From Myxococcales bacterium (lineage in GTDB: Bacteria; Myxococcota_A; Polyangia; Fen-1088): a stretch of 64,000 nucleotides of DNA. The notes beneath the pieces were generated by a model. It had not been told where the DNA came from and made no database searches. It saw only the letters and a program-made list of their open reading frames with translations. A program made the translations under genes and the position numbers. Position 1 is the first letter of the stretch, and every line of letters begins with the position of its first letter. Shown in pieces: positions 1 to 64,000 of this stretch. Location of the stretch: NCBI GenBank assembly GCA_031423255.1, contig JANPFD010000236.1, positions 171,180 through 235,179 of the forward strand, read 5' to 3'.

Positions 1-2
1 AG

Positions 3-1169
3 GTGGTGTACGACGGCGAGCACTTCTTCGACGGGTTCCGCGCCGATCGCGCCTATGCTCTGGCGACGCTGAAGGCCGCGGCCGATGCCGGCGCCGACTG
101 GATCACCTTGTGCGACACCAATGGCGGCTGCCTGCCGGGATTCGTCGCCGACGTCGTGAAGACCGTGCGCCAGACCGTCCCCACCCGCATCGGCATCCAC
201 ACCCACAACGACAGCGACGTGGCGGTGGCGAACGCGCTGGCCGCCGTCGAGGCCGGCGCCACCATGGTCCAGGGCACCATCAACGGCTGGGGCGAGCGTT
301 GCGGGAACTGCAACCTCATCTCGATCATTCCGGCGCTGCAGCTGAAGATGGACCTTCGCTGTGTTCCCGACGAGAGCGTGGCCCGTCTGACCGAGCTGTC
401 ACGCACGGTCAGCGAGATCGCCAACATCCGCCCGCGCGCCCACGCGCCCTACGTCGGCTCCTCGGCCTTCGCTCACAAGGGTGGCGCGCACGTGGCGGCC
501 GTCGAGAAGCTGACCTCCACCTACGAGCACGTGCCACCCGAGAAGGTCGGCAACCAGCGCAAGATCGTGGTATCCGAGCTGTCGGGCCGGGGCAACGTCC
601 GCCTGCGCGCCATCGAACTCGGCACCGACGCCCGCGGCCAGGAGAAGGAGATGGTGGCGCGGATCAAGGAGCTCGAGAGCCGCGGCTACCAGTTCGAGGC
701 GGCGGAGGGCTCCTTCGAGCTGCTGGTCCGCCGCACCAAGGCGGACTACGCGCCACCGTTCGAGTTGCTGGACGTGGTGGTGATCTCCGAGAAGCGCAGG
801 GGCAGCGAGATGTTCGTCGAGGCCACCGTCAAGGTGAAGGTCGGCAGCGACGTCGTTCACACCGTCGCCGAGGGCTCGGGCCCCGTCCACGCGCTCGATC
901 GCGCCTTCCACAAGGCCCTGGACCCGCACTTCCCGCTGCTGCAGCAGGTCCAGCTGTGCGACTTCAAGGTGCGCATCCTCGATCCCGAGGCCGCCACCGG
1001 GGCGAAGACCCGCGTGCTCATCGAGTCGTGCCTGGGCGCCGAGCGGTGGAGCACCATCGGCGTGTCGCCGAACATCATCGAGGCCAGCTGCGAGGCTCTC
1101 GCCGACGCGCTGGAGCTGCCGCTGGCGCGCGCGAAGCACGGCGCTCAGCGTGTCGCGGCCGGGAGCTGA
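3..1169 (+). CDS. Citramalate synthase / 2-isopropylmalate synthase family (CimA/LeuA2-type); 5' end truncated by the window edge
   Basis: HTHNDSDVAVANALAAVEAGATMVQGTINGWGERCGNC matches the DRE-TIM HMGL-like catalytic core. The C-terminal LeuA-dimer/regulatory domain is present. It lies directly upstream of leuCD. Confidence 0.8.
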   Translation: MVYDGEHFFDGFRADRAYALATLKAAADAGADWITLCDTNGGCLPGFVADVVKTVRQTVPTRIGIHTHNDSDVAVANALAAVEAGATMVQGTINGWGERCGNCNLISIIPALQLKMDLRCVPDESVARLTELSRTVSEIANIRPRAHAPYVGSSAFAHKGGAHVAAVEKLTSTYEHVPPEKVGNQRKIVVSELSGRGNVRLRAIELGTDARGQEKEMVARIKELESRGYQFEAAEGSFELLVRRTKADYAPPFELLDVVVISEKRRGSEMFVEATVKVKVGSDVVHTVAEGSGPVHALDRAFHKALDPHFPLLQQVQLCDFKVRILDPEAATGAKTRVLIESCLGAERWSTIGVSPNIIEASCEALADALELPLARAKHGAQRVAAGS

Positions 1170-1172
1170 AGC

Positions 1173-1400
1173 ATGCTACGCGTTCTGCTCGGGGCGGCCG
1201 TCATGATGGTCCTGGCGATCTTGCTGCTGAAGAACATGCGGGACAAGGCCCCCGTCGCCCCCGCCGATGTGAAGGCGGCAGGGGTCGACATCAAGATCAC
1301 CAACAAGGCTCAGGCACCGCAGCAGATGCAGCAGCACTTGAAGAGCATCGAGGATCAGAACCGGGCGATGATCGAGCGGGCGAGCAAGAACGCCCAGTAG
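1173..1400 (+). CDS. Small hypothetical membrane protein (one N-terminal TM helix)
   Basis: 75-aa ORF 4 nt after the cimA/leuA-like stop. It has a hydrophobic N-terminus (LLGAAVMMVLAILLL) and I recognise no homology. Confidence 0.3.
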   Translation: MLRVLLGAAVMMVLAILLLKNMRDKAPVAPADVKAAGVDIKITNKAQAPQQMQQHLKSIEDQNRAMIERASKNAQ

Positions 1401-1421
1401 CAAGATCGCGCTCCTGTTCCC

Positions 1422-2315
1422 CTAGACGCGGATGCGCCGCTCGGCCTTGCGGGCCTCGAGCACCAGCCCATCCAGGAACCGGCGCACCGGCACCGTGCGC
1501 TTGAGCGCGGGACGGAGCAACAGTCGCACCTCGAGGTCCGGCACCTCGGCGCGCTCCACCAGCACCCGCCGGCGATCCAGCCGCTCGACGGCGAGGCCGG
1601 GCACGAGGCCGATGCCCAGCCCCTGACCCACGTAGGAGAGCATCAAGGACACGCTCGGCAGATCGATGGTGGACAGCGGACGGATCCCGTGGCGGGCGAG
1701 GTAACCATCCAGCAGGCGGCGGCCCTGGCTTCCGGGCGCCAGACGCAGCAAAGGCTCGCGCGAAAGACGGGTGGCGAGCGGGACCGGGCGAACCTGACGG
1801 GGCGCGATCCAGACGAACGGCTGCCGCCCGAGCGGCATGTCACCCGGCCCCGCCTCGCGCTCCGAGCTGACGACGGCCAGATCCACCTGCCCCTCGGTCA
1901 GGAGCCGCGTCGCCTCGACGGAGTTGGTGGTGGCGATGTCGAAGCGCAACGGCGCTCGCTCGGCAAACAGACGGCGCATGACCGGCAACAGGAGCGCCTC
2001 GCCCAGGTAGTCGCTGGCCGCCACGCGCAAGGTCGTCCCACGGGAGCCCGCCAGTTCCTCGAGGAGTGTCTCCACCGTGCCAGCCTCGTCGAACAGACGC
2101 GTCAAGGCACCCAGCAGGGCCTCACCCGCCGGGCTCGGACGGACCCCCCGTCCCACTTTCTCGAACAGCGCCACGCCGTAGCGCGCCTCGATGCGGCGCA
2201 ACTGCTGCGACACGGCGGAAGGAGTCTTGTGCAGCCGGCGCGCCGCCTCACCCACCGACGAGGTCTGGGCCACCATCAGGGCGTCGTACAGGGCCGGAAT
2301 CAGGTGCGCGTCCAT
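1422..2315 (-). CDS. LysR-family transcriptional regulator
   Basis: N-terminal HTH ([27 protein letters not shown]) followed by a LysR substrate-binding fold. It is divergent from leuC. Confidence 0.85.
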
Positions 2316-2393
2316 TGTTTAGTAAAACTTAACGAATGGCGCAGCGTTTGTCACTGGACCGGCGTCCTCGACGGCAGCCATAGTCCACGGGCC

Positions 2394-3803
<1,410 letters not shown>

Positions 3804-3805
3804 CC

Positions 3806-4378
3806 ATGGAACCGATTCGCACGTTCGCTTCGAAGACCATCGTCCTGCCGATCGACAACGTCGACACCGATCAGATCATCCCCGCCCGGTTCCTGAAGGT
3901 GACGTCCAAGGTCGGCATCGGCAAGCACCTGTTCGCGGACTGGCGCTACGACGCCGCCGGCACCCCGAAGGCCGACTTCGTGCTGAACAAGCCCGAGGCC
4001 CAAGGGGCGCAGGTGCTGGTGGCCGGTGACAACTTCGGTTGCGGCTCGTCGCGCGAGCACGCGCCGTGGGCGCTGGTCGACCACGGCTTTCGCGCCATCA
4101 TCAGCACCACCATCGCCGACATCTTTCGCAACAACGCGCTCAAGAACGGCCTCCTTCCGATCGTCGTGGACGCGGCGACGCACAAGAAACTGCTAGCGGC
4201 TCCCGGTGCGCAGGTCTCGGTGTCGCTGCAGGACCAGATGCTGACCCTGCCCGACGGCGGCGCCATCCCGTTCACGATCGACCCCTTCGCGCGCTACTGC
4301 CTGCTCAACGGCATGGACGAACTGGACTTCCTGCTGTCGCACGACGAAGCGATCAAGCAGTTCGAAGCGAAGATGTAA
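3806..4378 (+). CDS. leuD: 3-isopropylmalate dehydratase small subunit
   Basis: Aconitase swivel domain. The ATG at 3806 is 2 nt after the leuC stop, which fits the usual leuCD tandem. Confidence 0.9.
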
Positions 4379-5851
4379 CTAGGTCAGAACCGTCTCGCCC
4401 ATCAGGTAGCGGTCGACCCCGCGAGCCGCCTGCCGCCCCTCGGCGATTGCCCACACGATCAACGACTGCCCCCGCCGCATGTCGCCTGCGGCGAACACGC
4501 CCGGGACGCTCGACATCTTGCTCTCGTCGGTCTCGACGTTGCCGCGCGGATCCAGCTTCACCGCCAGGTCGGCCAGCAGCCCCTGCCGCTCCGGCCCCAG
4601 GAAACCCATGGCCAGCAGCACCAGCGTCGCCGGCAGCTCGCGCTCGGTGCCAGGCACCTCCTCGAACTTGCCGCCCGCGCCGCGCTTGATGGTGACGATC
4701 TGCAACGCCCGCACGTTTCCCTGCGCGTCGCCGAGGAGACGCTTGGTCGATACGGCGTACTGGCGCGGGTCGCCGCCGAATTTCGCGGCGGCCTCCTCCT
4801 GGCCATAGTCCAGCTTGTAGACCTTGGGCCACTGCGGCCAGGGGTTGTCCGCCGCACGGTCGTCGGGCGGCCGCGGCAGGATCTCCAGTTGCACCAGGCT
4901 CTTGCAGCCGTGGCGCATCGACGTGCCGACGCAATCGGTGCCGGTGTCGCCGCCGCCGATCACGATCACGTGCTGATCCTTGGCCGAGATGAACTTGCCA
5001 TCGGCGAAGTTGGTGTCCAGCAGGCTCTTGGCCGACAGGGTCAGGAACTCCATGGCGAAGTGGACGCCCTCGAGGTTTCGCCCCTCGACGCCGAGATCAC
5101 GCGCCCAGGTGGCGCCGCCCGCGAGCACGGTGGCGTCGAACTCGGACTTCAGCTTCGCCGTCGCGTAGTTCTTGCCCACCTCGGTGTTGGCGACGAACTT
5201 GATGCCCTCTTCCGACATGATCTTCACCCGCCGGTCCACCAGCGACTTTTCCAGTTTCATGGGCGGGATGCCGTAGGTGAGGAGGCCGCCGATGCGGTCG
5301 GCGCGCTCGAACACCGTCACGGTGTGGCCCGCCTTGTTCAGCTCGGCGGCCGCCGCGAGGCCCGCGGGCCCCGAGCCAATCACCGCTACCTTCTTGCCCG
5401 TGCGCACCTTCGGGGGCTCCGCGACGATCCAGCCCTCCTCGAACCCCTTGTCGACGATGGCGCACTCGATGCTCTTGATGGTGACGGCCGGAGCGTTGAT
5501 GCCGAGCACGCACGATCCCTCGCACGGCGCGGGACAGACCCGCCCGGTGAACTCGGGAAAGTTGTTGGTCTTGTGCAGGCGATCCAGGGCCTCGCGCCAG
5601 CGCCCGCGGAAAACCAGATCGTTCCACTCGGGGATCAGGTTGTTGAGCGGGCAGCCGGTGGTCAGCCCCTCCAGGATCTTGCCGGTGTGGCAGAATGGCA
5701 CGCCGCAATCCATGCAACGGGCGCCCTGCTCGCGCAGCGTCCCGTCAGGGAGGTGTTCGTGGAACTCGCTCCAGTCGGCGATCCGCTCTCGCGGGTTGCG
5801 CCAGTTCGGCGCGTGACGCGGATATTCGATGAAGCCCGTCGGCTTTCCCAT
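4379..5851 (-). CDS. gltD: Glutamate synthase (NADPH) small subunit
   Basis: Fe-S cysteine clusters plus two Rossmann folds (VAVIGSGPAGLAAA, VIVIGGGDTGTDC). It lies downstream of gltB on the same strand. Confidence 0.9.
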   Translation of the reverse strand: MGKPTGFIEYPRHAPNWRNPRERIADWSEFHEHLPDGTLREQGARCMDCGVPFCHTGKILEGLTTGCPLNNLIPEWNDLVFRGRWREALDRLHKTNNFPEFTGRVCPAPCEGSCVLGINAPAVTIKSIECAIVDKGFEEGWIVAEPPKVRTGKKVAVIGSGPAGLAAAAELNKAGHTVTVFERADRIGGLLTYGIPPMKLEKSLVDRRVKIMSEEGIKFVANTEVGKNYATAKLKSEFDATVLAGGATWARDLGVEGRNLEGVHFAMEFLTLSAKSLLDTNFADGKFISAKDQHVIVIGGGDTGTDCVGTSMRHGCKSLVQLEILPRPPDDRAADNPWPQWPKVYKLDYGQEEAAAKFGGDPRQYAVSTKRLLGDAQGNVRALQIVTIKRGAGGKFEEVPGTERELPATLVLLAMGFLGPERQGLLADLAVKLDPRGNVETDESKMSSVPGVFAAGDMRRGQSLIVWAIAEGRQAARGVDRYLMGETVLT

Positions 5852-5866
5852 TTTCTCTATGACTTC

Positions 5867-10474
<4,608 letters not shown>

Positions 10475-10669
10475 TTGGAACCCGGCAGGCTAGCACCCCC
10501 CTTTCGGCAGGTAAATCACCTCCTACCCGGAGGCCTGCCAATTACCCCCACGTATACGTTCTGGAAACATGAGAGATACATTTGTATCCAACATCATAGA
10601 AACATTAGAATAAGCTTTGTATGCGTAATAACTATTGATTTCTTTGTCGTGTTCGTGTGTTTCTAATGT
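10475..10669. promoter_or_regulatory. AT-rich divergent intergenic region between gltB and the OmpR-family regulator; probable promoter/operator region
   Basis: About 195 nt that are strikingly AT-rich (e.g. catttgtatccaacatcatagaaacattagaataagctttgtatgcgtaataactattgatttc) in an otherwise roughly 70% GC window. It is flanked by two divergent start codons. Confidence 0.5.
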
Positions 10670-11359
10670 ATGCGCGCCGTCGTGGTCATGTCCCGTCCAC
10701 AACTTGGAGCCTCTGAACCGGACTCCCCGGCGGCTGCTCTTCGTGAACTGGGCTGCGACATCGTGGCGGTCGGTTACGACCTGGATGACCTGCCGGACGA
10801 CATCGAGCAGAGCCGGCCATCGGTGGTGGTCGTGGACGCTGGCGCGCACCTGGAAGTTGGGCGCGCTGCGGTCAAGCGGGTGCGACAGGTCAGCTCTCTC
10901 ACCGACATCCCCATACTCCTGTGCATCGAGGTCTCGCGGCTACCCGCCCTGGACCCGGAACTGGGGGTGGACGACTTCGTGCTGTCGCCTATCGTCGGAC
11001 CAGAGCTCTACGCGCGGGTCCGCCAGCTCGACTGGCGCCTGTCGTCGTTCCGGGCAGCGGGGCGGATCAAACTGGGCGACCTGATGATCGACACGACCGC
11101 CGTGGAGGTGACCTACCGTGGCCGCCAGCTGAAGCTGCCGCGGCAGGAGTTCCAGCTCTTGAAGTTCCTGGCCGCCGGCGCCGGCCGGGTCTTCACGCGC
11201 GAGCAGCTCCTCTCGCGCGTCTGGGGCTACCGCTACACCGGAAACACGCGCACCGTCGACATCCACGTGCGCCGCCTGCGCGCCAAGCTCGGCTCCGGCG
11301 GCGACATGATCGAGACCGTCCGCCACGTCGGGTATAAGATGCGCGCACCGGGGCAATAA
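10670..11359 (+). CDS. OmpR-family (winged-helix) response-regulator-like protein with an atypical, degenerate receiver domain
   Basis: C-terminal trans_reg_C region (LKLPRQEFQLLKFLAAGAGRVFTREQLLSRVWGYRY...VDIHVRRLRAKL). The N-terminal REC-like fold keeps a candidate acceptor Asp (VVVVDAG) but lacks the acidic pair, the conserved Thr and the conserved Lys (VDDFVLSP). Confidence 0.8.
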   Translation: MRAVVVMSRPQLGASEPDSPAAALRELGCDIVAVGYDLDDLPDDIEQSRPSVVVVDAGAHLEVGRAAVKRVRQVSSLTDIPILLCIEVSRLPALDPELGVDDFVLSPIVGPELYARVRQLDWRLSSFRAAGRIKLGDLMIDTTAVEVTYRGRQLKLPRQEFQLLKFLAAGAGRVFTREQLLSRVWGYRYTGNTRTVDIHVRRLRAKLGSGGDMIETVRHVGYKMRAPGQ

Positions 11360-11394
11360 CCACGTCGGGCGAAGACACTCCCCATCACCGCGTC

Positions 11395-11461
11395 GGGCGA
11401 AGGCGAGCTTCGCTCGCCGCAGCCCATCGCGGGAGGGTTTGGGAACCCTCCCAGGGTTCCC
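11395..11461. promoter_or_regulatory. Cluster of stem-loops upstream of pheA
   Basis: GGCGAGC-TTC-GCTCGCC at 11402-11418. Overlapping inverted repeats GGGAGGG..CCCTCCC (11431-11452) and GGGAACCCT/AGGGTTCCC (11441-11461) lie immediately before the pheA start. Confidence 0.3.
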
Positions 11462-11468
11462 ATCAAAA

Positions 11469-12290
11469 ATGAAAGCGTCTTTTCAAGGTGAGCGGGGCGC
11501 GTTCAGCGAGGAGGCGGCGAGGAAGATCCTCGGCCCCTCCGTCGAGACCCTGCCGCAGCGCAGCTTCGAGGAAATGTTCCGCGCCGTGGTGTCGGGCGCC
11601 GCCGACTGCGCGCTGACGCCGATCGAGAACACACTCGCCGGGTCGGTGATCCGCAACTACGACCTCCTGCTCGAACACGATCTCACCATCGTGGGCGAGG
11701 TGGTGCTGAAGGTGGTGCACAACCTGATCGCTCCGCCGGGCGTGACCTTGCAGCAGATCGCACGCGTCTACTCGCACCCGGTGGCGCTGGCCCAGTGCGA
11801 GCGCTTCTTCGCGTCCCACCCGCAGATGGAGGTGGTGCCCGCGTACGACACGGCAGGCGCCGTGAAGATGATCATGGCGGGCGGCAAGCGCGACGAGGCC
11901 GCGGTGGCGGCGGCGGCGGCGGCCGGGACCTACGGTGCCCAGATCCTGGCGGCTGGCATCGAGAGCAATCCGCAGAACTTCACCCGCTTCTTCGTGCTGG
12001 CGCGGGCCGATCGCGCGGCCGGGTTCGCGCTGTCGGGCGGTGAGCGCAAGACCAGCATCGTCTTCCGCATCGGCAACACGCCGGGCGCCCTCTACCAGGC
12101 GCTCGCGGCCTTCGCCGAGGAGAAGGTCGATCTCACCAAGATCGAATCGCGGCCGATCGAAGGGCGGCCCTGGGAGTATTCGTTCTACCTGGACTTCATC
12201 GGCGACCGGACCGTCAAGGCTCTCGGGCGCCTCGAGACCCTGGCCGAGAGCCTGCGCGTCCTCGGCTCGTACCCCAGAGCCGACGTGTAG
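11469..12290 (+). CDS. pheA: Prephenate dehydratase (PDT + ACT domains, no chorismate mutase domain)
   Basis: PDT motifs (FQGERGAFSEEAA, TRF) and a C-terminal ACT domain (ESRP..PWEY). The ATG at 11469 fits homology; the ORF-track start at 11439 is an alternative. Confidence 0.85.
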   Translation: MKASFQGERGAFSEEAARKILGPSVETLPQRSFEEMFRAVVSGAADCALTPIENTLAGSVIRNYDLLLEHDLTIVGEVVLKVVHNLIAPPGVTLQQIARVYSHPVALAQCERFFASHPQMEVVPAYDTAGAVKMIMAGGKRDEAAVAAAAAAGTYGAQILAAGIESNPQNFTRFFVLARADRAAGFALSGGERKTSIVFRIGNTPGALYQALAAFAEEKVDLTKIESRPIEGRPWEYSFYLDFIGDRTVKALGRLETLAESLRVLGSYPRADV

Positions 12291-12338
12291 GTCCCGCCCC
12301 CTCAAGGGAAACGGCCCCGGCTCCGATGAAAGGGGCTG

Positions 12339-13115
12339 GTGCTGAAACATTCCTTGGCCTTGATCGCGCTCCTCGCCTCGTGCCAGGCCAGCCGCGACAC
12401 GTACACGGTACCGATATACGACGCCGGCATGTTCGCCCCCCCGCCGGGCCGGATCGTCTCGGGAGACGCGGGCACGGGCGATGGCAGCGGGGACGGATGG
12501 TCCCCGATCGGCATCGGGGGAACCGGAACCGGGCTGCCGACGTGCACGAAGAACGACCAGGCGAGCTGCTGTTACGACGGGGTGAAGTTCTCCGGGACCC
12601 CGAAGTGCGCCTGGAGGCGGATGGGCGTAGGTCAGTCGATCACCATAACCACCGCCTTCCGGGGCCGCACCACGGAGAAGGTGACCCTGCCGGCGCCGCT
12701 CACCCTGACGAACGTGTCACCCGAGCGGTACGAGTCCCAGAACAGCTGCGACAAGTCGGACCTGGGCTGGACCCTCTCCGGCGCGGGCCTGAAGGAGGCG
12801 CAGCGAGGGACGACGATCTCCGAGTTCACCATCGACTCCTTCGGGGCCTGGCGCGGCGAGGGTGGCGGGGCCACCTTCGGGCTGGTGGCCGGGATGGACA
12901 GCGACCTCAGCCGGCAGCGAGACGGCGCGGTGGGCGGGCCGAGCTTCACCATGCACCCGAGTCTGTGTGGTGAGCGCACCGTCGGACGCAAGCTGGTCGT
13001 CCTGTTCACCGAGATCTGGTTCACCATGAACGGGGTCGACTACGAGGCGCGGTTCCACCAGAGCTCGGAATCGGGCAACACCGCCTACTACACCGTCATC
13101 GACCGCGCGTATTAG
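12339..13115 (+). CDS. Hypothetical lipoprotein (signal peptide with lipobox LASC)
   Basis: N-terminal [17 protein letters not shown] is followed by a Cys-containing secreted domain. I recognise no family. Confidence 0.5.
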
Positions 13116-13126
13116 TATGCGCGGTC

Positions 13127-14032
13127 ATGCTGACCATCGACCTTTCGGGTAAACGCGCGCTGGTGGCCGGCGTGGCCGACGACGGCGGGTTCGGATTCGC
13201 CATCGCCAAGGCGCTGGCCGAGGCGGGCGCATCCGTCTGCGTGGGGACCTGGCCGCCGGCGCTGGGGATCTTCAAGACCATGCTCGACCGCGGCAAGCTG
13301 GATGCGTCGCTGCCCCTGTCCTCGGGGGGCAAGCTGGCCTTCGAGCGCATCTACCCGCTGGACGCCGACTACGACCTGCTGGCGGACGTGCCCGCCGAGG
13401 TGCGCGAGAACAAGCGCTACCGCGACGCCGGTGACTTCACCATCCAGGGACTTGCCGATCGGCTACGCGCCGACTTCGGTGAGCAGGCCGTGGACATCGT
13501 GGTGCACAGCCTGGCCAACGGGCCCGAGGTGCGAAAGCCGTTGATCGAGACCAGCCGCAAAGGGTACCTGGCGGCGGTGGGCGTGAGCGCCTACTCGTAC
13601 GCCTCGATGGTGCAGCGGCTGGGGCCGCTGGTGCGCAAGGGTGGATCTTTCCTGGCACTGACGTACATGGCGTCTGAACGGGTGGTGCCGGGATACGGCG
13701 GAGGAATGTCGTCGGCCAAGGCGGCGCTCGAGAGCGACACACGCGTGCTGGCCTATGAAGCGGGACGCAAGTGGGGGCACCGGGTGAACGTCATCTCCGC
13801 CGGACCGTGGGGCTCGCGCGCCGCCTCCGCCATCGGCTTCATCGGCAAGATGATCGACTACTGCAAGGCGAACTCACCGCTGCCCGAGGCGATCACCGCG
13901 ACGGAGGTAGGCGCCACCGCGGCCTTTCTCGCGAGCCCTCTCGGCGCGGGGATCACCGGCGCCACGGTCTACGTCGACAAGGGCTATCACGCCATGGGCG
14001 TGGCCGTGGATTCCCCGCTCTTGCAGGGCTAA
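13127..14032 (+). CDS. fabI: Enoyl-[acyl-carrier-protein] reductase, plant/chlamydial-type FabI
   Basis: Near-colinear similarity to plastid-type enoyl-ACP reductase ([55 protein letters not shown]). Confidence 0.8.
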
Positions 14033-14046
14033 GCTCACCGACGGAA

Positions 14047-16077
14047 ATGGCCAAGGACGGCGACAGACAGCACCTGCAGGAACTGCGGAAGAAGCTCGAC
14101 GAGACCGACGCGGACATCATCCGTCTGGTCGCACAGCGCCTGCAGACCGTGGGGCTCATCGGCAAGGCCAAGGCCGAGAAACCCGACATGATCCGGGACC
14201 CGGCGCGCGAGCAGGAGGTGCTGGCGCGGGTGGAGGCGGTGGCGCAGGCGCACGGGATCTCGGGGCCTCTGGCCCGCAAGCTGTTCGCCGAGATCATCAG
14301 CCATTCGGTGTCCCGACAGACGGCTTTCCTGTCGGGTGTGGACGGTCAGCAGTTGACCGTCGCCTACCAGGGCTCCGAGTTGACCTACAACCACCTGGCG
14401 GCGCAGAAGTATGTCGCCGAGCTGGGGCTGAACGCGAAGTTCGAGGGCACGCCGTCGATCAAGAAGGTGGTCGACAGGCTGGAGTCGGGCGCGGTGGACC
14501 TGGTGCTCTTGCCGATCGAGAACACCGCCGCTGGCAGCATCAATCAGGTGTACGAGGTGCTGCGCGAGCACGATCTGCACATCGTGGGCGAGGAGACCTT
14601 CAAGGTGGAGCTTTGCCTGGTGGCGACGGCTGACGTGCCGCTGTCGACGATCCAGAGAGTGCTGTCGCACCCGCTGGCCCTGGACCAGTGCGCGGTCTTC
14701 GTCGAGGCGCTGCCGCAGGCGCGGGCGGTGCCGGCCGCTGACAGCACCGAGGCGATGCGCCTCGTGGCCGAGGCCAAGGATCCGACCCAGGCGGCGATCG
14801 GTTCGCCGGAGGCAGCCGCAGCGCACGGTCTGGCCATCCTCCGGCGCGGGATCGGCAACCAGCAGGACGTATTCATGCGTTACGTGGCCCTGGCCCGCAC
14901 ACCGGCGCCCGTGGACCCGCGCATTCCCGCCAAGACCAGCTTGATCCTGTCGACACGGCACGAACAAGGGGCGCTCCTGCGCTGCCTGCAGGTGCTGGCG
15001 GACTACGGCCTCAGCCTGACCAAGCTCGAGTCGCGTCCGCGGCCGAACCGGCCGTGGGAATACATGTTCTTCATGGATTTCGAGGGGAACATCGGCGACC
15101 CGAAGACGGCGGCGGCGCTGGACGAGATCCGGACCCAATCGCTGTTCGTGAAGGTGCTGGGTTGCTACCCGGCGAAGGCGACGCCGACGGAAGCGCAGGC
15201 CACGAATATCAAGGCTCCGCGGACCGCGACGCCCGTCGAGCTTCCTGCGCCCGAGCCGAAGCGCGCACCTGCGCCGAAGGCGAAGAGCTACAAGCTGGCC
15301 GATCGGGCGAGCCGCCCGGAGGACACCGTCGTGCGCGTCGGCGATCTGTTGATCGGCGGCGCGAGCTTCACGGTGATGGCGGGCCCCTGCGCCGTCGAGT
15401 CGGCGGACCAGATCCAGAAGACGGCGGCGTACGTCCACGAGCACGGCGCGCACATCCTGCGCGGGGGCGTCTTCAAGCAACGCACCAGCCCTTCCGCCTT
15501 CCAGGGGCTGGGCCACCAGGGCCTGGAACTCCTGGCGGCGGCGGGCAAGGCCGTCGGCATGCCCATCATCACCGAGGTGATGGCGGTCGATCAGGTGCAG
15601 GCGGTGGCCGACAAGGCCGACATCCTGCAGATCGGCGCGCGCAACATGCAGAACTTCGATCTCCTCAAGGCGGTCGGCAAGGTGGATCGGCCCGTGCTGC
15701 TCAAGCGCGGGCTCTCCAGCACCATCGACGAGTGGCTGTCGTCCGCGGAGTACATCCTCGCGCAGGGGAACGGGCAGGTGATCCTGTGCGAGCGGGGCAT
15801 CCGCACGTTCGAGAGCGCGACGCGCAACACGCTGGATCTGTCGGCAGTGGTGGTGCTGCGCGAGCGCACGCACCTGCCGGTGGTGGTCGACCCGAGCCAC
15901 GGCACGGGCAAGCGCAGCTACGTCGCCCCGATGGCCTGGGCAGCGCGCGCGTGCGGCGCACACGGCCTCTTGATCGAGGTCCACCCCGACCCCGACAAAG
16001 CGCTGTCCGACGGCGAGCAGAGCCTCAGTTTCCCCGAGTTCACGGCGCTGATGGACGGCCTGCCGCGCGCGCGGTGA
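14047..16077 (+). CDS. Trifunctional fusion of chorismate mutase (AroQ), prephenate dehydratase with ACT domain, and type I-beta DAHP synthase
   Basis: Residues 1-90 are an AroQ-type chorismate mutase. Residues about 100-380 are PDT plus ACT. After a Pro/Ala-rich linker, residues about 440-676 align closely with B. subtilis/Thermotoga-type DAHP synthase ([52 protein letters not shown]). Confidence 0.85.
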
Positions 16078-16817
16078 TTGTCTTCGTCACAGATCCCGCC
16101 GATCCGCGTCTGGAGGACTACCGGGCGCTCAAGGAGCGGCACCTGGATCGGAAGTTCGTCGCCGAGAGCGAGGTGGTGGTCCGCAAGTTGCTCGCGAGCG
16201 GTCTCCGCGTTCATTCGATGCTGCTGACCGCACCGCGGTTGCGCGCGCTGGAGCCGATCGCCGGCGACTTTCCGGTCTACGTCGTGCCGCAGGAGGTGAT
16301 GGACGGCGTGGCCGGCTTCCACGTCCACCGCGGCTGTCTGGCCATCGGCGAGCGCCCCACCCCCGTCGTCGGCCAGCCGCGGACGGTGGTCGCGCTCGAG
16401 GATCTCGTCGCCGTGGACAACCTTGGCGCCATCGTCCGCAACGCCGCTGGCTTCGGCGTGGACGCGATCCTGCTGTCACCCCGGTGCGCGGATCCGTTCT
16501 ACCGCAAGGCGATCCGCGTTTCGGCCGGGGCCGTGTTCAACCTGCCGATCGTGCGCGCGACGCGCTGGCCGGACGATCTGCTTGCCCTGCGCCTGCCGAT
16601 CATCGGCGCCGTCCTCGACACGGACGCCGTACCGCTGGCCTCGTACGCCGCGCCTGAACGCTGGGCGCTGCTGCTGGGCGCCGAGGGACCAGGGCTGTCA
16701 GCCGAGACGAAACGGATGTGCGACGCCCGGGTGACGATCCCGATGACGAAGGCCGACTCGCTGAACGTGGCCACCGCGAGCGCGGTGTTCCTGTATCACC
16801 TGACCGGGGCCCGGTGA
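16074..16817 (+). CDS. TrmH/SpoU-family RNA 2'-O-methyltransferase
   Basis: SpoU methylase fold ([42 protein letters not shown]...[16 protein letters not shown]). The GTG start overlaps the stop of the fusion gene. Confidence 0.75.
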
Positions 16818-18480
16818 CTTCGAACGATCAGACGAGGCGCGGCCTTGGCGCTCTTTTGCCCACGTTGAGCACGGTCGCCCTCGACGGTGTTCTGGCAACC
16901 CTGGTCGTCCTGTGGGTCGTGGCGACGTCCTTCTACCGTCTGCGGTTCGGCGTCGACGTCTACGACGAGTCGTTCTACGCGGTGCTCGCGCAGCGTTTTC
17001 TTCTCGGCGACAGACCGTACATCGACGAGTACAACCTGCGACAGACCGGCAGCCTTTTCACTCTGCCGTTTTATTGGACCTACTTGCAGGTGGTCGGGTC
17101 CAACGAGGGAATCATCTACTTCCTCAGGCTCCTCTACTTTGCCCTGCAGGGCGCGGTGGCCTGGTCCGTCTACCGGTTCGCCTCGTCGTTGACCCGCTGG
17201 CCTTTCGCGCTGCTCGTGTCGGCCTTGCCCATTTCCTTCATGCCCTTTTGCGTTCCGACCTGCAGCTACAACACGTTCGGGTACTCTTTCTTCGCGATTG
17301 GTTGTTTCACGGGGCTTCGCTCGTTGCTGCTGCAGCCACTGCCGCGGCAGACCTCCGTCGTCGCAGGGATCGCGCACGGACTCGCGTGCGTGGCCTACCC
17401 GCCCCTCGTGATCCCGGTGATCGGGTTCGCCGCCGCCACGCGTTTGCACACCCGCCGCTTGTGGGGCTATGCAGCCGGTGTCGCGGGAGTCGGCGTGGTC
17501 GTCGGCGCGGCGCTCGCGCCCAGCATCGCACGAGGGTTACCCGACGCACTCGCCTACGAGGCCATGTTCACGCGCCCACGTGGCTGGACCAAGCTCGCGA
17601 GCATCCTGGGATCGGTCGTCCGGGTGGCGCCGGGTGAATGGTTGGCGTTCGCCTCGCTCGGGGTGATCGCCTGGCTGTGCCGCCGGTATCCGGTGCTTCG
17701 AAAGGTCCTCCTCCCTGCGCTCCTTCCTCTTGTCATCTGGTGGTTCAGCGAGGTCCGCCCCGAGTTCGATCACCTCGTCCTCCGCCATGCGCTCAGTCTG
17801 CAGGCGACTGTCTCCCTGGGTCTGCTGTGCGGCTTCTTCCTTCTCTTTGCCACCTCCGGGCCCGTCAGACGCACGCTGTTTTACGGCGGTTTTCTGCCCT
17901 CGCTGCTGGCAGGTGTCACCATTGCCTTCGCCAGTGATCAGACAGGCAGCATGAACGCCGGCCTCGGCCTGTTCGTCGCTGCCGCCCTGGGCCTGGTTGC
18001 GCTTGGCACCGCCGCGCCGGGCCGGGCCGCTGCGTTTTTCACGACGGCATTGGTAGCGACCGTTCCCCTCGGCTTCGTCGAAGCTGGTTATTCGACGATC
18101 TACGGCGCCCGGGGGATCGAGGAGCAGACGACGGAGATGACGAGCGGTCCCTTCAAGGGTCTGTTCACCGAAGCGAGGACCGCCGGGCGGCTCGCCGAGC
18201 TCAGCGCCGTGCTGGCGGAGTTCACGAGCCCGGGCGAACGGCTTCTGGTGTATTACGGCTATCCGGCGGCATACCTGCTCTCGACGACGCGTCCTGCGCT
18301 GCCGACTTCCTGGAGCGACAGGCGCGCTCGGTACGAGGGGATGCTGGACTACTACCGCGAGCACCGGACCGGAAAGGGCACGGCCGTCGTGATCAAGGTC
18401 GGCGATGGAATCTCTCCAGCGCTCGAGTCGTTGGTCGAAGATCCGGCGCGGTTGATCCGGAACGGCGGCTGGTACCGCCT

Positions 18481-18502
<22 letters not shown>
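16814..18502 (+). CDS. Integral membrane protein, GT-C / glycosyltransferase family 39-like
   Basis: Many TM helices and a periplasmic C-terminal domain. The GTG start overlaps the TrmH stop, but the start is uncertain. Confidence 0.55.
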
Positions 18503-19392
<890 letters not shown>

Positions 19393-19404
19393 GGTAGCGC
19401 GCGG

Positions 19405-19992
19405 CTACTGCGTGATCTTTCGTTTGTCCTGTTCCACCTTGCGCTGCAAGTGGTCCAGGACCGGCTGGGCCTGCTTGAGGCGCCCGGCCAGGCTCTTCTC
19501 GGTGATCGGGTACTCGGTGCCGAACCGCAGCCCTTCGTCGTAAAGGAAGGTACCGACCTCCTCGTCATCCACGAACTGGGGGATCTTCTTCCGCGCGTAG
19601 ACCGCCTTGCGCAGCGTCGGCCACTTTGCGTCGACCCAGGCGATGATGTCGGGGCCGATGGCCTTGCCGAACACCGCCAGTTCCTCGTCGAGCCGGCTGT
19701 AGTTCTCGGCGAAACGGTCGCGGAACGCCGTCGCGGTCTCGCCGCCCTCGCTCGCGATCTTGCGCAGCGCCAGGCGGAACAGGATCGCGTCCTCGGCGTA
19801 TCGGATGGACGGCTCCACGTTGCCGTCCTTGGGCGAGATGATGTGCACCACCGCAGCGGCGGCCATCTCGCGGAGGTCGTGCTCCAGATCCGGCTCGGCC
19901 ACGGCCTCGAGCAGCACCTTGACATCGAATGGCAGCGACACCAGCGCCTTGGCGAGCGTGTCGAGGAAGGTCCGTTCAGTCTCCTTTTCCAT
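19405..19992 (-). CDS. Conserved hypothetical protein (195 aa, acidic, predicted helical)
   Basis: ATG at 19992 (MEKETERTFLD...). The longer ORF-track extension to 20733 overlaps the M14 peptidase gene on the same strand and was rejected. Confidence 0.5.
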   Translation of the reverse strand: MEKETERTFLDTLAKALVSLPFDVKVLLEAVAEPDLEHDLREMAAAAVVHIISPKDGNVEPSIRYAEDAILFRLALRKIASEGGETATAFRDRFAENYSRLDEELAVFGKAIGPDIIAWVDAKWPTLRKAVYARKKIPQFVDDEEVGTFLYDEGLRFGTEYPITEKSLAGRLKQAQPVLDHLQRKVEQDKRKITQ

Positions 19993-20009
19993 GGTTGGTC
20001 CGTCGGATA

Positions 20010-20690
20010 CTACCTGATTCTTTCGACTTGGATAGCCGTTTGCAGCGCGGCGCGGGCCTGCGCCGCGAACGTGGAATAAGGCCCCGGAGGCAGTTCCAGC
20101 GTCAACACCGGCAGCCCGCGGTCGTGGCCCAGCCAGCTTCCGAACGACCCTGGCGTCGGGTATCCGATGTCGGCCTGCGCGGGCCATCCGCACGCTGCCG
20201 CCACGGCGCGTGCCCAGCGCTCGGCGGGCCCGTCGTAGTTGACGCACGCGAACGGCGCATGCACCGCCACGACTCCCTCGCAGCCGAGGCGCTCGACCAG
20301 CGCGGCAAGCACATGCGTCTCGGGTTCGGACAGCGGCGACGGCCCGGGAAAATAACCGGCGTTGTGGGTGGTGGTGAAGTTCGCGGCGGGGAAATTGCGG
20401 TTGAGGTCCACGTCGCGCGCCGAATTCTTGATGCCGGCGGCCAGGCCGTCGGGGTTCAACGCCGGCAGCACCCAGACGCACCCCGTGGGTGGGTTGTCGC
20501 GCAGGTACGTGCACAGCTCGACGGCGGCCTCGACGCTGCTGGGTTCGTTGCCATGCATGCCGCCCACGACCAATCGGGATGGCGCCGTCGTGGGGCCGAA
20601 GACGGTGGCGCGTATCGGTCGACCTTCCGTCGAGCGCCCGATCTCGGGCAGCCCGAGCACCTCGACGAGAGTCACCACGTCTGCCGGCAC
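20010..20690 (-). CDS. M14-family zinc carboxypeptidase-like protein (MpaA / succinylglutamate desuccinylase-aspartoacylase superfamily)
   Basis: GGMHGNEPSS zinc-binding motif and the expected size. It starts with GTG at 20690. Confidence 0.7.
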   Translation of the reverse strand: MPADVVTLVEVLGLPEIGRSTEGRPIRATVFGPTTAPSRLVVGGMHGNEPSSVEAAVELCTYLRDNPPTGCVWVLPALNPDGLAAGIKNSARDVDLNRNFPAANFTTTHNAGYFPGPSPLSEPETHVLAALVERLGCEGVVAVHAPFACVNYDGPAERWARAVAAACGWPAQADIGYPTPGSFGSWLGHDRGLPVLTLELPPGPYSTFAAQARAALQTAIQVERIR

Positions 20691-20707
20691 GGAGGTATTC
20701 TACCGCC

Positions 20708-22045
20708 ATGGCCACGACCCTGGGCGCCGCCAAGGCGCAGGCGCGACGACTGCTCGAGGAAGGTGACTACGCGCGCGCGCTGCGGGCCTACGACCAGATC
20801 CTAACCGCGGTGCCGCTCGACTACGAGGTGCGCTTCCGCGTCGCCGACGTGCTGGCGAAGGTGGGCATGGCCGCCGAGGCTGCCGAGGTTTATCGGGCCG
20901 TCGCCATGCACGACATCGGCAGCGGTCACCCCTTGCCCGCGATCGTCGCCTGCCAGGCACTCGAAGCCCTGGGCGAAAACGCGGACGACGTGCGCAAGCA
21001 ACTGGCGACGACGTACGCCTCGGGATCGCCACAACTGGCGCGGGTCGCCGTGCGCGAGGCGCCCGTGGATCCGAAGACGGCAGTGCCGCCGGCGGACCTG
21101 GCGACGACCGAGCCACTCGACCGCGTCGTGGAGCGGGCCCGCAAGCGCGCGCTCGACCTGTCGGCGTTCGCAGGTGACAAGCAGCAACTGCATCCGCTGC
21201 CGTTCTTCTCGGAGCTTGCCCACGACTCGTTCCTGGCAGTGGTGAGGTCGCTGCAGATCCGGCGTCTCGGCGACGGCGATCTGGTGATCCGCCAGGGCGA
21301 CCCCGGACGCGCGCTGTACCTGGTTGCCGCCGGCGAACTGCGCGTGTTCGTGACGGGAGACAAGGGCGAAAAGGAGATCGCGCGTCTCTACGAGAACACG
21401 CTCTTCGGCGAGATGGCGCTCATCACCGACCAGCCACGCAGCGCATCGGTGGCCGTGGTGGGGGAGGCCGACGTCATCGAGGTGAGCCGCGAGGCGCTGG
21501 ACCGGGTGACGGCGACGATCCCCGCCATCGCCGAGGTGCTCGACAGGTTCACGCGCGAGCGGTTGATCCGCAACCTGCTGCAGACCTCGCCCCTGTTCGC
21601 GCCGTTCACGCCAGGGCAGCAGTCGGACCTGCTCCGCCGCTTCGAGGGGCACGAGGTCGAGGCCGGCGCCGAGGTGATCAAGCAAGGACAGCCCGGCATC
21701 GGGTTGTTCGTGGTGCTGTCGGGCGCACTGGAGGTCACGGCGCACAAGGGAAATGACCAGGCGCCCGTCGAACTCGCGGTGCTACGCGCCGGGGACATCT
21801 TCGGCGAGATGTCGCTGGTCAGCCAGCAGCCCACCTCGGCCACCGTCCGCGCCCGATCGAAGTCCGCGCTGCTGTTCCTGGCGCGCACCTACGTCGAGCG
21901 GCTGGCCGCCGGCATCCCGGCAGTGGCGGCCTTTTTCGAGGACGTGGCCCTGCGACGCGCCCGCGACAACAGTGTGAGGCTGGCACGCCTGGGCGGCCCC
22001 CCGGAGCCGATCGAGCTCGATGATGCCGACGTCTTGCTTCTGTAA
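20708..22045 (+). CDS. Tandem cyclic-nucleotide-binding (CAP_ED) domain protein with an N-terminal TPR-like region
   Basis: Two cNMP-binding signatures (FGEMALI..RSASV and FGEMSLV..TSATV). Confidence 0.75.
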   Translation: MATTLGAAKAQARRLLEEGDYARALRAYDQILTAVPLDYEVRFRVADVLAKVGMAAEAAEVYRAVAMHDIGSGHPLPAIVACQALEALGENADDVRKQLATTYASGSPQLARVAVREAPVDPKTAVPPADLATTEPLDRVVERARKRALDLSAFAGDKQQLHPLPFFSELAHDSFLAVVRSLQIRRLGDGDLVIRQGDPGRALYLVAAGELRVFVTGDKGEKEIARLYENTLFGEMALITDQPRSASVAVVGEADVIEVSREALDRVTATIPAIAEVLDRFTRERLIRNLLQTSPLFAPFTPGQQSDLLRRFEGHEVEAGAEVIKQGQPGIGLFVVLSGALEVTAHKGNDQAPVELAVLRAGDIFGEMSLVSQQPTSATVRARSKSALLFLARTYVERLAAGIPAVAAFFEDVALRRARDNSVRLARLGGPPEPIELDDADVLLL

Positions 22046-22083
22046 GGTTTGATTCAACGCGCCGCGGCCGGTATGGTTCCACT

Positions 22084-22998
22084 GTGATGAAGCGCTTGTT
22101 TCTCGTGCTTGCCGCGTTGATCCTTTTCCAGAGCGCCGCGGAGGCTGCGCGGTCGGGCGGTAGCTTCGGCGGCCGCGGGGGGTTCCGCTCGGCGCCGCGA
22201 GGGTCGTATTCGCGGCCCGCTCCCAGCGGCTATGGAAGCCGCGGCCCGAACATCATCTTCTTCCCGGGCTTCGGATGGGGCGGTGGCTACGGTATGGGCG
22301 GCGGCGGCTTCACCACCATGTTGATCCTGGGCGTGCTTGGCGTAGGTCTGGTGATGGCGTTCCGGAGCCAGATCCGCAACCACGCCCTCGGCCGCTCACG
22401 CAATGACTCGGACGAGGCCCCCGTCTGGGATCGCGCCTTCGTCTACAAGGTTCAGCTGGGGCTCGGCCGGTCGGCGCGGCAGATCCAGGAGCGCCTGGCG
22501 CGTTTCGCCGCCGAGGGGGATACCAGCACCGAGGCGGGGCTGACGCAGCTCCTGCAACAGACCTCGCTCGAGCTGCTGCGCGAAAAAGACGCCATCCGCT
22601 ACGCGGCCATCGAGCAGAGCGGCCCGATGAGCATGCAGAACGGCGAGACCAAGCTGAACGGGGCCTCACTGGCCGAGCGGTCGCGGTTCCAGATCGAGCG
22701 CGTGCGGGGCACGGACGGCAAGGTTCACAAATCCGACGTCGTGGCCAAGGAGAGCTCGGAGGCGCTGGAATACGTGGTGGTCACCCTGGTGCTAGCCACC
22801 CGGGAGCCGCTGCGTGACCTGCCGTCAATAACCGAGATGACCGAGCGCGACCAGATGGATGCCGTGCTGGGTCAGCTCGGAGGTGTGCCGCACGACTCGC
22901 TGCTGGGGCTCGAGGTCATCTGGACACCCGCGGACGCGGAGGACAGCCTGACGCAGATGGATCTGATGACGGCGTACCCGCAGATGCGGAGCCTCTAG
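22084..22998 (+). CDS. DUF1517-family secreted/membrane protein
   Basis: Signal peptide, a Gly-rich region, one TM helix, then a conserved C-terminal domain. The architecture matches DUF1517 proteins. Confidence 0.55.
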   Translation: MMKRLFLVLAALILFQSAAEAARSGGSFGGRGGFRSAPRGSYSRPAPSGYGSRGPNIIFFPGFGWGGGYGMGGGGFTTMLILGVLGVGLVMAFRSQIRNHALGRSRNDSDEAPVWDRAFVYKVQLGLGRSARQIQERLARFAAEGDTSTEAGLTQLLQQTSLELLREKDAIRYAAIEQSGPMSMQNGETKLNGASLAERSRFQIERVRGTDGKVHKSDVVAKESSEALEYVVVTLVLATREPLRDLPSITEMTERDQMDAVLGQLGGVPHDSLLGLEVIWTPADAEDSLTQMDLMTAYPQMRSL

Positions 22999-23000
22999 AC

Positions 23001-23234
23001 GTGCCTCCTGCCACGGTGCCGATGTCCCGGCTGCTGATCGACGCGGCCATCTTCGGTCTGGCGGGCATCGCGCTCCTCATCATCGGCTACTACGTCTGGG
23101 AGCTGGTGACCCCCTACAATCTGCGGCGCGAGCTGCACGAGAACAAGAACCTCGCGGTGGCAGTGGTGTGCGCCGCCCTCATCATCGGCATGGCGATAGT
23201 CATCGCCGCTGCACTGATCGCCAGTCGCCGGTAA
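23001..23234 (+). CDS. DUF350-family small membrane protein
   Basis: 77 aa with two TM helices and a central ELHENKNLAVAV motif. It starts 3 nt after the DUF1517 gene. Confidence 0.6.
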   Translation: MPPATVPMSRLLIDAAIFGLAGIALLIIGYYVWELVTPYNLRRELHENKNLAVAVVCAALIIGMAIVIAAALIASRR

Positions 23235-23270
23235 TTTTCTGGTAAGGTCGCCACTCTCCGTCGGCTAACG

Positions 23271-24818
23271 ATGAACAAGCTGGTCATCGAGGATGAAGAA
23301 GGTAAAGCGGTCGCCGTACCGCTGATCCGTGACGAGATCACGATCGGACGTCAGGAAGGGAACACCATCCGCCTGACGGAGCGGAACGTGTCGCGCCGGC
23401 ACGCCCGGTTCCAGCGCCGCGAGGGCGGCCAGTACTTCGTCGAGGACCTGTCGAGTTACACGGGCACCAAGGTCAACGGGTTGCCTATCAACGGCGCCGT
23501 GCCGGTCAAGGAGGGCGACCACGTCTCCATCGGCGACTACAAGCTGTCGATCAAGATAGAGCGTCCCGCGGGGGCCACGCTCGGCCACCAGCAGGCCGCG
23601 GCCTCACCGATCCCGCCCGCGCCCGTCGTGCCCGTCGCTCCCTTCCCCCGTGTGCCGACACCCATGGGCATCCCCGCCATGCCTCCTCCGGTCACACCGG
23701 CCATGGCCGTACCGCCCGTGGCGACGCCGTTGCCCCCCTTGGCACCGGCCGCCGACCCGATCGACGGCGCCCCGACGATCCCTGTGCGCGCCATGGTGGA
23801 GCAAGCACCCGCCGCCAGCGGCCCGCCAGCCAGGCTGGTGGTGATCACCTCGCCCCTGCAGGGCCAGGAGCACCCCCTCGATCGTCCATCGATGGTGATC
23901 GGTCGGACGCCCGAGAACGACATCGTGGTGAACCACAAGTCCATCTCACGCCACCACGCGAAGATCGTGCGTGACGGCGAGCGCTACGTCGTGGTCGACC
24001 TGGAGAGTGCGAACGGCGTCCGCGTCAACGGGGCTCAGTTCGATAGAGTCGATCTGAATCCGGGCGATGTGATCGAACTCGGGCATGTGCGGCTCCGCTT
24101 TTCGTCGGGCGACGACATGGGCTTCGACGGCGATGACTACGCGGCCGGCGGTTCATCGAAGAAGCCGATGGTGATCGGCGGCCTGGTGGTGGCGGTCCTG
24201 GCGGTGGGCGTGGCGGTGTTTGCCTTCTCGGGAAACAAGGCCGCACCACCGGAACCTCCGAAGGTCGCGGCACCCGCCCCCACCCCGCCCGCGCCGACCC
24301 CGCCCACGCCGGAGCCCACGCCGCCCGCGGCCGAGCCACCGCCCTCGGAGCTACCGCCCGTGATTGCCGCGAAACCGCCCGCGCCCGAGCCCGCGCCGGA
24401 GCCGGAGCCCGCCGCCAAGGAACCCCCGCCGGTACGCGAGCGGCCCCGCAGCGAACGCAAGGTGGCTACCGCCGAACCGGCCCCGATCCGCCCGACGCGA
24501 GCACCTGCGCCACGACCGACGGCGGCGCTCGAGCCGGGTCGCGAGCAGGCCGCGCCGGCGGCGGTGGGCGACCCCGAGGCGCTGATGAAAGATGCGCAGG
24601 ACGCCTGGCTCAAGGGCCAGTTCGCGGCCGCGGTCGAGGCAGCGCGCAAGGCCCTGCGGGCGAAGCCCGGGCTGGCGCGGGCCTACCAGATCATCGCGGT
24701 CTGTTCCTGCTCGCTCAAGGATGCGGACACCGCGTCCAAGGCGTACGACCGCCTCGACGACCGGAACAAGCAGATGGTCAAGACCCTCTGCCAGAAGAGC
24801 GGCGTGACGCTGCAGTAG
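23271..24818 (+). CDS. Tandem FHA-domain protein with a TM helix, Pro-rich spacer and C-terminal TPR
   Basis: Two FHA signatures (GR..N.I.L....VSRRHA... and GR....DIVV....ISRHHAKI). Confidence 0.8.
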   Translation: MNKLVIEDEEGKAVAVPLIRDEITIGRQEGNTIRLTERNVSRRHARFQRREGGQYFVEDLSSYTGTKVNGLPINGAVPVKEGDHVSIGDYKLSIKIERPAGATLGHQQAAASPIPPAPVVPVAPFPRVPTPMGIPAMPPPVTPAMAVPPVATPLPPLAPAADPIDGAPTIPVRAMVEQAPAASGPPARLVVITSPLQGQEHPLDRPSMVIGRTPENDIVVNHKSISRHHAKIVRDGERYVVVDLESANGVRVNGAQFDRVDLNPGDVIELGHVRLRFSSGDDMGFDGDDYAAGGSSKKPMVIGGLVVAVLAVGVAVFAFSGNKAAPPEPPKVAAPAPTPPAPTPPTPEPTPPAAEPPPSELPPVIAAKPPAPEPAPEPEPAAKEPPPVRERPRSERKVATAEPAPIRPTRAPAPRPTAALEPGREQAAPAAVGDPEALMKDAQDAWLKGQFAAAVEAARKALRAKPGLARAYQIIAVCSCSLKDADTASKAYDRLDDRNKQMVKTLCQKSGVTLQ

Positions 24819-24821
24819 CCG

Positions 24822-25247
24822 CTACTTCTTTTTTTCCAGGTCGACGTAAGCGTTGCCCGGTTGGGCCTGCTTCTCGACCGGCAGGTTCGAATCGGCCCAG
24901 CCGGCGAAGGCCACCCGGCCCATCGGATCGCGCTCGCCGTGGAAACCGCCACGCACATCGACGATCTGCGTGTAGCCGGCCGCCTCGAGGAACGCGGACG
25001 CCTGCGCCGACCGACCGCCCGACTTGCAGCCCACGACGAGCTTCGTGTCCCTGGGAAAATTCGACTCGACGACCCGCTGGAAGTCGGGGTTGGGAGCCAT
25101 GCGTCCCGACTGGGCGTGCAGCAGCGGCACGTTCGCGGCGCCCGCCGGATGGCCTTCGTCGAACTCCGGGATCGACCGCACATCCAGATAGCGCCAGCCC
25201 TGCTTCATCAACACGGCCGCTTCAGCCGATGAAATTCGCTTCGCCAT
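24822..25247 (-). CDS. Rhodanese-domain sulfurtransferase
   Basis: Active-site loop VVGCKSGGRS within a single rhodanese fold. Confidence 0.8.
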   Translation of the reverse strand: MAKRISSAEAAVLMKQGWRYLDVRSIPEFDEGHPAGAANVPLLHAQSGRMAPNPDFQRVVESNFPRDTKLVVGCKSGGRSAQASAFLEAAGYTQIVDVRGGFHGERDPMGRVAFAGWADSNLPVEKQAQPGNAYVDLEKKK

Positions 25248-25283
25248 GGGAGGTCATCTAGCATGAAGAACAGCCGCTGAGGT

Positions 25284-25706
25284 ATGATTCGCGGCCCCAT
25301 GGCGCACGCACCCAAGCACGTACGCGTGGTCGCTGCCGTCATCGAGCGGGACGGCAACTACCTCATCACGCAGCGGAGGCCGTCCGCGGTCCTGGGCGGG
25401 TTGTGGGAGTTCCCGGGCGGCAAGGTGGAGACGAACGAGTCGGACGAGCAGGCGCTGGTAAGGGAGCTCCGCGAACGCGTCGGCGTCGACGTCACCATCA
25501 AGGGCCGCGTCGCCCAGCGCCAGCACACGTACGACGGGTACTCGGTCGAGCTGAGCCTCTACCAGGCGACGATCACACCGGGACAGGAGCCGCACGCTGC
25601 CAAGGTGGCGGACTTCCGCTGGGTGGCCTCGTCGGACTTCGAGAAGTACCCGTTCCCGGCGGCTGATCAGGCGACCATGGATCTGCTCCTCGGGGTCAAG
25701 CGTTAG
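25284..25706 (+). CDS. NUDIX hydrolase (MutT-like)
   Basis: Nudix box GG.WEFPGGKVE..ES...ALVRELRERVGV. Confidence 0.8.
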   Translation: MIRGPMAHAPKHVRVVAAVIERDGNYLITQRRPSAVLGGLWEFPGGKVETNESDEQALVRELRERVGVDVTIKGRVAQRQHTYDGYSVELSLYQATITPGQEPHAAKVADFRWVASSDFEKYPFPAADQATMDLLLGVKR

Positions 25707-25708
25707 TG

Positions 25709-26593
25709 GCGCCAGTCCGGTCCATTCGCTCACCCACCCCCACGTTGAAGTCGCTCGATCCGGCGGCGGCACGCTGGATAGGCGCTCTCATCCGGGTGTC
25801 GGCGGCGCACCCGGCGATGACCCGTATCCTCGACGTCATCGTGAGGTTGCAGGAGCACCCGTACCGCACCTAGTTCGTCGTTCTGGGCGAGCCGGGCACC
25901 GGCAAGGAGGGGCTGGCGCGGGCGCTCCACCAGTTGCTCTCGCCGCGAGGGCCCCTGGTCCGCCTCGACGTGGCTGGCTTTCCCGAGGATGCGGCGCTGG
26001 AGGCGCTGTGCGGGACGCTGAAGGAACCGGGCGCCGCCGAGTCCGCCGACGGCGGCACCCTGGTGATCGAGGAACTGACGGCGATGCCACTGCGCGCCCA
26101 GGAGGCGCTGTTGCGGCTGCTCAAGGCCGGACGTTGCCGCCGGGTCGGCCAGAGCAAGGACCTGCCGCAACGTCTGACCGTGAACGCCATCGCCCTGTCG
26201 GACCACCCGATCGAGCGCGCCGTGACCGAGGGGCGCGTCCGCCACGATCTCTACTACCGCCTGGCGCGCGTGGTGCTGTGGCTGCCGCCGCTGCGCGACC
26301 GCTCCGACGACATCGGCCCGGCGGCGGTCTGGATGGGTAACCGCATCCTGGCCGCCGCGCAGGTGCCGCTGGAAGTGCGCACCACCGAGGACCTGCGCAC
26401 CGCCCCCGAGGCCGAGCGTAGACGGGCCATCGAACTCGACCCGGCTGCGGTGACGGCGCTGCGCGCCCACAGCTGGCCGGGCAACTTCCGCGAACTCGAG
26501 GCCACGCTGGAGCGGGCCCTGCTGCTTTACAGGGCGGGGATGAAGCTGGGCGCGAACGAGATCAAGGCGGCGCTGGAGTCTCCGACCGGTTGA
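25709..26593 (+). pseudogene. Stand-alone sigma54-activator-like AAA+ domain protein (no receiver, no HTH, GAFTGA loop replaced) interrupted by an in-frame TAG at 25871-25873
   Basis: Walker A (FVVLGEPGTGKE), the DLYYRL...LPPLRDRSDDI motif and the C-terminal WPGNFRELE motif are all present. The ESELFGHEKGAFTGA region reads EALCGTLKEPGAAES instead. An in-frame TAG lies between IVRLQEHPYRT and FVVLGEPGTGKE. The ORF-track ORF 25934.. begins at a TTG downstream of the Walker A. Confidence 0.5.
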
Positions 26594-27878
26594 CGGAGGC
26601 CGGATCGAAGCGCACGCCGTGCAGCAACAGCGCCCAACGCAGCAGCTTGCGTCGGGGCTGGGCGTATTCGCAGGCATCCGGTCCAGCCTTGTCTGGCAGC
26701 CCCGTGCTGCCCGGTTTCATGAAGCGCACCAGCCAGTCGCCCGCCGCGCGAGCAGCGGCCTCGACGCTGTCCTCTGGCGCACGGGCAAGAAGCGCGTGTG
26801 CGAGGATCACGTCATTCGCGTGCAGGTGGGCATCGCACGCGGGACGCGCACCGAAGAGACCATCCGCCGTCTGCGCGTGGAGCGCTCGCCCGATCTCTGC
26901 GTTACTGGAGGTCGATTCGGTGCCAGCCAGCGCCAGGGCAGCTTCGATCGGCCGCATGCGCTGACTCGCGCCGGCCTGGCCGCGCACCGCGACCGCCGAC
27001 GCTTGCACGGCCTGTCGCACTCCGTGCAAGCGGGGGGCATAGGTATCCGCGAAGCGGCTGCTCGCCACCGCCTCGAGGGCCACCCTGGCCCACGCGAGCC
27101 AGCGCGCCGTGCAGGCCATGTCCCCCGCTATGACCCATTGCGTGCGCGCACTGGGCGCGGTGGCTTCGATCACCGCCCAGCCCTCGTCCATGCGTGCCTT
27201 GTCGCCCAGGGCAGCGCCTGAAACCAGATTCATCACGCCCGTCGAGTGCTCGACGGCGCAGCCCCCCGCCGGCGTGCGGAGTTCGGGCCTCGGGACGCGC
27301 AACGATGCGACCAGCTCATGGGGCGCACGGCGGAGGACCGCGACCAGATTCTCGGTGCGCGGGACGCTCGACGCGACGTCACTGCTCCCGCGTGGTTCCG
27401 GAAGCGCCACGACCGGGCTCGACGGCTGCGGTGCGGATGGCGGCGCGGGTTCAGGCAAAAAGTGTGGAGGGGCGCCGCCGGTCTGCGAGCGGGGCACCGG
27501 AACCTCGCTCGAGCTGATCTCCCCGTGCGCGCGCTCGTGCGGCTGCCGCGCGGCAATCAGAAGCGCCACCGCGATGGCCACACCTGCGGGAACCGTGACC
27601 AGCAGTGTGCGCCGCAGACGCCGCCGCGGCCGCAAGTGCGTAGGTACGTCGGGAGCTGAGCGCGCCGCCACGATCTCCATGCAGCCGAGGTGGACGTCGA
27701 CGTACTCGAAGTAGAGACGTCGCACCTCGGAATCGTCCGCCACCAAGGAGCGCAGGCGACCTCTCTGCTCGGATGACGCCGTCTCATTGCAGACGGCTTC
27801 GAGCAGCGTCCAGATCTCGATCGAGACCTTCTCGCTCACGCTTGCCCTCCGCTGGTCCCCGTCCGCAGCCGCACACAC
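26562..27878 (-). CDS. Anti-sigma factor-like protein (N-terminal anti-sigma domain, one TM helix, large C-terminal domain of unknown function)
   Basis: It overlaps the 3' end of the ECF sigma gene. The N-terminal LLEAVCNETASSEQRGRLRSLVADDSEVRRLYFEYVDVH resembles anti-sigma N-domains, followed by a TM helix (LLVTVPAGVAIAVALLIAA). The start codon is uncertain. Confidence 0.5.
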   Translation of the reverse strand: MCAAADGDQRRASVSEKVSIEIWTLLEAVCNETASSEQRGRLRSLVADDSEVRRLYFEYVDVHLGCMEIVAARSAPDVPTHLRPRRRLRRTLLVTVPAGVAIAVALLIAARQPHERAHGEISSSEVPVPRSQTGGAPPHFLPEPAPPSAPQPSSPVVALPEPRGSSDVASSVPRTENLVAVLRRAPHELVASLRVPRPELRTPAGGCAVEHSTGVMNLVSGAALGDKARMDEGWAVIEATAPSARTQWVIAGDMACTARWLAWARVALEAVASSRFADTYAPRLHGVRQAVQASAVAVRGQAGASQRMRPIEAALALAGTESTSSNAEIGRALHAQTADGLFGARPACDAHLHANDVILAHALLARAPEDSVEAAARAAGDWLVRFMKPGSTGLPDKAGPDACEYAQPRRKLLRWALLLHGVRFDPASVNRSETPAPP

Positions 27879-28378
27879 TGGTGCAGCTTCCGGCGGATCA
27901 AGTTGAGCTGGTTGTAGAGCGTCTGCACCGCCCGGCCCATCCGCTGGGCGACATCCTTCATGGGCTGTTTGTCACGATAGATGCTGTCGAGAAGCCGACG
28001 CTCGTGATCACCCAGAGTGTCGATGCAGGTATTGAGTGCCGCGAGCCGGGCCTCGTGACGGTCGAGGTCCACGGTTCGTTCCTCCGCGACCCTCCCGAGC
28101 AGGTCGTCATCCAGCCAGAGTCGATCGCGGCCAGCGATGCGGCCGAAGTTCGCCACCTGGCGCCAGGCATATCCACAGGCCCAGGTCCGGAACGACGAGC
28201 GCCTGTCCCAGGTATCGAACTTGCGCCACAACGTCTCGCACGTCCGCTGGAACACGTCCTCGGCGTCCGCTCGACGAGGGAGCAGTGAGAAGATGAAGGC
28301 GAAGACTTGCTGCCGGTGCCGCTGCAACTCGGCCACGAACAGGTCTGTCGCGTCTTCGGTCGGCCGGTCCGTGTCCAC
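27836..28378 (-). CDS. ECF-family RNA polymerase sigma factor (sigma-70 regions 2 and 4)
   Basis: Region 2 (DAEDVFQRTCETLWRKFDTWD...FRTWACGYAWRQV) and region 4 (LDSIYRDKQPMKDVAQRMGRAVQTLYNQLNLIRRKL). It starts with GTG at 28378. Confidence 0.85.
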   Translation of the reverse strand: MDTDRPTEDATDLFVAELQRHRQQVFAFIFSLLPRRADAEDVFQRTCETLWRKFDTWDRRSSFRTWACGYAWRQVANFGRIAGRDRLWLDDDLLGRVAEERTVDLDRHEARLAALNTCIDTLGDHERRLLDSIYRDKQPMKDVAQRMGRAVQTLYNQLNLIRRKLHQCVRLRTGTSGGQA

Positions 28379-28387
28379 GCTTGGTCG

Positions 28388-28413
28388 ATGTACGGGCCCT
28401 GCCCGACTTACCG
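28388..28413 (-). promoter_or_regulatory. Motif copy A: CGGTAAGTC-N11-GTACAT (read on the minus strand), ending 9 nt upstream of the ECF sigma start codon; candidate ECF-type promoter/operator
   Basis: Plus strand reads ATGTAC-N11-GACTTACCG at 28388-28413, with the same 17-nt internal spacing as copies B and C. Confidence 0.45.
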
Positions 28414-29118
28414 AACATCGGCGGATTCGCCTGAAGCCCCGAGCGGTGTCGACGCGACGCGTCCAAGCCCCGTCGCGATACTGGCCGCCACCTGCTTGGC
28501 CAGGACGCGCGAGCCCTCGGGCGTGAAGTGGACGTTCACGGGTATCTGGATCTCTTTCAATCTGGGCAGGGCATAGCTGTAGAGATCATCGATGGGAACT
28601 CGATTCTCGAGCATGACCTTCTTCGCCGTCGCGTTGTAGGGGATGACGTCGGCGCTTCGTCGCGCCTTGACGTCGCCGGCAGGCACAGGAGTCGTGCTGC
28701 ACCAGATCAACCGAGCTCGCGTCTTCTCGAGCGTCGTCACGAGCGCCCTCAGATTCTTCTCGTAGTCCCCGAGGGACACCTGGTGGTTTCCGTCGTCCAT
28801 GACCCTGATGTCGTGAAGACCCCAGTTGAAATGGATCACGTCCCACTTGCCGTTTCCGACCCATTCCTCGAGGTGAGTCAATCCGTTGACGGTCGGCCCT
28901 CCGTTCGCTGGAATCCGGTGGACGTTGGCCCTTTCCTTCAGGAGTTCGCGCACCGCAACCGTGTACCCGATGGAGATGGAGTCTCCGATGAGCAGGACGC
29001 GGGGGAGCTTCGGATCGTCGATGACGGGAGCGTAGGCGGCCGCCTTGTCGGTCTTGCTGGCGGCCTGGGCGACGCCGAGCATCGCGACGCATACAGCAGC
29101 GCAAACAGGAATTTTCAT
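28408..29118 (-). CDS. SGNH/GDSL-family hydrolase (secreted)
   Basis: Signal peptide MKIPVCAAVCVAMLGVAQAAS, GDS block LLIGDSIS, and a WGLHD block. ATG at 29118; the upstream ORF-track extension was rejected. Confidence 0.75.
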   Translation of the reverse strand: MKIPVCAAVCVAMLGVAQAASKTDKAAAYAPVIDDPKLPRVLLIGDSISIGYTVAVRELLKERANVHRIPANGGPTVNGLTHLEEWVGNGKWDVIHFNWGLHDIRVMDDGNHQVSLGDYEKNLRALVTTLEKTRARLIWCSTTPVPAGDVKARRSADVIPYNATAKKVMLENRVPIDDLYSYALPRLKEIQIPVNVHFTPEGSRVLAKQVAASIATGLGRVASTPLGASGESADVR

Positions 29119-29127
29119 CTCGGGTTG

Positions 29128-29153
29128 ATGTACAGCCCTGCGCGGACTTACCG
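29128..29153 (-). promoter_or_regulatory. Motif copy B: CGGTAAGTC-N11-GTACAT (minus strand), ending 9 nt upstream of the SGNH hydrolase start codon
   Basis: Plus strand reads ATGTAC AGCCCTGCGCG GACTTACCG. Confidence 0.45.
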
Positions 29154-29172
29154 ACTGCGGGGAACTGACCGC

Positions 29173-29198
29173 CGGTAAGTCTCCCTGGGGTTGTACAT
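29173..29198 (+). promoter_or_regulatory. Motif copy C: CGGTAAGTC-N11-GTACAT (plus strand), 23 nt upstream of the DUF1592 gene start, followed by a GGAGG ribosome-binding site
   Basis: CGGTAAGTC TCCCTGGGGTT GTACAT, in inverted orientation relative to copy B within the same divergent intergenic region. Confidence 0.45.
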
Positions 29199-29221
29199 GA
29201 AGCAATGGACCGCCCCGGAGG

Positions 29222-30895
29222 ATGCTCATGGTTTCATCGACTGTCCGTTACGCGACCGCGGCTTCCGGCCTGATTCTGCTGACGCTGGGCGGTTGCACCG
29301 GCGACATTGGCCCCGCCACGGAGGCCGACCCACCGGGCGGAACGCCGACCCGGTCTGACGAGCCCCCATCGACGAATGCCGATCTCGCCCCGGCCCGCGC
29401 GCGCCGCCTGGCCATTGCCGAGATCCGGAACACCGTCGCGGACATGCTGTTCGCCGGCGCTCTTGGGCGTGTACCCCCGCTGCCGCCGCCCACGAATGAC
29501 GGGTTCGACAACGACACGGCGTTGCTCGGAATGGACATCGGGTTCGTGGAAACGATGAGCGTCTTCGCCGAAGCGACGGCGAACGAGGTGCTGAAGGATC
29601 TCACCCGACTCGCGCCCTGTGATGACCTGCGCATGGTGTCGGGCTGTGGTTCACGGTTCATCGCTACCCACGCGCCACGGCTGTATCGCCGACCAATCGA
29701 ACCCGCCGAGTCGCAGCGCCTGCTGGTTCTGTTCAACGCCGCGCTCGGCTCGGGCACCTACGAGCAGGCAGTGGCGTCGCTGATCCAGATGATGCTGCTC
29801 TCGCCGCAGTTTCTTTACCGCACCGAGCTGGGGTCGCTCCGGGACGCTGCGGGCGTGGTCACCCTGACGTCGTACGAGCGGGCCTCGGCGCTGTCGTACG
29901 GCCTGTGGCGGACGGGGCCCGACGCTCAGTTGCTCGCGGCCGCCCAGACGGCGGCGCTGGACGGCGAGACCGGCCTGCGCACCCAGGTTCTCCGGATGCT
30001 CGATGATCCACGCGCTCGCCCCGCGCTGCGGTCGTTCGTCGTGCAGTGGCTACAGCTGCACCCCATGGACGTCTCGAAGTCCGACCCCGTGTACACGGGC
30101 TCGCTCGCTCGCGCGATGCAGGTCGAGTCCGAGCGTTTCGTCGACGAGGCGCTCTGGGGCACGAACGCAGGGCTAGGAGCGCTCCTCACGTCGACGCGGT
30201 CGTTTGTAAACGGAGAGCTTGCCCGGCTCTATGGCCTGGATGTCTCCTCGACGACGCCGGTCGCCGTCTCGGTTCCCGTCGAACAGCAGCGAGGAGGTGT
30301 CATGGGCCTCCCGGCATTCGTCGCCTCGCACACGCCTCGCGACGCGTTCAGCCCGATCGAGCTTGCCGTCATCGTTCGCGTGCAGATGCTCTGCGCGACT
30401 CTGCCGACGCCTCCCGCCGATGTCCCCGACCCGTCGACCAACGCGAGGATGTCGACCCGCCAGCGGTTCGACCGCCATCGCGCGGATCCCGCCTGCGCCG
30501 GCTGCCACACGCTGCTCGATCCCGTCGGCTTTGCGTTCGAGCGGTTCGGCACGACGGGGCAGTATCGCCTGATCGAGCAACCTTCGGGCGCGATGCTGAC
30601 CGGCGAGGGGCGCCTGACTGCGACGGACGTCGACGGTCCGATCGTGGGCCCCGCCCAGCTCGGACAACGCCTGGCCGAAAGCAAGCAGGCTCGCTCGTGC
30701 GCGGCCGCGCAGACGCTGCGCTACCTGCTGGGCCGACCAACGTCCGTGCCCTCACAACGGACCACCGCCGACGAGCGGACCCTGACGGCAGTGACGGAGA
30801 CGACGTTCGCCGGCGGCGACTTCAAGAAGCTGATGGCGGCACTGGTGCTCTCGGATTCATTCCTGCGCCGCGATGGTTCCCGCTTGCCCAACTGA
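29222..30895 (+). CDS. DUF1592/DUF1588-family lipoprotein (Planctomycete-type PSD-domain protein family)
   Basis: Lipoprotein signal (LLTLGGC). The conserved C-terminal region has a CAGCH motif, which is typical of the DUF1592/1588/1585 family that pairs with DUF1552. Confidence 0.65.
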   Translation: MLMVSSTVRYATAASGLILLTLGGCTGDIGPATEADPPGGTPTRSDEPPSTNADLAPARARRLAIAEIRNTVADMLFAGALGRVPPLPPPTNDGFDNDTALLGMDIGFVETMSVFAEATANEVLKDLTRLAPCDDLRMVSGCGSRFIATHAPRLYRRPIEPAESQRLLVLFNAALGSGTYEQAVASLIQMMLLSPQFLYRTELGSLRDAAGVVTLTSYERASALSYGLWRTGPDAQLLAAAQTAALDGETGLRTQVLRMLDDPRARPALRSFVVQWLQLHPMDVSKSDPVYTGSLARAMQVESERFVDEALWGTNAGLGALLTSTRSFVNGELARLYGLDVSSTTPVAVSVPVEQQRGGVMGLPAFVASHTPRDAFSPIELAVIVRVQMLCATLPTPPADVPDPSTNARMSTRQRFDRHRADPACAGCHTLLDPVGFAFERFGTTGQYRLIEQPSGAMLTGEGRLTATDVDGPIVGPAQLGQRLAESKQARSCAAAQTLRYLLGRPTSVPSQRTTADERTLTAVTETTFAGGDFKKLMAALVLSDSFLRRDGSRLPN

Positions 30896-30907
30896 CAGGA
30901 GGTCCCG

Positions 30908-32290
30908 ATGAGCTCGCGTATCCGCTCCCGACGTCAGCTTCTGCAGACTTTGACCATCGGCACCGGCGTCGCGGCGTTCGCCCCCGCTTTGCGGCCATGG
31001 CGCGTGCGCGAAGCCTACGCGCAGCCGCCATCGGGGCCGCCGAAGCGGATCGTGTTCGTGTTCTTCCCCCACGGGTGGCCGGACCCCACGGACATCGCGA
31101 CGCCCGGCGTGTCGGCCACGGATTTCAAGCTGGGCGCCATCGCCCAGCCGCTCGAGCGGCATAGACGCGATCTGGTCATCCTGGACAACATGGAGTTCAA
31201 GCGCCCCGCCGACCAGGGTTTCCAGCACGGTGTCGGCCGGTGCATGCTGTGGACGGGACGACCGACGCTGGCGACGGACCCGGGGGCGGCCGCGAAGGGG
31301 ATCTCGCTCGACCAGTACCTGGGCAAGGTGGTGGGGACCAAGGTCACCCCTGGCCTTCCTCTCCTCAACCAGCGGCTCTATGACCGGGTCGGGCAGTTGC
31401 TCGAGTGCTCGTACAACGAGAGCGGGGGCGTCGTTCCCGCCAACGCGAACCCGCACGACGTCTACAACAGCGTGTTTCGCAACCTCGTCGTGGGAGGCCC
31501 ACCCAAGAGCGACCCCGTGGCAGACGCCGCGAGCGCACGCAAGAAGTCCGTCCTCGATGCGGTGGCGGCCGAGGTGAATCTCTTTCGCAAGCGTCTTGGA
31601 CCCGAGGATCGGATCCGCGCCGACGCCCAGCTCGAGGCCATCGCCTCGATGGAGGCCAAGGTCGCCGGGCTGCAGGCGCGAGGCGCGTCGTGCAGCAAGC
31701 CGCTGGACAACCTGGCCGTGCCGGTTCCGGATCCGTCGACCCGATCACTGCCTGCCCGGGCCGACCTTCAACTGTCGCTCTTGACCGCGGCCTTCGCCTG
31801 CGATCTCACACGAATCGCCAGCTACCAGGTCATGGGCGGCCAGAACCTTCCGTGCAACTTTTCGCCGGTCTCGAACTCGGCCAACTGGCACAGCCTGTCC
31901 CACGGTGGGAACGACAATTACGCGTCCTTCAGGAACGCCCAGCGCTGGGTATTCTCGCTGGTTGCCGACCTGGCGGATCGTCTGAAGGCCATCCCCGAGG
32001 GCGCAGGGACGATGCTCGACAACACCATCATCGCCATGGGCAGCGAGATCGGACCGCGCCATGTCCTGCACGGCCTGTTCCTGATGAGTCTGGGCGGCAA
32101 GAATCTCGGCATCAGGGTCGGCCAGCACCTGCGCTTTGGTGACGTGCGTGCGTTCGGTCGCGGCCAATCGCACAACCCGTGGCTGGTGTCCCTCATGAAC
32201 GCGATGGGGGTCCCGGGGGATACCTTCGGCGACACCACGGCGCTGGCCGGGCGAGGCTCGCTGCCGGGGTACTGGAGCGCGCCGGCGTGA
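30908..32290 (+). CDS. DUF1552 (HXXSHH-family) protein with a twin-arginine signal
   Basis: Tat-like N-terminus (SRRQLLQTLTIGTGVAAFA), an HSLSHG motif (NWHSLSHGGN), and a position immediately after a DUF1592 gene. Confidence 0.7.
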   Translation: MSSRIRSRRQLLQTLTIGTGVAAFAPALRPWRVREAYAQPPSGPPKRIVFVFFPHGWPDPTDIATPGVSATDFKLGAIAQPLERHRRDLVILDNMEFKRPADQGFQHGVGRCMLWTGRPTLATDPGAAAKGISLDQYLGKVVGTKVTPGLPLLNQRLYDRVGQLLECSYNESGGVVPANANPHDVYNSVFRNLVVGGPPKSDPVADAASARKKSVLDAVAAEVNLFRKRLGPEDRIRADAQLEAIASMEAKVAGLQARGASCSKPLDNLAVPVPDPSTRSLPARADLQLSLLTAAFACDLTRIASYQVMGGQNLPCNFSPVSNSANWHSLSHGGNDNYASFRNAQRWVFSLVADLADRLKAIPEGAGTMLDNTIIAMGSEIGPRHVLHGLFLMSLGGKNLGIRVGQHLRFGDVRAFGRGQSHNPWLVSLMNAMGVPGDTFGDTTALAGRGSLPGYWSAPA

Positions 32291-33778
32291 CGGCGGCATC
32301 GCTGTGTCTCGTCGCCGCGGCGCAGGTGGTCGCGGCCATAGCCGATCCGTCGCCTCGCCCGAACGTGATCTTCATTGCGCGCACACCCCATCTCGATGCC
32401 CTGGCGGCGCGAAGCCTGCGCTTCGACCACGCGTACGCGCAGTATCCGGTATGCAATCCCTCGCGTATCTCGATGCTGACGGGACTGCGGCCCGAGACTT
32501 TCCAGATCTACGACAACCGCACACCGTACCGCGCCAAGATCCCCGAGGCGCTGACGTTGCCGCGCCACTTCCGCGACGGCGGCTACCACACGGTGAAGGT
32601 GGGCAAAGTTTTTCACGACGGGCCAGCGTTCGACGACCCGCGCGCCTGGAACGAAGCTCTGGTTCCGGACGGAGCGCCGGGCTACGAAAAAGGCGAGGGG
32701 CGGCGCATGCTCGAATCCGAGCGGCTGGTGTCGATGGGTGGCATCGGAAGCGCCGGACGAGGCACAGCCGGACGGTGAGACGGCGACCGAGGCCATCCGG
32801 ATCCTCGAGCAAAGCAAGCCGGACAAGAAGCCGCTGTTCCTGGCGCTGGGATTCCGGCGGCCGCACGACCCATTCATCGCGCCCCAGGCGTACTTCGATC
32901 TCTACCCGCTCGAGCGCTTCAACCCATTGTCCCAGACGCGCGGGCCGACCGGCGATCCGCCCCCGGCGATCGAGCATGACGACCGGTTCCCGTTCGACGA
33001 TCGGGACAGGCGTGAGTTCTTGCGTGCTTACTACGCGGGCGTCTCGATGACCGACGCCCAGATCGGACGCGTGATGCGCGCACTCGATCGCCTTGGGATG
33101 GCGGAGGAGACCATCGTCGTCGTCACCAGTGACCACGGGTACCACCTGGGTGAGCGCGGCTGGTGGAACAAGGTGACGCTCTTCGAGCTCTCCACCCGCG
33201 TCCCGCTGATCGTCCGGGCTCCGGGGATGAAAACCGCCGGCCGTACCAGCGTGCGTCTGGTCGAACTCGTGGACCTGTTCCCGACGCTGGCGGACCTGGC
33301 AGGCGTGGCCATCCCGCCGAGCCTCGAGGGACGAAGCTTCCGGCCGTTACTCGCCGATCCGGACCGGCCGTGGAAGGCGGCGGCGCTGACCGTCGTGGCC
33401 CGCGGCTCGATCCTCGGCCGCACCGTCCGTACCGAGCAGCATCGATACACCGAGTGGGATGGCGGACGCGCCGGCCGCGAGCTCTATGACCACGGTCGCG
33501 ATCCGGGCGAGCACCGGAACCTGGCGGCGGATCGTGGACAGGCGGGAACCGTGCGCGCGTTGCACAGCCTACTGAACTCCGGACCCGGGGCTACCGAAAA
33601 AACGTCGTGTGCAGTACCTCCGACAGGAGGTTGCACAGGGCGTGGAACACCGCTCCCGGCGCGATCGAACCCGTACGCGCGCGCATCCACCCGAAGACCA
33701 GCGCCGGAAAGAACACCACGATGCGCGCTGGATCGAAGTCGACCAGCACGTGCCCCAGCGCGAACAACAGGCTGGTGA
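32287..33778 (+). pseudogene. Sulfatase (iduronate-2-sulfatase/arylsulfatase-like) with an in-frame deletion of the metal-binding DD region and a frameshift near 32735
   Basis: The N-terminal frame has a signal peptide, RPNVIFIA-RTPHLDALA (about 15 residues including the VDD...G loop are missing relative to canonical sulfatases), the CNPSR formylglycine motif and GKVFHDG. The reading frame switches to +1 around 32735, and the C-terminal part ([33 protein letters not shown]) continues from there. Confidence 0.6.
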
Positions 33779-34316
33779 CGATGAGCGGGCGGCCCACCAG
33801 CGCGTCCATGAACCGGCGCCTGGACGGCCAGCGCTCCTCGAAACGGGCCCAGAGATAGCCGCGGAAAAACAGCTCCTCCGGGATGGCCACCACCACCAGT
33901 TGCGACGCCGCCAGGAGGGCGAAGTCCGGCGGGAGCCGCAACGACGCGCCGTCGAGGCCGGTCCAGCCGGGACACAGCGGCGCGAACAGGTTCGCCCAGA
34001 CCTGCAGCAGCGGCGCCGTCGAAGCGCAGACCATGCCGTAGAACGCCAGGAACGACAGGAAGAAGCAGGGCCAGGTGAGCGCCAGCGCCGAGGCGGTGAT
34101 CCTCAGGTTCAACCGGAGCGGGTCGATGCGGAGGCCGGCCGCGCGGTAATCGAATCGGCGCCCCGACATACGGGCGGCCAGCGCGGGCGCGTACAGGAAG
34201 ATCACCGCGAGGGCTCCATGCAGGTTCGCGTGGACGAACGGCACCGCCTGGCCGATCCAATACAGCGCCGAACTGAGGGCCGTGGCGACGAGGAACGCCG
34301 CGAGCGGTTCGATCAC
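33591..34316 (-). CDS. CPBP-family intramembrane glutamic metalloprotease (CAAX protease / Abi family)
   Basis: EELFFRG and FALGH motifs across several TM helices. Confidence 0.75.
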
Positions 34317-34329
34317 CGCCGTCTTCCTG

Positions 34330-34581
34330 CTAGAAGAGGCGACTGAGGTCGTCGAGGGCGCGGCTGGCGTGGCGGGCGGCCCCGGCCAGGCGGTCGGGAG
34401 CCTGGGCGTCGATCCGCGAGGCCTTCAGGCCGACGAGGAGGGCGTCCAGCTGCCTCTCGATGGCTGTGATCGCCTCGCGGCTGCGCCGGAGCGCGGTCAC
34501 GGCACGGGGCATCGTCAGACGGGACTCGGCCGGGGGCGCTGGACACCGCTTCCGCGGAATCGAACGTCGGGCGGGGCGCAT
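34330..34581 (-). CDS. Small hypothetical protein (about 60-83 aa, predicted helical) immediately upstream of the CPBP protease
   Basis: ORF in an operon-like position between two minus-strand genes. Its composition is typical of GC-rich DNA, so coding status is uncertain. Confidence 0.25.
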   Translation of the reverse strand: MRPARRSIPRKRCPAPPAESRLTMPRAVTALRRSREAITAIERQLDALLVGLKASRIDAQAPDRLAGAARHASRALDDLSRLF

Positions 34582-34620
34582 GACCCAAGTTTCCGGTGGG
34601 CATGCGTTCTGTCAACTTTC

Positions 34621-36027
34621 TCAACCAAGCAGGTGGTGCGCCAGGGGGTCCACCACCACCTCGTGGCCAAGCGCCGTGCGGCCCACCAGCATGGGGCAAC
34701 GCATGTCGCCCCGGTCCGTCAGCGTCACGCGGATGCGCTTGCGGAGCGGCCCCAGTTCGAGTGTGGTCTCGATGACCGGGCGCCGCTCGGTGCGACCCGA
34801 GGTGTCCCTCACCTCGATGAACTCCTTGACCGGGACGCGCACGCGAAGCCGGCGGCGCGAGGAGCCCCCCACGGCCAGGGTCAGTTCGAGGATGGGGCGG
34901 CGGCTGGGCCCGGGGGCCGTCCCTACCGTGCGGCTGGCGATGACGTGGAGCGCTGAGGTGCGGGCTCCCGTATCGATCTTGGCGGGCACCCGCCCCAGGC
35001 CCAGATCGGGAAGCGAGATCGACTCGAGCCAGCCGACCCGTAACTTGGCTTCCGCCGGCGGGCCAGGCCGAGCTGCCTTAGGGTTCTTTGCGTCGCGCAC
35101 CGCCCCGACGAGAAACAGCACCGCGCCCTTCCGAGTCACCGGGCGATCGGGCGCCTCGAGGACCAGGCCTCGCGCCGGTGCACGCACGGCCACGGCCCGG
35201 CCGGGCAGCGGCCCCTCGATCCGGGCGAGCACGTGACCCTTGCCGACCAGCGCACCAGGCTCGACGGTCTCGACGAGCACACCGTCCGCCGGGGCCAGCA
35301 CGCGGACGAGGTCATGCACCACCGTTCCCGGGGCTCCGGACGCCCGGCCGACGCGCCCGACCAGGCCCGGCAGAACGATCGCCAGCGCGCGGCGACAGGC
35401 GGCCAGCAGGATCTGTCCGGCGCTGCCGACCCCCGAATCACCGCCAGCCACGAGGCCGATGGTGGTCCGGCGGGCCTGGCCGGCGACCGCCACCAGCGAC
35501 CCATCGGCCGCCGGGACGATCGCGCGGGCGCCGCTTGCGACCGCAAGCGCCCTCGCCCGCGTGTCGTCGGGACAGACCCGAGCGTACAGCAGGCAGCGCC
35601 GCCCCGGCAGGGGCGAGCCGAGCACGATGACTGCCTCGGCCCCTACCACCAGATCCGAGTAGAGGGCGAACGCCAACCGCCCGCGCCGCTTGCCTCCGGC
35701 GTCACCCGGCAGTGGCAGCGCTGGCACCACCCTCCCCGGCCGCGTGAACCGATTCCCGGGCCGCAGCACCGGCACCACCACCAGCGTCCCGGTCAGCGCC
35801 GCCGGATCCAGCTCGGCGATCAGCGCCCGCGCCGCCAGCGTGGAGGCCACCTCGCACCCGTGCAGGTTCGCCACCACGGTCACGCGCGGACCGGGCGCCC
35901 GCCCCACCGCCACCCAGGCGCCGACGGCCGTCGCCTCGTCGAGGCCGATGCTCACCACGGCAGCACGGCCCGGAGCGACCTCCACGCCGCCCACCCGCTG
36001 TGCGCGCGGCGCGACCTCGGTCGCCAT
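34621..36027 (-). CDS. Fusion protein: N-terminal succinylglutamate desuccinylase/aspartoacylase-like (AstE_AspA) domain plus C-terminal RimK-associated retropepsin-like domain (DUF785, annotated in databases as putative ATP-dependent zinc protease)
   Basis: The C-terminal LGRVPAKIDTGARTSALHV matches the DUF785 aspartic-protease-like signature. The N-terminal half resembles the AstE/AspA deacylase fold, including VANLHGCE. Confidence 0.6.
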   Translation of the reverse strand: MATEVAPRAQRVGGVEVAPGRAAVVSIGLDEATAVGAWVAVGRAPGPRVTVVANLHGCEVASTLAARALIAELDPAALTGTLVVVPVLRPGNRFTRPGRVVPALPLPGDAGGKRRGRLAFALYSDLVVGAEAVIVLGSPLPGRRCLLYARVCPDDTRARALAVASGARAIVPAADGSLVAVAGQARRTTIGLVAGGDSGVGSAGQILLAACRRALAIVLPGLVGRVGRASGAPGTVVHDLVRVLAPADGVLVETVEPGALVGKGHVLARIEGPLPGRAVAVRAPARGLVLEAPDRPVTRKGAVLFLVGAVRDAKNPKAARPGPPAEAKLRVGWLESISLPDLGLGRVPAKIDTGARTSALHVIASRTVGTAPGPSRRPILELTLAVGGSSRRRLRVRVPVKEFIEVRDTSGRTERRPVIETTLELGPLRKRIRVTLTDRGDMRCPMLVGRTALGHEVVVDPLAHHLLG

Positions 36028-36030
36028 GGG

Positions 36031-36402
36031 TCAGCTGTTTCCGAGGATCAGATCGTCGTCGTCGGAGAGATAGGCGAAGGTCCGCACCAGCGTCAGGATC
36101 TGCTCGCGCAGCGCCGGCGTCAGGTCCACGAACTGCACGCCCATGCCAGGATTGGCCCCCTCGGGGTTGACCGGCCGGGGTCGGTTCACCCAGACGACCC
36201 GCCCCTCCACGTCGATCGGCATCCCCCCCGGCGTCTGGAAGGCGAGGTTCAGCAAGGTCCCCGGCGCCAGCGGCGTCTCGGTATGCACGAAGATCCCCAT
36301 CGCCGAGAGGTCCGTGATGTACGCGAACAGGAAGGTGTCCCCGTCGCGGTAATCGACCTCGAAGTTCACCATCACGCGCTCGTACTCGCGGCGTTCGAGC
36401 AT
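36031..36402 (-). CDS. PilZ-domain protein (c-di-GMP binding)
   Basis: RREYERV and DLSAMGIFV motifs (RxxxR...DxSxxG). ATG at 36402; a longer upstream start at 36510 is possible. Confidence 0.7.
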   Translation of the reverse strand: MLERREYERVMVNFEVDYRDGDTFLFAYITDLSAMGIFVHTETPLAPGTLLNLAFQTPGGMPIDVEGRVVWVNRPRPVNPEGANPGMGVQFVDLTPALREQILTLVRTFAYLSDDDDLILGNS

Positions 36403-36463
36403 CGCGCGGCGCTCCGGCGACACCGGGACTGCCCGGCGCCGTCGGTCCTTCGGGCGTGTGGTC

Positions 36464-38818
36464 CTAACGGATCTCAACGGTCCCCAGCCGCACGCGATCG
36501 TCGCCGTCATTGCGCCCGGCGGTGATTCGCCAGCGCTTGCCTTCGCCGCCCGGCCAGAAGCCGATGAGTGCCGTATAGGTCCCGGCCGGCGTGGTCATGA
36601 GCGGCACGTCCACCTCGTAAGTATCGCGGATGTACTCCCCCGGAAGCCAGTAGTTCGTGGGGAAGATAGGGGTGTGGTCGCCGATGACACGCGGCTCCCC
36701 TGGGATGTCGAAGTGTGCGAAGATCTTGAACCCACCCGGTGGGCGCCGGAACACCCTAAAATAAAGTGTGAGCAGGATCTTGCCGGGGCGGCGTAGCTCG
36801 GCCGGAAAGTCCGCACCCACCAGCTCCACGGCGTTCTCGAAAGTCGTGCTGGTCGAGACCCGCCAGGTCCAGGGCGGAGCCTGGCCGTGCCAGTCGACCT
36901 TGGTCTCGTTCGAGCCTGGCTGGGTCGACACCTCGGGCGGCGTGGACGCCATCCAGACATCCTTCTTCAGCGGGTTCTGATCCTGCTCGCCACTTTTGAG
37001 CTGGTTCGACAGCAGCAGGAACCGCGACGACGAGGCATCGAGGACGTAGTAGTCGAGCTTGGCCAGCTTGAACGAAGCGTCGAGCGCTGCCAGCTCGTCG
37101 GAGGCGGTGAGGCAGAACGTCCTTTTGGGACGGCGGAGAAACTCCACCACCTGTTCCTGCGACGGGATGTCCACCAGCTCCCGCTCGCTGTAAAAGCCGG
37201 TTCCGTGACCCTCGACGCGGTACTTGCCTATCTCCTCGTCGCCCTTGGCGTAGCGGGCGTAGGACTCGAGTACCGGCTTGAATGACAGGTGCCGCGACAG
37301 CATCGGCAAGAGCGCGTGCGAGATGAATGCGCCGAACAGCACGGCCGCGATGACCGCCGCCTGCAAACCCCAGCGCCCCACCTCGACCACCAGGGTCTCG
37401 AGTCGCCGCTGCCACCGGCGCGCGCCCGTCCCCAGGTCACGCGGCGCCACCTTGCCGATGGCCCGACCGCGCGTGGCGAGGCCCGTGTAGAGGCCGAGGC
37501 TGACCACCAGGCCGACGGCCAGGAAGACGTAGCCCACGGTGATCGTCGGAGGCCACTTCACCTTGGCGTTCTGGAACAGGTGAACCGAGACCAGCTCCTC
37601 GGGCGTCAGGAAGAAGTCACGGGCAACGATCATCGTGCCGGTGGCGATCAGCAGCCCCAGCACCGGTTCCGAACGCTCACCTTCGAGCGCCTCGTCGAGG
37701 AAGATGCCGATGGCCAGGGCCAGCGCCGCCAGCGCCGGAAAGCGCGCGTCTCCGGTCATCAGCATGTAGATGGTGGCCAGCGCGAAAGCAAAGGCCGCGA
37801 AGATCAACAGGTACAGCTGCCCGAAAGCCAGGCGGCCGCCGTCGCGCTCCTCGGCATTGCCGAGGCGGATCAACGGCCGCCCCAGGGCGAACACCACCAG
37901 CGCGCTCCAGGGGAAGATGCCGAACCCGATCTGCTTGATGAGGTACTCGAACATCTGGGCCGGCGTCCCGGCACGGGGCACGCCGCCGAGCAGGATCGAG
38001 TAGCGGCCAGCAACGTTGGCGCGCAGGAGCGTCACGATCAGCACGCCGACGCCGAGGAGCGCCACCGCCAGTAGGAGCCCGCGCCCGTGTACTCCTTTGG
38101 TCAGGAGTCCCCGGCCGAAGCTGGTCCCCTCGGGCACGTCGCGCCCGGTGACGGCCGTCGTCAGCACAGCGGCGCCCTCGGTCTCGGCGGCGTGCGGCTG
38201 CAACCCCCAGCCGGCGACGATGGTCGCCGTCAACGCCAGGCAGGGAAGCGCCACACCGATGAGCGCGCCGCCCGAAAGAAGGCCGATCACCATGCCGGCG
38301 ACCGCGACGGCCAGGTCGCGCATCCGGCGCTGGCCCGTGGCGGGCCAGGCGAACCGCCCGAAGCCTCCGAGCGCGAGCGCCAGCCCGCAGACGAGCGGCA
38401 TGTCCGACAGCAACTGCCGCGCCTGCAGGATGAAGATCGGCATCGAGCCGAGGGCCAGCGCCGCCAGCAACCCGGCGCGGCGGCGAAACAGCCCCGCGCC
38501 CGCCCAGTACACCGCGAGAATCGCGCCCACGCCGGCCAGCGCGTCGAAGAAGCGCGCGCCCAGCTCACGCACGCCGAACACCTTCATGCCCAGCGCATCC
38601 AGGAACAGGTTCAGCGGCGGCTGGGGCGAGAACTTCCCACCCACCGTGGGGTCGAACAGGCTGGACGAGCGCATCACCGCGCGCGCCTGATCGGCCACTC
38701 CGAGCTCCCAGGGATCCCAGAACCCGAACGAGCCGAGACCGGGCAGGATCAGCAAGCCCGCGAAGATCGCGGCCCAGCCAGCAGGCGGCACCCGGCGCAG
38801 CTTGACCAAAAAGCTCAT
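36464..38818 (-). CDS. Large integral membrane GT-C / glycosyltransferase family 39-like protein (ArnT/PMT-like) with a large C-terminal periplasmic domain
   Basis: More than 10 TM helices, with architecture and N-terminal loop motifs reminiscent of ArnT/PMT-family GT-C enzymes. Confidence 0.6.
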   Translation of the reverse strand: MSFLVKLRRVPPAGWAAIFAGLLILPGLGSFGFWDPWELGVADQARAVMRSSSLFDPTVGGKFSPQPPLNLFLDALGMKVFGVRELGARFFDALAGVGAILAVYWAGAGLFRRRAGLLAALALGSMPIFILQARQLLSDMPLVCGLALALGGFGRFAWPATGQRRMRDLAVAVAGMVIGLLSGGALIGVALPCLALTATIVAGWGLQPHAAETEGAAVLTTAVTGRDVPEGTSFGRGLLTKGVHGRGLLLAVALLGVGVLIVTLLRANVAGRYSILLGGVPRAGTPAQMFEYLIKQIGFGIFPWSALVVFALGRPLIRLGNAEERDGGRLAFGQLYLLIFAAFAFALATIYMLMTGDARFPALAALALAIGIFLDEALEGERSEPVLGLLIATGTMIVARDFFLTPEELVSVHLFQNAKVKWPPTITVGYVFLAVGLVVSLGLYTGLATRGRAIGKVAPRDLGTGARRWQRRLETLVVEVGRWGLQAAVIAAVLFGAFISHALLPMLSRHLSFKPVLESYARYAKGDEEIGKYRVEGHGTGFYSERELVDIPSQEQVVEFLRRPKRTFCLTASDELAALDASFKLAKLDYYVLDASSSRFLLLSNQLKSGEQDQNPLKKDVWMASTPPEVSTQPGSNETKVDWHGQAPPWTWRVSTSTTFENAVELVGADFPAELRRPGKILLTLYFRVFRRPPGGFKIFAHFDIPGEPRVIGDHTPIFPTNYWLPGEYIRDTYEVDVPLMTTPAGTYTALIGFWPGGEGKRWRITAGRNDGDDRVRLGTVEIR

Positions 38819-38840
38819 GGTTTACGAGACGCCGCGCACT

Positions 38841-39773
38841 CTACTCAACCGCCGAAGGCGCGTCTACCACGCGGGTGTCACCGTGGCGCAGCAGCGCGAG
38901 GCGATCGCCGACCCCTCGCTCGGCAGCCAGCTCGGCCAGCCAGCGCGCCGGCTCGTCCAGCGGCTCGTAGCCGAGCGGGAACGAGCCGTGGCCGATCGGG
39001 ATCAACAACCGCGCGCCCAGATCCTCGAAGGCGTACAGGGCGTCCAGCGGGGACATGTGCGTCTGCCGCATGGCCAGCGGCTGGTAGCCGGCGATGGGCA
39101 ACAGCGCCACGTCGGGGCGGTGGCGGCGGCCGATCTCCTCGAAGCCCGAGAAGTAGGCGGTGTCGCCCGCGAAGTAGGCGGTGGCGCCCCGGCCGCGCAC
39201 CACGTACCCGGTGGCCCCGCGCCAGGCGAAGTCGCCGAGCCCCCGCGCCCCCTCGTGACGGGCGGCCACCGCCGTGACCAGGAGATCGCGCTGCGTGAAC
39301 TCCTCGCCGGGCTCCAGGACCATGACGCGTGCGAAGCCGAGGTCCTCGACGAGATCCTTGCACCGCGGCGGCACCACCAAGGTCGCCGTCCGTGGCAGGT
39401 CGCGCAGGCTGGAGCGGTGCAGGTGATCGTGGTGCGCGTGCGAGATCAGCACCAGCGACACGTCGGCGGCATCTGCGGGGTGCAGGCAGGCCGCCTCGGC
39501 ACGCGGGAGCCCGAAGAGCGCGTTTGCCAGCAACGGATCGGTCACGACACGGCTGTCGGCGGTGGTCAGCATCGCGGTGGCGTGCCCGATGAACGTGATG
39601 GCCATCGCGTCCCCCGCCGGCCGCGGGACCCGCGCCGGAGGACGGACGCGCGTCGGCGTCATCAGCCGGCGGGCTGCCGCGCGCAAGAAGCGCATCGACA
39701 GCACGAGGCCGGCGCCTCCCGGCAACCGGTTGCGGTGGACGAGATCCAGCTCCTTCGTCCGCTCGTCCGACAT
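38841..39773 (-). CDS. MBL-fold metallo-hydrolase
   Basis: HxHxDH motif (ISHAHHDHL). An alternative internal ATG start (MAITFIGHATAM) at about 39605 is possible. Confidence 0.75.
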   Translation of the reverse strand: MSDERTKELDLVHRNRLPGGAGLVLSMRFLRAAARRLMTPTRVRPPARVPRPAGDAMAITFIGHATAMLTTADSRVVTDPLLANALFGLPRAEAACLHPADAADVSLVLISHAHHDHLHRSSLRDLPRTATLVVPPRCKDLVEDLGFARVMVLEPGEEFTQRDLLVTAVAARHEGARGLGDFAWRGATGYVVRGRGATAYFAGDTAYFSGFEEIGRRHRPDVALLPIAGYQPLAMRQTHMSPLDALYAFEDLGARLLIPIGHGSFPLGYEPLDEPARWLAELAAERGVGDRLALLRHGDTRVVDAPSAVE

Positions 39774-39815
39774 CCGAAATCATCACTATCATGCGGGATG
39801 GTATAAACGCGGCTC

Positions 39816-40523
39816 ATGAAAGTCCGTGCCATCGCGTTCGCCACGATCGCCCTCTTCGCCTGCCGCAAGAACGAAGCGGCGCAGCCTCAACCGACGCCCC
39901 AGCCGACCCCGGCGCCCCAGGAGCCGCCCAAGCCGGCACCCGCGGAGCCGACCGAGGCGGACGAGATGGCGAAGAAGCTCGATCCCGGGAAGATGACCCT
40001 GCAGGCGCCCGGCACCTACCGGGCGAAGTTCGTCACCAGCAAGGGCACCTTCGTTGTCGAGGTGAACCGCGACTGGTCGCCCAAGGGCGCCGACCGCTTC
40101 TACAACCTGGTCAAGAGCGGCTTTTACGACAACGTGCGCTTCTTCCGGGTGGTCAAGGGCTTCATGGTGCAGTTCGGGATCAGCGGTACTCCGTCGGTGA
40201 ACGCCAAGTTCCGCGAGGCGCATTTCCCTGACGACGCCGTCAAGCAGTCGAACAAGCGCGGCTTCATGACCTTCGCCACCTCCGGCCCGGACTCGCGCAC
40301 CACGCAGGTCTTCATCAACTACATCGACAACGTGCGGCTGGATGCGATGGGGTTCACGCCGTTCGGAAAGATCGTGTCGGGCATGGACGTCGTCGACGGG
40401 CTCAACGGCAAGTACGGCGAGCAGCCGAGCCAGACCCAGCCGCGCATCCAGGCCGAGGGGAACTCATTCCTCGACAAGGAATTTCCGGGTCTGGACTTCG
40501 TCAAGCAGGCCGTCATCCAATAG
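39816..40523 (+). CDS. ppiB: Cyclophilin-type peptidyl-prolyl cis-trans isomerase, lipoprotein
   Basis: Cyclophilin core (FYDNVRFFRVVKGFMVQFG, GFMTFATSGPDSRTTQVFINY) and lipobox LFAC. Confidence 0.85.
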   Translation: MKVRAIAFATIALFACRKNEAAQPQPTPQPTPAPQEPPKPAPAEPTEADEMAKKLDPGKMTLQAPGTYRAKFVTSKGTFVVEVNRDWSPKGADRFYNLVKSGFYDNVRFFRVVKGFMVQFGISGTPSVNAKFREAHFPDDAVKQSNKRGFMTFATSGPDSRTTQVFINYIDNVRLDAMGFTPFGKIVSGMDVVDGLNGKYGEQPSQTQPRIQAEGNSFLDKEFPGLDFVKQAVIQ

Positions 40524-40532
40524 CAGTAGCGA

Positions 40533-41108
40533 ATGCGGCAGATCGATCGACGGGGCTGGGGCCAGCGACTCGCCGACCTCGTTGATCACGCCCGGGCCGA
40601 CGACCTACCGCGGGTGCTGCCTTTCGGCGCGCCGGTCGAGGCGGCGCGCGTGGCTCTCGAGGCGCTGGGGCCCCAGGACTTCGCGTCGGGACGCCCGATC
40701 GTCGACCAGCCCGCCTCCGTCGGGTTGCGCTCGGCGGTCTGGCTGCTGCACGACTTCATGACCGAGAGCCACGAGCTGGCGCAGCAGATCGAGGACACCA
40801 TGGCCGGCCCGTACTGGCACGCCATCGTGCATCGGCGCGAACCCGACCCCGGCAACGCTTGCTACTGGTTCGGCCGCGTGGGCGCTCACCCGATCTTCCC
40901 CGAGCTCCTCGCCGATGCAGGCGCGCTCGCCACGGACCTGCGCGAGCTGCACGATCTGGTCGAGGCGCCGACGTGGCGCGCCGATCGCTTCGTGGAGCTC
41001 TGCACGTCCCGGCCGCCCCAGTCGGTCGAGCGGAAGCTCCTGGCTATCCAGCGTCGAGAGTGGGAGCTCCTGTTCGAGCACGAGTGGCGCCGCGCTTTCG
41101 TGGCGTGA
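40533..41108 (+). CDS. Conserved hypothetical protein (191 aa)
   Basis: Clean ORF with a plausible start. I recognise no domain. Confidence 0.45.
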   Translation: MRQIDRRGWGQRLADLVDHARADDLPRVLPFGAPVEAARVALEALGPQDFASGRPIVDQPASVGLRSAVWLLHDFMTESHELAQQIEDTMAGPYWHAIVHRREPDPGNACYWFGRVGAHPIFPELLADAGALATDLRELHDLVEAPTWRADRFVELCTSRPPQSVERKLLAIQRREWELLFEHEWRRAFVA

Positions 41109-41121
41109 TAGCGTGAGCTTG

Positions 41122-41352
41122 ATGCCGCTTCGCCGCGCCGTCGGTCTGATGACCCTGGCCGGGACCATCGCCAGTTGCTCGCCCAGCCATCGGCGCGACC
41201 AGAACTACGGCAGCGACGCATACACGACGTACACGCCGCCCGAACCGCGAGACGCGGCGCCCCAGGAGAACGACGACGCCAGCCCCGGCAATGACGGTCC
41301 TGACGCCGGGGTCACCGACGCCCGTGATGCGGCCGCGGAGAGGCGCGACTGA
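41122..41352 (+). CDS. Small acidic putative lipoprotein
   Basis: MPLRRAVGLMTLAGTIASC lipoprotein-like signal followed by a short acidic tail. Low complexity. Confidence 0.3.
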   Translation: MPLRRAVGLMTLAGTIASCSPSHRRDQNYGSDAYTTYTPPEPRDAAPQENDDASPGNDGPDAGVTDARDAAAERRD

Positions 41353-42494
41353 TGGCGCCCGAGGACCGCATCGTCACCTGGAAGGGCGGAACCCTCGACG
41401 ACCTGGTGGGCATGCTGTCCGGTGCGGCGCTGGCAGCGCGCGTCCACGTCATGGCTCCGGGTGAACGCGAATGGCCCGCGGGCGAGGTGCAGATGCTCGC
41501 CGGTGGTGTGGCCGAGTCGATCGCCGGTGACCTGAGGGGCGACGACGCGATGGCCGCGCTGCGGTCGATCGGGGCGACCACCTTCCGCGTCGAGCCGGCT
41601 CTGCCCGAGCCCGGTACCGGCGCACTGGTGCCGGGTGGCCCCGAGGAGGGCAACCTCTCCGAGCGGCCCCTGGCCTCGCTGATGCGCTACTGCGAGAACT
41701 ACGTCATGACCTGCCTGCTCGAGGTCTGGCGTGGCAACGATCGCGCGACCATCAGCTACCGTCGCGGCGAGATCGCATCCACGGCCGTGGGCGGCAGCGA
41801 TGCGCCCGAGCGGCTGACCGAAGTGATGACCTGGAACCGGGGCGGCTACCGGATCGTGGTGCCGCCGATGGTGCTGCCGAACGTCCGGCCGCCGCCCTCC
41901 GTGGCGGCCCCCCCGAAGCCAGCGGCAAAACCAGCCGCGGCAAAGCCCGCGCCAACTCCGCCGCCGATCCCGATGCCTCCGCCCGTGGCCGCCCCTGCCG
42001 AATCGCGCGACACGCTCACCCGCGTCCCGCCGGCCGGCCCGCCGCGGGGGCGACGCGAGACCGTCCCCGGGATGCCCGTGGCGGTCTTCGATCCCTTCGC
42101 TCCCGAGCGCACGACCGACGTCGGCGTTCCCGCGGTCGGGCCAGTGCCGACGCCGCGGCCCTCGACCGCAGCCGCACCCCGCACGGTGATGGAGCCCGAG
42201 GTGATAGCGCCCGTGCCGCTGCACCTGCTGCGCAACGCCGCCCGCCCTGCCCCGCCCGCGCCGAAGTCCAACCCCGCGGTGCCGGCGTTGGGGCCGATGA
42301 CCGCGCCCCGTGGAGGCAAGGCCTCCGCCAGCGCCGAGAAGCAGGGCGAGCCCACCCCCAACAAGAAGAAGACCAAGCCCCGCCGCAAGACTCTCGTCGA
42401 TCCGCCGGTGCTGGTGCTGATCTTCCTGGGGCTCGCGCTCGGGCTGGCCATCGTCGGCGCCTACTCGGTGATGCAGACCGTGCTCGCTCTTTGA
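41352..42494 (+). CDS. DUF4388-domain protein with a Pro-rich linker and C-terminal TM anchor
   Basis: LSERPLASLMRYCENYVMTCLLEVWRGNDRATISYRRGEI matches the DUF4388 signature. The C-terminus has a basic patch and a TM helix. Confidence 0.6.
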   Translation: MAPEDRIVTWKGGTLDDLVGMLSGAALAARVHVMAPGEREWPAGEVQMLAGGVAESIAGDLRGDDAMAALRSIGATTFRVEPALPEPGTGALVPGGPEEGNLSERPLASLMRYCENYVMTCLLEVWRGNDRATISYRRGEIASTAVGGSDAPERLTEVMTWNRGGYRIVVPPMVLPNVRPPPSVAAPPKPAAKPAAAKPAPTPPPIPMPPPVAAPAESRDTLTRVPPAGPPRGRRETVPGMPVAVFDPFAPERTTDVGVPAVGPVPTPRPSTAAAPRTVMEPEVIAPVPLHLLRNAARPAPPAPKSNPAVPALGPMTAPRGGKASASAEKQGEPTPNKKKTKPRRKTLVDPPVLVLIFLGLALGLAIVGAYSVMQTVLAL

Positions 42495-42502
42495 CCCTGA
42501 CG

Positions 42503-43243
42503 ATGTTCGCAGCCGTCGCCGAAGCCTACCGCCGAACGAAGAAGCCGCACGACATCCTCTGGAATCGCTTCGTCGCGCGGCCGCTCGCCGCCGTGCTGCT
42601 GGTGCCGCTGCACGGTTCGCCCGTGACGCCCAACCAGATCACCTTCGCCTCGATGGTGGTGTTCGCTGGCGCGATGGCGCTGCTGGTCGCCTGGCCAGGA
42701 CACCTGGGCCTCATCGCGGCCATCGTGGTCCTGGAGCTCTCGTACGTCCTCGACTGCGTCGATGGGCAACTGGCGCGTCTGCGCGGCACCTCGTCGCCGG
42801 TCGGCGCCCACCTCGATTTCCTGATGGACGAGCTGAAGGCGTTCCTGCTGGTGGCAGCCACGGGCGTGCGGCTGTGGCAGCAAACCGCCGAGGTGGCGTT
42901 CCTCGTCGAGGCGCTCGCCGGGCTGTGCGTGGTCGCGTCCGCGATCAGCCTGACGACGTTCGTACGCCGTCCCGAATACCGCGCTGCCACCGGCGCTGCC
43001 GCGACTGGCACCGGAGATTACGGCGAAGGGTTCGCCGCACCCGCGCCGCCACGGCGGCTGTCCCCGCTCGCCGCCATCGAAAGCATCGGCAAGCTGATCA
43101 TCCATTACCCGAGCTATCTTCTTTTCGTCGCCGTCGCCGACAGGATGGACCTGTTCCTGCACGCCTACCTCGCCATGAACGCCGCTTACGCCGCCCGCAC
43201 CTTCCTGGCCATCACCCTCAAGCTGGGCAGGCCGCGCACATGA
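42503..43243 (+). CDS. CDP-alcohol phosphatidyltransferase-family membrane protein
   Basis: DCVDGQLARLRG (D-G-x2-A-R-x8-G...D...D motif) within a polytopic membrane protein. ATG at 42503; TTG at 42491 is an alternative. Confidence 0.7.
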   Translation: MFAAVAEAYRRTKKPHDILWNRFVARPLAAVLLVPLHGSPVTPNQITFASMVVFAGAMALLVAWPGHLGLIAAIVVLELSYVLDCVDGQLARLRGTSSPVGAHLDFLMDELKAFLLVAATGVRLWQQTAEVAFLVEALAGLCVVASAISLTTFVRRPEYRAATGAAATGTGDYGEGFAAPAPPRRLSPLAAIESIGKLIIHYPSYLLFVAVADRMDLFLHAYLAMNAAYAARTFLAITLKLGRPRT

Positions 43244-44013
43244 AGAAGGCGATCATCGTCGCCGCGGGGCGCGGCCGGCGCCTCGGCCACGAGACCGACG
43301 ACATCCCCAAGTGCATGGTGAAGGTAGGCGGCCGCCCGATCCTGCACTGGCAACTCCGCGCTCTGACCAGCGCAGGCGTCGACGACCTCCTGCTGGTGCG
43401 CGGCTACCTGGGTAGTCGCATCGACGGCGGCGCCCATCGCCTGCGCTTCGTCGAGAACCCCGACTGGGCGAACAACAACATCCTCGCCTCGCTGATGTGC
43501 GCCGGGGCCGAGCTGGATACCGGCTTTTACTTCTCGTACTCGGACATCGTCTTCGCGCCCCGGGTCGTGGCCCAGCTGGCCGCGGAGGCGGACCGCGCCG
43601 ACATCGCGCTGGTGGTCGACCGCCGCTGGCGCGACGCGTACGAGGGGCGCACCGAGCACCCTGTCGACGAAGGCGAGGTGGCCCGCGTCGAGCGCGGCCT
43701 GGTCACGCGCGTCGGCAAACGGTCGTTGCCAGCCGAGGAAGCGGCCGGCGAGTTCATCGGGCTGGCCCACGTGTCGCCGCGCGGTGCCGCCGCGCTGCGG
43801 GCGGTGTGGGAGCGCGCCCTCCGCGACGGTGGACTGGAAGCCCCGTTCGGACTGGCTCCGAACCTGCGGCAGGCGTACTTGACCGACGCGCTCAATGCGC
43901 TCGCCGACGCGGGCACGCCGCTTGCCGCCGTGCTCATCGACGGTGGCTGGCGCGAGATCGACACCGGCCAGGATCTGGCGAGCGCAGGCCGCGTCGTCGC
44001 CGAGTGGTCCTGA
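43240..44013 (+). CDS. Sugar-phosphate/alcohol-phosphate nucleotidyltransferase (GlmU/RmlA/LicC-like NTP_transferase fold)
   Basis: Signature AIIVAAGRGRRLG and ATG overlapping the stop of the CDP-alcohol phosphatidyltransferase gene (ATGA). Confidence 0.7.
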   Translation: MKKAIIVAAGRGRRLGHETDDIPKCMVKVGGRPILHWQLRALTSAGVDDLLLVRGYLGSRIDGGAHRLRFVENPDWANNNILASLMCAGAELDTGFYFSYSDIVFAPRVVAQLAAEADRADIALVVDRRWRDAYEGRTEHPVDEGEVARVERGLVTRVGKRSLPAEEAAGEFIGLAHVSPRGAAALRAVWERALRDGGLEAPFGLAPNLRQAYLTDALNALADAGTPLAAVLIDGGWREIDTGQDLASAGRVVAEWS

Positions 44014-44411
44014 TGCCCGGCAAGGATCCCGCGCACTGGCTGCTCCGCCTGGACGCAGGCGAGTGGCTGGACGCCGCCGAGACCGATCTCGGACACGGCG
44101 AGGCGGTGCTTGGCCGCCGCGACGTCCGCGCAGAGGTGACGCACGCGCGCAGGGCAGCGGGCATGGCCGTGAACGCCTTGCTGGTCGGCGATCCGCATGA
44201 CCGTTGGGGCCGCAGCTACATGGATCACGTGCGCGCCCTCGTCGACGACCCGACGGTCCCCGCCGAGATCCGCGCCGCCGCGCTCGCTCTGCGCGACACC
44301 CCGCCGCGCCGGCCGGATCTGGTGACCATCGGCAAGCCGGATCGCACGGTGCTGGACGCGGCCGCCACGATCATCGGATGGGCGCGCCGTCAGTGCAGGG
44401 CGAAGGGGTAG
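44013..44411 (+). CDS. HEPN-like domain protein
   Basis: Helical region with an R-x4-H motif (RAEVTHARRAAGMAVNALL) resembling HEPN. The ATG overlaps the upstream stop (TGATG). Confidence 0.45.
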   Translation: MPGKDPAHWLLRLDAGEWLDAAETDLGHGEAVLGRRDVRAEVTHARRAAGMAVNALLVGDPHDRWGRSYMDHVRALVDDPTVPAEIRAAALALRDTPPRRPDLVTIGKPDRTVLDAAATIIGWARRQCRAKG

Positions 44412-44950
44412 CTGACGATCTGGCTTCGGCTGGACGCCGGGAAGCGAAGCCGCGACACGATGCCCTTGAGGCAGGCGTAAAGACCGCCCTTCTGCAGGAT
44501 CGCCGGTGCCTCGACGCGCACCCCGCGCACGGCCCCGGTACGCTGGATCCGGAACTTCACCGTGACCCGTCCGGGCACGTCGGTCTCCGGATCTGGCCGC
44601 GACCGGGAGATGCAGTCGAGCATCGCCGGCTCCTCGGCGCGAAACGGTGCGTCGATCTCGTCTTGCTCCAGTTCTCGCGTCTCTCCCCGTTCGCCGAGAT
44701 CCATGCGGACGACATCCGGCCGCGACAGATCCTCGCCTTCGCCCACCGATCTCAGGTCGGCAGCGGACAGTTGCACCACGGGACGCTCGTCACCCGCAGC
44801 GCGCTTGCGCTTCTTCTTGGCCATCGGGGCTACCCCTGCGTCCGGTGCGATCGAGGGGGCCACCACCGCCGGCCGACGGTACGCGTCCCAGGCGATGTAT
44901 GCTGCGAAGAGCAGGGACGCCGTGGCAAAACCGAGGAAGAACCCTTTCAC
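44390..44950 (-). CDS. Hypothetical membrane-anchored protein (N-terminal TM, basic KKKRKR patch, conserved C-terminal domain)
   Basis: ORF convergent with the HEPN gene. The N-terminus is MKGFFLGFATASLLFAAYIAW. Confidence 0.45.
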   Translation of the reverse strand: MKGFFLGFATASLLFAAYIAWDAYRRPAVVAPSIAPDAGVAPMAKKKRKRAAGDERPVVQLSAADLRSVGEGEDLSRPDVVRMDLGERGETRELEQDEIDAPFRAEEPAMLDCISRSRPDPETDVPGRVTVKFRIQRTGAVRGVRVEAPAILQKGGLYACLKGIVSRLRFPASSRSQIVSYPFALH

Positions 44951-45019
44951 CTTGACCTGCCAGAACTTGACGCACTATCTTACAATTCCGTTCATTTTGC
45001 TTGGGAGACGACACGACCG

Positions 45020-45313
45020 ATGAAGAAATCCGACCTGGTTGACCTGGTGGCGCAGCGACAGAATCTGCCGCGGCCGCAGGTCGAAGCAACGATCGACTCT
45101 TTCCTGGACGCGGTGGCCGAGGGCCTGACCCGCGGGGAGCGGATCGATTTCCGCGGCTTCGGAGCCTTCACCGTCCGTGAGAGCGCCGCGCGCACGGGCC
45201 GCAACCCGCGCACCGGCGAGGCGATCCAGATCGCGGCGCGCAAGACGCCGGCGTTCCGGGTCGGCAAGGAGCTCAAGGACCGAGTGAACGGCAGCGGGCC
45301 GGCGACGACGTAG
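45020..45313 (+). CDS. HU/IHF-family DNA-binding protein (IHF beta-like)
   Basis: Family signature R.G.NP.TGE...I.A...P.F..GK and a 97-aa length. Confidence 0.85.
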   Translation: MKKSDLVDLVAQRQNLPRPQVEATIDSFLDAVAEGLTRGERIDFRGFGAFTVRESAARTGRNPRTGEAIQIAARKTPAFRVGKELKDRVNGSGPATT

Positions 45314-45350
45314 CAGGCGAGGCAGAGGTAAGGACAAGGGAAGTCGTTCG

Positions 45351-45911
45351 ATGGGCACGCGCCTTTTCGTTGGGAATCTTTCGTACAGCGTCACCGAGCA
45401 GGACCTGAAGGAAGCCTTCACTGGCAACGGAGTCGAGGTCCGCAGCGTGCGGGTCGCCCTCGACCGCGAGACCGGCAGGCCGCGCGGGTTCGCCTTCGTC
45501 GAGACCGTCACCGAGGACGGCGCGAAGGCCTCGATGGAGAAGCTGACCGGGCTGATCCTGCAGGGACGGCCGATGGTGGTCCAGGAGGCGCAGGCGCGCC
45601 CGCCGGGACCAAGACCGGGCGCCCCTGGCGGTCCGGGGGGTCCGCCTCGTCCCTTCGGAGGCCCGCCACGCCCCGGTGGTCCGCCAGGCGGCGGCTTCGG
45701 GGGCCCTCCCCGCCCTTTCGGACCCGGCGGCACGGGCGGTCCGCCGCGCAACTTCGGTCCACCCCGTCCGCCCGGCAGCGGCTTCGCGCCCGGGGGCGAC
45801 AAGCCTCCTGGACGTCAGCAGCGTCCCGAGAAGAAGAAGTCGACGAGGCCCAAGCCCGAGGACGGCGAGCGGGGCAACTGGCGCTGGAAGGGCACGATCG
45901 ACGAGGACTGA
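45351..45911 (+). CDS. RRM-domain RNA-binding protein with a Gly/Pro-rich tail
   Basis: RNP-2 (LFVGNL) and RNP-1 (RGFAFVE) motifs. Confidence 0.8.
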   Translation: MGTRLFVGNLSYSVTEQDLKEAFTGNGVEVRSVRVALDRETGRPRGFAFVETVTEDGAKASMEKLTGLILQGRPMVVQEAQARPPGPRPGAPGGPGGPPRPFGGPPRPGGPPGGGFGGPPRPFGPGGTGGPPRNFGPPRPPGSGFAPGGDKPPGRQQRPEKKKSTRPKPEDGERGNWRWKGTIDED

Positions 45912-45937
45912 AGCCGCCCTTGCGGCTCCGGTGAGCC

Positions 45938-46702
45938 ATGGCGCGCGTGCTGGTTGTCGACGAGGATCCGTGGACCCAGAGAATGGTCTCGGCGGTCCTG
46001 TCCCACGCGGGGCACGAGGTCGAGCTCGCGGCCGACGGGTGGGAGGCGCTGATCCGGTCCGGACAGGCCACGCCCGATCTGGTGATCACCGACGTCAAGC
46101 TCCCGTCGACGGATGGCTGGGCCTTCGCGGCCACGCTGCGCAGCCGGCGCGACACCGCGGACGTCCCGATCATCTTTCTGGCCGGCTTCAGTTCGGACCG
46201 CACCCCGGGTGACAGCTTCCGCCCCGACCACGACCAGCTTCTGGAGAAGCCGTTCCGTCTCGAGCAACTCGAAACGGTGGTGGCCAAGATCCTGGGGTCG
46301 CTACCCCCAACGCCGCTCTCCCGCACCGCTTCGCTGTCGCCCGCGGCGACGGCCGAGCCGACGCGGCGGCTCGTGCTGTCCGGCCAGCTCGCGGAGTTCG
46401 CGGTGTCGAGCGTGCTCATCGTGCTCGAGCTCGAGCGCAAGACCGGCGTGCTGTCGCTGTCTGGCGCCGACAAGGCCGGCCGGATCGCGATCCGCGAGGG
46501 CCGGGTGATCCGGGCGCAGGTCGACGGAGAAGGGCCGCGCAAGGGCGCACTGGCCGTGTACGAGCTCCTGACCTGGACGCGTGGCCGCTTCGAGTTCAAC
46601 GCCGGCGACGTCGCCGACGAGGACGAGATCGGGGCCTCGACGTCGTTCCTGCTCCTGGAAGGCGCGCGTCTCCAGGACGAGAACAAGCGGGAGAACAACT
46701 GA
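45938..46702 (+). CDS. Response-regulator receiver domain fused to a DUF4388 domain
   Basis: REC with acceptor Asp (DLVITDVKLP) and conserved Lys (EKP). The C-terminal SSVLIVLELERKTGVLS...EGRV region is DUF4388-like. Confidence 0.7.
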   Translation: MARVLVVDEDPWTQRMVSAVLSHAGHEVELAADGWEALIRSGQATPDLVITDVKLPSTDGWAFAATLRSRRDTADVPIIFLAGFSSDRTPGDSFRPDHDQLLEKPFRLEQLETVVAKILGSLPPTPLSRTASLSPAATAEPTRRLVLSGQLAEFAVSSVLIVLELERKTGVLSLSGADKAGRIAIREGRVIRAQVDGEGPRKGALAVYELLTWTRGRFEFNAGDVADEDEIGASTSFLLLEGARLQDENKRENN

Positions 46703-46713
46703 GCTCCGAGATC

Positions 46714-47646
46714 ATGCCGCTGCGTCTGCGCGTGCCTCTCGAGTACGAGGGGTGGCGGCTCGATCATTTCCTCAAGCGTCGGATCCGGCGCATGTCGCGC
46801 ACGAAGATCCAGTCGATCATTGCCAGCCAGGTACGGCTGCCGGACGGGCGCCCGGCGCGGGCATCGACCAGCGTTCGGGGCGGCGAGCTGATCATCCTCG
46901 ATCGCCCTGCCCCCAAGGAGCCGCCCGTGCCCCGCCACTTCGGGGTGCTGGCCGAGGACGACACCTTCCTGGCCATCGACAAGCCGGCAGGGCTACCGAT
47001 CCACACCACCGCCAAGTTCTGGAAGAACACCCTGTGCGCGGTCCTGCGCGAGCGCTACCCCGACGAGCCGATGCAGGTGTGCCACCGCCTGGACCGCGAG
47101 ACATCGGGGGTCCTGTTGGTGGCGCGCGTCCCCGACGCGGCGTCGTTCCTCAAGCGCGCGTTCGCGCGACGTGCCGTGGACAAGACTTACCTCGCCCTCG
47201 TTCACGGCCTGCCTCCCGCCGAGGGGCGCATCGACCTGCCGATCAAGCTTCTGGACACGCCAACCCACCTGATGATGGGCGTCGCCAGGGATCACGACAA
47301 AGACGGACTGCCGTCGGTGACGGCGTACCGGGTGGTGCGCGTGTTCGCCCGGCACGCTCTCGTCGAGGCGTCGCCACACACCGGCCGCCAGCATCAGATC
47401 CGCGTCCACCTTGCCGCGCTCGGCCACCCGATCGTCGGTGACAAGCTGTACCGCACCGGCGAGAAAGCGTTCATGGCCTATTGTGATGGCGGGATGACGC
47501 CCGAGCTGCTCGAGGCGTTCGACGGGCTGCCACGCCACGCGCTGCACGCCCACCGGCTCACCTTCCCCCATGCACGCACCGGCGAACGCGTCACGGTCGA
47601 GAGCCCGTTGCCTTCCGATCTGACCGCGTACATGGAATCGCTGTGA
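46714..47646 (+). CDS. RluA-family pseudouridine synthase
   Basis: Catalytic motif HRLDRETSG, plus an S4-like N-terminus. Confidence 0.85.
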   Translation: MPLRLRVPLEYEGWRLDHFLKRRIRRMSRTKIQSIIASQVRLPDGRPARASTSVRGGELIILDRPAPKEPPVPRHFGVLAEDDTFLAIDKPAGLPIHTTAKFWKNTLCAVLRERYPDEPMQVCHRLDRETSGVLLVARVPDAASFLKRAFARRAVDKTYLALVHGLPPAEGRIDLPIKLLDTPTHLMMGVARDHDKDGLPSVTAYRVVRVFARHALVEASPHTGRQHQIRVHLAALGHPIVGDKLYRTGEKAFMAYCDGGMTPELLEAFDGLPRHALHAHRLTFPHARTGERVTVESPLPSDLTAYMESL

Positions 47647-48389
47647 GCGCGCTGGCCCAGATCCGGATCTACCCGATCAAGTCGTTCGATCCGGTGATCG
47701 TCCCCGAGGCGCGGATCTCCGAGGGGGGCGCGCTCGCGTGGGACCGGCGGTGGGCGCTCTTCGATCCCGGCGACGGGAAGTTCCTGAACGGCAAGAAATG
47801 CGAGGCGCTCCACCGCCTGCGCGCCCGTTACGACCTCGCGGCCGGCAAGGTGACCCTGTCCGTCGCCGAGCGTGACTTCTCGCTGACCGATCTCGGTCCG
47901 CTCGAGGCGTGGCTGACTTCTTATCTGGCGCGCCCGGTGCGCATGGGCCGGAACGACGAGAACGGCTTCCCCGACGATCCGAAGGCCTGGGGACCGACGG
48001 TGGTGAGCACGGCGTCCCTGGAGGCGGTGGCCGCCTGGATGCCCGGCCTGACCGTCGATGACGTCCGACGTCGGTTCCGCGCCAACCTCGAGATCGCGGG
48101 CGTCCCGGCTTTCTGGGAAGATCGCCTGGCGCCGTTCTCGATCGGCGAGGTGGTGTTCGAGGCAGTCAACCCGTGCCAGCGCTGTCCCGTCCCGGCACGC
48201 GACCCGGAGACCGGCGTTGCCACGACCGGCTTCCAGAAGCGTTTCTCGGAAAAACGCGAGAGCGAGTTGCCCGCCTGGGCCGACCGCTCCCACTTCGACC
48301 ACTTCTACCGCTTCGCGCTCAACACCCGGATCCCACGCACCGAGGCGGGGAAGACCCTGCGCGTAGGAGACGTTGCTAAAACGAATTAG
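47643..48389 (+). CDS. MOSC-domain protein (MOSC_N beta-barrel plus MOSC)
   Basis: N-terminal IYPIKS and a conserved Cys in NPCQRCPVP. Confidence 0.75.
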   Translation: MSALAQIRIYPIKSFDPVIVPEARISEGGALAWDRRWALFDPGDGKFLNGKKCEALHRLRARYDLAAGKVTLSVAERDFSLTDLGPLEAWLTSYLARPVRMGRNDENGFPDDPKAWGPTVVSTASLEAVAAWMPGLTVDDVRRRFRANLEIAGVPAFWEDRLAPFSIGEVVFEAVNPCQRCPVPARDPETGVATTGFQKRFSEKRESELPAWADRSHFDHFYRFALNTRIPRTEAGKTLRVGDVAKTN

Positions 48390-48400
48390 CCGGTGATACC

Positions 48401-49903
48401 ATGACACCCATGGCGCTGCTCGAAGTCACCGCCGCGAGCAAGTCCTTCGGTGGCGTTGCCGCGCTCAAGGGCGTGTCGTTCGACCTGGCGGCGGGCGAGG
48501 TGCACGCGCTCGTGGGCGAGAACGGTGCCGGCAAATCGACGCTGATCAAGGTCATCACGGGAGCGCACCGGCCAGATGCGGGCACGGTGAAGCTCGACGG
48601 GCATGCGATCGACGGCAACTCGCCGGTGGTCTCCCGCCGGCTGGGGATCGCCGCCATCTACCAGCAGCCGGCGCTGCTGCCGGATCTCACCGTCGAGGAG
48701 AACATCGGCCTGGCGCTGGAGCAGCCCGGCGCCCTCTCGATCATTCGCTGGAAGGAACGGCGAACACGCGCGCAAGCGCTGCTGGCGCGGGTCGGTGCCT
48801 CCATCGCGCCCGACGCCCTGGTGCGCGAGCTGACCATGCCGCAGCAGCAGCTGGTGGAGATCGCGCGCGCTCTCGGCACCGAGGCGAAGGTGCTGATCAT
48901 GGACGAGCCGACCGCCTCGCTGTCCGAGCGCGAGGTGGAGAACCTGTTCCGGGTGATGCGCGAGCTGCGCGCCGCGGGCGTCGGCATCATCTACATCTCG
49001 CACCGTCTCGAGGAGCTGTTCGGGCTGGCCGATCGGGTGACGGCGCTGCGCGACGGGACGCTGGTGGGAACGCGGCCGATGGCCGAGGTGGACCGCGCGG
49101 GCCTGATCCAGATGATGGTCGGTCGCGAACTGGAGGCGGTGTTCCCCAAGCAAACCGTCGCTATCGGGGATGTGGCCCTGGAGACGCGCGGCCTCGGCTG
49201 CGCGGCGTCGGGCGTGCGGGACGTCAGCCTGCAGGTGCGCGCCGGCGAGATCCTGGGCCTGGCGGGCTTGGTCGGCGCGGGCCGCACCGAGCTCGCGCGC
49301 GTGCTGTTCGGTCTGACCCCCGCGGACGCCGGGGAGATCCGCATGGCCGGACCGGTCACGATCCGTTCGCCGCAAGACGCGATCCGCCACGGCATCGCTT
49401 ACGTCCCGGAGGACCGCCGCCGTCACGGCGTGATCCTGGAGCTGTCCGTGGCCGCCAACACCACCTTGGCCTCGCTGCGCGGGCTGCGGCTCGACGACCG
49501 CGCCGAGCGGGAGACCGCCCGCCAGTTCGCCCTGCGCCTGGCGATCAAGACCCCGTCGGTGGACACGCCCGTCGGTCACCTCTCGGGCGGGAACCAGCAG
49601 AAGGTGGCGCTGGCACGCTGGCTGGCGACCGGGCCGAAGGTGCTGATCCTCGACGAGCCGACCCTGGGCGTCGACGTCGGCGCCAAGGCCGAGATCCACA
49701 GGGTGATGGGCGATCTCGCGGCCAAAGGACTGGCGATCGTGATGATCTCGTCCGAGCTGCCCGAGCTCCTGGGCATGTGTGACCGGATCGCGGTGATGCA
49801 CGGCGGGCGGATCCAGGGCGTGCTCGCGCGCGCCGAGGCGACTCAGGAGAAGATACTGGCGCTGGCGCTCGGCCCGCACAAGAGGCAGGCCGATGCGGCT
49901 TGA
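48401..49903 (+). CDS. Sugar ABC transporter ATP-binding protein (duplicated ABC domains, CUT2/RbsA-like)
   Basis: Walker A GENGAGKST and the signature LSGGNQQKV. Confidence 0.85.
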   Translation: MTPMALLEVTAASKSFGGVAALKGVSFDLAAGEVHALVGENGAGKSTLIKVITGAHRPDAGTVKLDGHAIDGNSPVVSRRLGIAAIYQQPALLPDLTVEENIGLALEQPGALSIIRWKERRTRAQALLARVGASIAPDALVRELTMPQQQLVEIARALGTEAKVLIMDEPTASLSEREVENLFRVMRELRAAGVGIIYISHRLEELFGLADRVTALRDGTLVGTRPMAEVDRAGLIQMMVGRELEAVFPKQTVAIGDVALETRGLGCAASGVRDVSLQVRAGEILGLAGLVGAGRTELARVLFGLTPADAGEIRMAGPVTIRSPQDAIRHGIAYVPEDRRRHGVILELSVAANTTLASLRGLRLDDRAERETARQFALRLAIKTPSVDTPVGHLSGGNQQKVALARWLATGPKVLILDEPTLGVDVGAKAEIHRVMGDLAAKGLAIVMISSELPELLGMCDRIAVMHGGRIQGVLARAEATQEKILALALGPHKRQADAA

Positions 49904-50840
49904 TCGCCACCGCCACGAGCTGTTCGTCGCTGTCGCCTACCTGGCCCTGCTGGCCGTCGTTGGTACGTTCGCGAAGGGCTTCTTCGCAGCGGGCAACCTG
50001 CGCGACATCGCGCTCGGCATCGCGCCGGTGCTGGTGGCGGCCATCGGAATGACCCTGGTGGTCATCGGGCGGCAGATCGACATATCGATCGGCTCGCAGC
50101 TGGCGATCGCGGGAGTCGTGATGGGGACGCTGGCCAAGGCGGGCGTCCCGCTGGCGCTGCTGGCGCCGCTGGTGCTGCTGGCCGGCGCAGCGATGGGCGC
50201 CGTGAACGGCGTCCTGGTGGCGGTGTTCGAGCTGCCGTCGATCGTCGTCACCCTGGCGACGATGGTCGCCTGGCGCGAGGCGCTCCGCTGGATCACCGAG
50301 GGCGCCGACATCTACGGCCTGCCCGACGATTTTCAGTGGCTGGGCCTGTCGCTCGCGGGCGGACGGACGCTGATCATCGGTGTGGCGCTCCTGCTGCTGG
50401 TCGCCTTCGCCTGGGGGATGCGCAACCTGGCGGTCGGACGCACGGTGTACGCCGTCGGCTCGGACGCCGAGATGTCGCGGCTGCTCGGCATCCGGCCTCG
50501 CCGGGTGACGTTCTTCCTGTTCGTGATGATGGGCGTCCTGACCGCCGCAGCGGCGTTCCTGGCGTCGATCCGGTTTCCGCAGATCCAGACCAACGCGGGC
50601 GTCGGCTTCGAGCTGCAGGTGGTGGCGGCCACCGTCGTCGGAGGCACCGCCGTCTCGGGTGGCCGCGGCACGCTGGTCGGGACGCTGCTCGGCGTCCTGC
50701 TGCTCGGCACCGTCGGCACCGCGCTGACCTTCCTGCACGTCAGCGCGCACTGGGAGCGGGCGTTGCAGGGCGCGATCATCCTGGTCGCCGTCGGGGCCGA
50801 TGCGCTCCACGCGCGGAAAGCGGCGGCACGTGCCACCTGA
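49893..50840 (+). CDS. ABC transporter permease (RbsC/BPD-2 family)
   Basis: About 10 TM helices, next to the ABC ATPase gene. Confidence 0.8.
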   Translation: MRLDRHRHELFVAVAYLALLAVVGTFAKGFFAAGNLRDIALGIAPVLVAAIGMTLVVIGRQIDISIGSQLAIAGVVMGTLAKAGVPLALLAPLVLLAGAAMGAVNGVLVAVFELPSIVVTLATMVAWREALRWITEGADIYGLPDDFQWLGLSLAGGRTLIIGVALLLLVAFAWGMRNLAVGRTVYAVGSDAEMSRLLGIRPRRVTFFLFVMMGVLTAAAAFLASIRFPQIQTNAGVGFELQVVAATVVGGTAVSGGRGTLVGTLLGVLLLGTVGTALTFLHVSAHWERALQGAIILVAVGADALHARKAAARAT

Positions 50841-51777
50841 GCGCGCGATTCGCCGCCAGGAGCTGGTGCTCGCGCTGCTGATCGCGGCCGAAGCGATCCT
50901 CTTCACCGTCATCGGGCACCACTTCGCGACGCTGGGCAACGCGTTCGAGATCGTCCGCCTCTCGACGGAGGTCGGCCTCCTGGCGCTCGCGCTGACGCCG
51001 GTGATCGTCACTGGTGGCATCGACCTGTCCGTCGGCTCGCTGCTGGCGCTCTCGGCCGTGGTGTTTGGCCTGGTGACACGCGAGTTCGGCTGGCCGGCGC
51101 CGGCCGGCGCTGCGCTGGCCATCGTCGTCGGTGGCGCGGGGGGCGCGATCAACGCAGCGCTGATCGCCGGACTGCGCCTGCCGCCGCTCATCGTCACTCT
51201 CGGCACTTTCTCGCTCTACCGGGGCCTCGCCGAAGGGATCACCGGCGGCGTGAAGAACTTCACCAACTTCGACGAGGGCTTCCTGGGCCTGGGTCAAGGC
51301 TACCTCCTCGGCCTCATCCCGGCGCAGCTGCCGATCCTCGCCGCGGTCGCGCTCGGCTACTACCTCCTCCTCGAGCGCAGCACGATCGGCCGCGCGCTCT
51401 ACGCCATCGGCTTTTCGCCCGAGGGGGCGCGGCACGCCGGCATCCCCGTCCGGGCTCGCCTGGCGCTCGTCTACGTGCTGTCCGGCGTGGTCTCCAGCAT
51501 CGCGGCGGTCATCTACGTCGCCCACGTGGGCCAGGCCAAGGCGAACGCCGGCACCAGCTACGAGCTGATGGCGATCACCGCGGTGGTGCTGGGGGGAACC
51601 TCGATCTTCGGCGGGCGTGGCACCATCGCCGGCACATTGCTGGGGCTGTTCGCCATCGCCGTGCTGCAAAACGGGCTCCGTCTGTCCGACGGGCCGTCCG
51701 AGCTGGCTGGTATCATGATCGGCGTCCTGCTGGTGGGCGCCCTGCTCGCCAACAAGCTGGTGGCACGACGCCGATGA
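50800..51777 (+). CDS. ABC transporter permease (second, RbsC-like)
   Basis: Paralogous permease. The start may instead be the in-frame GTG at 50830. Confidence 0.8.
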   Translation: MRSTRGKRRHVPPERAIRRQELVLALLIAAEAILFTVIGHHFATLGNAFEIVRLSTEVGLLALALTPVIVTGGIDLSVGSLLALSAVVFGLVTREFGWPAPAGAALAIVVGGAGGAINAALIAGLRLPPLIVTLGTFSLYRGLAEGITGGVKNFTNFDEGFLGLGQGYLLGLIPAQLPILAAVALGYYLLLERSTIGRALYAIGFSPEGARHAGIPVRARLALVYVLSGVVSSIAAVIYVAHVGQAKANAGTSYELMAITAVVLGGTSIFGGRGTIAGTLLGLFAIAVLQNGLRLSDGPSELAGIMIGVLLVGALLANKLVARRR

Positions 51778-52751
51778 GACGCGCAATCCTCGTCCTCGTT
51801 CTCGTTGTCGTTCCCTTGGCGGTCGGCTGCCGCAAGAGCGACCCCAATCGCCTCACGGTGGCGATGATGCCCAAGAGCAAGGGCAACCCTTACTTCGTCG
51901 CCGCGCACCGAGGCGCCGACCAGGCTGCGGACGAGCTGGGCATCAAGTTGCTCTGGGACGGCCCGACGGAGACCGATCCCGCCAAGCAGAACGAGGTGGT
52001 CGAGGCCTGGATCACCCGCGGCGTCGACGTCATCGCCGTCAGCGTCGAGAACCGCGAGGGGCTCGCCACCGTGTTGCGCAAGGCACGCGCCAAGGGAATC
52101 AAGATCGTCACCTGGGACTCGGACGCGCCCGAGGACGCGCGCGACTTCCTGGTGAACCAGGCGACCCCCGAGGGGATCGGCACCGTGCTCGCCGACCGGG
52201 CCGCCACGCTGCTGGGAGGCAAGGGCGAGTTCGCGGTGATCACGGCGTCTCTCACGGCTGCCAACCAGAACACGTGGCTCGAGTTCATCCGCGCCCGGAT
52301 GAAGGAGAAGCACCCCGGCCTCGAGCTCGTCGCCGTGCGCCCCAGCGACGACAAGCAGGATCTGGCCTTCGTCGAGGCGCAGAACATCCTCAAGGTCTAT
52401 CCGAACGTGAAGCTGATCATGGGGATCGCTTCGCCCGCGGTCCCCGGCGCCGCCGAGGCGGTCAAGCAGGCCGGCCGCAGCGACGTGAAGGTGATCGGCC
52501 TGGCGCTGCCGATCGCCTGCCGCAAGTACATTCACGAGGGCGCCATCGATTCCATCGTCCTGTGGAACGTGAACGACCTTGGCTACCTCACGGTCCACGT
52601 CGCGAACGCGCTCGGCCGGGGCAAGCTCAAACCGGGCATCACGAGCCTCGCCGCCGGCCACCTCGGCACCGTCGAGGTCAAGGGGACCCAGGTCCTCCTA
52701 GGCATCCCGATGGTTTTCGACAACGCGAACGTCGACCACTACGACTTCTGA
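51774..52751 (+). CDS. Periplasmic sugar-binding lipoprotein of the ABC transporter (RbsB/RhaS/LsrB-like)
   Basis: Lipobox LAVGC and a type I periplasmic binding fold. Confidence 0.8.
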   Translation: MRRAILVLVLVVVPLAVGCRKSDPNRLTVAMMPKSKGNPYFVAAHRGADQAADELGIKLLWDGPTETDPAKQNEVVEAWITRGVDVIAVSVENREGLATVLRKARAKGIKIVTWDSDAPEDARDFLVNQATPEGIGTVLADRAATLLGGKGEFAVITASLTAANQNTWLEFIRARMKEKHPGLELVAVRPSDDKQDLAFVEAQNILKVYPNVKLIMGIASPAVPGAAEAVKQAGRSDVKVIGLALPIACRKYIHEGAIDSIVLWNVNDLGYLTVHVANALGRGKLKPGITSLAAGHLGTVEVKGTQVLLGIPMVFDNANVDHYDF

Positions 52752-52754
52752 CGT

Positions 52755-53258
52755 CTACTTGAACGCCTTGAGCCAGGCGTCGAAATCCTTCTTGTTCTTC
52801 TCGATCGTCTTGCCGGGACCGGTCAGCTTGATGAAGTAGTTGCCCTTGGCCGTCTCCAGCACGATGGCCAGCATGCGATGGTTGGGGCGCGGCTCGCCGG
52901 GTCCCGGATCCATCGGCTTCGCCTTGAACATGTACGTGCCCGACACGTCGAGGATCGTCGCCTGATTTCCGGCCACCTTGATGGTCGTCACCTTCGGTTC
53001 CAGGGCCTTGCCCTCGGGCGCCGTGAACTGCTTCTTCCAGCGGTCCATGTTCGCCTGCACGCCGCCGCCTTGCGTCTCGCCGAAAAAGAAAATGGCCAAC
53101 TCGGCCTCCCCGTCTTTTCCCGGAACGGCAAACTGCTTGAGCCGCATGGGGCTCGACACCTCGACGTCCTTCCAGGACGTGGGAGCGCTCGACTTCAGGC
53201 CCCCCAGATCGACGACCGTGCCCGCGGCGGCCAGGACCAGCATCAGAAGGTTCGACAT
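52755..53258 (-). CDS. Small secreted hypothetical protein
   Basis: Signal peptide (MSNLLMLVLAAAGTVVDLGG) and a Lys-rich mature domain. I recognise no family. Confidence 0.45.
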   Translation of the reverse strand: MSNLLMLVLAAAGTVVDLGGLKSSAPTSWKDVEVSSPMRLKQFAVPGKDGEAELAIFFFGETQGGGVQANMDRWKKQFTAPEGKALEPKVTTIKVAGNQATILDVSGTYMFKAKPMDPGPGEPRPNHRMLAIVLETAKGNYFIKLTGPGKTIEKNKKDFDAWLKAFK

Positions 53259-53351
53259 GGCCGGACTATAGCCCAGGAACCTCGCAACGCAACGCTTCCA
53301 AGAGGGGCGCGACAGAGGCGGTAAGACCGGGTAACCTCATGATCTCCTTTC

Positions 53352-54919
53352 GTGTCTGAAATTCCTCTCACCAAGCTCTGCGGTAGCTGCGGCTATCGCC
53401 TCGAGGCCACCCTCGACCGCTGTCCGGTCGACGGCGCGAAATTACCTCGTGAGCGCGCTGACGTTGCAATGCTCGGATCATACCGGCTCGTCGAGCGCCT
53501 GGGGACGGGAGGCATGGGTGTCGTCTACCGCGCCGTCCACGAGAAGCTCGGCCGCGCCGTCGCCATCAAGGTGCTGAACCGGGTGATGCTGTCGGACCGC
53601 ACGAACGTCGCACGCTTCTTCCAGGAAGCCCGCACGGTGAACACCTTCCGCCACCCGAACGTCGTCGATGTCTACGACTTCGTCACCGCCGGCAAGGACA
53701 TCTACATGGTGATGGAGTTCCTGGTCGGCCACGATCTGCACCACGCCATCCACATGGACGGATCGCGCCCCTTCAGCCCCGAGCGTGCGATCAGAATCGT
53801 CGAGCAGATGTGCGGCGCCCTGCAGGCCGCGCACGATCGCGCCATCATCCACCGCGATCTCAAGCCCGCGAACGTCTACATCACACAACAAGCGGCGCAA
53901 GAGGATTTCGTGAAGCTGCTCGACTTCGGTCTGGCCAAGCTCGAGCGCACCGAGGGGCGCATGACCCGCGACGGGATCGTGCTGGGCACGCCCGAGTACA
54001 TGGCCCCCGAGCAGGCGCGCGGCGACGCCCTGGATCATCGCGTCGACCTGTACGCCGTCGGCTGCATCGCCTACCACATGCTGACCGGCTGCCAGCTGTT
54101 CGTGGGCGGGAGCTACGCGGAGGTGATGGTCCGTCACGTGAGGGAGCCGCCGCCACCGCCGCGTAGCCTGAACCCCGAGATCCCCGAGACGCTGGAGACG
54201 GCGCTCCTGCGCACGCTGGCCAAGCGCGCCGAGGATCGTCCGGATTCGGCGCGCGAACTCGCCGAGGAGTTCGCGCTGGCGATCGGGCAGCCCTTCGACA
54301 CCACGGGCGCCTTCGTCGGGTCCGGGTTGACCTCCGGGCAGCGATCGTCGGTCACCGCCACCACCTTCGCCGCCGTGTCGCGAACCCTCCACCTCGAGCG
54401 GCCGGCGCGAAAGGCGTTCGCGCTGGTCGGCCTGGCGGTCGCCGCGGGCGCCGTCGGCCTCGGCGTGTGGATGCGGCCCCACATCGCTGGCAGCGCCTCG
54501 CAGGCCGTGGTCGCCCAGAGCCAGTCCGGCGCGCCCAGCACCGGGCCGGGGATGAAGCGGATCGTGCGGTTGCTCCTGCAGTCCCACCCTCCGGGCGCGG
54601 CCGTCATCGACGACAAGGGCAAGAACCTGGGACGCACGCCGCAGGATCTGGTGGTGCAGCTCGGCAGCGAGCACCAGCTGGACTTCGTTCTGGACGGCTA
54701 CCATCGCTCCCGGCGGGCGTTCCGCGCCGACGTGGACACCACCATCGCCGTGGCCCTGGAGCCGATCCCCGGCCGAGGTGCCCCGCCGATGACGCCCCAG
54801 GTCGAAAGTCCCTCCGAGCGCCGAAAACGTCCGGCGCGCACTCCCGGAACGCCCGCCAACCCCGGTGGGGCCTCACCGGATCTGGATTCCCGCGCCAGAA
54901 CGATCAATCCTTTCGGCAG

Positions 54920-54923
<4 letters not shown>
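53352..54923 (+). CDS. Ser/Thr protein kinase with an N-terminal Cys-ribbon, TM helix and C-terminal PEGA-like domain
   Basis: Hanks kinase motifs (AIK, HRDLKPAN, DFG, APE). Confidence 0.85.
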
Positions 54924-56401
<1,478 letters not shown>

Positions 56402-56446
56402 AATGCGCCTTACCCCTTTTCGTCCGATAAGGGGACGAGACTACAG

Positions 56447-58225
56447 ATGCATTTCGCGTATGGCCGTGGCCCGGGCGGCTCGCTTCGCGCCCTCAGCGCA
56501 CTCTGTGCCTATGCCCTGCTAGCGCTGGGCGGCTGCCGGAGCACACCCAGCGTCACCGGCCTGCGGGTGGTGGTCGAGTGGGGCGGCACCATGACCGTCG
56601 ACCAGCTCGAGTTCTCGGCCACCGATAACAAGACGGCAACGGTCGTCGTGGCGCCCGAGCGAAAGCCGCCCGAGCCGGGCAACATCCTCACGAGCGGCGC
56701 CGACGTGGTGATCTACTTCAGCAACGACCTGGCCGACACCGACGTGCGCGCCCAGGTCCGCGGGTACTTGATGAACCGCCAGGTGGCGGAGGTCACCGGG
56801 ACACGGCGCCTGGACAGTAACACCGTCAACGAGTTGCGGCTCACCCTGCTGCCGCTCGGGACCGGCAAGGCCAATGGCGTGCCGTGCGCGGCGGCTGCCG
56901 AGTGCCAGAGCAAGATCTGCGCGGACGGCGTCTGCTGCGACGCCAGATGCGACACCAAGTGCCGCTCCTGCAACCAGCCGAGTTTCCTTGGCGTCTGCCG
57001 GCAAGTGGCGACGGGCGCGAAGGACCCACGGAGCCTCTGCGCACCGATGCCGCCCTGCGGCCAGGACGGCAACTGCGACGCCAACGGAAACTGCTCGATG
57101 CAGCCGGCGATGACCGAATGCCTGGGATCGAGTTGCCGGGACAACGTCACCTCGTTGTCGGCCAGCCGGTGCGACGGCATGGGCCGCTGCGTGGCCGGCG
57201 GCCCCCTGCCCTGCGCGCCCTTCGTCTGCAGGAACAACGCGTGCCTCGGTACCTGCAGCGGCAATTCCGACTGCGCGCCAGGCTCGAACTGCGACATGGG
57301 GAGTTGCGGGAAGAAGAAGCTGGGGCAACCCTGCGGCGGGGGCAGCGAGTGCGAGTCGACGTTCTGTTTCGACAACGTCTGCTGCGACAAGGACTGCGCC
57401 GGGGCCTGCAAGTCGTGTGCGACGCGGCCCGGCACCTGCACGAACACCCCGGTCGGTACAGGGGACCCGCGCTGCACGACCCAGTCGGTATCGACCTGCG
57501 CCTCGGACGGCAAGTGCAATGGACTGGGATCGTGCCGCACGAGATACCCGCAAGGCACGATCTGCGGACCGCCCTCGTGCGACTCGGGAACCCAGGTCTC
57601 GTTGCTCCAGACGGTCTGTGGGGCGAGCGGACCCTGTCCGATCGGCATGCAGATCGCTTGCTCGCCGTACAAGTGCAACGGCCAGCAGTGCGCCACCACC
57701 TGCAGCAGCAGCAGCGATTGTGTCTCGCCCAACACCTGCGTGGCCACCAGCTGTGCCGCGCAGAAGCCGATTGGCGCCATCTGCACCGCCGCCTCCCAGT
57801 GCATGACCGGCTTCTGCGTCGACGGTTTCTGCTGCAACGCCGCTTGCCCCGTGTGCAAGAGTTGCAAGATCCCGGGCTCCGTCGGGTACTGCACGAACAT
57901 CACCGAAGGGACGATAGACTCGCGGTGTCCGCTGGACCCGAAGACGACCTGCGGGTTCGACCAGACATGCAACGGCCTCGGCGAGTGCCGCAAGTACCCG
58001 GGCGGCACCGGGTGCGCCGATCCGATGTGCATCGGCCAGATCCGCAGCCGCGGCAAGAGCTGCGACGGCGTCGGTAGTTGCGCCGAAAACGGCAATCAGG
58101 ATTGCTATCCGTACCTGTGCACTCCGAACGGCCCCACGGGGGGACCCGACTGCTTCACCTCCTGCACTTCGAGCGCCCAATGCTGCTGCGGCAGGCCGTG
58201 CATGGGAAGCCAGTGCCGTCCATGA
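56447..58225 (+). CDS. Secreted lipoprotein with about 8 tandem myxobacterial-type cysteine-rich repeats
   Basis: Lipobox LGGC, then repeated units of about 45-50 aa (C..G.CC...C...C..C). Confidence 0.7.
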   Translation: MHFAYGRGPGGSLRALSALCAYALLALGGCRSTPSVTGLRVVVEWGGTMTVDQLEFSATDNKTATVVVAPERKPPEPGNILTSGADVVIYFSNDLADTDVRAQVRGYLMNRQVAEVTGTRRLDSNTVNELRLTLLPLGTGKANGVPCAAAAECQSKICADGVCCDARCDTKCRSCNQPSFLGVCRQVATGAKDPRSLCAPMPPCGQDGNCDANGNCSMQPAMTECLGSSCRDNVTSLSASRCDGMGRCVAGGPLPCAPFVCRNNACLGTCSGNSDCAPGSNCDMGSCGKKKLGQPCGGGSECESTFCFDNVCCDKDCAGACKSCATRPGTCTNTPVGTGDPRCTTQSVSTCASDGKCNGLGSCRTRYPQGTICGPPSCDSGTQVSLLQTVCGASGPCPIGMQIACSPYKCNGQQCATTCSSSSDCVSPNTCVATSCAAQKPIGAICTAASQCMTGFCVDGFCCNAACPVCKSCKIPGSVGYCTNITEGTIDSRCPLDPKTTCGFDQTCNGLGECRKYPGGTGCADPMCIGQIRSRGKSCDGVGSCAENGNQDCYPYLCTPNGPTGGPDCFTSCTSSAQCCCGRPCMGSQCRP

Positions 58226-58911
58226 GAGGCCGCGAGCCCCGCAGTTTCATCACCCTCGTCATCCTCGTCTTGGTCGCCGCGATGCTGGTGCCGGCATCCG
58301 CGTGGTCGGCTGCGCCGCCGAAGCGCCCCGCCTCGCAGGCCAAGCGCGAGAAGGCGGCCCGCACCCTGTTCGAGAAGGCCGAGCGGTCCTTCAACGTCGG
58401 CAAGTTCGAGGAGGCGCTGTCGCACTACCAGGCGGCCTACGAGGAGCTGCCGCTGCCGGCGTTCCTGTTCAACGTGGCCCAGTGCTACCGGAACCTCGGC
58501 AACCACGAGCGGGCGTTGTTCTTCTATCAACGCTACCTGTCGCTGGATCCGAACGCGCCGAACCGGAAGATGGTCGAGGATCTGCTCGTCGAGCAACAGC
58601 GCGAAGTGGCCGACGCTCAGGCGACCACCCCGACGCCGCCACCGACCGCCCCGTCTCCGTCGCCGGCGGACTATTCCCCACCGCGGACCCCGGATCTCTC
58701 GGCGCGGAACCCTCAGCCCAGCCCGCGCAACGTCGCCACCACCCCGGCCGTGCGCGCCTCTGCGAAGAAAGACAAGGACGAGGAAGGCTCCGGCATGTTG
58801 TGGCTGTGGATCGGGGGCGGCGTGGTTGTGGCGGGCGCGCTGGCGGCGGTGCTGCTGCTGGGCGGCGGCGACCTTCCGAGCGGCAAACTCGGCTCCATCG
58901 ACGCGCGGTAG
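58222..58911 (+). CDS. TPR-repeat protein with a signal peptide and C-terminal TM anchor
   Basis: TPR-like helices (FEEALSHYQAAYEELPLPAFLFNVAQCYRNLGNHERALFFYQRYL). The ATG overlaps the upstream stop. Confidence 0.6.
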   Translation: MRGREPRSFITLVILVLVAAMLVPASAWSAAPPKRPASQAKREKAARTLFEKAERSFNVGKFEEALSHYQAAYEELPLPAFLFNVAQCYRNLGNHERALFFYQRYLSLDPNAPNRKMVEDLLVEQQREVADAQATTPTPPPTAPSPSPADYSPPRTPDLSARNPQPSPRNVATTPAVRASAKKDKDEEGSGMLWLWIGGGVVVAGALAAVLLLGGGDLPSGKLGSIDAR

Positions 58912-58919
58912 GCCGTCGG

Positions 58920-59801
58920 TTACGCCGCCGCTGACAGCACGGGCAGCTTCTTGGCCACCTCGTCGAGTTGCTGCGTGCTGGTGAAGCCGATGGTGAAGGT
59001 GTCGAGCACGTCCAGGCCGGCGCAGTACGTGAGGGCACGGTCGACGTCCTTGCTCATCTTGCCGGCGCCAAAGATCTTCATGCCGATGATCCCCTTGCCG
59101 GCCTTCTTCATCTCGCGCAGCACGCCGAGGACCGTCTCGGGTTCCGCGTCCATGTGCGCCTGGATCGGGTTGATGCGCGCGAGGTCGACCTGCACCCACG
59201 GCTCCTTGGCGGCCGTCTTCAGGGCGCCCAGCGTGTGACAGGAGGTGCCGTGGGCGCGGATGATCCCCTGCTCGCGGGCGCGCTCCAGCACTTCCATCGG
59301 CCCCGCGAACTCCTTGTTCCAGTTGTCGGTCTGCATGCAGTGAAGGAGCATGATGTCGAGGTGGTCGCGCCCCAGCTCGCGGCGGAAGCGGTCGATGTCC
59401 GCCTTGCACTCGGCGGCCGTCTTGGCGCGGGTCTTGGTGAGAAGGACGACGTTGTTCTTTCCCACCCTCCGCATCGCCTCACGCATGTGCTCGTGGGTGC
59501 CGTACTGGTCGGCGGTATCGAAGAAATTCAGTCCCTGATCGAAGCCATGCGACAGCAGCTCGGCAAAGCCGTTGATGCCGAGGCGCGCCTGCACCGAGGT
59601 GTGATTCGTGCCGTTGGTGCCGCTGCCCATCGCCATGCGCGACAGCTTGATCCCGGTGTTGCCGAGCGTCACCAGGTCCGAGACCGCCTTCTTGCGGGGA
59701 ACGGCGGCCGTGACACCCAGGGCCGTGCGACCCTGCACCCCGGCCAGCACGCCTCCGATGAGCTTGAGCGCGCGACGACGATCGAGATCAGTCATGCGCA
59801 C
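58920..59801 (-). CDS. Aldo/keto reductase with a twin-arginine signal peptide
   Basis: RRRALKLIGG Tat motif followed by an AKR (TIM barrel) fold. Confidence 0.8.
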   Translation of the reverse strand: MRMTDLDRRRALKLIGGVLAGVQGRTALGVTAAVPRKKAVSDLVTLGNTGIKLSRMAMGSGTNGTNHTSVQARLGINGFAELLSHGFDQGLNFFDTADQYGTHEHMREAMRRVGKNNVVLLTKTRAKTAAECKADIDRFRRELGRDHLDIMLLHCMQTDNWNKEFAGPMEVLERAREQGIIRAHGTSCHTLGALKTAAKEPWVQVDLARINPIQAHMDAEPETVLGVLREMKKAGKGIIGMKIFGAGKMSKDVDRALTYCAGLDVLDTFTIGFTSTQQLDEVAKKLPVLSAAA

Positions 59802-59838
59802 CAGGGTAACGCCATGGGCCCCGTGTTACAAACGGACC

Positions 59839-60369
59839 ATGGTGCGGCTCCGAGTCGTGAGCCTGGGTGTGCTGATCGGCCTCCTGCCGCGCCTGGCCAC
59901 GGCCGACCAGGTCCGGGTCGACGACGAACAGCCGCGGGTCCGCCTGGTGTATGACGGCAACGCTGAGCTCCAGCAGGCGGAGCCGCCGGCGGGGCTCTGG
60001 ACCAGCGTCTGCCACGCTCCGTGCGAGGCGCCGGTCAACCCGCGGGTCCTCTACCGGGTGCGCGGCCCGCTCATCTTCCCGTCCGAGCCGTTCTGGGTGA
60101 GAGGCGAGACCCGGGAAACCGTGGTTGACATCGATCCCGCCCACAAGATCCTCTACTGGAGTGGGGCCACCCTGGCGGTGCTGGGGATCCTGTCCACGGT
60201 GGTGGGCGGCGCCATGTACCTGGCGCACACCTCGTCCACCGGCCAATCGGGCGACTCGCGTACCCGCGACCGTTACGCGATCATCACCCTGGTCGGTCCG
60301 ACGATGTTCGTCGTCGGCGCCGTGCTGTGGGGTCAGAACCGGCACACGATCCTGGGCGTCCACGAGTGA
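59839..60369 (+). CDS. Hypothetical membrane protein (signal peptide plus two C-terminal TM helices)
   Basis: Starts at ATG 59839 (MVRLRVVSLGVLIGLLPRLATA). The ORF-track extension back to 59608 is antisense to the AKR gene and was rejected. Confidence 0.4.
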   Translation: MVRLRVVSLGVLIGLLPRLATADQVRVDDEQPRVRLVYDGNAELQQAEPPAGLWTSVCHAPCEAPVNPRVLYRVRGPLIFPSEPFWVRGETRETVVDIDPAHKILYWSGATLAVLGILSTVVGGAMYLAHTSSTGQSGDSRTRDRYAIITLVGPTMFVVGAVLWGQNRHTILGVHE

Positions 60370-60388
60370 CGCGGCGGCAGCTCGCTCT

Positions 60389-61114
60389 TCACCGACCCCA
60401 GGCCAGATCGTTGGCGTGCTTGTACGACGGCGGCGTGCCAGCGTCGGTCCACCAGCCAGGCAACACGTCGAACGTCAGGTCGCCGCGCTTGATGTACGCG
60501 TTGTTCACGTCGGTGATCTCCAGCTCGCCGCGCCCGGAGGGCTTCAAGGTGGAGACGACGTCGAAGACGGTCTCGTCGTAAAAGTAGATGCCGGTCACGG
60601 CCCAGCGGCTCGGCGGCTCCTTGGGTTTCTCGACGATCTGCACGACGCGGTTGCCCTCGGTCACGGCCACACCGTACCGCTCGGGGTCGGCCACCTCCTG
60701 GAGCAGGACCTTGGCGCCGCTCGTCTGTTTGCGGAACGCATCGGCATAGGGCGCTATCGGCGCTTCGAAGATGTTGTCGCCCAGGATCACCGCCAGCCGC
60801 CCCCCGCGTCCGAACCGTCGGGCCAGTCCCAGCGCCTGGGCGATGCCGCCGGCTTCATCCTGGACGCGGTAGGTGAACTCGCAGCCGAACTCGCGGCCGC
60901 TTCCCAGCGCCGAGACCATGTCGCCCATGTGCTCGGTGCCGGTGACGATGAGGATCTCGCGGATGCGCGCCTCGACCAGCTTCTTGATGGGGTGGAAGAT
61001 CATCGGTTCGGGCCCGACGGGAAGAAGGTGCTTGTTGGTCGCCTTGGTGAGGGGGAACAGACGCGAACCGGTTCCACCCGCCAGGACGACGCCTCTCAAC
61101 TCGGATTCGGACAT
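60389..61114 (-). CDS. Short-form sugar-1-phosphate nucleotidyltransferase (RmlA/RfbA-like glucose-1-phosphate thymidylyltransferase)
   Basis: LAGGTGSRLFPLTKATNKHLLPV signature. ATG at 61114 overlaps the rmlB stop. Confidence 0.75.
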   Translation of the reverse strand: MSESELRGVVLAGGTGSRLFPLTKATNKHLLPVGPEPMIFHPIKKLVEARIREILIVTGTEHMGDMVSALGSGREFGCEFTYRVQDEAGGIAQALGLARRFGRGGRLAVILGDNIFEAPIAPYADAFRKQTSGAKVLLQEVADPERYGVAVTEGNRVVQIVEKPKEPPSRWAVTGIYFYDETVFDVVSTLKPSGRGELEITDVNNAYIKRGDLTFDVLPGWWTDAGTPPSYKHANDLAWGR

Positions 61115-62175
61115 CAGGAACTCCTGCGCAAGCGGTCGCCATACTGCTGCTCGTAGTAATCGCGGTAGGCGCCGCTGCGGACCCGCTCCCACCAGGTGCG
61201 GTTGTCGCGGTACCAGGCGACGGTGTCCGCCAGCCCGGCGTCGAAGTCCCGGCGCGGCTTCCAGCCGAGCTCGTTGCGGATCTTCGTGGCGTCCATGGCG
61301 TAACGTCGGTCGTGGCCAGGCCGGTCCGGCACGTGTCGGATGAGCGACTCGTCCCGGCCGCACAGCCGCAGGATCCCGCGAACGACGTCCAGGTTGGGCC
61401 GCTCGTTCTCGGCGCCGATGTTGTAGACGTGCCCGGCCTTGCCCCGGGTCAGCACCAGATCCACGGCTTCGCAGTGGTCTTCGACGTGGATCCAGTCGCG
61501 CACGTACATGCCGTCGCCGTACACCGGCAGTGCCTTGCCCTCGAAGGCGTTAAGGATCATCAACGGGATCAGCTTCTCGGGGAACTGGTGCGAGCCATAG
61601 TTGTTCGAGCAGCGGGTGATCACGACGTCGAGGCCGTGCGTGTGGTGGAACGCCTCGACCAGGTGATCGGCCGACGCCTTGCTGGCCGAGTACGGGCTAC
61701 GGGGCGCGATCGGGGTGCTCTCGGTGAAGGCGCCGGTCGGACCGAGCGAGCCGTACACCTCGTCCGTCGACACCTGGCAGAAGCGCTTCACACCGGCCGC
61801 GCGCGCCGCCTCCAGCATACGCAGCGTCCCGAGGACGTTGGTGTCGACGAACGGCTCGGCCGACATGATGCTGCGGTCGACGTGGCTCTCGGCCGCGAAG
61901 TTCACCACTGCCTCGATCTGGTTCTCCTGGCACAGCCGCTGCACCAGAGCTCCGTCGCGAATGTCACCCTTGACGAAGACATGCCCGGCGTCGGCGCGCA
62001 GATCAGCCAGTGATTCGAGATTACCGGCGTAGGTGAGCGCATCCAGGTCGACGACGCGTCCCTGGGGCCGCTTGCGGCGCACCATCCGCACGTAGCAGGA
62101 GCCGATGAAGCCGGCACCGCCGGTGACGAGGAGATTCACCGGGCGAACATGCCCGCTGGCCCCCGACGGTGTCAA
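61114..62175 (-). CDS. rmlB: dTDP-glucose 4,6-dehydratase
   Basis: TGGAGFIGS, the YSASK catalytic motif, and a length of about 350 aa. The true start may be the internal GTG (VNLLVTGG) about 36 nt downstream. Confidence 0.85.
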   Translation of the reverse strand: MTPSGASGHVRPVNLLVTGGAGFIGSCYVRMVRRKRPQGRVVDLDALTYAGNLESLADLRADAGHVFVKGDIRDGALVQRLCQENQIEAVVNFAAESHVDRSIMSAEPFVDTNVLGTLRMLEAARAAGVKRFCQVSTDEVYGSLGPTGAFTESTPIAPRSPYSASKASADHLVEAFHHTHGLDVVITRCSNNYGSHQFPEKLIPLMILNAFEGKALPVYGDGMYVRDWIHVEDHCEAVDLVLTRGKAGHVYNIGAENERPNLDVVRGILRLCGRDESLIRHVPDRPGHDRRYAMDATKIRNELGWKPRRDFDAGLADTVAWYRDNRTWWERVRSGAYRDYYEQQYGDRLRRSS

Positions 62176-62187
62176 CTGGAGCGCTGC

Positions 62188-63969
62188 CTACTCCAGGCCC
62201 TGTAGTGGGCCGCCGCGCGCAAACAAAGCATCGACGCGTGCCGTGACGCGGGGATCCTCGATGAGCGGCGGCGCGTGGTGCGGCTTGCGGCGCGCATCGA
62301 TGACGATCGCGCCGCGGCAGCCCCAGTGCTTGTGCAACACCGTCGCCTCGACGCCGCCCACGTCCACCGCCGGATTCGACCGCGTGAAGGTGACCCAGAC
62401 GAAGTTGTCGAGGCTGCGAGCGCAGAATTCGCTATCGTCGACCAGCACCACCAGAGGGAACCGGTTGATGGGATCCGCCGCCGTGAACGCCGCGCAGAAC
62501 CGGGCAAGGTCGCCGTTGCCTTGCACCGCCAGCACGCCGGGAAAGCAAACGCGCGGCGCCGTGAACCCCTCGGGCAACCGCAGCACTGGCGGCACGGCGG
62601 CCGGCAACTCGCGGCGGGCCGGGCCCACGGCCGCCACCACCAGCTTCGAGCCGCGGTTCAGCCCCTCGCCCGAGTAGTCGAGGGTGTCGATGGTCGTGCG
62701 CGTCTGGAAGTGTAGGTCGCGCGTCGGGTCGATGCGCGCCAGCGCGTGCTGCAGGAACCCGGCGACGTCATGGAGATCGGGAGCGTCCTCGGTGATGAAC
62801 AGGTACTTCGCCAGAGACAGCTGCCCCTGTCCGAGGATGGCGTTCGCCTGTGTGAGCAACTCCTGCGGTTCGCTCGGCTGGTCGTAAGGAACGTAGCGCT
62901 CGCTGCCCAGCGCCAGCAGCAACGGATGCACCCCCGCCGCGTCCACCGCGTGCACGCCGCGCACGCCCGCCAGAACCGTCGGGATCACCGGGCCTGTCAG
63001 ATCGTGAATCAGTGCCCCGAACACCGTGTCCTCCTGGGGCGGCCGGCCGACCACGGTGAACGGCCAGATCGCGTCGTCGCGGTGATAGACGCGGTCGACG
63101 CGCATCACCGGAAAGTCGTGCGTCAGGCTGTAGTACCCCAGGTGGTCGCCGAAAGGTCCCTCGGGCTTCTTCTTGTCGGAGATCTCTCCCGCGAGGCAGA
63201 AGTCGGCGTCGACGGCGACCCCATCGGCCAGACGCACACGGCGCCCTCCGAGCGCGCCCGCGAACATCAACTCGGTCAGGCCCTCGGGCAGCGGCATCAC
63301 GGCAGCCAGGGTCATCGCCGGCGGGCCGCCCACGAATATCTTCACGCGCAACGGCTCGCCACGCCGGAGTGCAGTCGCGTGATGCACGCCGATGCCGCGG
63401 TGAATCTGGTAGTGGAGCCCGATCTCCCGGTCTGCCTCGTAGGCGCCGCCCGAGAGCTGGACCCGGTACATCCCCAGGTTCGACTTCATCGGGCCCGGAT
63501 GGTCCTGATCCTCGGTGTAGACTTGCGGCAGTGTGATGAAGGCGCCGCCATCGTCGGGCCAGCACGTGAGCTGCGGCAACTCGCCGACGCGCGTGCGGTT
63601 CGCCAGCACCGGACCGCCGTCGACTTGCCGCGGTAGCATGTGGAGCATCGTCAGCGGCACTGTCACGTACCGCAACGGTCGGCGCAGCACCTGCGCCGGA
63701 TCCACCTTCAGCTCGACCAGGCGCCGCACCCGCTCGAGCGTGTCGCGGAAGATGAAGCGGGCACGATCGAGGGTGCCAAACAGGTTGCTCACCATCGGGA
63801 AGCGGCAGCCCTTGACCCGCGCGTACAGCACCGCCGGACCGCCCGCGCGGTAGACGCGCCGCTGGATCTCCGCCGCTTCGAGCTGCGCGTCCACCTCCGA
63901 GTCGATTCGCACCAGTCGCCCGGCGCGTTCCAGGTCGTCGACACACGCGCGAAGGGACGAGTGGCCCAT
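62188..63969 (-). CDS. UbiD-family (de)carboxylase
   Basis: UbiD family throughout; the length of about 590 aa is consistent with long UbiD homologs. Confidence 0.75.
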   Translation of the reverse strand: MGHSSLRACVDDLERAGRLVRIDSEVDAQLEAAEIQRRVYRAGGPAVLYARVKGCRFPMVSNLFGTLDRARFIFRDTLERVRRLVELKVDPAQVLRRPLRYVTVPLTMLHMLPRQVDGGPVLANRTRVGELPQLTCWPDDGGAFITLPQVYTEDQDHPGPMKSNLGMYRVQLSGGAYEADREIGLHYQIHRGIGVHHATALRRGEPLRVKIFVGGPPAMTLAAVMPLPEGLTELMFAGALGGRRVRLADGVAVDADFCLAGEISDKKKPEGPFGDHLGYYSLTHDFPVMRVDRVYHRDDAIWPFTVVGRPPQEDTVFGALIHDLTGPVIPTVLAGVRGVHAVDAAGVHPLLLALGSERYVPYDQPSEPQELLTQANAILGQGQLSLAKYLFITEDAPDLHDVAGFLQHALARIDPTRDLHFQTRTTIDTLDYSGEGLNRGSKLVVAAVGPARRELPAAVPPVLRLPEGFTAPRVCFPGVLAVQGNGDLARFCAAFTAADPINRFPLVVLVDDSEFCARSLDNFVWVTFTRSNPAVDVGGVEATVLHKHWGCRGAIVIDARRKPHHAPPLIEDPRVTARVDALFARGGPLQGLE

Positions 63970-64000
63970 CAGCGGCCCTGGGCGACGAACCCGACGATGC

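Follow-up and report, generated by a model that had tools for sequence, protein, structure and literature searches.

At positions 25871-25873 of a 64,000-nucleotide stretch of Myxococcales bacterium DNA (referred to here as the window), a TAG codon interrupts the reading frame of a gene resembling the AAA+ core of the sigma-54 activators (bEBPs). The question raised by this locus is whether the stop is read through, marks a gene that has lost its function, or is an error in the deposited sequence, and, in each case, what kind of protein the frame would encode. The initial annotation, made from the letters of the window alone, had offered three explanations: a pseudogene of an unusual bEBP-derived protein created by a nonsense mutation, a sequencing error, or a case of readthrough or re-initiation. 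We considered the frame itself, the family to which it belongs, a nearly identical assembly of the same region and the neighbouring genes.

The interrupted reading frame

The features of the gene and of its upstream neighbour are as follows.

25284..25706, + strand: MutT/NudG-like NUDIX hydrolase gene, the upstream partner; Pfam NUDIX_4 (E 2e-26) and NUDIX; TAG stop at 25704-25706
25706..26593, + strand: complete frame of the atypical bEBP-like AAA+ gene; 295 codons, the internal TAG counted; intact in the sister-assembly allele (contig L010)
25706..25873, + strand: N-terminal fragment, 55 codons plus TAG; family-specific N-terminal helix DPAAARWIGALIRVS and first Sigma54_activat helix
25871..25873, + strand: in-frame TAG at a position that is Asn in the family, from family alignments and the DNA of relatives
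25886..25909, + strand: Walker A, GEPGTGKE, four codons 3' of the stop; G, T, G and K invariant in the family
25970..26593, + strand: coding sequence of the source record (P0033), 207 aa from GTG 25970, without Walker A
26000..26044, + strand: L1 loop stub EALCGTLKEPGAAES, replacing SELFGxEKGAFTGAxxxKxGxFExA; about 9 residues deleted, including GAFTGA
26060..26074, + strand: Walker B variant LVIEE (canonical LFLDE); both Glu invariant in 23 members and present in at least 90% of 77
26240..26263, + strand: RHDLYYRL with both conserved arginines (arginine-finger region), from the alignments
26474..26500, + strand: WPGNFRELE, sensor II region in the lid domain, from AAA_lid_14 and the alignments

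A single frame of 295 codons runs on the forward strand from GTG 25706 to TGA 26591-26593 and is interrupted once, by the TAG at 25871-25873. The stop is thus in frame with both ends, and the translation around it (...VRLQEHPYRT, stop, FVVLGEPGTGKEGL...) is as earlier quoted. The gene had been taken to begin at 25709 but more likely starts at GTG 25706, a codon whose first base is the last of the NUDIX gene's TAG stop (TAGTG). This overlap suggests translational coupling, and the AAA+ gene is probably co-translated with the NUDIX gene. The NUDIX gene itself matches the NCBIfam models for Nudix, NudG and MutT below their cut-offs.

With the stop masked, the Pfam profile Sigma54_activat (PF00158) matches residues 34-189 (E 6e-26, 91.5 bits against a cut-off of 20.2), which supplies the domain boundaries for which a profile search had been suggested and places them on either side of the stop. 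AAA_lid_14 follows at residues 236-290 (40.3 bits, cut-off 27), and the protein ends 5 residues past the lid. Since the Sigma54_activat homology begins 22 codons 5' of the stop and crosses it, we are dealing with a genuinely interrupted gene and not with two chance ORFs. The N-terminal fragment is also homologous to the N-termini of the family in the family alignment, and relative to intact orthologues the ORF is disrupted, as a pseudogene would be.

Three in-frame start codons lie 3' of the stop, at TTG 25934, GTG 25970 and ATG 26084. They all fall past Walker A, as the initial annotation had said, although its description of them as near-cognate is inaccurate, TTG and GTG being regular bacterial start codons. 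Together with the 207-aa fragment called in the source annotation, the TTG and the GTG would allow a genuine split gene, in which a 55-aa peptide and a C-terminal fragment re-initiated at TTG 25934 or GTG 25970 are both made. Walker A, however, lies between the stop and every restart and is therefore missing from every possible product, which excludes a functional split gene. No split member occurs among the best 120 of 5,618 matches, and the start-codon listing flagged no SD-like motif before TTG 25934 or GTG 25970. We regard a split gene as very unlikely.

A family of reduced bEBP-type proteins in the Polyangia

A search with the protein returned 5,618 sequences at E 1e-5 or better. The best 120 of these, almost all uninterrupted and about 295-330 aa long, are 57-79% identical to the query, most of them covering 86-100% of it; their sources are metagenomes of soil and sediment, and MAGs that bear the label Polyangia or Myxococcales. 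Among the matches listed, more than 100 Polyangia homologues are uninterrupted. The best match in the GTDB species representatives has 72% identity. Family conservation was read from two alignments, of 23 and 77 members. These homologues mark it as an unexceptional member of a gene family, conserved in the Polyangia, for stand-alone bEBP-type AAA+ proteins of about 300 aa. Calling it an unusual bEBP-derived protein undersold a gene that belongs to the conserved, syntenic core of the Polyangia.

At the site of the TAG the family reads R-T-N. Asparagine is found in at least 90% of the aligned members, and all six relatives that were read as DNA have AAC or AAT, so that the comparison with orthologues proposed at the outset points to Asn as the residue replaced by the stop.

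Walker A, both arginines and WPGNFRELE (the sensor II region) are conserved in both alignments. Walker B reads IEE in place of LDE, and at the sensor I position the family has S-D where bEBPs have T-N, both variants being conserved among its members. The L1 loop is changed as well. Pairwise alignments to NifA (9qq6) and NtrC1 (1ny6) open a gap of 8-9 residues exactly at ESELFGHEKGAFTGA, and the spacing from ELFG/ALCG to GGTL is 12 residues in the family against 21 in NtrC1, from which it follows that the tip of L1, including GAFTGA, has been deleted. The deletion is common to the whole family in the alignments. In the same pairwise alignments the lid is longer than that of NifA and NtrC1 by an insert of about 20 residues. 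HTH, receiver, GAF, PAS and FHA domains were found neither in the query nor in the best 120 of 5,618 homologues, and all scores of NCBIfam equivalog models against the query were far below their cut-offs.

An AlphaFold model of a family member (pLDDT 87, pTM 0.79) has a disordered tail of about 25 residues, a family-specific helix AAARWIGALIRVS and a complete AAA+ fold in which L1 is reduced to a short hairpin. The structures that match the model best are the AAA+ domains of NtrC1, NtrX (5m7p), PspF, FleQ and ZraR, with target-normalised TM-scores of about 0.8-0.85. The original reading of the protein as a stand-alone bEBP-type AAA+ protein without GAFTGA, input domain or HTH is thus borne out by Pfam, the alignments, the model and the fold matches alike.

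The order of a MutT/NudG-like NUDIX gene directly followed by the AAA+ gene is kept in all five relatives that were read with their context, two GTDB genomes (L001 and L002) and three metagenome contigs of up to 596 kb (L011, L012 and L013), whose identity to the query is 59-72%. Where genes had been called, in L011-L013, the two are separated by 1-19 nt. The block conserved in the five relatives consists of a double-FHA protein gene, a rhodanese gene on the opposite strand, the NUDIX gene and the AAA+ gene.

Origin of the stop codon

The 90% cluster of the 207-aa product P0033 has a second member, P0121, which comes from the Logan assembly of run SRR20217180 (contig L010). Contigs of this run were assembled independently of the deposited sequence, and the run may or may not be the read set behind the deposited assembly; a literature search for the run found nothing. 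L010 aligns to window positions 19027-36593 over 17,567 nt with no gaps and five mismatches, all of them at 25842-25880. Four more contigs of the run cover 408-2810, 38123-43977, 49670-53715 and 62101-64000 and add one difference, at 52217. Altogether there are six mismatches and no gaps in 31,771 nt, and by a rough estimate the chance that five of six random differences would fall within 39 nt is about 1e-10. The differences at the AAA+ gene, given as L010 > window, are the following.

25842..25880, no strand assigned: five-transversion cluster relative to sister assembly L010; 5 of the 6 differences in 31,771 nt
25842: A>T, GAG>GTG, Glu>Val
25855: C>G, GAC>GAG, Asp>Glu
25871 and 25873: A>T and T>G, AAT>TAG, Asn>stop; two substitutions in one codon
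25880: C>G, CTT>GTT, Leu>Val

All five changes are transversions and all alter the protein; there are no indels, and the divergence over the 39 nt is about 13%. Where the family is informative, the sister assembly agrees with its consensus (77 of 77 members share the Glu, and at least 90% have the Asn), and the state of the window is therefore derived. Outside the 39-bp patch the AAA+ gene is identical to the intact L010 allele, with no further decay. What the letters of the window alone could not show is that the TAG sits in a cluster of five transversions rather than standing as a lone nonsense mutation. A sense codon at 25871-25873 in independent data had been named at the outset as an outcome that would speak for an assembly error, and this is essentially what the SRR20217180 assembly has, namely AAT.

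The intact allele occupies L010 6680-7567 if the GTG start is taken. In the L010 gene call it starts at an internal ATG (L010 6791, window 25817) and encodes 258 aa (MTRILD...). We consider this call to be misannotated at its 5' end, with the real start at the GTG overlapping the NUDIX stop, because the conserved N-terminal segment LKSLDPAAARWIGALIRVS lies upstream of the ATG and because of the position of the gene in the relatives. The remaining difference, at 52217, is A in the window and C in the SRR20217180 contig; it is synonymous (GGC>GGA) and lies in a periplasmic-binding-protein gene (51774-52751), with the window again having the codon that is atypical for a GC-rich genome.

These comparisons also bear on the possibility that the TAG is decoded, by programmed readthrough, amber suppression or insertion of pyrrolysine, to give a full-length product. 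Such decoding would account for a frame that is open and homologous on both sides of the stop and for the undamaged remainder of the gene. No homologue, however, has a stop at this site, where Asn or its codons prevail, and the near-identical sister assembly has AAT. TAG terminates 21 of the 49 coding-like ORFs in the window, including the NUDIX gene directly upstream, no tRNA gene lies within the window, and the stop came together with three other non-synonymous changes, one of them at an invariant Glu. Decoding of the TAG is, in our judgement, extremely improbable; we exclude recoding and code reassignment here, and the locus should not be counted as a case of stop-codon recoding. The other terminators of the 49 coding-like ORFs are TGA (23) and TAA (5), the share of TAG being unusually high for a GC content of 68%. 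A scan for other in-frame stops based on GC3 only was uninformative, as antisense frames also have high GC3 in sequence of 68% GC; with GC2 added, it returned mostly ordinary adjacent genes. Readthrough is refuted among the explanations first offered and re-initiation would yield a product without Walker A, while the pseudogene and the sequencing error still stand.

By comparison with the sister assembly and the family, the TAG is a private lesion of one assembly and not a programmed signal. The reading that we find most likely, with a confidence of about one half, is that the five-change cluster is a base-calling, consensus or assembly artefact of the deposited contig, in which case the organism would make an intact 295-aa protein. 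We infer a technical rather than a biological origin of the cluster from several features: five transversions stand within 39 nt without an indel, two of them in one codon; the rest of the gene is undecayed and the only independent assembly has the intact allele; both difference events, the cluster and 52217, leave the window with the derived or atypical state; and the family offers over 100 uninterrupted homologues, with block synteny in five relatives. We know of no bacterial replicative or translesion polymerase with such a spectrum and density of changes, while low-quality stretches of reads do give clustered substitutions of this kind. Each of the five changes (A>T, C>G, T>G) belongs to what we take to be the signal-loss type in two-colour Illumina chemistry, which points weakly to an artefact.

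Several observations argue in the other direction. De Bruijn-graph assemblers follow k-mers that are present in the reads, and a path with five errors would normally need the support of more than one read. The isolated SNP elsewhere (52217) suggests that the two assemblies may represent two clones of one population, and since the 31.8 kb compared with the SRR20217180 contigs showed no second cluster of errors, the deposited assembly is not of low quality overall. Gene decay occurs in this genome, moreover, as the window contains a second disrupted gene, a sulfatase gene, that is broken in both assemblies.

The sulfatase gene (32287-33778, + strand) is divided between two ORFs that overlap but lie in different frames. 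Positions 24-99 of the Pfam Sulfatase profile are found in the first (32287-32778), and positions 146-301, together with SGSH_C, in the second (32738-33778); the N-terminal part seems to be without the usual segment between NVIFI and TPHLD. The sequence of 32287-33778 is identical in the independent SRR20217180 contig, and on that ground the gene is probably a real frameshifted pseudogene.

The alternative, to which we assign a probability somewhat below one half, is a real lesion of the AAA+ gene, either a very recent strain-specific null allele or a population variant, in which one event changed five bases in 39 bp; error-prone repair synthesis or import of a very short piece of foreign DNA are possible causes. 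Translation would then end after 55 codons, and since any product begun again at TTG 25934 or GTG 25970 would still lack Walker A, the gene would have lost its function. The stop does stand in the deposited sequence and is reflected in the 207-aa call of the source annotation, substitution errors, nonsense ones included, are rare in short-read assemblies, and the SNP at 52217 makes divergence or heterogeneity between the two assemblies plausible; the broken sulfatase gene and the lack of another error cluster, noted above, would likewise fit a real lesion. Five transversions in 39 bp from a single event would, however, be very unusual as a natural mutation, and the remainder of the gene has not decayed. 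The window holds no template for the derived patch in the form of a direct repeat, an inverted repeat or a paralogue, and a functional orthologue, had it been the donor, would have brought neither Val at an invariant Glu nor a stop at a conserved Asn. A scan of JGI metagenome contigs with a degenerate pattern for either allele gave no matches, so that the derived allele has not been seen independently; neither the 207-aa product P0033 nor the 55-aa N-terminal ORF was found in the gene-position index. All readings other than an artefact and a real null allele are, even taken together, improbable.

We considered further mechanisms by which a patch of this kind might arise. Mutagenesis of the DGR type, template switching at a quasi-palindrome and local gene conversion were rejected as far as a donor within the window is concerned: when 25780-25930 was compared with both strands of the entire window by blastn-short, nothing beyond chance matches of at most 18 nt appeared, and a tblastn search of the window gave no paralogue. 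A typical bEBP paralogue was rejected as the source of a conversion tract too, because NifA is two residues shorter than the family ahead of Walker A and such a tract would leave an indel, which is not seen.

In having one in-frame stop, intact orthologues and a truncated annotated product, the locus resembles other nonsense-interrupted genes of draft genomes and MAGs. It differs from them in that the stop is embedded in a five-transversion cluster, with two changes in its own codon, and in that the remainder of the gene and about 32 kb of sequence hardly differ from an intact sister assembly. In either case the 207-aa annotation is incorrect, as it conceals an intact 295-aa gene behind a local error or represents a fresh pseudogene. 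Given a second assembly, a clustered, all-transversion pattern may serve as a marker by which private lesions can be told apart from true nonsense mutations. Should the patch of five transversions prove real, it would represent a striking case of local hypermutation that knocked out a gene of a natural population in a single event.

Likely mode of action and gene neighbourhood

The GAFTGA motif is needed for contact with sigma-54 (PMC3162934). Several atypical EBPs act independently of sigma-54, among them TyrR, PhhR, DhaR, HupR, Rhodobacter capsulatus NtrC, VpsR, NtrX and Myxococcus xanthus HsfA; these proteins keep a DNA-binding domain and act at sigma-70 promoters (PMC3162934, PMC6158489). 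The family described here likewise has a bEBP-type AAA+ core (PF00158) from which GAFTGA is deleted, the motif being deleted or degenerate in the atypical EBPs. VpsR, like the family, also has a non-canonical Walker B, and NtrX (5m7p) is among the best structural matches of the model. The atypical EBPs, however, bind DNA through a C-terminal domain and have a sensory or receiver domain at the N-terminus, whereas the family has neither and, for lack of both, cannot alone be an enhancer- or operator-binding factor. Of the features that define a bEBP, the family shows the AAA+ core and the lid but not GAFTGA, the HTH or an N-terminal regulatory domain; of those that define a sigma-70-dependent atypical EBP, it shows the core with deleted GAFTGA but not the DNA-binding domain.

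Minimal bEBPs provide a second comparison. PspF has no regulatory domain, and FlgR of Helicobacter, CtcC of Chlamydia and FleT of Rhodobacter sphaeroides have no DNA-binding domain; all four keep GAFTGA and activate the sigma-54 holoenzyme. A reduced, AAA+-centred architecture is common to these proteins and the family, and the AAA+ domains of PspF, NtrC1 and FleQ are among its best sequence and fold matches. The minimal bEBPs retain GAFTGA, whereas the family has lost the loop tip and has EE in Walker B and the lid insertion of about 20 residues. As its members' sequences indicate, the family combines both losses, that of GAFTGA and that of the DNA-binding domain. PexR of M. xanthus was considered as a relative and rejected; it has GAF, GAFTGA and a DNA-binding domain, and its architecture is unrelated.

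The family keeps the motifs for nucleotide binding and for contacts between the subunits of a bEBP ring, while lacking the sigma-54 loop, a DNA-binding domain and a sensor, which suggests a role independent of sigma-54. The most likely mode of action would be that of a nucleotide-dependent, ATP-driven oligomer that acts through protein-protein contacts. The conserved coupling to the NUDIX gene is, in the loci compared, the only clue to a partner. It is tempting to go further and to propose an undescribed class of bEBP-derived AAA+ ATPase, strongly constrained across the Polyangia as the translationally coupled partner of a NUDIX protein and with a role outside enhancer-dependent transcription, perhaps as an ATP-driven remodeller of protein-protein contacts or as a nucleotide-responsive switch tied to the NUDIX enzyme; we offer this tentatively, as a doubtful though possible extension. 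While the stop itself is ordinary, the gene family is a new architectural variant among the atypical EBPs and modestly novel. It provides a natural case of a sigma-54-activator AAA+ core without the features of a transcription activator that is nevertheless conserved and syntenic with a NUDIX gene. Its partner would show how the ATPase ring of the bEBPs can be reused, which makes the family a modest lead rather than a demonstrated discovery.

Two genes 5' of the AAA+ gene, in the window (23271-24818, + strand) and in all relatives examined, lies the gene for the protein with two FHA domains, whose C-terminal half is rich in Pro and Ala. The N-terminal tail of the AAA+ family is disordered and rich in Arg, Ser, Thr and Pro, and a phospho-dependent interaction between the FHA protein and this tail is conceivable.

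Downstream, the AAA+ gene converges with a 438-aa ORF (26562-27878, minus strand), the 3' ends of the two overlapping by 32 nt (26562-26593), and no terminator-like hairpin was found in 24700-26900. This ORF, which has no family match, and an ECF sigma factor gene of the Rhodopirellula/Verrucomicrobium type (TIGR02989; 27836-28378, minus strand) fall outside the conserved block; the 438-aa protein is possibly an anti-sigma factor. Both are part of an extra block of about 7-8 kb (about 26562-33800) that is present in the window and in L010 and absent from L011 and L012, and that lies between the AAA+ gene and genes for Rce1-like, RimB-like and PilZ proteins. The block also contains genes for a GDSL lipase and for PSD/PSCyt-domain and HXXSHH (planctomycete-type) proteins as well as the broken sulfatase gene, and looks like a lineage-specific insertion.

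Follow-up and report, generated by a model that had tools for sequence, protein, structure and literature searches.

A putative ECF sigma regulon with a DUF1592-DUF1552 payload in a myxobacterium

RpoE-RseA of Escherichia coli and CarQ-CarR of Myxococcus xanthus are classical autoregulated pairs of an ECF sigma factor and its anti-sigma factor. In Rhodopirellula baltica, an ECF sigma has been proposed as the regulator of a PSD1/PSCyt2 protein (RB10049 -> RB10051), and a DUF1552 protein and several ECF sigmas are induced by heat, cold and salt (PMC2754498). PSCyt3/PSD proteins of Planctomycetes and Verrucomicrobia are paired with DUF1552 proteins (Studholme et al. 2004, as cited in PMC2754498). 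PSCyt3 genes usually lie beside one unknown family, often have sulfatases nearby and in some cases carry carbohydrate-binding modules (CBMs), and both sulfatase and CBM associations have been reported in Verrucomicrobia (He et al. 2017, PMC5615132). The first-pass annotation of the DNA studied here called the function of DUF1592/DUF1552 unknown, which agrees with that source. Two further systems are relevant: the DUF1501 + PSCyt1/PSCyt2/PSD1 modules of PVC bacteria (Kamneva et al. 2012, PMC3542564) and Cbp2D of Cellvibrio japonicus, an extracellular c-type cytochrome protein that combines PSD3/DUF1587 with cytochrome c domains and a CBM and reduces lytic polysaccharide monooxygenases (LPMOs; PMC8981238).

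We analyzed 64,000 nucleotides of a Myxococcales bacterium (GCA_031423255.1, JANPFD010000236.1:171180-235179; hereafter, the window). Pfam and NCBIfam searches, together with a reading of overlaps and motifs, recovered every gene that the first-pass annotation had described in the region. A minus-strand operon encodes an SGNH esterase, an ECF sigma and a candidate anti-sigma factor; a divergent plus-strand operon encodes the DUF1592, DUF1552 and sulfatase products. The features are as follows.

25284-25706, plus strand: NUDIX gene (Pfam/NCBIfam match)
25817-26593, plus strand: sigma54-type AAA+ gene (Pfam/NCBIfam match)
26562-27839, minus strand: candidate anti-sigma factor, 425 aa (GTGA overlap with the sigma gene; no Pfam match)
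27836-28378, minus strand: ECF sigma factor, 180 aa, of the TIGR02989 (Rhodopirellula/Verrucomicrobium) family (NCBIfam and Pfam)
28388-28413, minus strand: P_ecf, promoter-like motif copy 1 (exact pattern match; CGGTAAGTCGGGCAGGGCCCGTACAT)
28408-29118, minus strand: secreted SGNH/GDSL hydrolase, 236 aa from ATG 29118 (Pfam Lipase_GDSL_2)
29128-29153, minus strand: P_sgnh, promoter-like motif copy 2 (exact pattern match; CGGTAAGTCCGCGCAGGGCTGTACAT)
29173-29198, plus strand: P_duf1592, promoter-like motif copy 3 (exact pattern match; CGGTAAGTCTCCCTGGGGTTGTACAT)
29228-30895, plus strand: DUF1592-family lipoprotein (PSD5-PSD4-PSCyt3-PSD2), 555 aa (Pfam)
30908-32290, plus strand: DUF1552/HXXSHH protein, 460 aa, with a twin-arginine (Tat) signal (PF07586)
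32287-33778, plus strand: S1-family (iduronate-2-sulfatase-like) sulfatase pseudogene, GTG start 32287 (tblastn with the L003 orthologue)
33591-34316, minus strand: CPBP/Rce1-like protease gene (Pfam/NCBIfam match)

The ECF, anti-sigma, DUF1592, DUF1552 and sulfatase genes are clustered in the window and in two related Myxococcales contigs (L003 and L021); a third related locus, L020, holds the ECF, anti-sigma and sulfatase genes. We consider it likely that the region is a small regulon of an ECF sigma with a secreted payload, and that it is native to one narrow clade within Myxococcota.

The secreted payload

The DUF1592 protein matches PSD4 (110 bits), PSCyt3 (84), PSD5 (65) and PSD2 (31), all above the Pfam cutoffs, and shows a weak match to PSD3 (DUF1587; 19.7 bits, cutoff 23). 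The cysteine of its lipobox, LTLGGC, is nearly invariant (at least 90% of 68 homologues). There is a single c-type haem motif, CAGCH at residues 423-427, in which C423, C426 and H427 are invariant across the same homologues; the invariant columns of this alignment include no Met or His as a distal ligand. From its CxxCH motif and export signal, the protein is predicted to be a c-type cytochrome. Its AlphaFold2 model is all-alpha (pLDDT 92), and neither structure nor sequence comparison found a relative with a solved fold. Some homologues carry a fused CBM2, CBM60 or additional cytochrome c domain.

The DUF1592 and DUF1552 genes are adjacent in every homologue context examined with flanking DNA. 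The DUF1552 protein scores 155.6 bits against PF07586 (gathering cutoff, 30) and has a twin-arginine motif, SRRQLL, at residues 7-12. In its WHSLSHG motif (H328-S-L-S-H332-G), Gly replaces the last His of the HXXSHH name. Residues R47, G56, H107, S133, D135, R302, H328, H332 and H385 are invariant among 68 family sequences, of which 19 match TAT_signal and three match DUF1501 weakly. The AlphaFold2 model (pLDDT 88), compared with the PDB using Foldseek, returned sulfatases, LtaS, phosphonate monoester hydrolases and other alkaline-phosphatase-superfamily proteins as its top 42 matches, with probabilities up to 1.0 and E values down to 1e-5, at TM-scores mostly of only 0.3-0.38. Profile alignment with hhalign paired the segment DNTIIAMGSEIG with a 12-residue sulfatase segment at 45% probability. 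The model thus predicts an alkaline-phosphatase-superfamily core fold. The canonical sulfatase catalytic set is incomplete: no Asp follows strand 1 (FVFFPHGW), His107 lies in 'HxxGxxxxLTG' where sulfatases have 'CxPxRxxxLTG', and 'SEIG' stands in place of 'SDHG'. By correspondence of motif and secondary structure, the invariant H107 appears to occupy the position of the sulfatase nucleophile. Because the canonical catalytic residues are replaced, we regard DUF1552 as a divergent member of the superfamily whose chemistry is probably not that of a sulfatase.

The third gene of the plus-strand operon begins with a GTG that overlaps the DUF1552 stop as GTGA, and its open reading frame has a 3' tail extending 188 nt into the convergent CPBP gene. 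A tblastn search with the intact L003 orthologue gave matches in two frames of the window, 78% and 70% identical. There are two lesions: a 16-codon in-frame deletion at ~32371-32379, which removes the metal-binding 'VDDLR...' (DD) segment, and a +1 frameshift within 32719-32725. Both recur in a second, independently made assembly of this organism (Logan), whose contig shares 99.97% identity with the window over 17 kb. CNPSR and SDHGYH are retained, but with the DD segment deleted and the frame broken the gene falls short of an S1 formylglycine sulfatase and is a pseudogene. The decay noted in the first-pass annotation is thus real, and the lesions number two, not one. L003 and L021 have intact orthologues, and the closest solved structures to the sulfatase orthologue are 6hhm (8e-78) and human iduronate-2-sulfatase 5fql (5e-69). 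In three relatives, the sulfatase comes after the anti-sigma gene, so its location behind DUF1552 is not the ancestral one; in this organism, the gene has been relocated to that place and has died recently.

The SGNH hydrolase scores 35.8 bits against Lipase_GDSL_2 (cutoff, 32.9) and contains the GDS motif LLIGDSIS. The 236-aa form, from ATG 29118, has the signal peptide MKIPVCAAVCVAMLGVAQA; in the Logan assembly the gene is called from an internal Met, as a 224-aa form without a signal peptide. No SGNH gene was found in the L003, L021 and L020 loci, and by this comparison of gene content the hydrolase is a lineage-specific addition to the sigma operon.

The core output of the regulon would be a two-protein periplasmic unit, composed of the haem-c lipoprotein (PSCyt3/PSD) and the Tat-exported DUF1552 protein with its alkaline-phosphatase/sulfatase-like fold, in which electrons may pass between the haem subunit and a metal site of DUF1552 that has His ligands. 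Ester-removing helpers would be the S1 iduronate-2-sulfatase-like sulfatase (in every relative), the SGNH esterase (here) and a ThuA-like protein that lies alongside the module in one relative. We infer an extracellular compound with sulfate or ester groups as the target that the unit processes; a glycan is the most probable one, although the substrate is a guess. A bolder version of this idea is speculative, and we give it a low probability: DUF1552 would be an alkaline-phosphatase fold whose nucleophile and Asp ligands have been swapped for histidines H107, H328, H332 and H385, forming with its obligatory haem-c lipoprotein a new class of periplasmic redox enzyme that acts on sulfated or esterified glycans and is switched on by an ECF sigma with a near-orphan substrate sensor. 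If true, this would offer the first experimental handle (a defined promoter and regulator) on PSCyt/DUF1552/DUF1501 modules, which have been unexplained since 2004.

It is unlikely, but deserves weighing, that the DUF1592/DUF1552 pair is instead an envelope-stress or redox-homeostasis device, for example for periplasmic metal or oxidant handling, with no glycan involved and with the sulfatase and esterase as co-regulated passengers. Envelope stress is a common trigger of ECF sigmas, the heat, cold and salt induction in R. baltica (PMC2754498) fits such a role, and most DUF1592/DUF1552 pairs have no carbohydrate-active neighbor. This reading fits less well with the linkage of a sulfatase in four of four loci of this ECF clade (the window, L003, L020 and L021), with the CBM2 or CBM60 fusions of some DUF1592 homologues, with the sulfatase and CBM associations of Verrucomicrobia (PMC5615132), or with the beta-helix proteins, one of them pectate-lyase-like (Pel9A-like), that adjoin the module in L003 and L019. 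Note that, in the homologue contexts examined outside this clade, DUF1592/DUF1552 pairs do not lie beside ECF sigmas or sulfatases; both links are therefore lineage-specific and have little bearing on the general function of the pair.

The sigma/anti-sigma pair and a shared promoter-like motif

Membership of the TIGR02989 ECF family is defined by a whole-protein score above the curated cutoff, with sigma-70 regions 2 and 4 present and region 3 absent. The ECF sigma scores 145.8 bits against TIGR02989 (Sig-70_gvs1; cutoff, 124.55) and belongs to this family. Sigma70_r2 is matched at 47.1 bits (cutoff, 24); Sigma70_r4_2, at 19.1 bits, is under its cutoff of 25.7, yet lies at the expected position (114-165). 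Identity to the sigma factors of L003 and L021 is 73-74%.

The GTG start of the anti-sigma gene overlaps the TGA stop of the sigma gene as GTGA, with GGAGGG just upstream, and from this overlap the two genes are judged to be translationally coupled. In the candidate anti-sigma factor, a cytoplasmic N-terminal region is followed by one hydrophobic helix (TLLVTVPAGVAIAVALLIAA; an RRRLRR stretch lies before it) and by a periplasmic domain of ~320 aa. The protein has no Pfam or NCBIfam match, and its periplasmic domain belongs to no known family. A search of 5.8 billion proteins turned up only three further full-length relatives, and the domain had six matches among 1.84 billion representatives. 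In every relative (L003, L020 and L021), the gene is directly downstream of the orthologous ECF sigma. This arrangement and the single helix are those of a sigma/anti-sigma pair, and binding of the sigma by its partner is predicted.

A 26-bp bipartite motif, CGGTARGTC-N11-GKACAT, occurs in three exact copies that face the SGNH, ECF sigma and DUF1592 genes, respectively. About 0.0003 exact copies would be expected by chance, from base composition over 128 kb of both strands, and shuffles with up to two mismatches allowed gave a mean of 0.23 matches. Relaxing the spacer brought up no further copy anywhere in the 64 kb. P_ecf ends 9 nt before the sigma GTG start, and its upstream element contains the TAA stop of the SGNH gene; P_sgnh ends 9 nt before the SGNH ATG; and P_duf1592 ends 29 nt before ATG 29228, with a GGAGG ribosome-binding site in between. 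Two of the three transcripts may be leaderless. AAC and CGT cores are common in ECF promoters; the motif has neither, which counts against a sigma-promoter reading.

The ECF and DUF1592 orthologues of L003 and L021 are likewise preceded by the motif, in the same position and orientation as in the window, even though the proteins of these loci are only 50-73% identical. When the nine sites of the three genomes were aligned, only CGGTA.GTC and G.ACAT were invariant, and the flanks were not conserved. The motif is thus bipartite with fixed spacing, precedes the sigma gene and its putative targets, and is kept in orthologous loci; sigma-dependent transcription from it is predicted. Its matching places in two relatives fit an autoregulated ECF promoter and regulon, and we infer that the adjacent ECF sigma uses the motif as its promoter. 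The promoter-like motif common to the ECF sigma and DUF1592 operon, as first noted from the sequence, is therefore stronger than stated, and the dedicated sigma/anti-sigma pair beside DUF1592-DUF1552-sulfatase is borne out.

A rather improbable alternative is that a dimeric transcription factor binds the repeated element as its operator, or that the element is some other repeat, and that the sigma controls other genes. In the window, P_sgnh is the left arm of an inverted repeat (29125-29153/29173-29201; 29-nt arms, 76% complementarity) that could equally be an operator, and the missing AAC/CGT cores, typical of many ECF promoters, point the same way. However, the third copy, upstream of the sigma gene, is solitary, and the gap between the two divergent copies, 19 nt in the window, is 51-90 nt in L003 and L021 (19, 51 and 90 nt across the loci). 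The gap varies while the internal 11-nt spacer is constant in length and unconserved in sequence, and this is the behavior of two promoters rather than of one operator. Furthermore, all nine copies face a downstream gene, and the sigma gene is always preceded by a copy, a classic sign of autoregulation.

Reading the motif as a set of ECF promoters, the sigma/anti-sigma pair probably switches on three neighboring promoters that drive secreted proteins. The membrane anti-sigma would keep the TIGR02989-type sigma inactive until a signal at its orphan periplasmic domain frees the sigma, which would then guide RNA polymerase to the three motif copies. The targets would be the sigma's own gene (autoregulation), the SGNH esterase heading the sigma operon, and the divergent DUF1592-DUF1552-sulfatase operon.

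Origin of the region

The first-pass annotation took these 8 kb, which lie between housekeeping genes, for an accessory-like island with Planctomycete-style modules that had been gained horizontally and had partly decayed. We now find such an island, with an origin in planctomycetes, very doubtful. In tetranucleotide composition, the distance between 25709-33778 and the remainder of the window (z = 0.69) falls within the spread of other 8-kb windows, and GC content (0.65-0.70) is inside the window range (0.64-0.73). No tRNA, integrase, transposase or flanking direct repeats were found at the region; it thus lacks the compositional deviation, mobility genes and tRNA/direct-repeat boundary of a genomic island. 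Every module protein has its best homologues in Myxococcota, overwhelmingly so for DUF1592 and DUF1552, and the label 'hallmark of Planctomycetes' arose because the Pfam names were coined on Rhodopirellula. In the island's favor, one gene of the block, the sulfatase, is certainly decayed, and the ECF sigma family is named after Rhodopirellula and Verrucomicrobium. Neither L003 nor L021 has NUDIX or CPBP counterparts next to the module, and since flanking genes differ among loci, the module sits in different neighborhoods in different genomes; the relatives are so distant (about 50% identity), however, that loss of flanking synteny is expected regardless.

The AAA+ gene was described as broken and as part of the unit, and neither description is supported. 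The in-frame TAG at 25871-25873 is confined to this assembly; the Logan assembly reads AAT (Asn), leaving the gene intact and removing one supposed lesion of the island, and related loci have no counterpart beside the module. Its product matches Sigma54_activat (87 bits) and AAA_lid_14 (41 bits). It lacks the marks of a bacterial enhancer-binding protein: the loop is GTLKEPGAAE instead of GAFTGA, and Pfam shows no C-terminal HTH domain.

Comparison with known systems

Like the DUF1501 modules of PVC bacteria, the DUF1592/DUF1552 unit is a two-gene system of a Tat-exported partner and a cytochrome-c-motif protein; both kinds occur in many copies per genome, and for both, electron transfer to sugars or proteins has been proposed (PMC3542564). 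The Pfam families differ on both sides, and similarity between DUF1552 and DUF1501 is marginal (best E = 0.005).

The domain combination of Cbp2D recurs in some DUF1592 homologues, whereas the DUF1592 protein of the window matches PSD3 only weakly. We know of no report of a DUF1552 partner for Cbp2D, and no LPMO gene was identified in the annotated part of the window (about 20.9-38 kb).

With RpoE-RseA and CarQ-CarR, the pair described here shares a co-transcribed, translationally coupled sigma and single-pass anti-sigma. With these and with the proposed RB10049 -> RB10051 system, it would share a promoter before the sigma's own gene and a small regulon of neighboring extracytoplasmic proteins. 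Unlike the classical pairs, its anti-sigma has an almost orphan sensor domain and no HxxxCxxC zinc motif, and its putative promoter elements are GGTARGTC/GKACAT rather than of the common GGAAC/CGTC type.

The PSCyt3/PSD + DUF1552 pairs of Planctomycetes and Verrucomicrobia have equal Pfam architectures and adjacent genes, with a Tat signal on DUF1552, a CxxCH motif in the PSCyt3 partner and sulfatases often near (PMC5615132). Here, the DUF1592 protein is short (555 aa), without CBM or extra cytochrome domains, the host is a myxobacterium, and an identifiable, putative promoter motif links the pair to an ECF sigma/anti-sigma of its own.

Gene organization and a shared promoter-like element

We read the module within about 25.7-33.8 kb as a probable ECF sigma/anti-sigma regulon that is native to myxobacteria, has a narrow distribution and carries a defined candidate promoter. 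Genes were chosen by third-position GC content first (window GC is about 68%) and then by domain searches, and this recovered the gene map of the first-pass annotation, a minus-strand SGNH/sigma/anti-sigma operon divergent from a plus-strand DUF1592/DUF1552/sulfatase operon.

Genes and features of the region (window positions)
25284-25706, plus strand: NUDIX protein (domain search)
25817-26593, plus strand: sigma54-type AAA+ protein, with an in-frame TAG at 25871-25873
26562-27839, minus strand: anti-sigma-like protein, 425 aa, without a known domain
27836-28378, minus strand: ECF sigma factor (domain search)
28408-29118, minus strand: SGNH/GDSL hydrolase (domain search)
29119-29221/29227: divergent intergenic region, about 103-109 bp
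29228-30895, plus strand: DUF1592-family lipoprotein with PSD5, PSD4, PSCyt3 and PSD2 domains
30908-32290, plus strand: DUF1552/HXXSHH protein with twin-arginine SRRQLL and WHSLSHG
32287-33778, plus strand: sulfatase
33591-34316, minus strand: CPBP/Rce1-like protease (domain search)

The gene overlaps described earlier are also present. The GTG start of the anti-sigma gene, preceded by GGAGGG, overlaps the TGA stop of the sigma gene (GTGA), and the sulfatase GTG at 32287 overlaps the DUF1552 stop, again as GTGA.

Within the divergent intergenic region lies an inverted repeat whose arms are 29 nt long. The part conserved in the orthologous region of L003, a related locus from a Myxococcales MAG, is a bipartite motif, CGGTARGTC-N11-GKACAT, with element sequences that include GGTAAGTC and GTACAT. 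The window holds three exact copies, and no further copy was found even with a relaxed spacer.

Motif copies in the window
29173-29198, plus strand: ends 29 nt before the DUF1592 ATG
29153-29128, minus strand: 9 nt before the SGNH ATG
28413-28388, minus strand: 9 nt before the sigma GTG; its upstream element contains the SGNH stop

An estimate from base composition gives about 3e-4 expected exact matches, and shuffled sequence yielded a mean of 0.23 matches at two or fewer mismatches. Upstream of both the ECF and DUF1592 genes, the motif is kept in L003 and in a second related locus, L021 (Logan, SRR23086378), bearing out the earlier suggestion that the sigma gene and the DUF1592 operon share a promoter motif. 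In a seven-site alignment, the only invariant parts are CGGTA.GTC, G.ACAT and three scattered positions; flanks and spacer are not conserved. Every copy is directed into its downstream gene. The gap between divergent copies varies (19, 51, 73 and 90 nt), whereas the internal spacer is constant at 11 nt, a pattern of autoregulated ECF promoters that is unlike one palindromic operator. We therefore infer that the motif is the promoter used by the adjacent sigma factor. A sigma-70 consensus scan of the region returned 0 promoters and terminators at chance level, and an Rfam scan found no RNA families in 24-35.5 kb.

Because the SGNH and sigma starts both lie 9 nt from the motif, their transcripts may be leaderless. 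The two motif copies concerned resemble each other and have GCAGGGC in common in their spacers and 9-nt leaders, a sequence likeness that would be consistent with duplication of the promoter around an inserted SGNH gene. For the SGNH hydrolase, automatic annotation took an internal Met (29082) as the start, which gives a protein without a signal peptide. Read from the ATG at 29118, the protein has a typical signal peptide, and the position of this start, 9 nt from the promoter-like element, implies a leaderless mRNA.

Relatives of the module and its origin

The first-pass annotation had read the region as a horizontally acquired island, a claim that is unsupported. The module is unremarkable against the window in GC content and in the tetranucleotide deviation that the annotation proposed as a check (z = 0.69), a tRNA scan found no tRNA in the region, and neither boundary repeats nor mobility genes were found there. 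These tests gave no sign of a foreign island, although an ancient transfer is possible. Flanking synteny was uninformative, as the relatives found are too distant. The lowest GC of the window (0.64-0.65) occurs outside the module, at 9000-11000 and 52000-54000.

Among public sequences, the module proteins are most closely related to those of Myxococcales/Polyangiales MAGs, which places the organism in Myxococcota. The anti-sigma protein is nearly an orphan: in 5.8 billion proteins it has three further full-length relatives, and an exhaustive HMMER search with its periplasmic/sensor domain gave six matches among 1.84 billion representatives. Scans of JGI metagenomes with the anti-sigma alignment, and then with the ECF alignment, detected no member of the sigma/anti-sigma clade.

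Gene order in related loci
L003: sulfatase <- anti-sigma <- ECF, divergent from DUF1592 -> DUF1552
L021: DUF1552 <- DUF1592, divergent from ECF -> anti-sigma -> ThuA -> sulfatase
L020 (run SRR20217180): ECF -> anti-sigma -> 325-aa protein -> sulfatase

All four loci of this ECF clade (the window, L003, L020 and L021) have a linked sulfatase, which ancestrally followed the anti-sigma gene. In the window the order is derived: here the sulfatase follows DUF1552, and the SGNH gene has been inserted in front of the sigma gene. Outside the clade, DUF1592 and DUF1552 were adjacent in every locus with available flanking DNA, and no ECF sigma or sulfatase adjoined the pair in those loci.

At its contig end, L003 has a second motif pair, part of a duplication of the promoter and the start of DUF1592. 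The duplicated segments, 11591-11813 and 8082-8270, each hold both divergent promoters along with about 100 nt of the DUF1592 5' end and are nearly exact copies; the duplicate lies beyond DUF1552, and the contig breaks off within it. At least four DUF1552 paralogues (L002-L005; 52-60% identity) occur in this MAG. The duplication and the paralogues suggest tandem amplification of cassettes that share the same promoter. On a short contig of the MAG (L004, 165-1671), two DUF1552 genes lie 20 nt apart in head-to-tail order.

Loss of the sulfatase and the neighboring AAA+ gene

The window sulfatase is dead. The lesion seen in the first reading proved to be two: relative to the intact L003 orthologue, 16 codons are missing (joined sequence PNVIFIARTPHL) in a segment that contains the metal-binding Asp-Asp, and one extra base within 32719-32725 causes a frameshift. 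Both lesions also occur in L001, an independent Logan contig of the same organism. The decay is recent, since identity to the L003 orthologue is still 70-78%. The tail of the open reading frame extends 188 nt into the convergent CPBP gene (33591-33778), ~46 codons past the orthologue end, and is probably non-coding read-through because the plus-strand third-position GC signal fades near 33,550. Of solved structures, those nearest to the L003 orthologue are 6hhm and human iduronate-2-sulfatase, which makes the orthologue a carbohydrate-type S1 sulfatase.

A second paralogous module is probably present in the window organism or a co-resident relative. P0127, a DUF1592 homologue with 53% identity, and the L020 anti-sigma are each found on a 58,893-bp NCBI contig. 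The L020 anti-sigma is 50% identical to that of the window, and the last 26 sigma residues are 96% identical. L020, from the same run as L001, may be an intact paralogous module, which would explain the tolerated loss of the window sulfatase.

The AAA+ gene had likewise been reported as broken. Its TAG is present in the window, but L001 (run SRR20217180), which matches window 20908-38040 at 99.97% identity, reads AAT (Asn) at this codon and encodes an intact 258-aa protein; the lesion is therefore an allele or an error of one assembly. The two sequences differ at only five positions, all transversions and all within 25842-25880, a 39-bp stretch of the AAA+ gene that immediately precedes the Walker A segment. 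Four of the five are protein-changing, and one creates the stop. A strain allele, an assembly artefact and local hypermutation are all possible causes of the cluster; gene conversion from a paralogue within the window was rejected, as no such donor was found there. The protein is a stand-alone sigma54-activator-type ATPase core in which sequence and domain searches found no GAFTGA loop, HTH domain, or receiver or sensor domain. The last 32 nt of its gene are shared with the convergent anti-sigma gene. In all related loci the module lacks an AAA+ counterpart beside it, which rules the gene out as a module part, and we treat it as a neighbor outside the unit.

The DUF1592/DUF1552 pair and known systems

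An AlphaFold2 model of DUF1552 built from 68 homologues reached a pLDDT of 88. Its best 42 Foldseek matches in the PDB all belong to the alkaline-phosphatase superfamily (sulfatases, LtaS and phosphonate monoester hydrolases), with probabilities up to 1.0 but TM-scores mostly of only 0.3-0.38. Sequence profiles found no PDB relatives, and the canonical sulfatase/phosphatase catalytic residues are absent. Invariant residues are R47, G56, H107, S133, D135, R302, H328, H332 and H385. H107 falls within HxxGxxxxLTG, which resembles the sulfatase CxPxRxxxLTG, and hhalign weakly aligned 'DNTIIAMGSEIG' with a sulfatase segment; we infer that H107 stands at the place of the CxPxR motif. Within the family, 19 of the 68 sequences match the Tat-signal model and 3 weakly match DUF1501.

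The DUF1592 model is all-alpha and very confident (pLDDT 92), with no PDB relative by sequence profile and no Foldseek match. CxxCH is invariant and the lipobox Cys nearly so (≥90%). C131, C140, C389 and C491 are invariant or nearly invariant, and the conserved columns offer no Met or His as a candidate distal haem ligand; His/Cys haem ligation or structural disulfides are therefore a possibility. CBM2, CBM60 or additional cytochrome c domains are present in some homologues. In L003 and another homologue locus, L019, beta-helix proteins adjoin the pair, one of them pectate-lyase-like (Pel9A-like).

He et al. 2017 (PMC5615132) observed that PSCyt3 genes usually lie beside one unknown family, often with sulfatases nearby and some with CBMs, and reported that no function was known for them. 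We found no functional characterization of DUF1552 or DUF1592 in the searched literature, and searchable papers report no function for PSCyt/PSD pairs with DUF1552 or DUF1501. A DUF1552 protein of Rhodopirellula baltica was induced by three stresses (Wecker et al. 2009, PMC2754498), and an ECF sigma was proposed as regulator of a PSD1/PSCyt2 protein (Studholme et al. 2004, as cited in PMC2754498). In the mechanism that we propose, the sigma factor would drive the PSCyt3/DUF1552 pair and accessory ester-removing enzymes, among them one recent pseudogene.

As a genome feature the regulon is ordinary, with one dead gene, and it is no new type of system. DUF1501 with PSCyt1/2/PSD1 forms a parallel module with Tat signals and a proposed role in electron transfer (Kamneva et al. 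2012, PMC3542564), and Cbp2D, with DUF1587 and cytochrome domains, is an electron donor to LPMOs (Branch et al. 2021, PMC8981238). In Planctomycetes, Verrucomicrobia and Myxococcota, PSCyt/PSD cytochrome proteins and their Tat-exported DUF1552 or DUF1501 partners rank among the commonest gene pairs that lack an explanation. This locus is a compact, testable version, with one sigma, one anti-sigma, a 26-bp motif suitable for reporter fusions, and a sulfatase that is consistently linked in relatives. It could permit screens for inducers, and hence substrates, offering a tractable entry to an old unknown pair.

Follow-up and report, generated by a model that had tools for sequence, protein, structure and literature searches.

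Three copies of a 26-nt motif, composed of the boxes CGGTAAGTC and GTACAT separated by 11 nt, were found immediately upstream of the genes for an ECF sigma factor, an SGNH esterase and a DUF1592 lipoprotein in the 64-kb stretch of DNA analyzed here (hereafter, the window). These copies are very likely promoters of the neighboring ECF sigma factor (27836–28378), which would direct RNA polymerase to them. The sequence-only reading of the same DNA had proposed an ECF sigma factor that drives its own gene together with a small local regulon, and this proposal is supported by the conservation of the motif among orthologs, as well as by the presence of a related -35/-10 pair in the wider sigma factor family.

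The motif and the genes that it precedes

An exact search of the 64-kb window with CGGTAAGTC-N11-GTACAT yielded three matches, compared with 0.00 expected from 100 dinucleotide-preserving shuffles, and no extra match appeared anywhere in the 64 kb when up to 3 mismatches were allowed (0.43 expected). We further used a weight matrix built only from ten sites of the related loci L001, L002, L003, L136 and L227, the window sites being left out. On the window, this out-of-sample matrix scored 32.2 bits for copy A, 31.2 bits for copy B and 20.8 bits for copy C, and the next match had 12.7 bits; therefore, no comparable site exists elsewhere in the window, in agreement with both the mismatch search and the original claim. 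In 20 simulated windows, the maxima of the same matrix averaged 12.8 bits, the largest being 20.1 bits. A 17-base version of the motif produced only 13 single matches in a 596-Gb genome collection, in which the source genome is not included, and no stretch with three or multiple copies of the motif was found in this collection. The one 17-base match that was inspected (L217, a Planctomycetota MAG) is located inside a P-loop codon run. No sigma-70-type promoter was predicted within positions 25000–34500, and the Rfam and tRNA scans of the window gave no matches.

Copy A (28388–28413, minus strand) precedes the sigma/anti-sigma operon and reads CGGTAAGTC gggcagggccc GTACAT from 28413 to 28388, with the candidate -35 box CGGTAAGTC at 28413–28405 and the candidate -10 box GTACAT at 28393–28388, followed after 9 nt by the start codon GTG 28378 of the sigma gene. 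Copy B (29128–29153, minus strand), which reads CGGTAAGTC cgcgcagggct GTACAT from 29153 to 29128, is separated by the same 9 nt, without a Shine-Dalgarno sequence, from ATG 29118 of the esterase gene, the start that gives the SGNH protein its signal peptide. Copy C (29173–29198, plus strand; CGGTAAGTC tccctggggtt GTACAT) faces the DUF1592-DUF1552-sulfatase operon, with 23 nt to ATG 29222, 29 nt to ATG 29228 and a GGAGG sequence at 29217–29221. Re-reading of the sequence thus confirmed the three copies with their coordinates and 11-nt spacings, the orientation of each copy toward a different gene start, and the 9-nt distance of GTACAT from the start codons of the sigma and SGNH genes. Copies B and C are indeed inverted, as had been noted, but they stand back to back rather than head to head: their CGGTAAGTC boxes face each other across 19 nt, so that transcription from them would diverge. 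A recent duplication of copy A from copy B is not supported, as their agreement outside the boxes is limited to a shifted GCAGGGC and 5 of 9 bases downstream. A reading of the B/C pair as a hairpin or terminator was rejected because the corresponding copies are 50–90 nt apart in orthologs.

The sigma factor gene (27836–28378, minus strand) codes for a protein of 180 amino acids that was assigned by Pfam and NCBIfam profiles. It matches Sigma70_r2 at 2e-12, and scores 145.8 bits over its full length against TIGR02989 (Sig-70_gvs1, cut-off 124.55) and 69.3 bits against TIGR02937 (sigma70-ECF, cut-off 42.9). There is no in-frame start upstream of GTG 28378, and the N-terminus lines up with those of the orthologs. 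A putative membrane anti-sigma factor, proposed from N-terminal homology, position and a predicted helix, is encoded on the same strand (26562–27839, within an open reading frame of 26562–27878), and its annotated start, GTG 27839, shares bases with the sigma stop codon (GTGA). It comprises an N-terminal anti-sigma-like segment, one predicted transmembrane helix and an all-helical periplasmic C-terminal domain. The N-terminal segment (residues ~21–64) recurs downstream of the sigma gene in 41 out of 83 related loci. It shows homology to the N-terminal part of the L003 counterpart, a protein with a FecR domain (2.4e-8), whereas the window protein has no Pfam match at E <= 1 and hence no FecR domain (PF04773). 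Its helical domain is nearly an orphan: a search of 5.8 billion proteins yielded three full-length relatives, and one of 1.84 billion yielded six representatives at E <= 0.001. The AlphaFold model of this presumed sensor domain (4 sequences) has a mean pLDDT of 62, and the Foldseek search of the model against the PDB gave nothing significant (best E 0.46, TM about 0.3). Some helical carbohydrate-active enzymes occur among these weak top matches, which were not counted as evidence.

On the plus strand, the first gene codes for a lipoprotein with the DUF1592/DUF1588/DUF1595/DUF1585 domains (PSD4/PSCyt3/PSD5/PSD2 in Pfam; 29228–30895, alternative start 29222) and one CxxCH motif. The sequence-only reading had placed its start at ATG 29222. 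The 23-nt distance from copy C to this codon is correct, but ATG 29228 (GGAGG-N6-ATG) appears to be the more likely start because the GGAGG sequence directly abuts ATG 29222. A start at ATG 29228 yields a lipoprotein signal (LTLGGC), and the resulting 29 nt from the -10 box of copy C are close to the 30 nt seen in two orthologs. The next gene (30908–32290, plus strand, with AGGAGG upstream) codes for a DUF1552 (HXXSHH) protein in Pfam with a twin-arginine signal, and is followed by a sulfatase gene (32287–33778, plus strand), whose GTG start overlaps the DUF1552 stop codon. The sulfatase gene has a frameshift near 32720, and its product lacks about 15 residues at the N-terminus, the Asp-Asp motif among them; the gene is therefore a probable pseudogene in decay or an assembly error. 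Comparison with other loci supports the suggested DUF1592/DUF1552/sulfatase module as a part of the regulon, whereas the sulfatase of the window itself looks damaged. Genes of the PSCyt3 family are described as partners of an unknown gene family and as neighbors of sulfatases, their function being unknown (PMC5615132).

Conservation of the motif in orthologous loci and in the sigma factor family

The loci used for comparison have sigma factors with 78% (L227), 74% (L002), 73% (L001), 58% (L003) and 53% (L136) identity to that of the window; for a 77% ortholog (P0003), the contig reached through the anti-sigma gene is a fragment without the promoter. In L001, L002 and L003, the sigma/anti-sigma pair is directly divergent from the DUF1592-DUF1552 genes, and in L227 it is divergent from a sulfatase gene. 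In all five related loci that include this region, the motif precedes the sigma gene with its orientation unchanged and stands near the start codon. The sigma promoters read CGGTAAGTT-N11-GTACAT in L227, CGGTAGGTC-N11-GTACAT in both L001 and L002, and CGGTAAGTC-N12-GTACAT in both L003 and L136. The divergent DUF1592 genes of L001 and L002 are preceded by CGGTA(A/G)GTC-N11-GGACAT located 30 nt from ATG, with GAGGAG as a Shine-Dalgarno sequence in between. Sulfatase genes possess their own copies, namely CGGTAGGGC-N11-GTACAT-N10-ATG in L227, CGGTAGGAA-N11-GTACAT-N10-ATG in L002, and AATTAGGAA-N11-GTACAT-N6-ATG with a degenerate -35 box in L001. Since no recognizable copy was found at up to 3 mismatches upstream of the divergent DUF1592 gene in L003, the link between the motif and DUF1592 is not universal. 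Across these loci, both boxes are conserved and the spacer of 11–12 nt is not, the orientation toward the gene is constant, and the gap between divergent copies, 19 nt in the window, amounts to about 50–90 nt in orthologs. The module is duplicated in L002.

The secreted SGNH/GDSL esterase gene (28408–29118, minus strand; assigned by Pfam and its signal peptide), which lies between the sigma gene and the divergent gene, is absent from every orthologous locus. Therefore, it is not a conserved regulon member, and the earlier inclusion of a secreted esterase in the regulon is not borne out in the orthologous loci. The SGNH family is very large, highly conserved and spread across several phyla. In the window, its member has a GC content of 0.60, the lowest of the neighborhood (0.66–0.73 for the other genes), and the encoded protein has 12–14 extra C-terminal residues. 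The gene ends at a TAA within the -35 box of copy A, the first six bases of which (CGG TAA) are its last codon and stop codon. These features suggest that the SGNH gene is probably a later arrival, inserted into the space that separates the sigma promoter region from the DUF1592 promoter, and that it gained copy B; after such an insertion, the esterase and the sigma factor would each have a functional copy upstream.

A scan of metagenomes with the sigma alignment identified 80 loci with 35–53% identity, and the upstream regions of these relatives share the pattern aaTTc..cGGTAAGTc-N~12-gtACGAt. A soil clade among the relatives (47–51% identity) has CGGTAAATC-N11-GTACGT-N8-ATG. Among the 74 non-redundant loci, 31 possess GGTA[AG][AG]T-N11-15-AC[GA][AT] on the coding strand in the 250 nt that precede the sigma gene, which corresponds to a density of 1.57 per kb, versus 0.017 per kb in the remainder of these loci; this ~90-fold difference is generous because the pattern was written after inspection of the data. 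The -10 box is ACAT in the subclade of the window and ACGA or ACGT in more distant clades.

Proposed circuit and competing explanations

In the promoter reading, the -35 element would be GGTAAG, which forms part of CGGTAAGTC, and the -10 element would be (GT)ACAT, so that the two are arranged as GGTAA-N16-ACAT. Together with the variants of the relatives, this arrangement reads GGTAA-N16-AC(A/G)(T/A) and has the geometry known from ECF promoters. Against this reading, the -35 box has AAG in place of the canonical AAC, and the -10 box has CAT in place of the canonical CGT. Judged by its sequence, the candidate promoter of the window subclade is a variant with ECF-like architecture and spacing; no description of this promoter was found in the literature. 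At rest, the sigma factor would be sequestered by the co-translated membrane anti-sigma factor, and it may be released by a periplasmic signal received at the helical domain of the anti-sigma factor. We infer that the free sigma factor itself binds the three copies: at copy A, it would activate its own sigma/anti-sigma operon in a positive feedback; at copy B, the SGNH esterase gene; and at copy C, the DUF1592-DUF1552(-sulfatase) operon, whose predicted transcript would have a leader of ~22 nt with the GGAGG ribosome-binding site. Co-transcription with an anti-sigma factor and positive autoregulation are hallmarks of ECF sigma factors and form the basis of promoter prediction for them (PMC8103513, PMC7826278).

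The sigma and SGNH genes of the window and the sigma and sulfatase genes of its relatives have only 6–13 nt between the -10 box and the start codon and no Shine-Dalgarno sequence. In the relatives, this gap comprises 9 nt in L003, 8 nt in the soil clade (seven loci with GTACGT-N8-ATG), 11–13 nt in L001, L002 and L227, where it was counted to ATGs in frame, and 6–10 nt before three sulfatase genes; the genes with gaps of 29–30 nt bear GGAGG-type sites. Transcription by ECF sigma factors normally starts some 6–8 nt past the -10 box. Because copies A and B are followed after 9 nt by start codons that lack a Shine-Dalgarno sequence, the transcripts from these copies would probably have no leader, or one of about 3 nt at most. 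The recurrence of the short gap in relatives supports this idea of leaderless or near-leaderless mRNAs. A literature search for leaderless transcripts in Planctomycetes returned nothing.

The same sites could be read by a paralog from the same sigma factor family, with its gene at another place in the genome, in which case the adjacent sigma gene would be a target within a cascade. A paralog could do so because Planctomycetes have many paralogous sigma factors of this family: ECF paralogs are numerous in this group (PMC7671368), and the members of this large family have similar -35 boxes (GGTAAGT). We consider this scenario improbable, since the GTACAT/GGACAT variant travels with this particular ortholog group, being found in six loci from different samples, whereas the more distant clades use ACGT or ACGA. 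In addition, ECF sigma factors are as a rule co-localized with their own promoters (PMC7826278).

A further, quite improbable alternative takes the motif for an operator bound by a separate repressor or activator, with the inverted B/C pair as a dimer-binding site; an operator had also been offered in the sequence-only reading. Copies B and C form an inverted repeat that, when single-stranded, is predicted to fold well (z = -4.2). Nevertheless, the two boxes of each site are dissimilar, so they form neither a direct nor an inverted repeat within the site; copy A and all sites on the sigma side are single; and no other regulator gene was found to be conserved among the annotated neighbors in the related loci. 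The sites have a constant orientation and lie close to start codons, as would be expected of a promoter. The non-conserved spacer, together with the distance between divergent copies, which ranges from 19 to about 90 nt among orthologs, argues against both a dimeric operator and a repeat element. The latter possibility, a dispersed REP- or MITE-like repeat or a structural hairpin unrelated to transcription initiation, has in its favor that 800 bp contain three nearly identical copies, including an inverted pair, but its probability is very low. Only the boxes are conserved among the three copies and their spacers differ, all copies are located at gene starts, a position that the boxes retain in the orthologous loci, and neither the remainder of the 64 kb nor the 596-Gb collection (13 single 17-base matches, no multi-copy stretch, source genome not included) holds the further copies that such an element would leave.

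Relation to known systems and biological meaning

The promoter reading makes the window system comparable to the autoregulated ECF modules RpoE-RseA and SigW-RsiW, with which it shares a two-domain sigma factor, an overlapping anti-sigma gene, and a two-box promoter with ECF spacing that precedes its own operon and neighboring genes and is conserved within the phylogenetic group of the sigma factor. It differs from these modules by GGTAAG in place of an AAC-type -35 box and CAT in place of CGT in the -10 box, as well as by the apparently leaderless sigma gene and the orphan sensor domain of the anti-sigma factor. Staron and coauthors reportedly predicted ECF promoters in 2009 from conservation upstream of the sigma gene. 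The same principle was applied by Casas-Pastor in 2021 (PMC7826278). The window sigma factor scores above the curated cut-off of TIGR02989, the Rhodopirellula/Verrucomicrobium ECF family, although its subclade has the -10 sequence ACAT instead of the ACGA or ACGT of most relatives; nothing on the promoter or targets of TIGR02989 members was found in the available literature.

Similarity to FecI/FecR signaling (the ECF239-243 clade) is provided by the 58% ortholog in L003, whose anti-sigma factor combines a FecR domain with an N-terminus homologous to that of the window protein, while the latter has no such domain. No gene for a TonB-dependent transducer was found among the annotated neighbors in the window and in L001, L002 and L003. 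FecI-like sigma factors are typically not autoregulated (PMC8103513), whereas the window sigma factor appears to be. In Rhodopirellula baltica, an ECF sigma gene likewise adjoins a gene with PSD/PSCyt domains (RB10049/RB10051) and was proposed as its regulator (Studholme 2004, cited in PMC2754498). The domains in that pair are DUF1553/DUF1549 (PSD1/PSCyt2) rather than DUF1592/DUF1588, and the part of the account available to us gives no promoter motif. Like polysaccharide-utilization loci of Bacteroidetes, the module places a sigma/anti-sigma pair beside secreted enzymes of carbohydrate type (sulfatase, SGNH esterase) and can be duplicated, as in L002; in contrast to these loci, it has no SusC/SusD or TonB-dependent transducer, and its partners are the DUF1592/DUF1552 pair.

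The circuit is of an ordinary bacterial kind in an unstudied lineage; ECF autoregulation is textbook knowledge, and the circuit itself is unsurprising. What the window adds is a defined 26-bp promoter with its likely cognate sigma/anti-sigma pair for a lineage without genetics, and a tie between the widespread, planctomycete-specific and functionally blank DUF1592(PSCyt3)/DUF1552 pair and a signaling module, a sulfatase and an esterase. Its instructive features are the non-canonical -10 box, the probable leaderless genes, the replacement of the sensor domain and the turnover of the regulon. The turnover is exemplified by the same promoter standing before different genes in close relatives, by the stop codon of the apparently inserted esterase gene within the -35 box of the sigma promoter, and by the sulfatase gene that seems to be decaying. 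The conserved short gap between the -10 box and the start codon predicts leaderless translation in Planctomycetota.

As a tentative and rather speculative extension, the module may represent a planctomycetal glycan-response unit, in which a sigma factor with an interchangeable sensor drives the DUF1592-DUF1552 genes and exchangeable trimming enzymes, partly via leaderless mRNAs, and which genes would join by acquiring the 26-bp promoter. The sensor in question would be a FecR domain in one lineage and the orphan helical domain here, and the polysaccharide-trimming enzymes would be the sulfatase and an acetyl-type SGNH esterase. If true, such a unit would offer a first point of entry to both the regulation and the function of the PSCyt/PSD-DUF1552 families.

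The DUF1592 operon and the SGNH esterase gene

In the window, the genes encoding the DUF1592/PSCyt3 and DUF1552 proteins (29228-32290, plus strand) are followed by a sulfatase gene (32287-33778, plus strand), whose GTG start overlaps the DUF1552 stop codon. The DUF1592/PSCyt3 protein carries a lipobox (LTLGGC) and one CxxCH haem-binding motif at residue 423, and its DUF1552 partner has a twin-arginine signal (SRRQLL); by these sequence features, the two proteins are predicted to be an exported pair of unknown function. Compared with its orthologs, the sulfatase lacks approximately 15 N-terminal residues, including the Asp-Asp motif VDDLR, which is present in the related loci L227, L001 and L002, and its reading frame shifts near position 32720. 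The window sulfatase is a probable pseudogene, unless these lesions are errors in the assembly of the metagenome-assembled genome.

The SGNH esterase gene, located between the sigma gene and this operon, shows signs of being a later insertion (28405-28470 and 28500-29000, minus strand). Its GC content of 0.60 is the minimum of the neighborhood, the encoded protein ends in a tail of 12-14 residues without counterpart in homologs, and the sigma promoter's -35 box contains the gene's TAA stop codon.

Both flanks (22084-24818 and 34621-38818) hold genes unrelated to the sigma/DUF1592 module, which encode a DUF1517 protein, a protein containing two FHA domains together with a TPR region, a protein with a Zn-protease domain and a PMT_2 glycosyltransferase. 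At 33600-36500, the two strands carry several long, mutually overlapping ORFs that lack any Pfam match.

Secondary features of the two-box motif

As a single strand, the intergenic region between the esterase and DUF1592 genes (29119-29221) would fold into a long hairpin (-49.6 kcal/mol, z = -4.2) comprising the back-to-back motif copies B and C, which are the putative promoters of these genes, together with portions of their spacers. In the orthologous regions the copies are separated by 50-90 nt, which argues that the hairpin is probably an incidental result of two promoters facing each other.

In L002, the divergent promoter pair is tandemly duplicated (positions 1-500), with a DUF1592-type promoter at 99-124 (minus strand) and a sigma-type promoter at 198-223 (plus strand). 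The duplicate is followed by a sigma-gene remnant of about 15 codons (MADNVDGPASDSTEL...) leading into the 3' end of DUF1552, and a third, weaker motif (337-362, minus strand) lies antisense to this remnant. The called start of the L002 sigma gene, ATG 3774, excludes conserved N-terminal residues (region 3745-3776); another ATG at 3745, 12 nt past GTACAT, is off the sigma reading frame by one base, which suggests that the 5' end contains either a 1-nt error or a genuine frameshift.

Within the genome collection, the sole planctomycete match to the 17-base motif (L217, 2950-2975) sits in the coding sequence of a Walker A P-loop (GLSGTGKST). Since GGTAAGTC naturally encodes G-K-S, false positives are expected in any genome-wide scan for the motif.

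The anti-sigma sensor domain

The window clade's putative anti-sigma factor has an almost orphan all-helical sensor, with six representatives among 1.84 billion proteins (E <= 0.001) and no significant match in a fold search; the ortholog in L003, whose sigma factor is 58% identical, has a FecR domain. The periplasmic sensor domain varies among close lineages (window 26562-27536, minus strand; L003 4966-6561).
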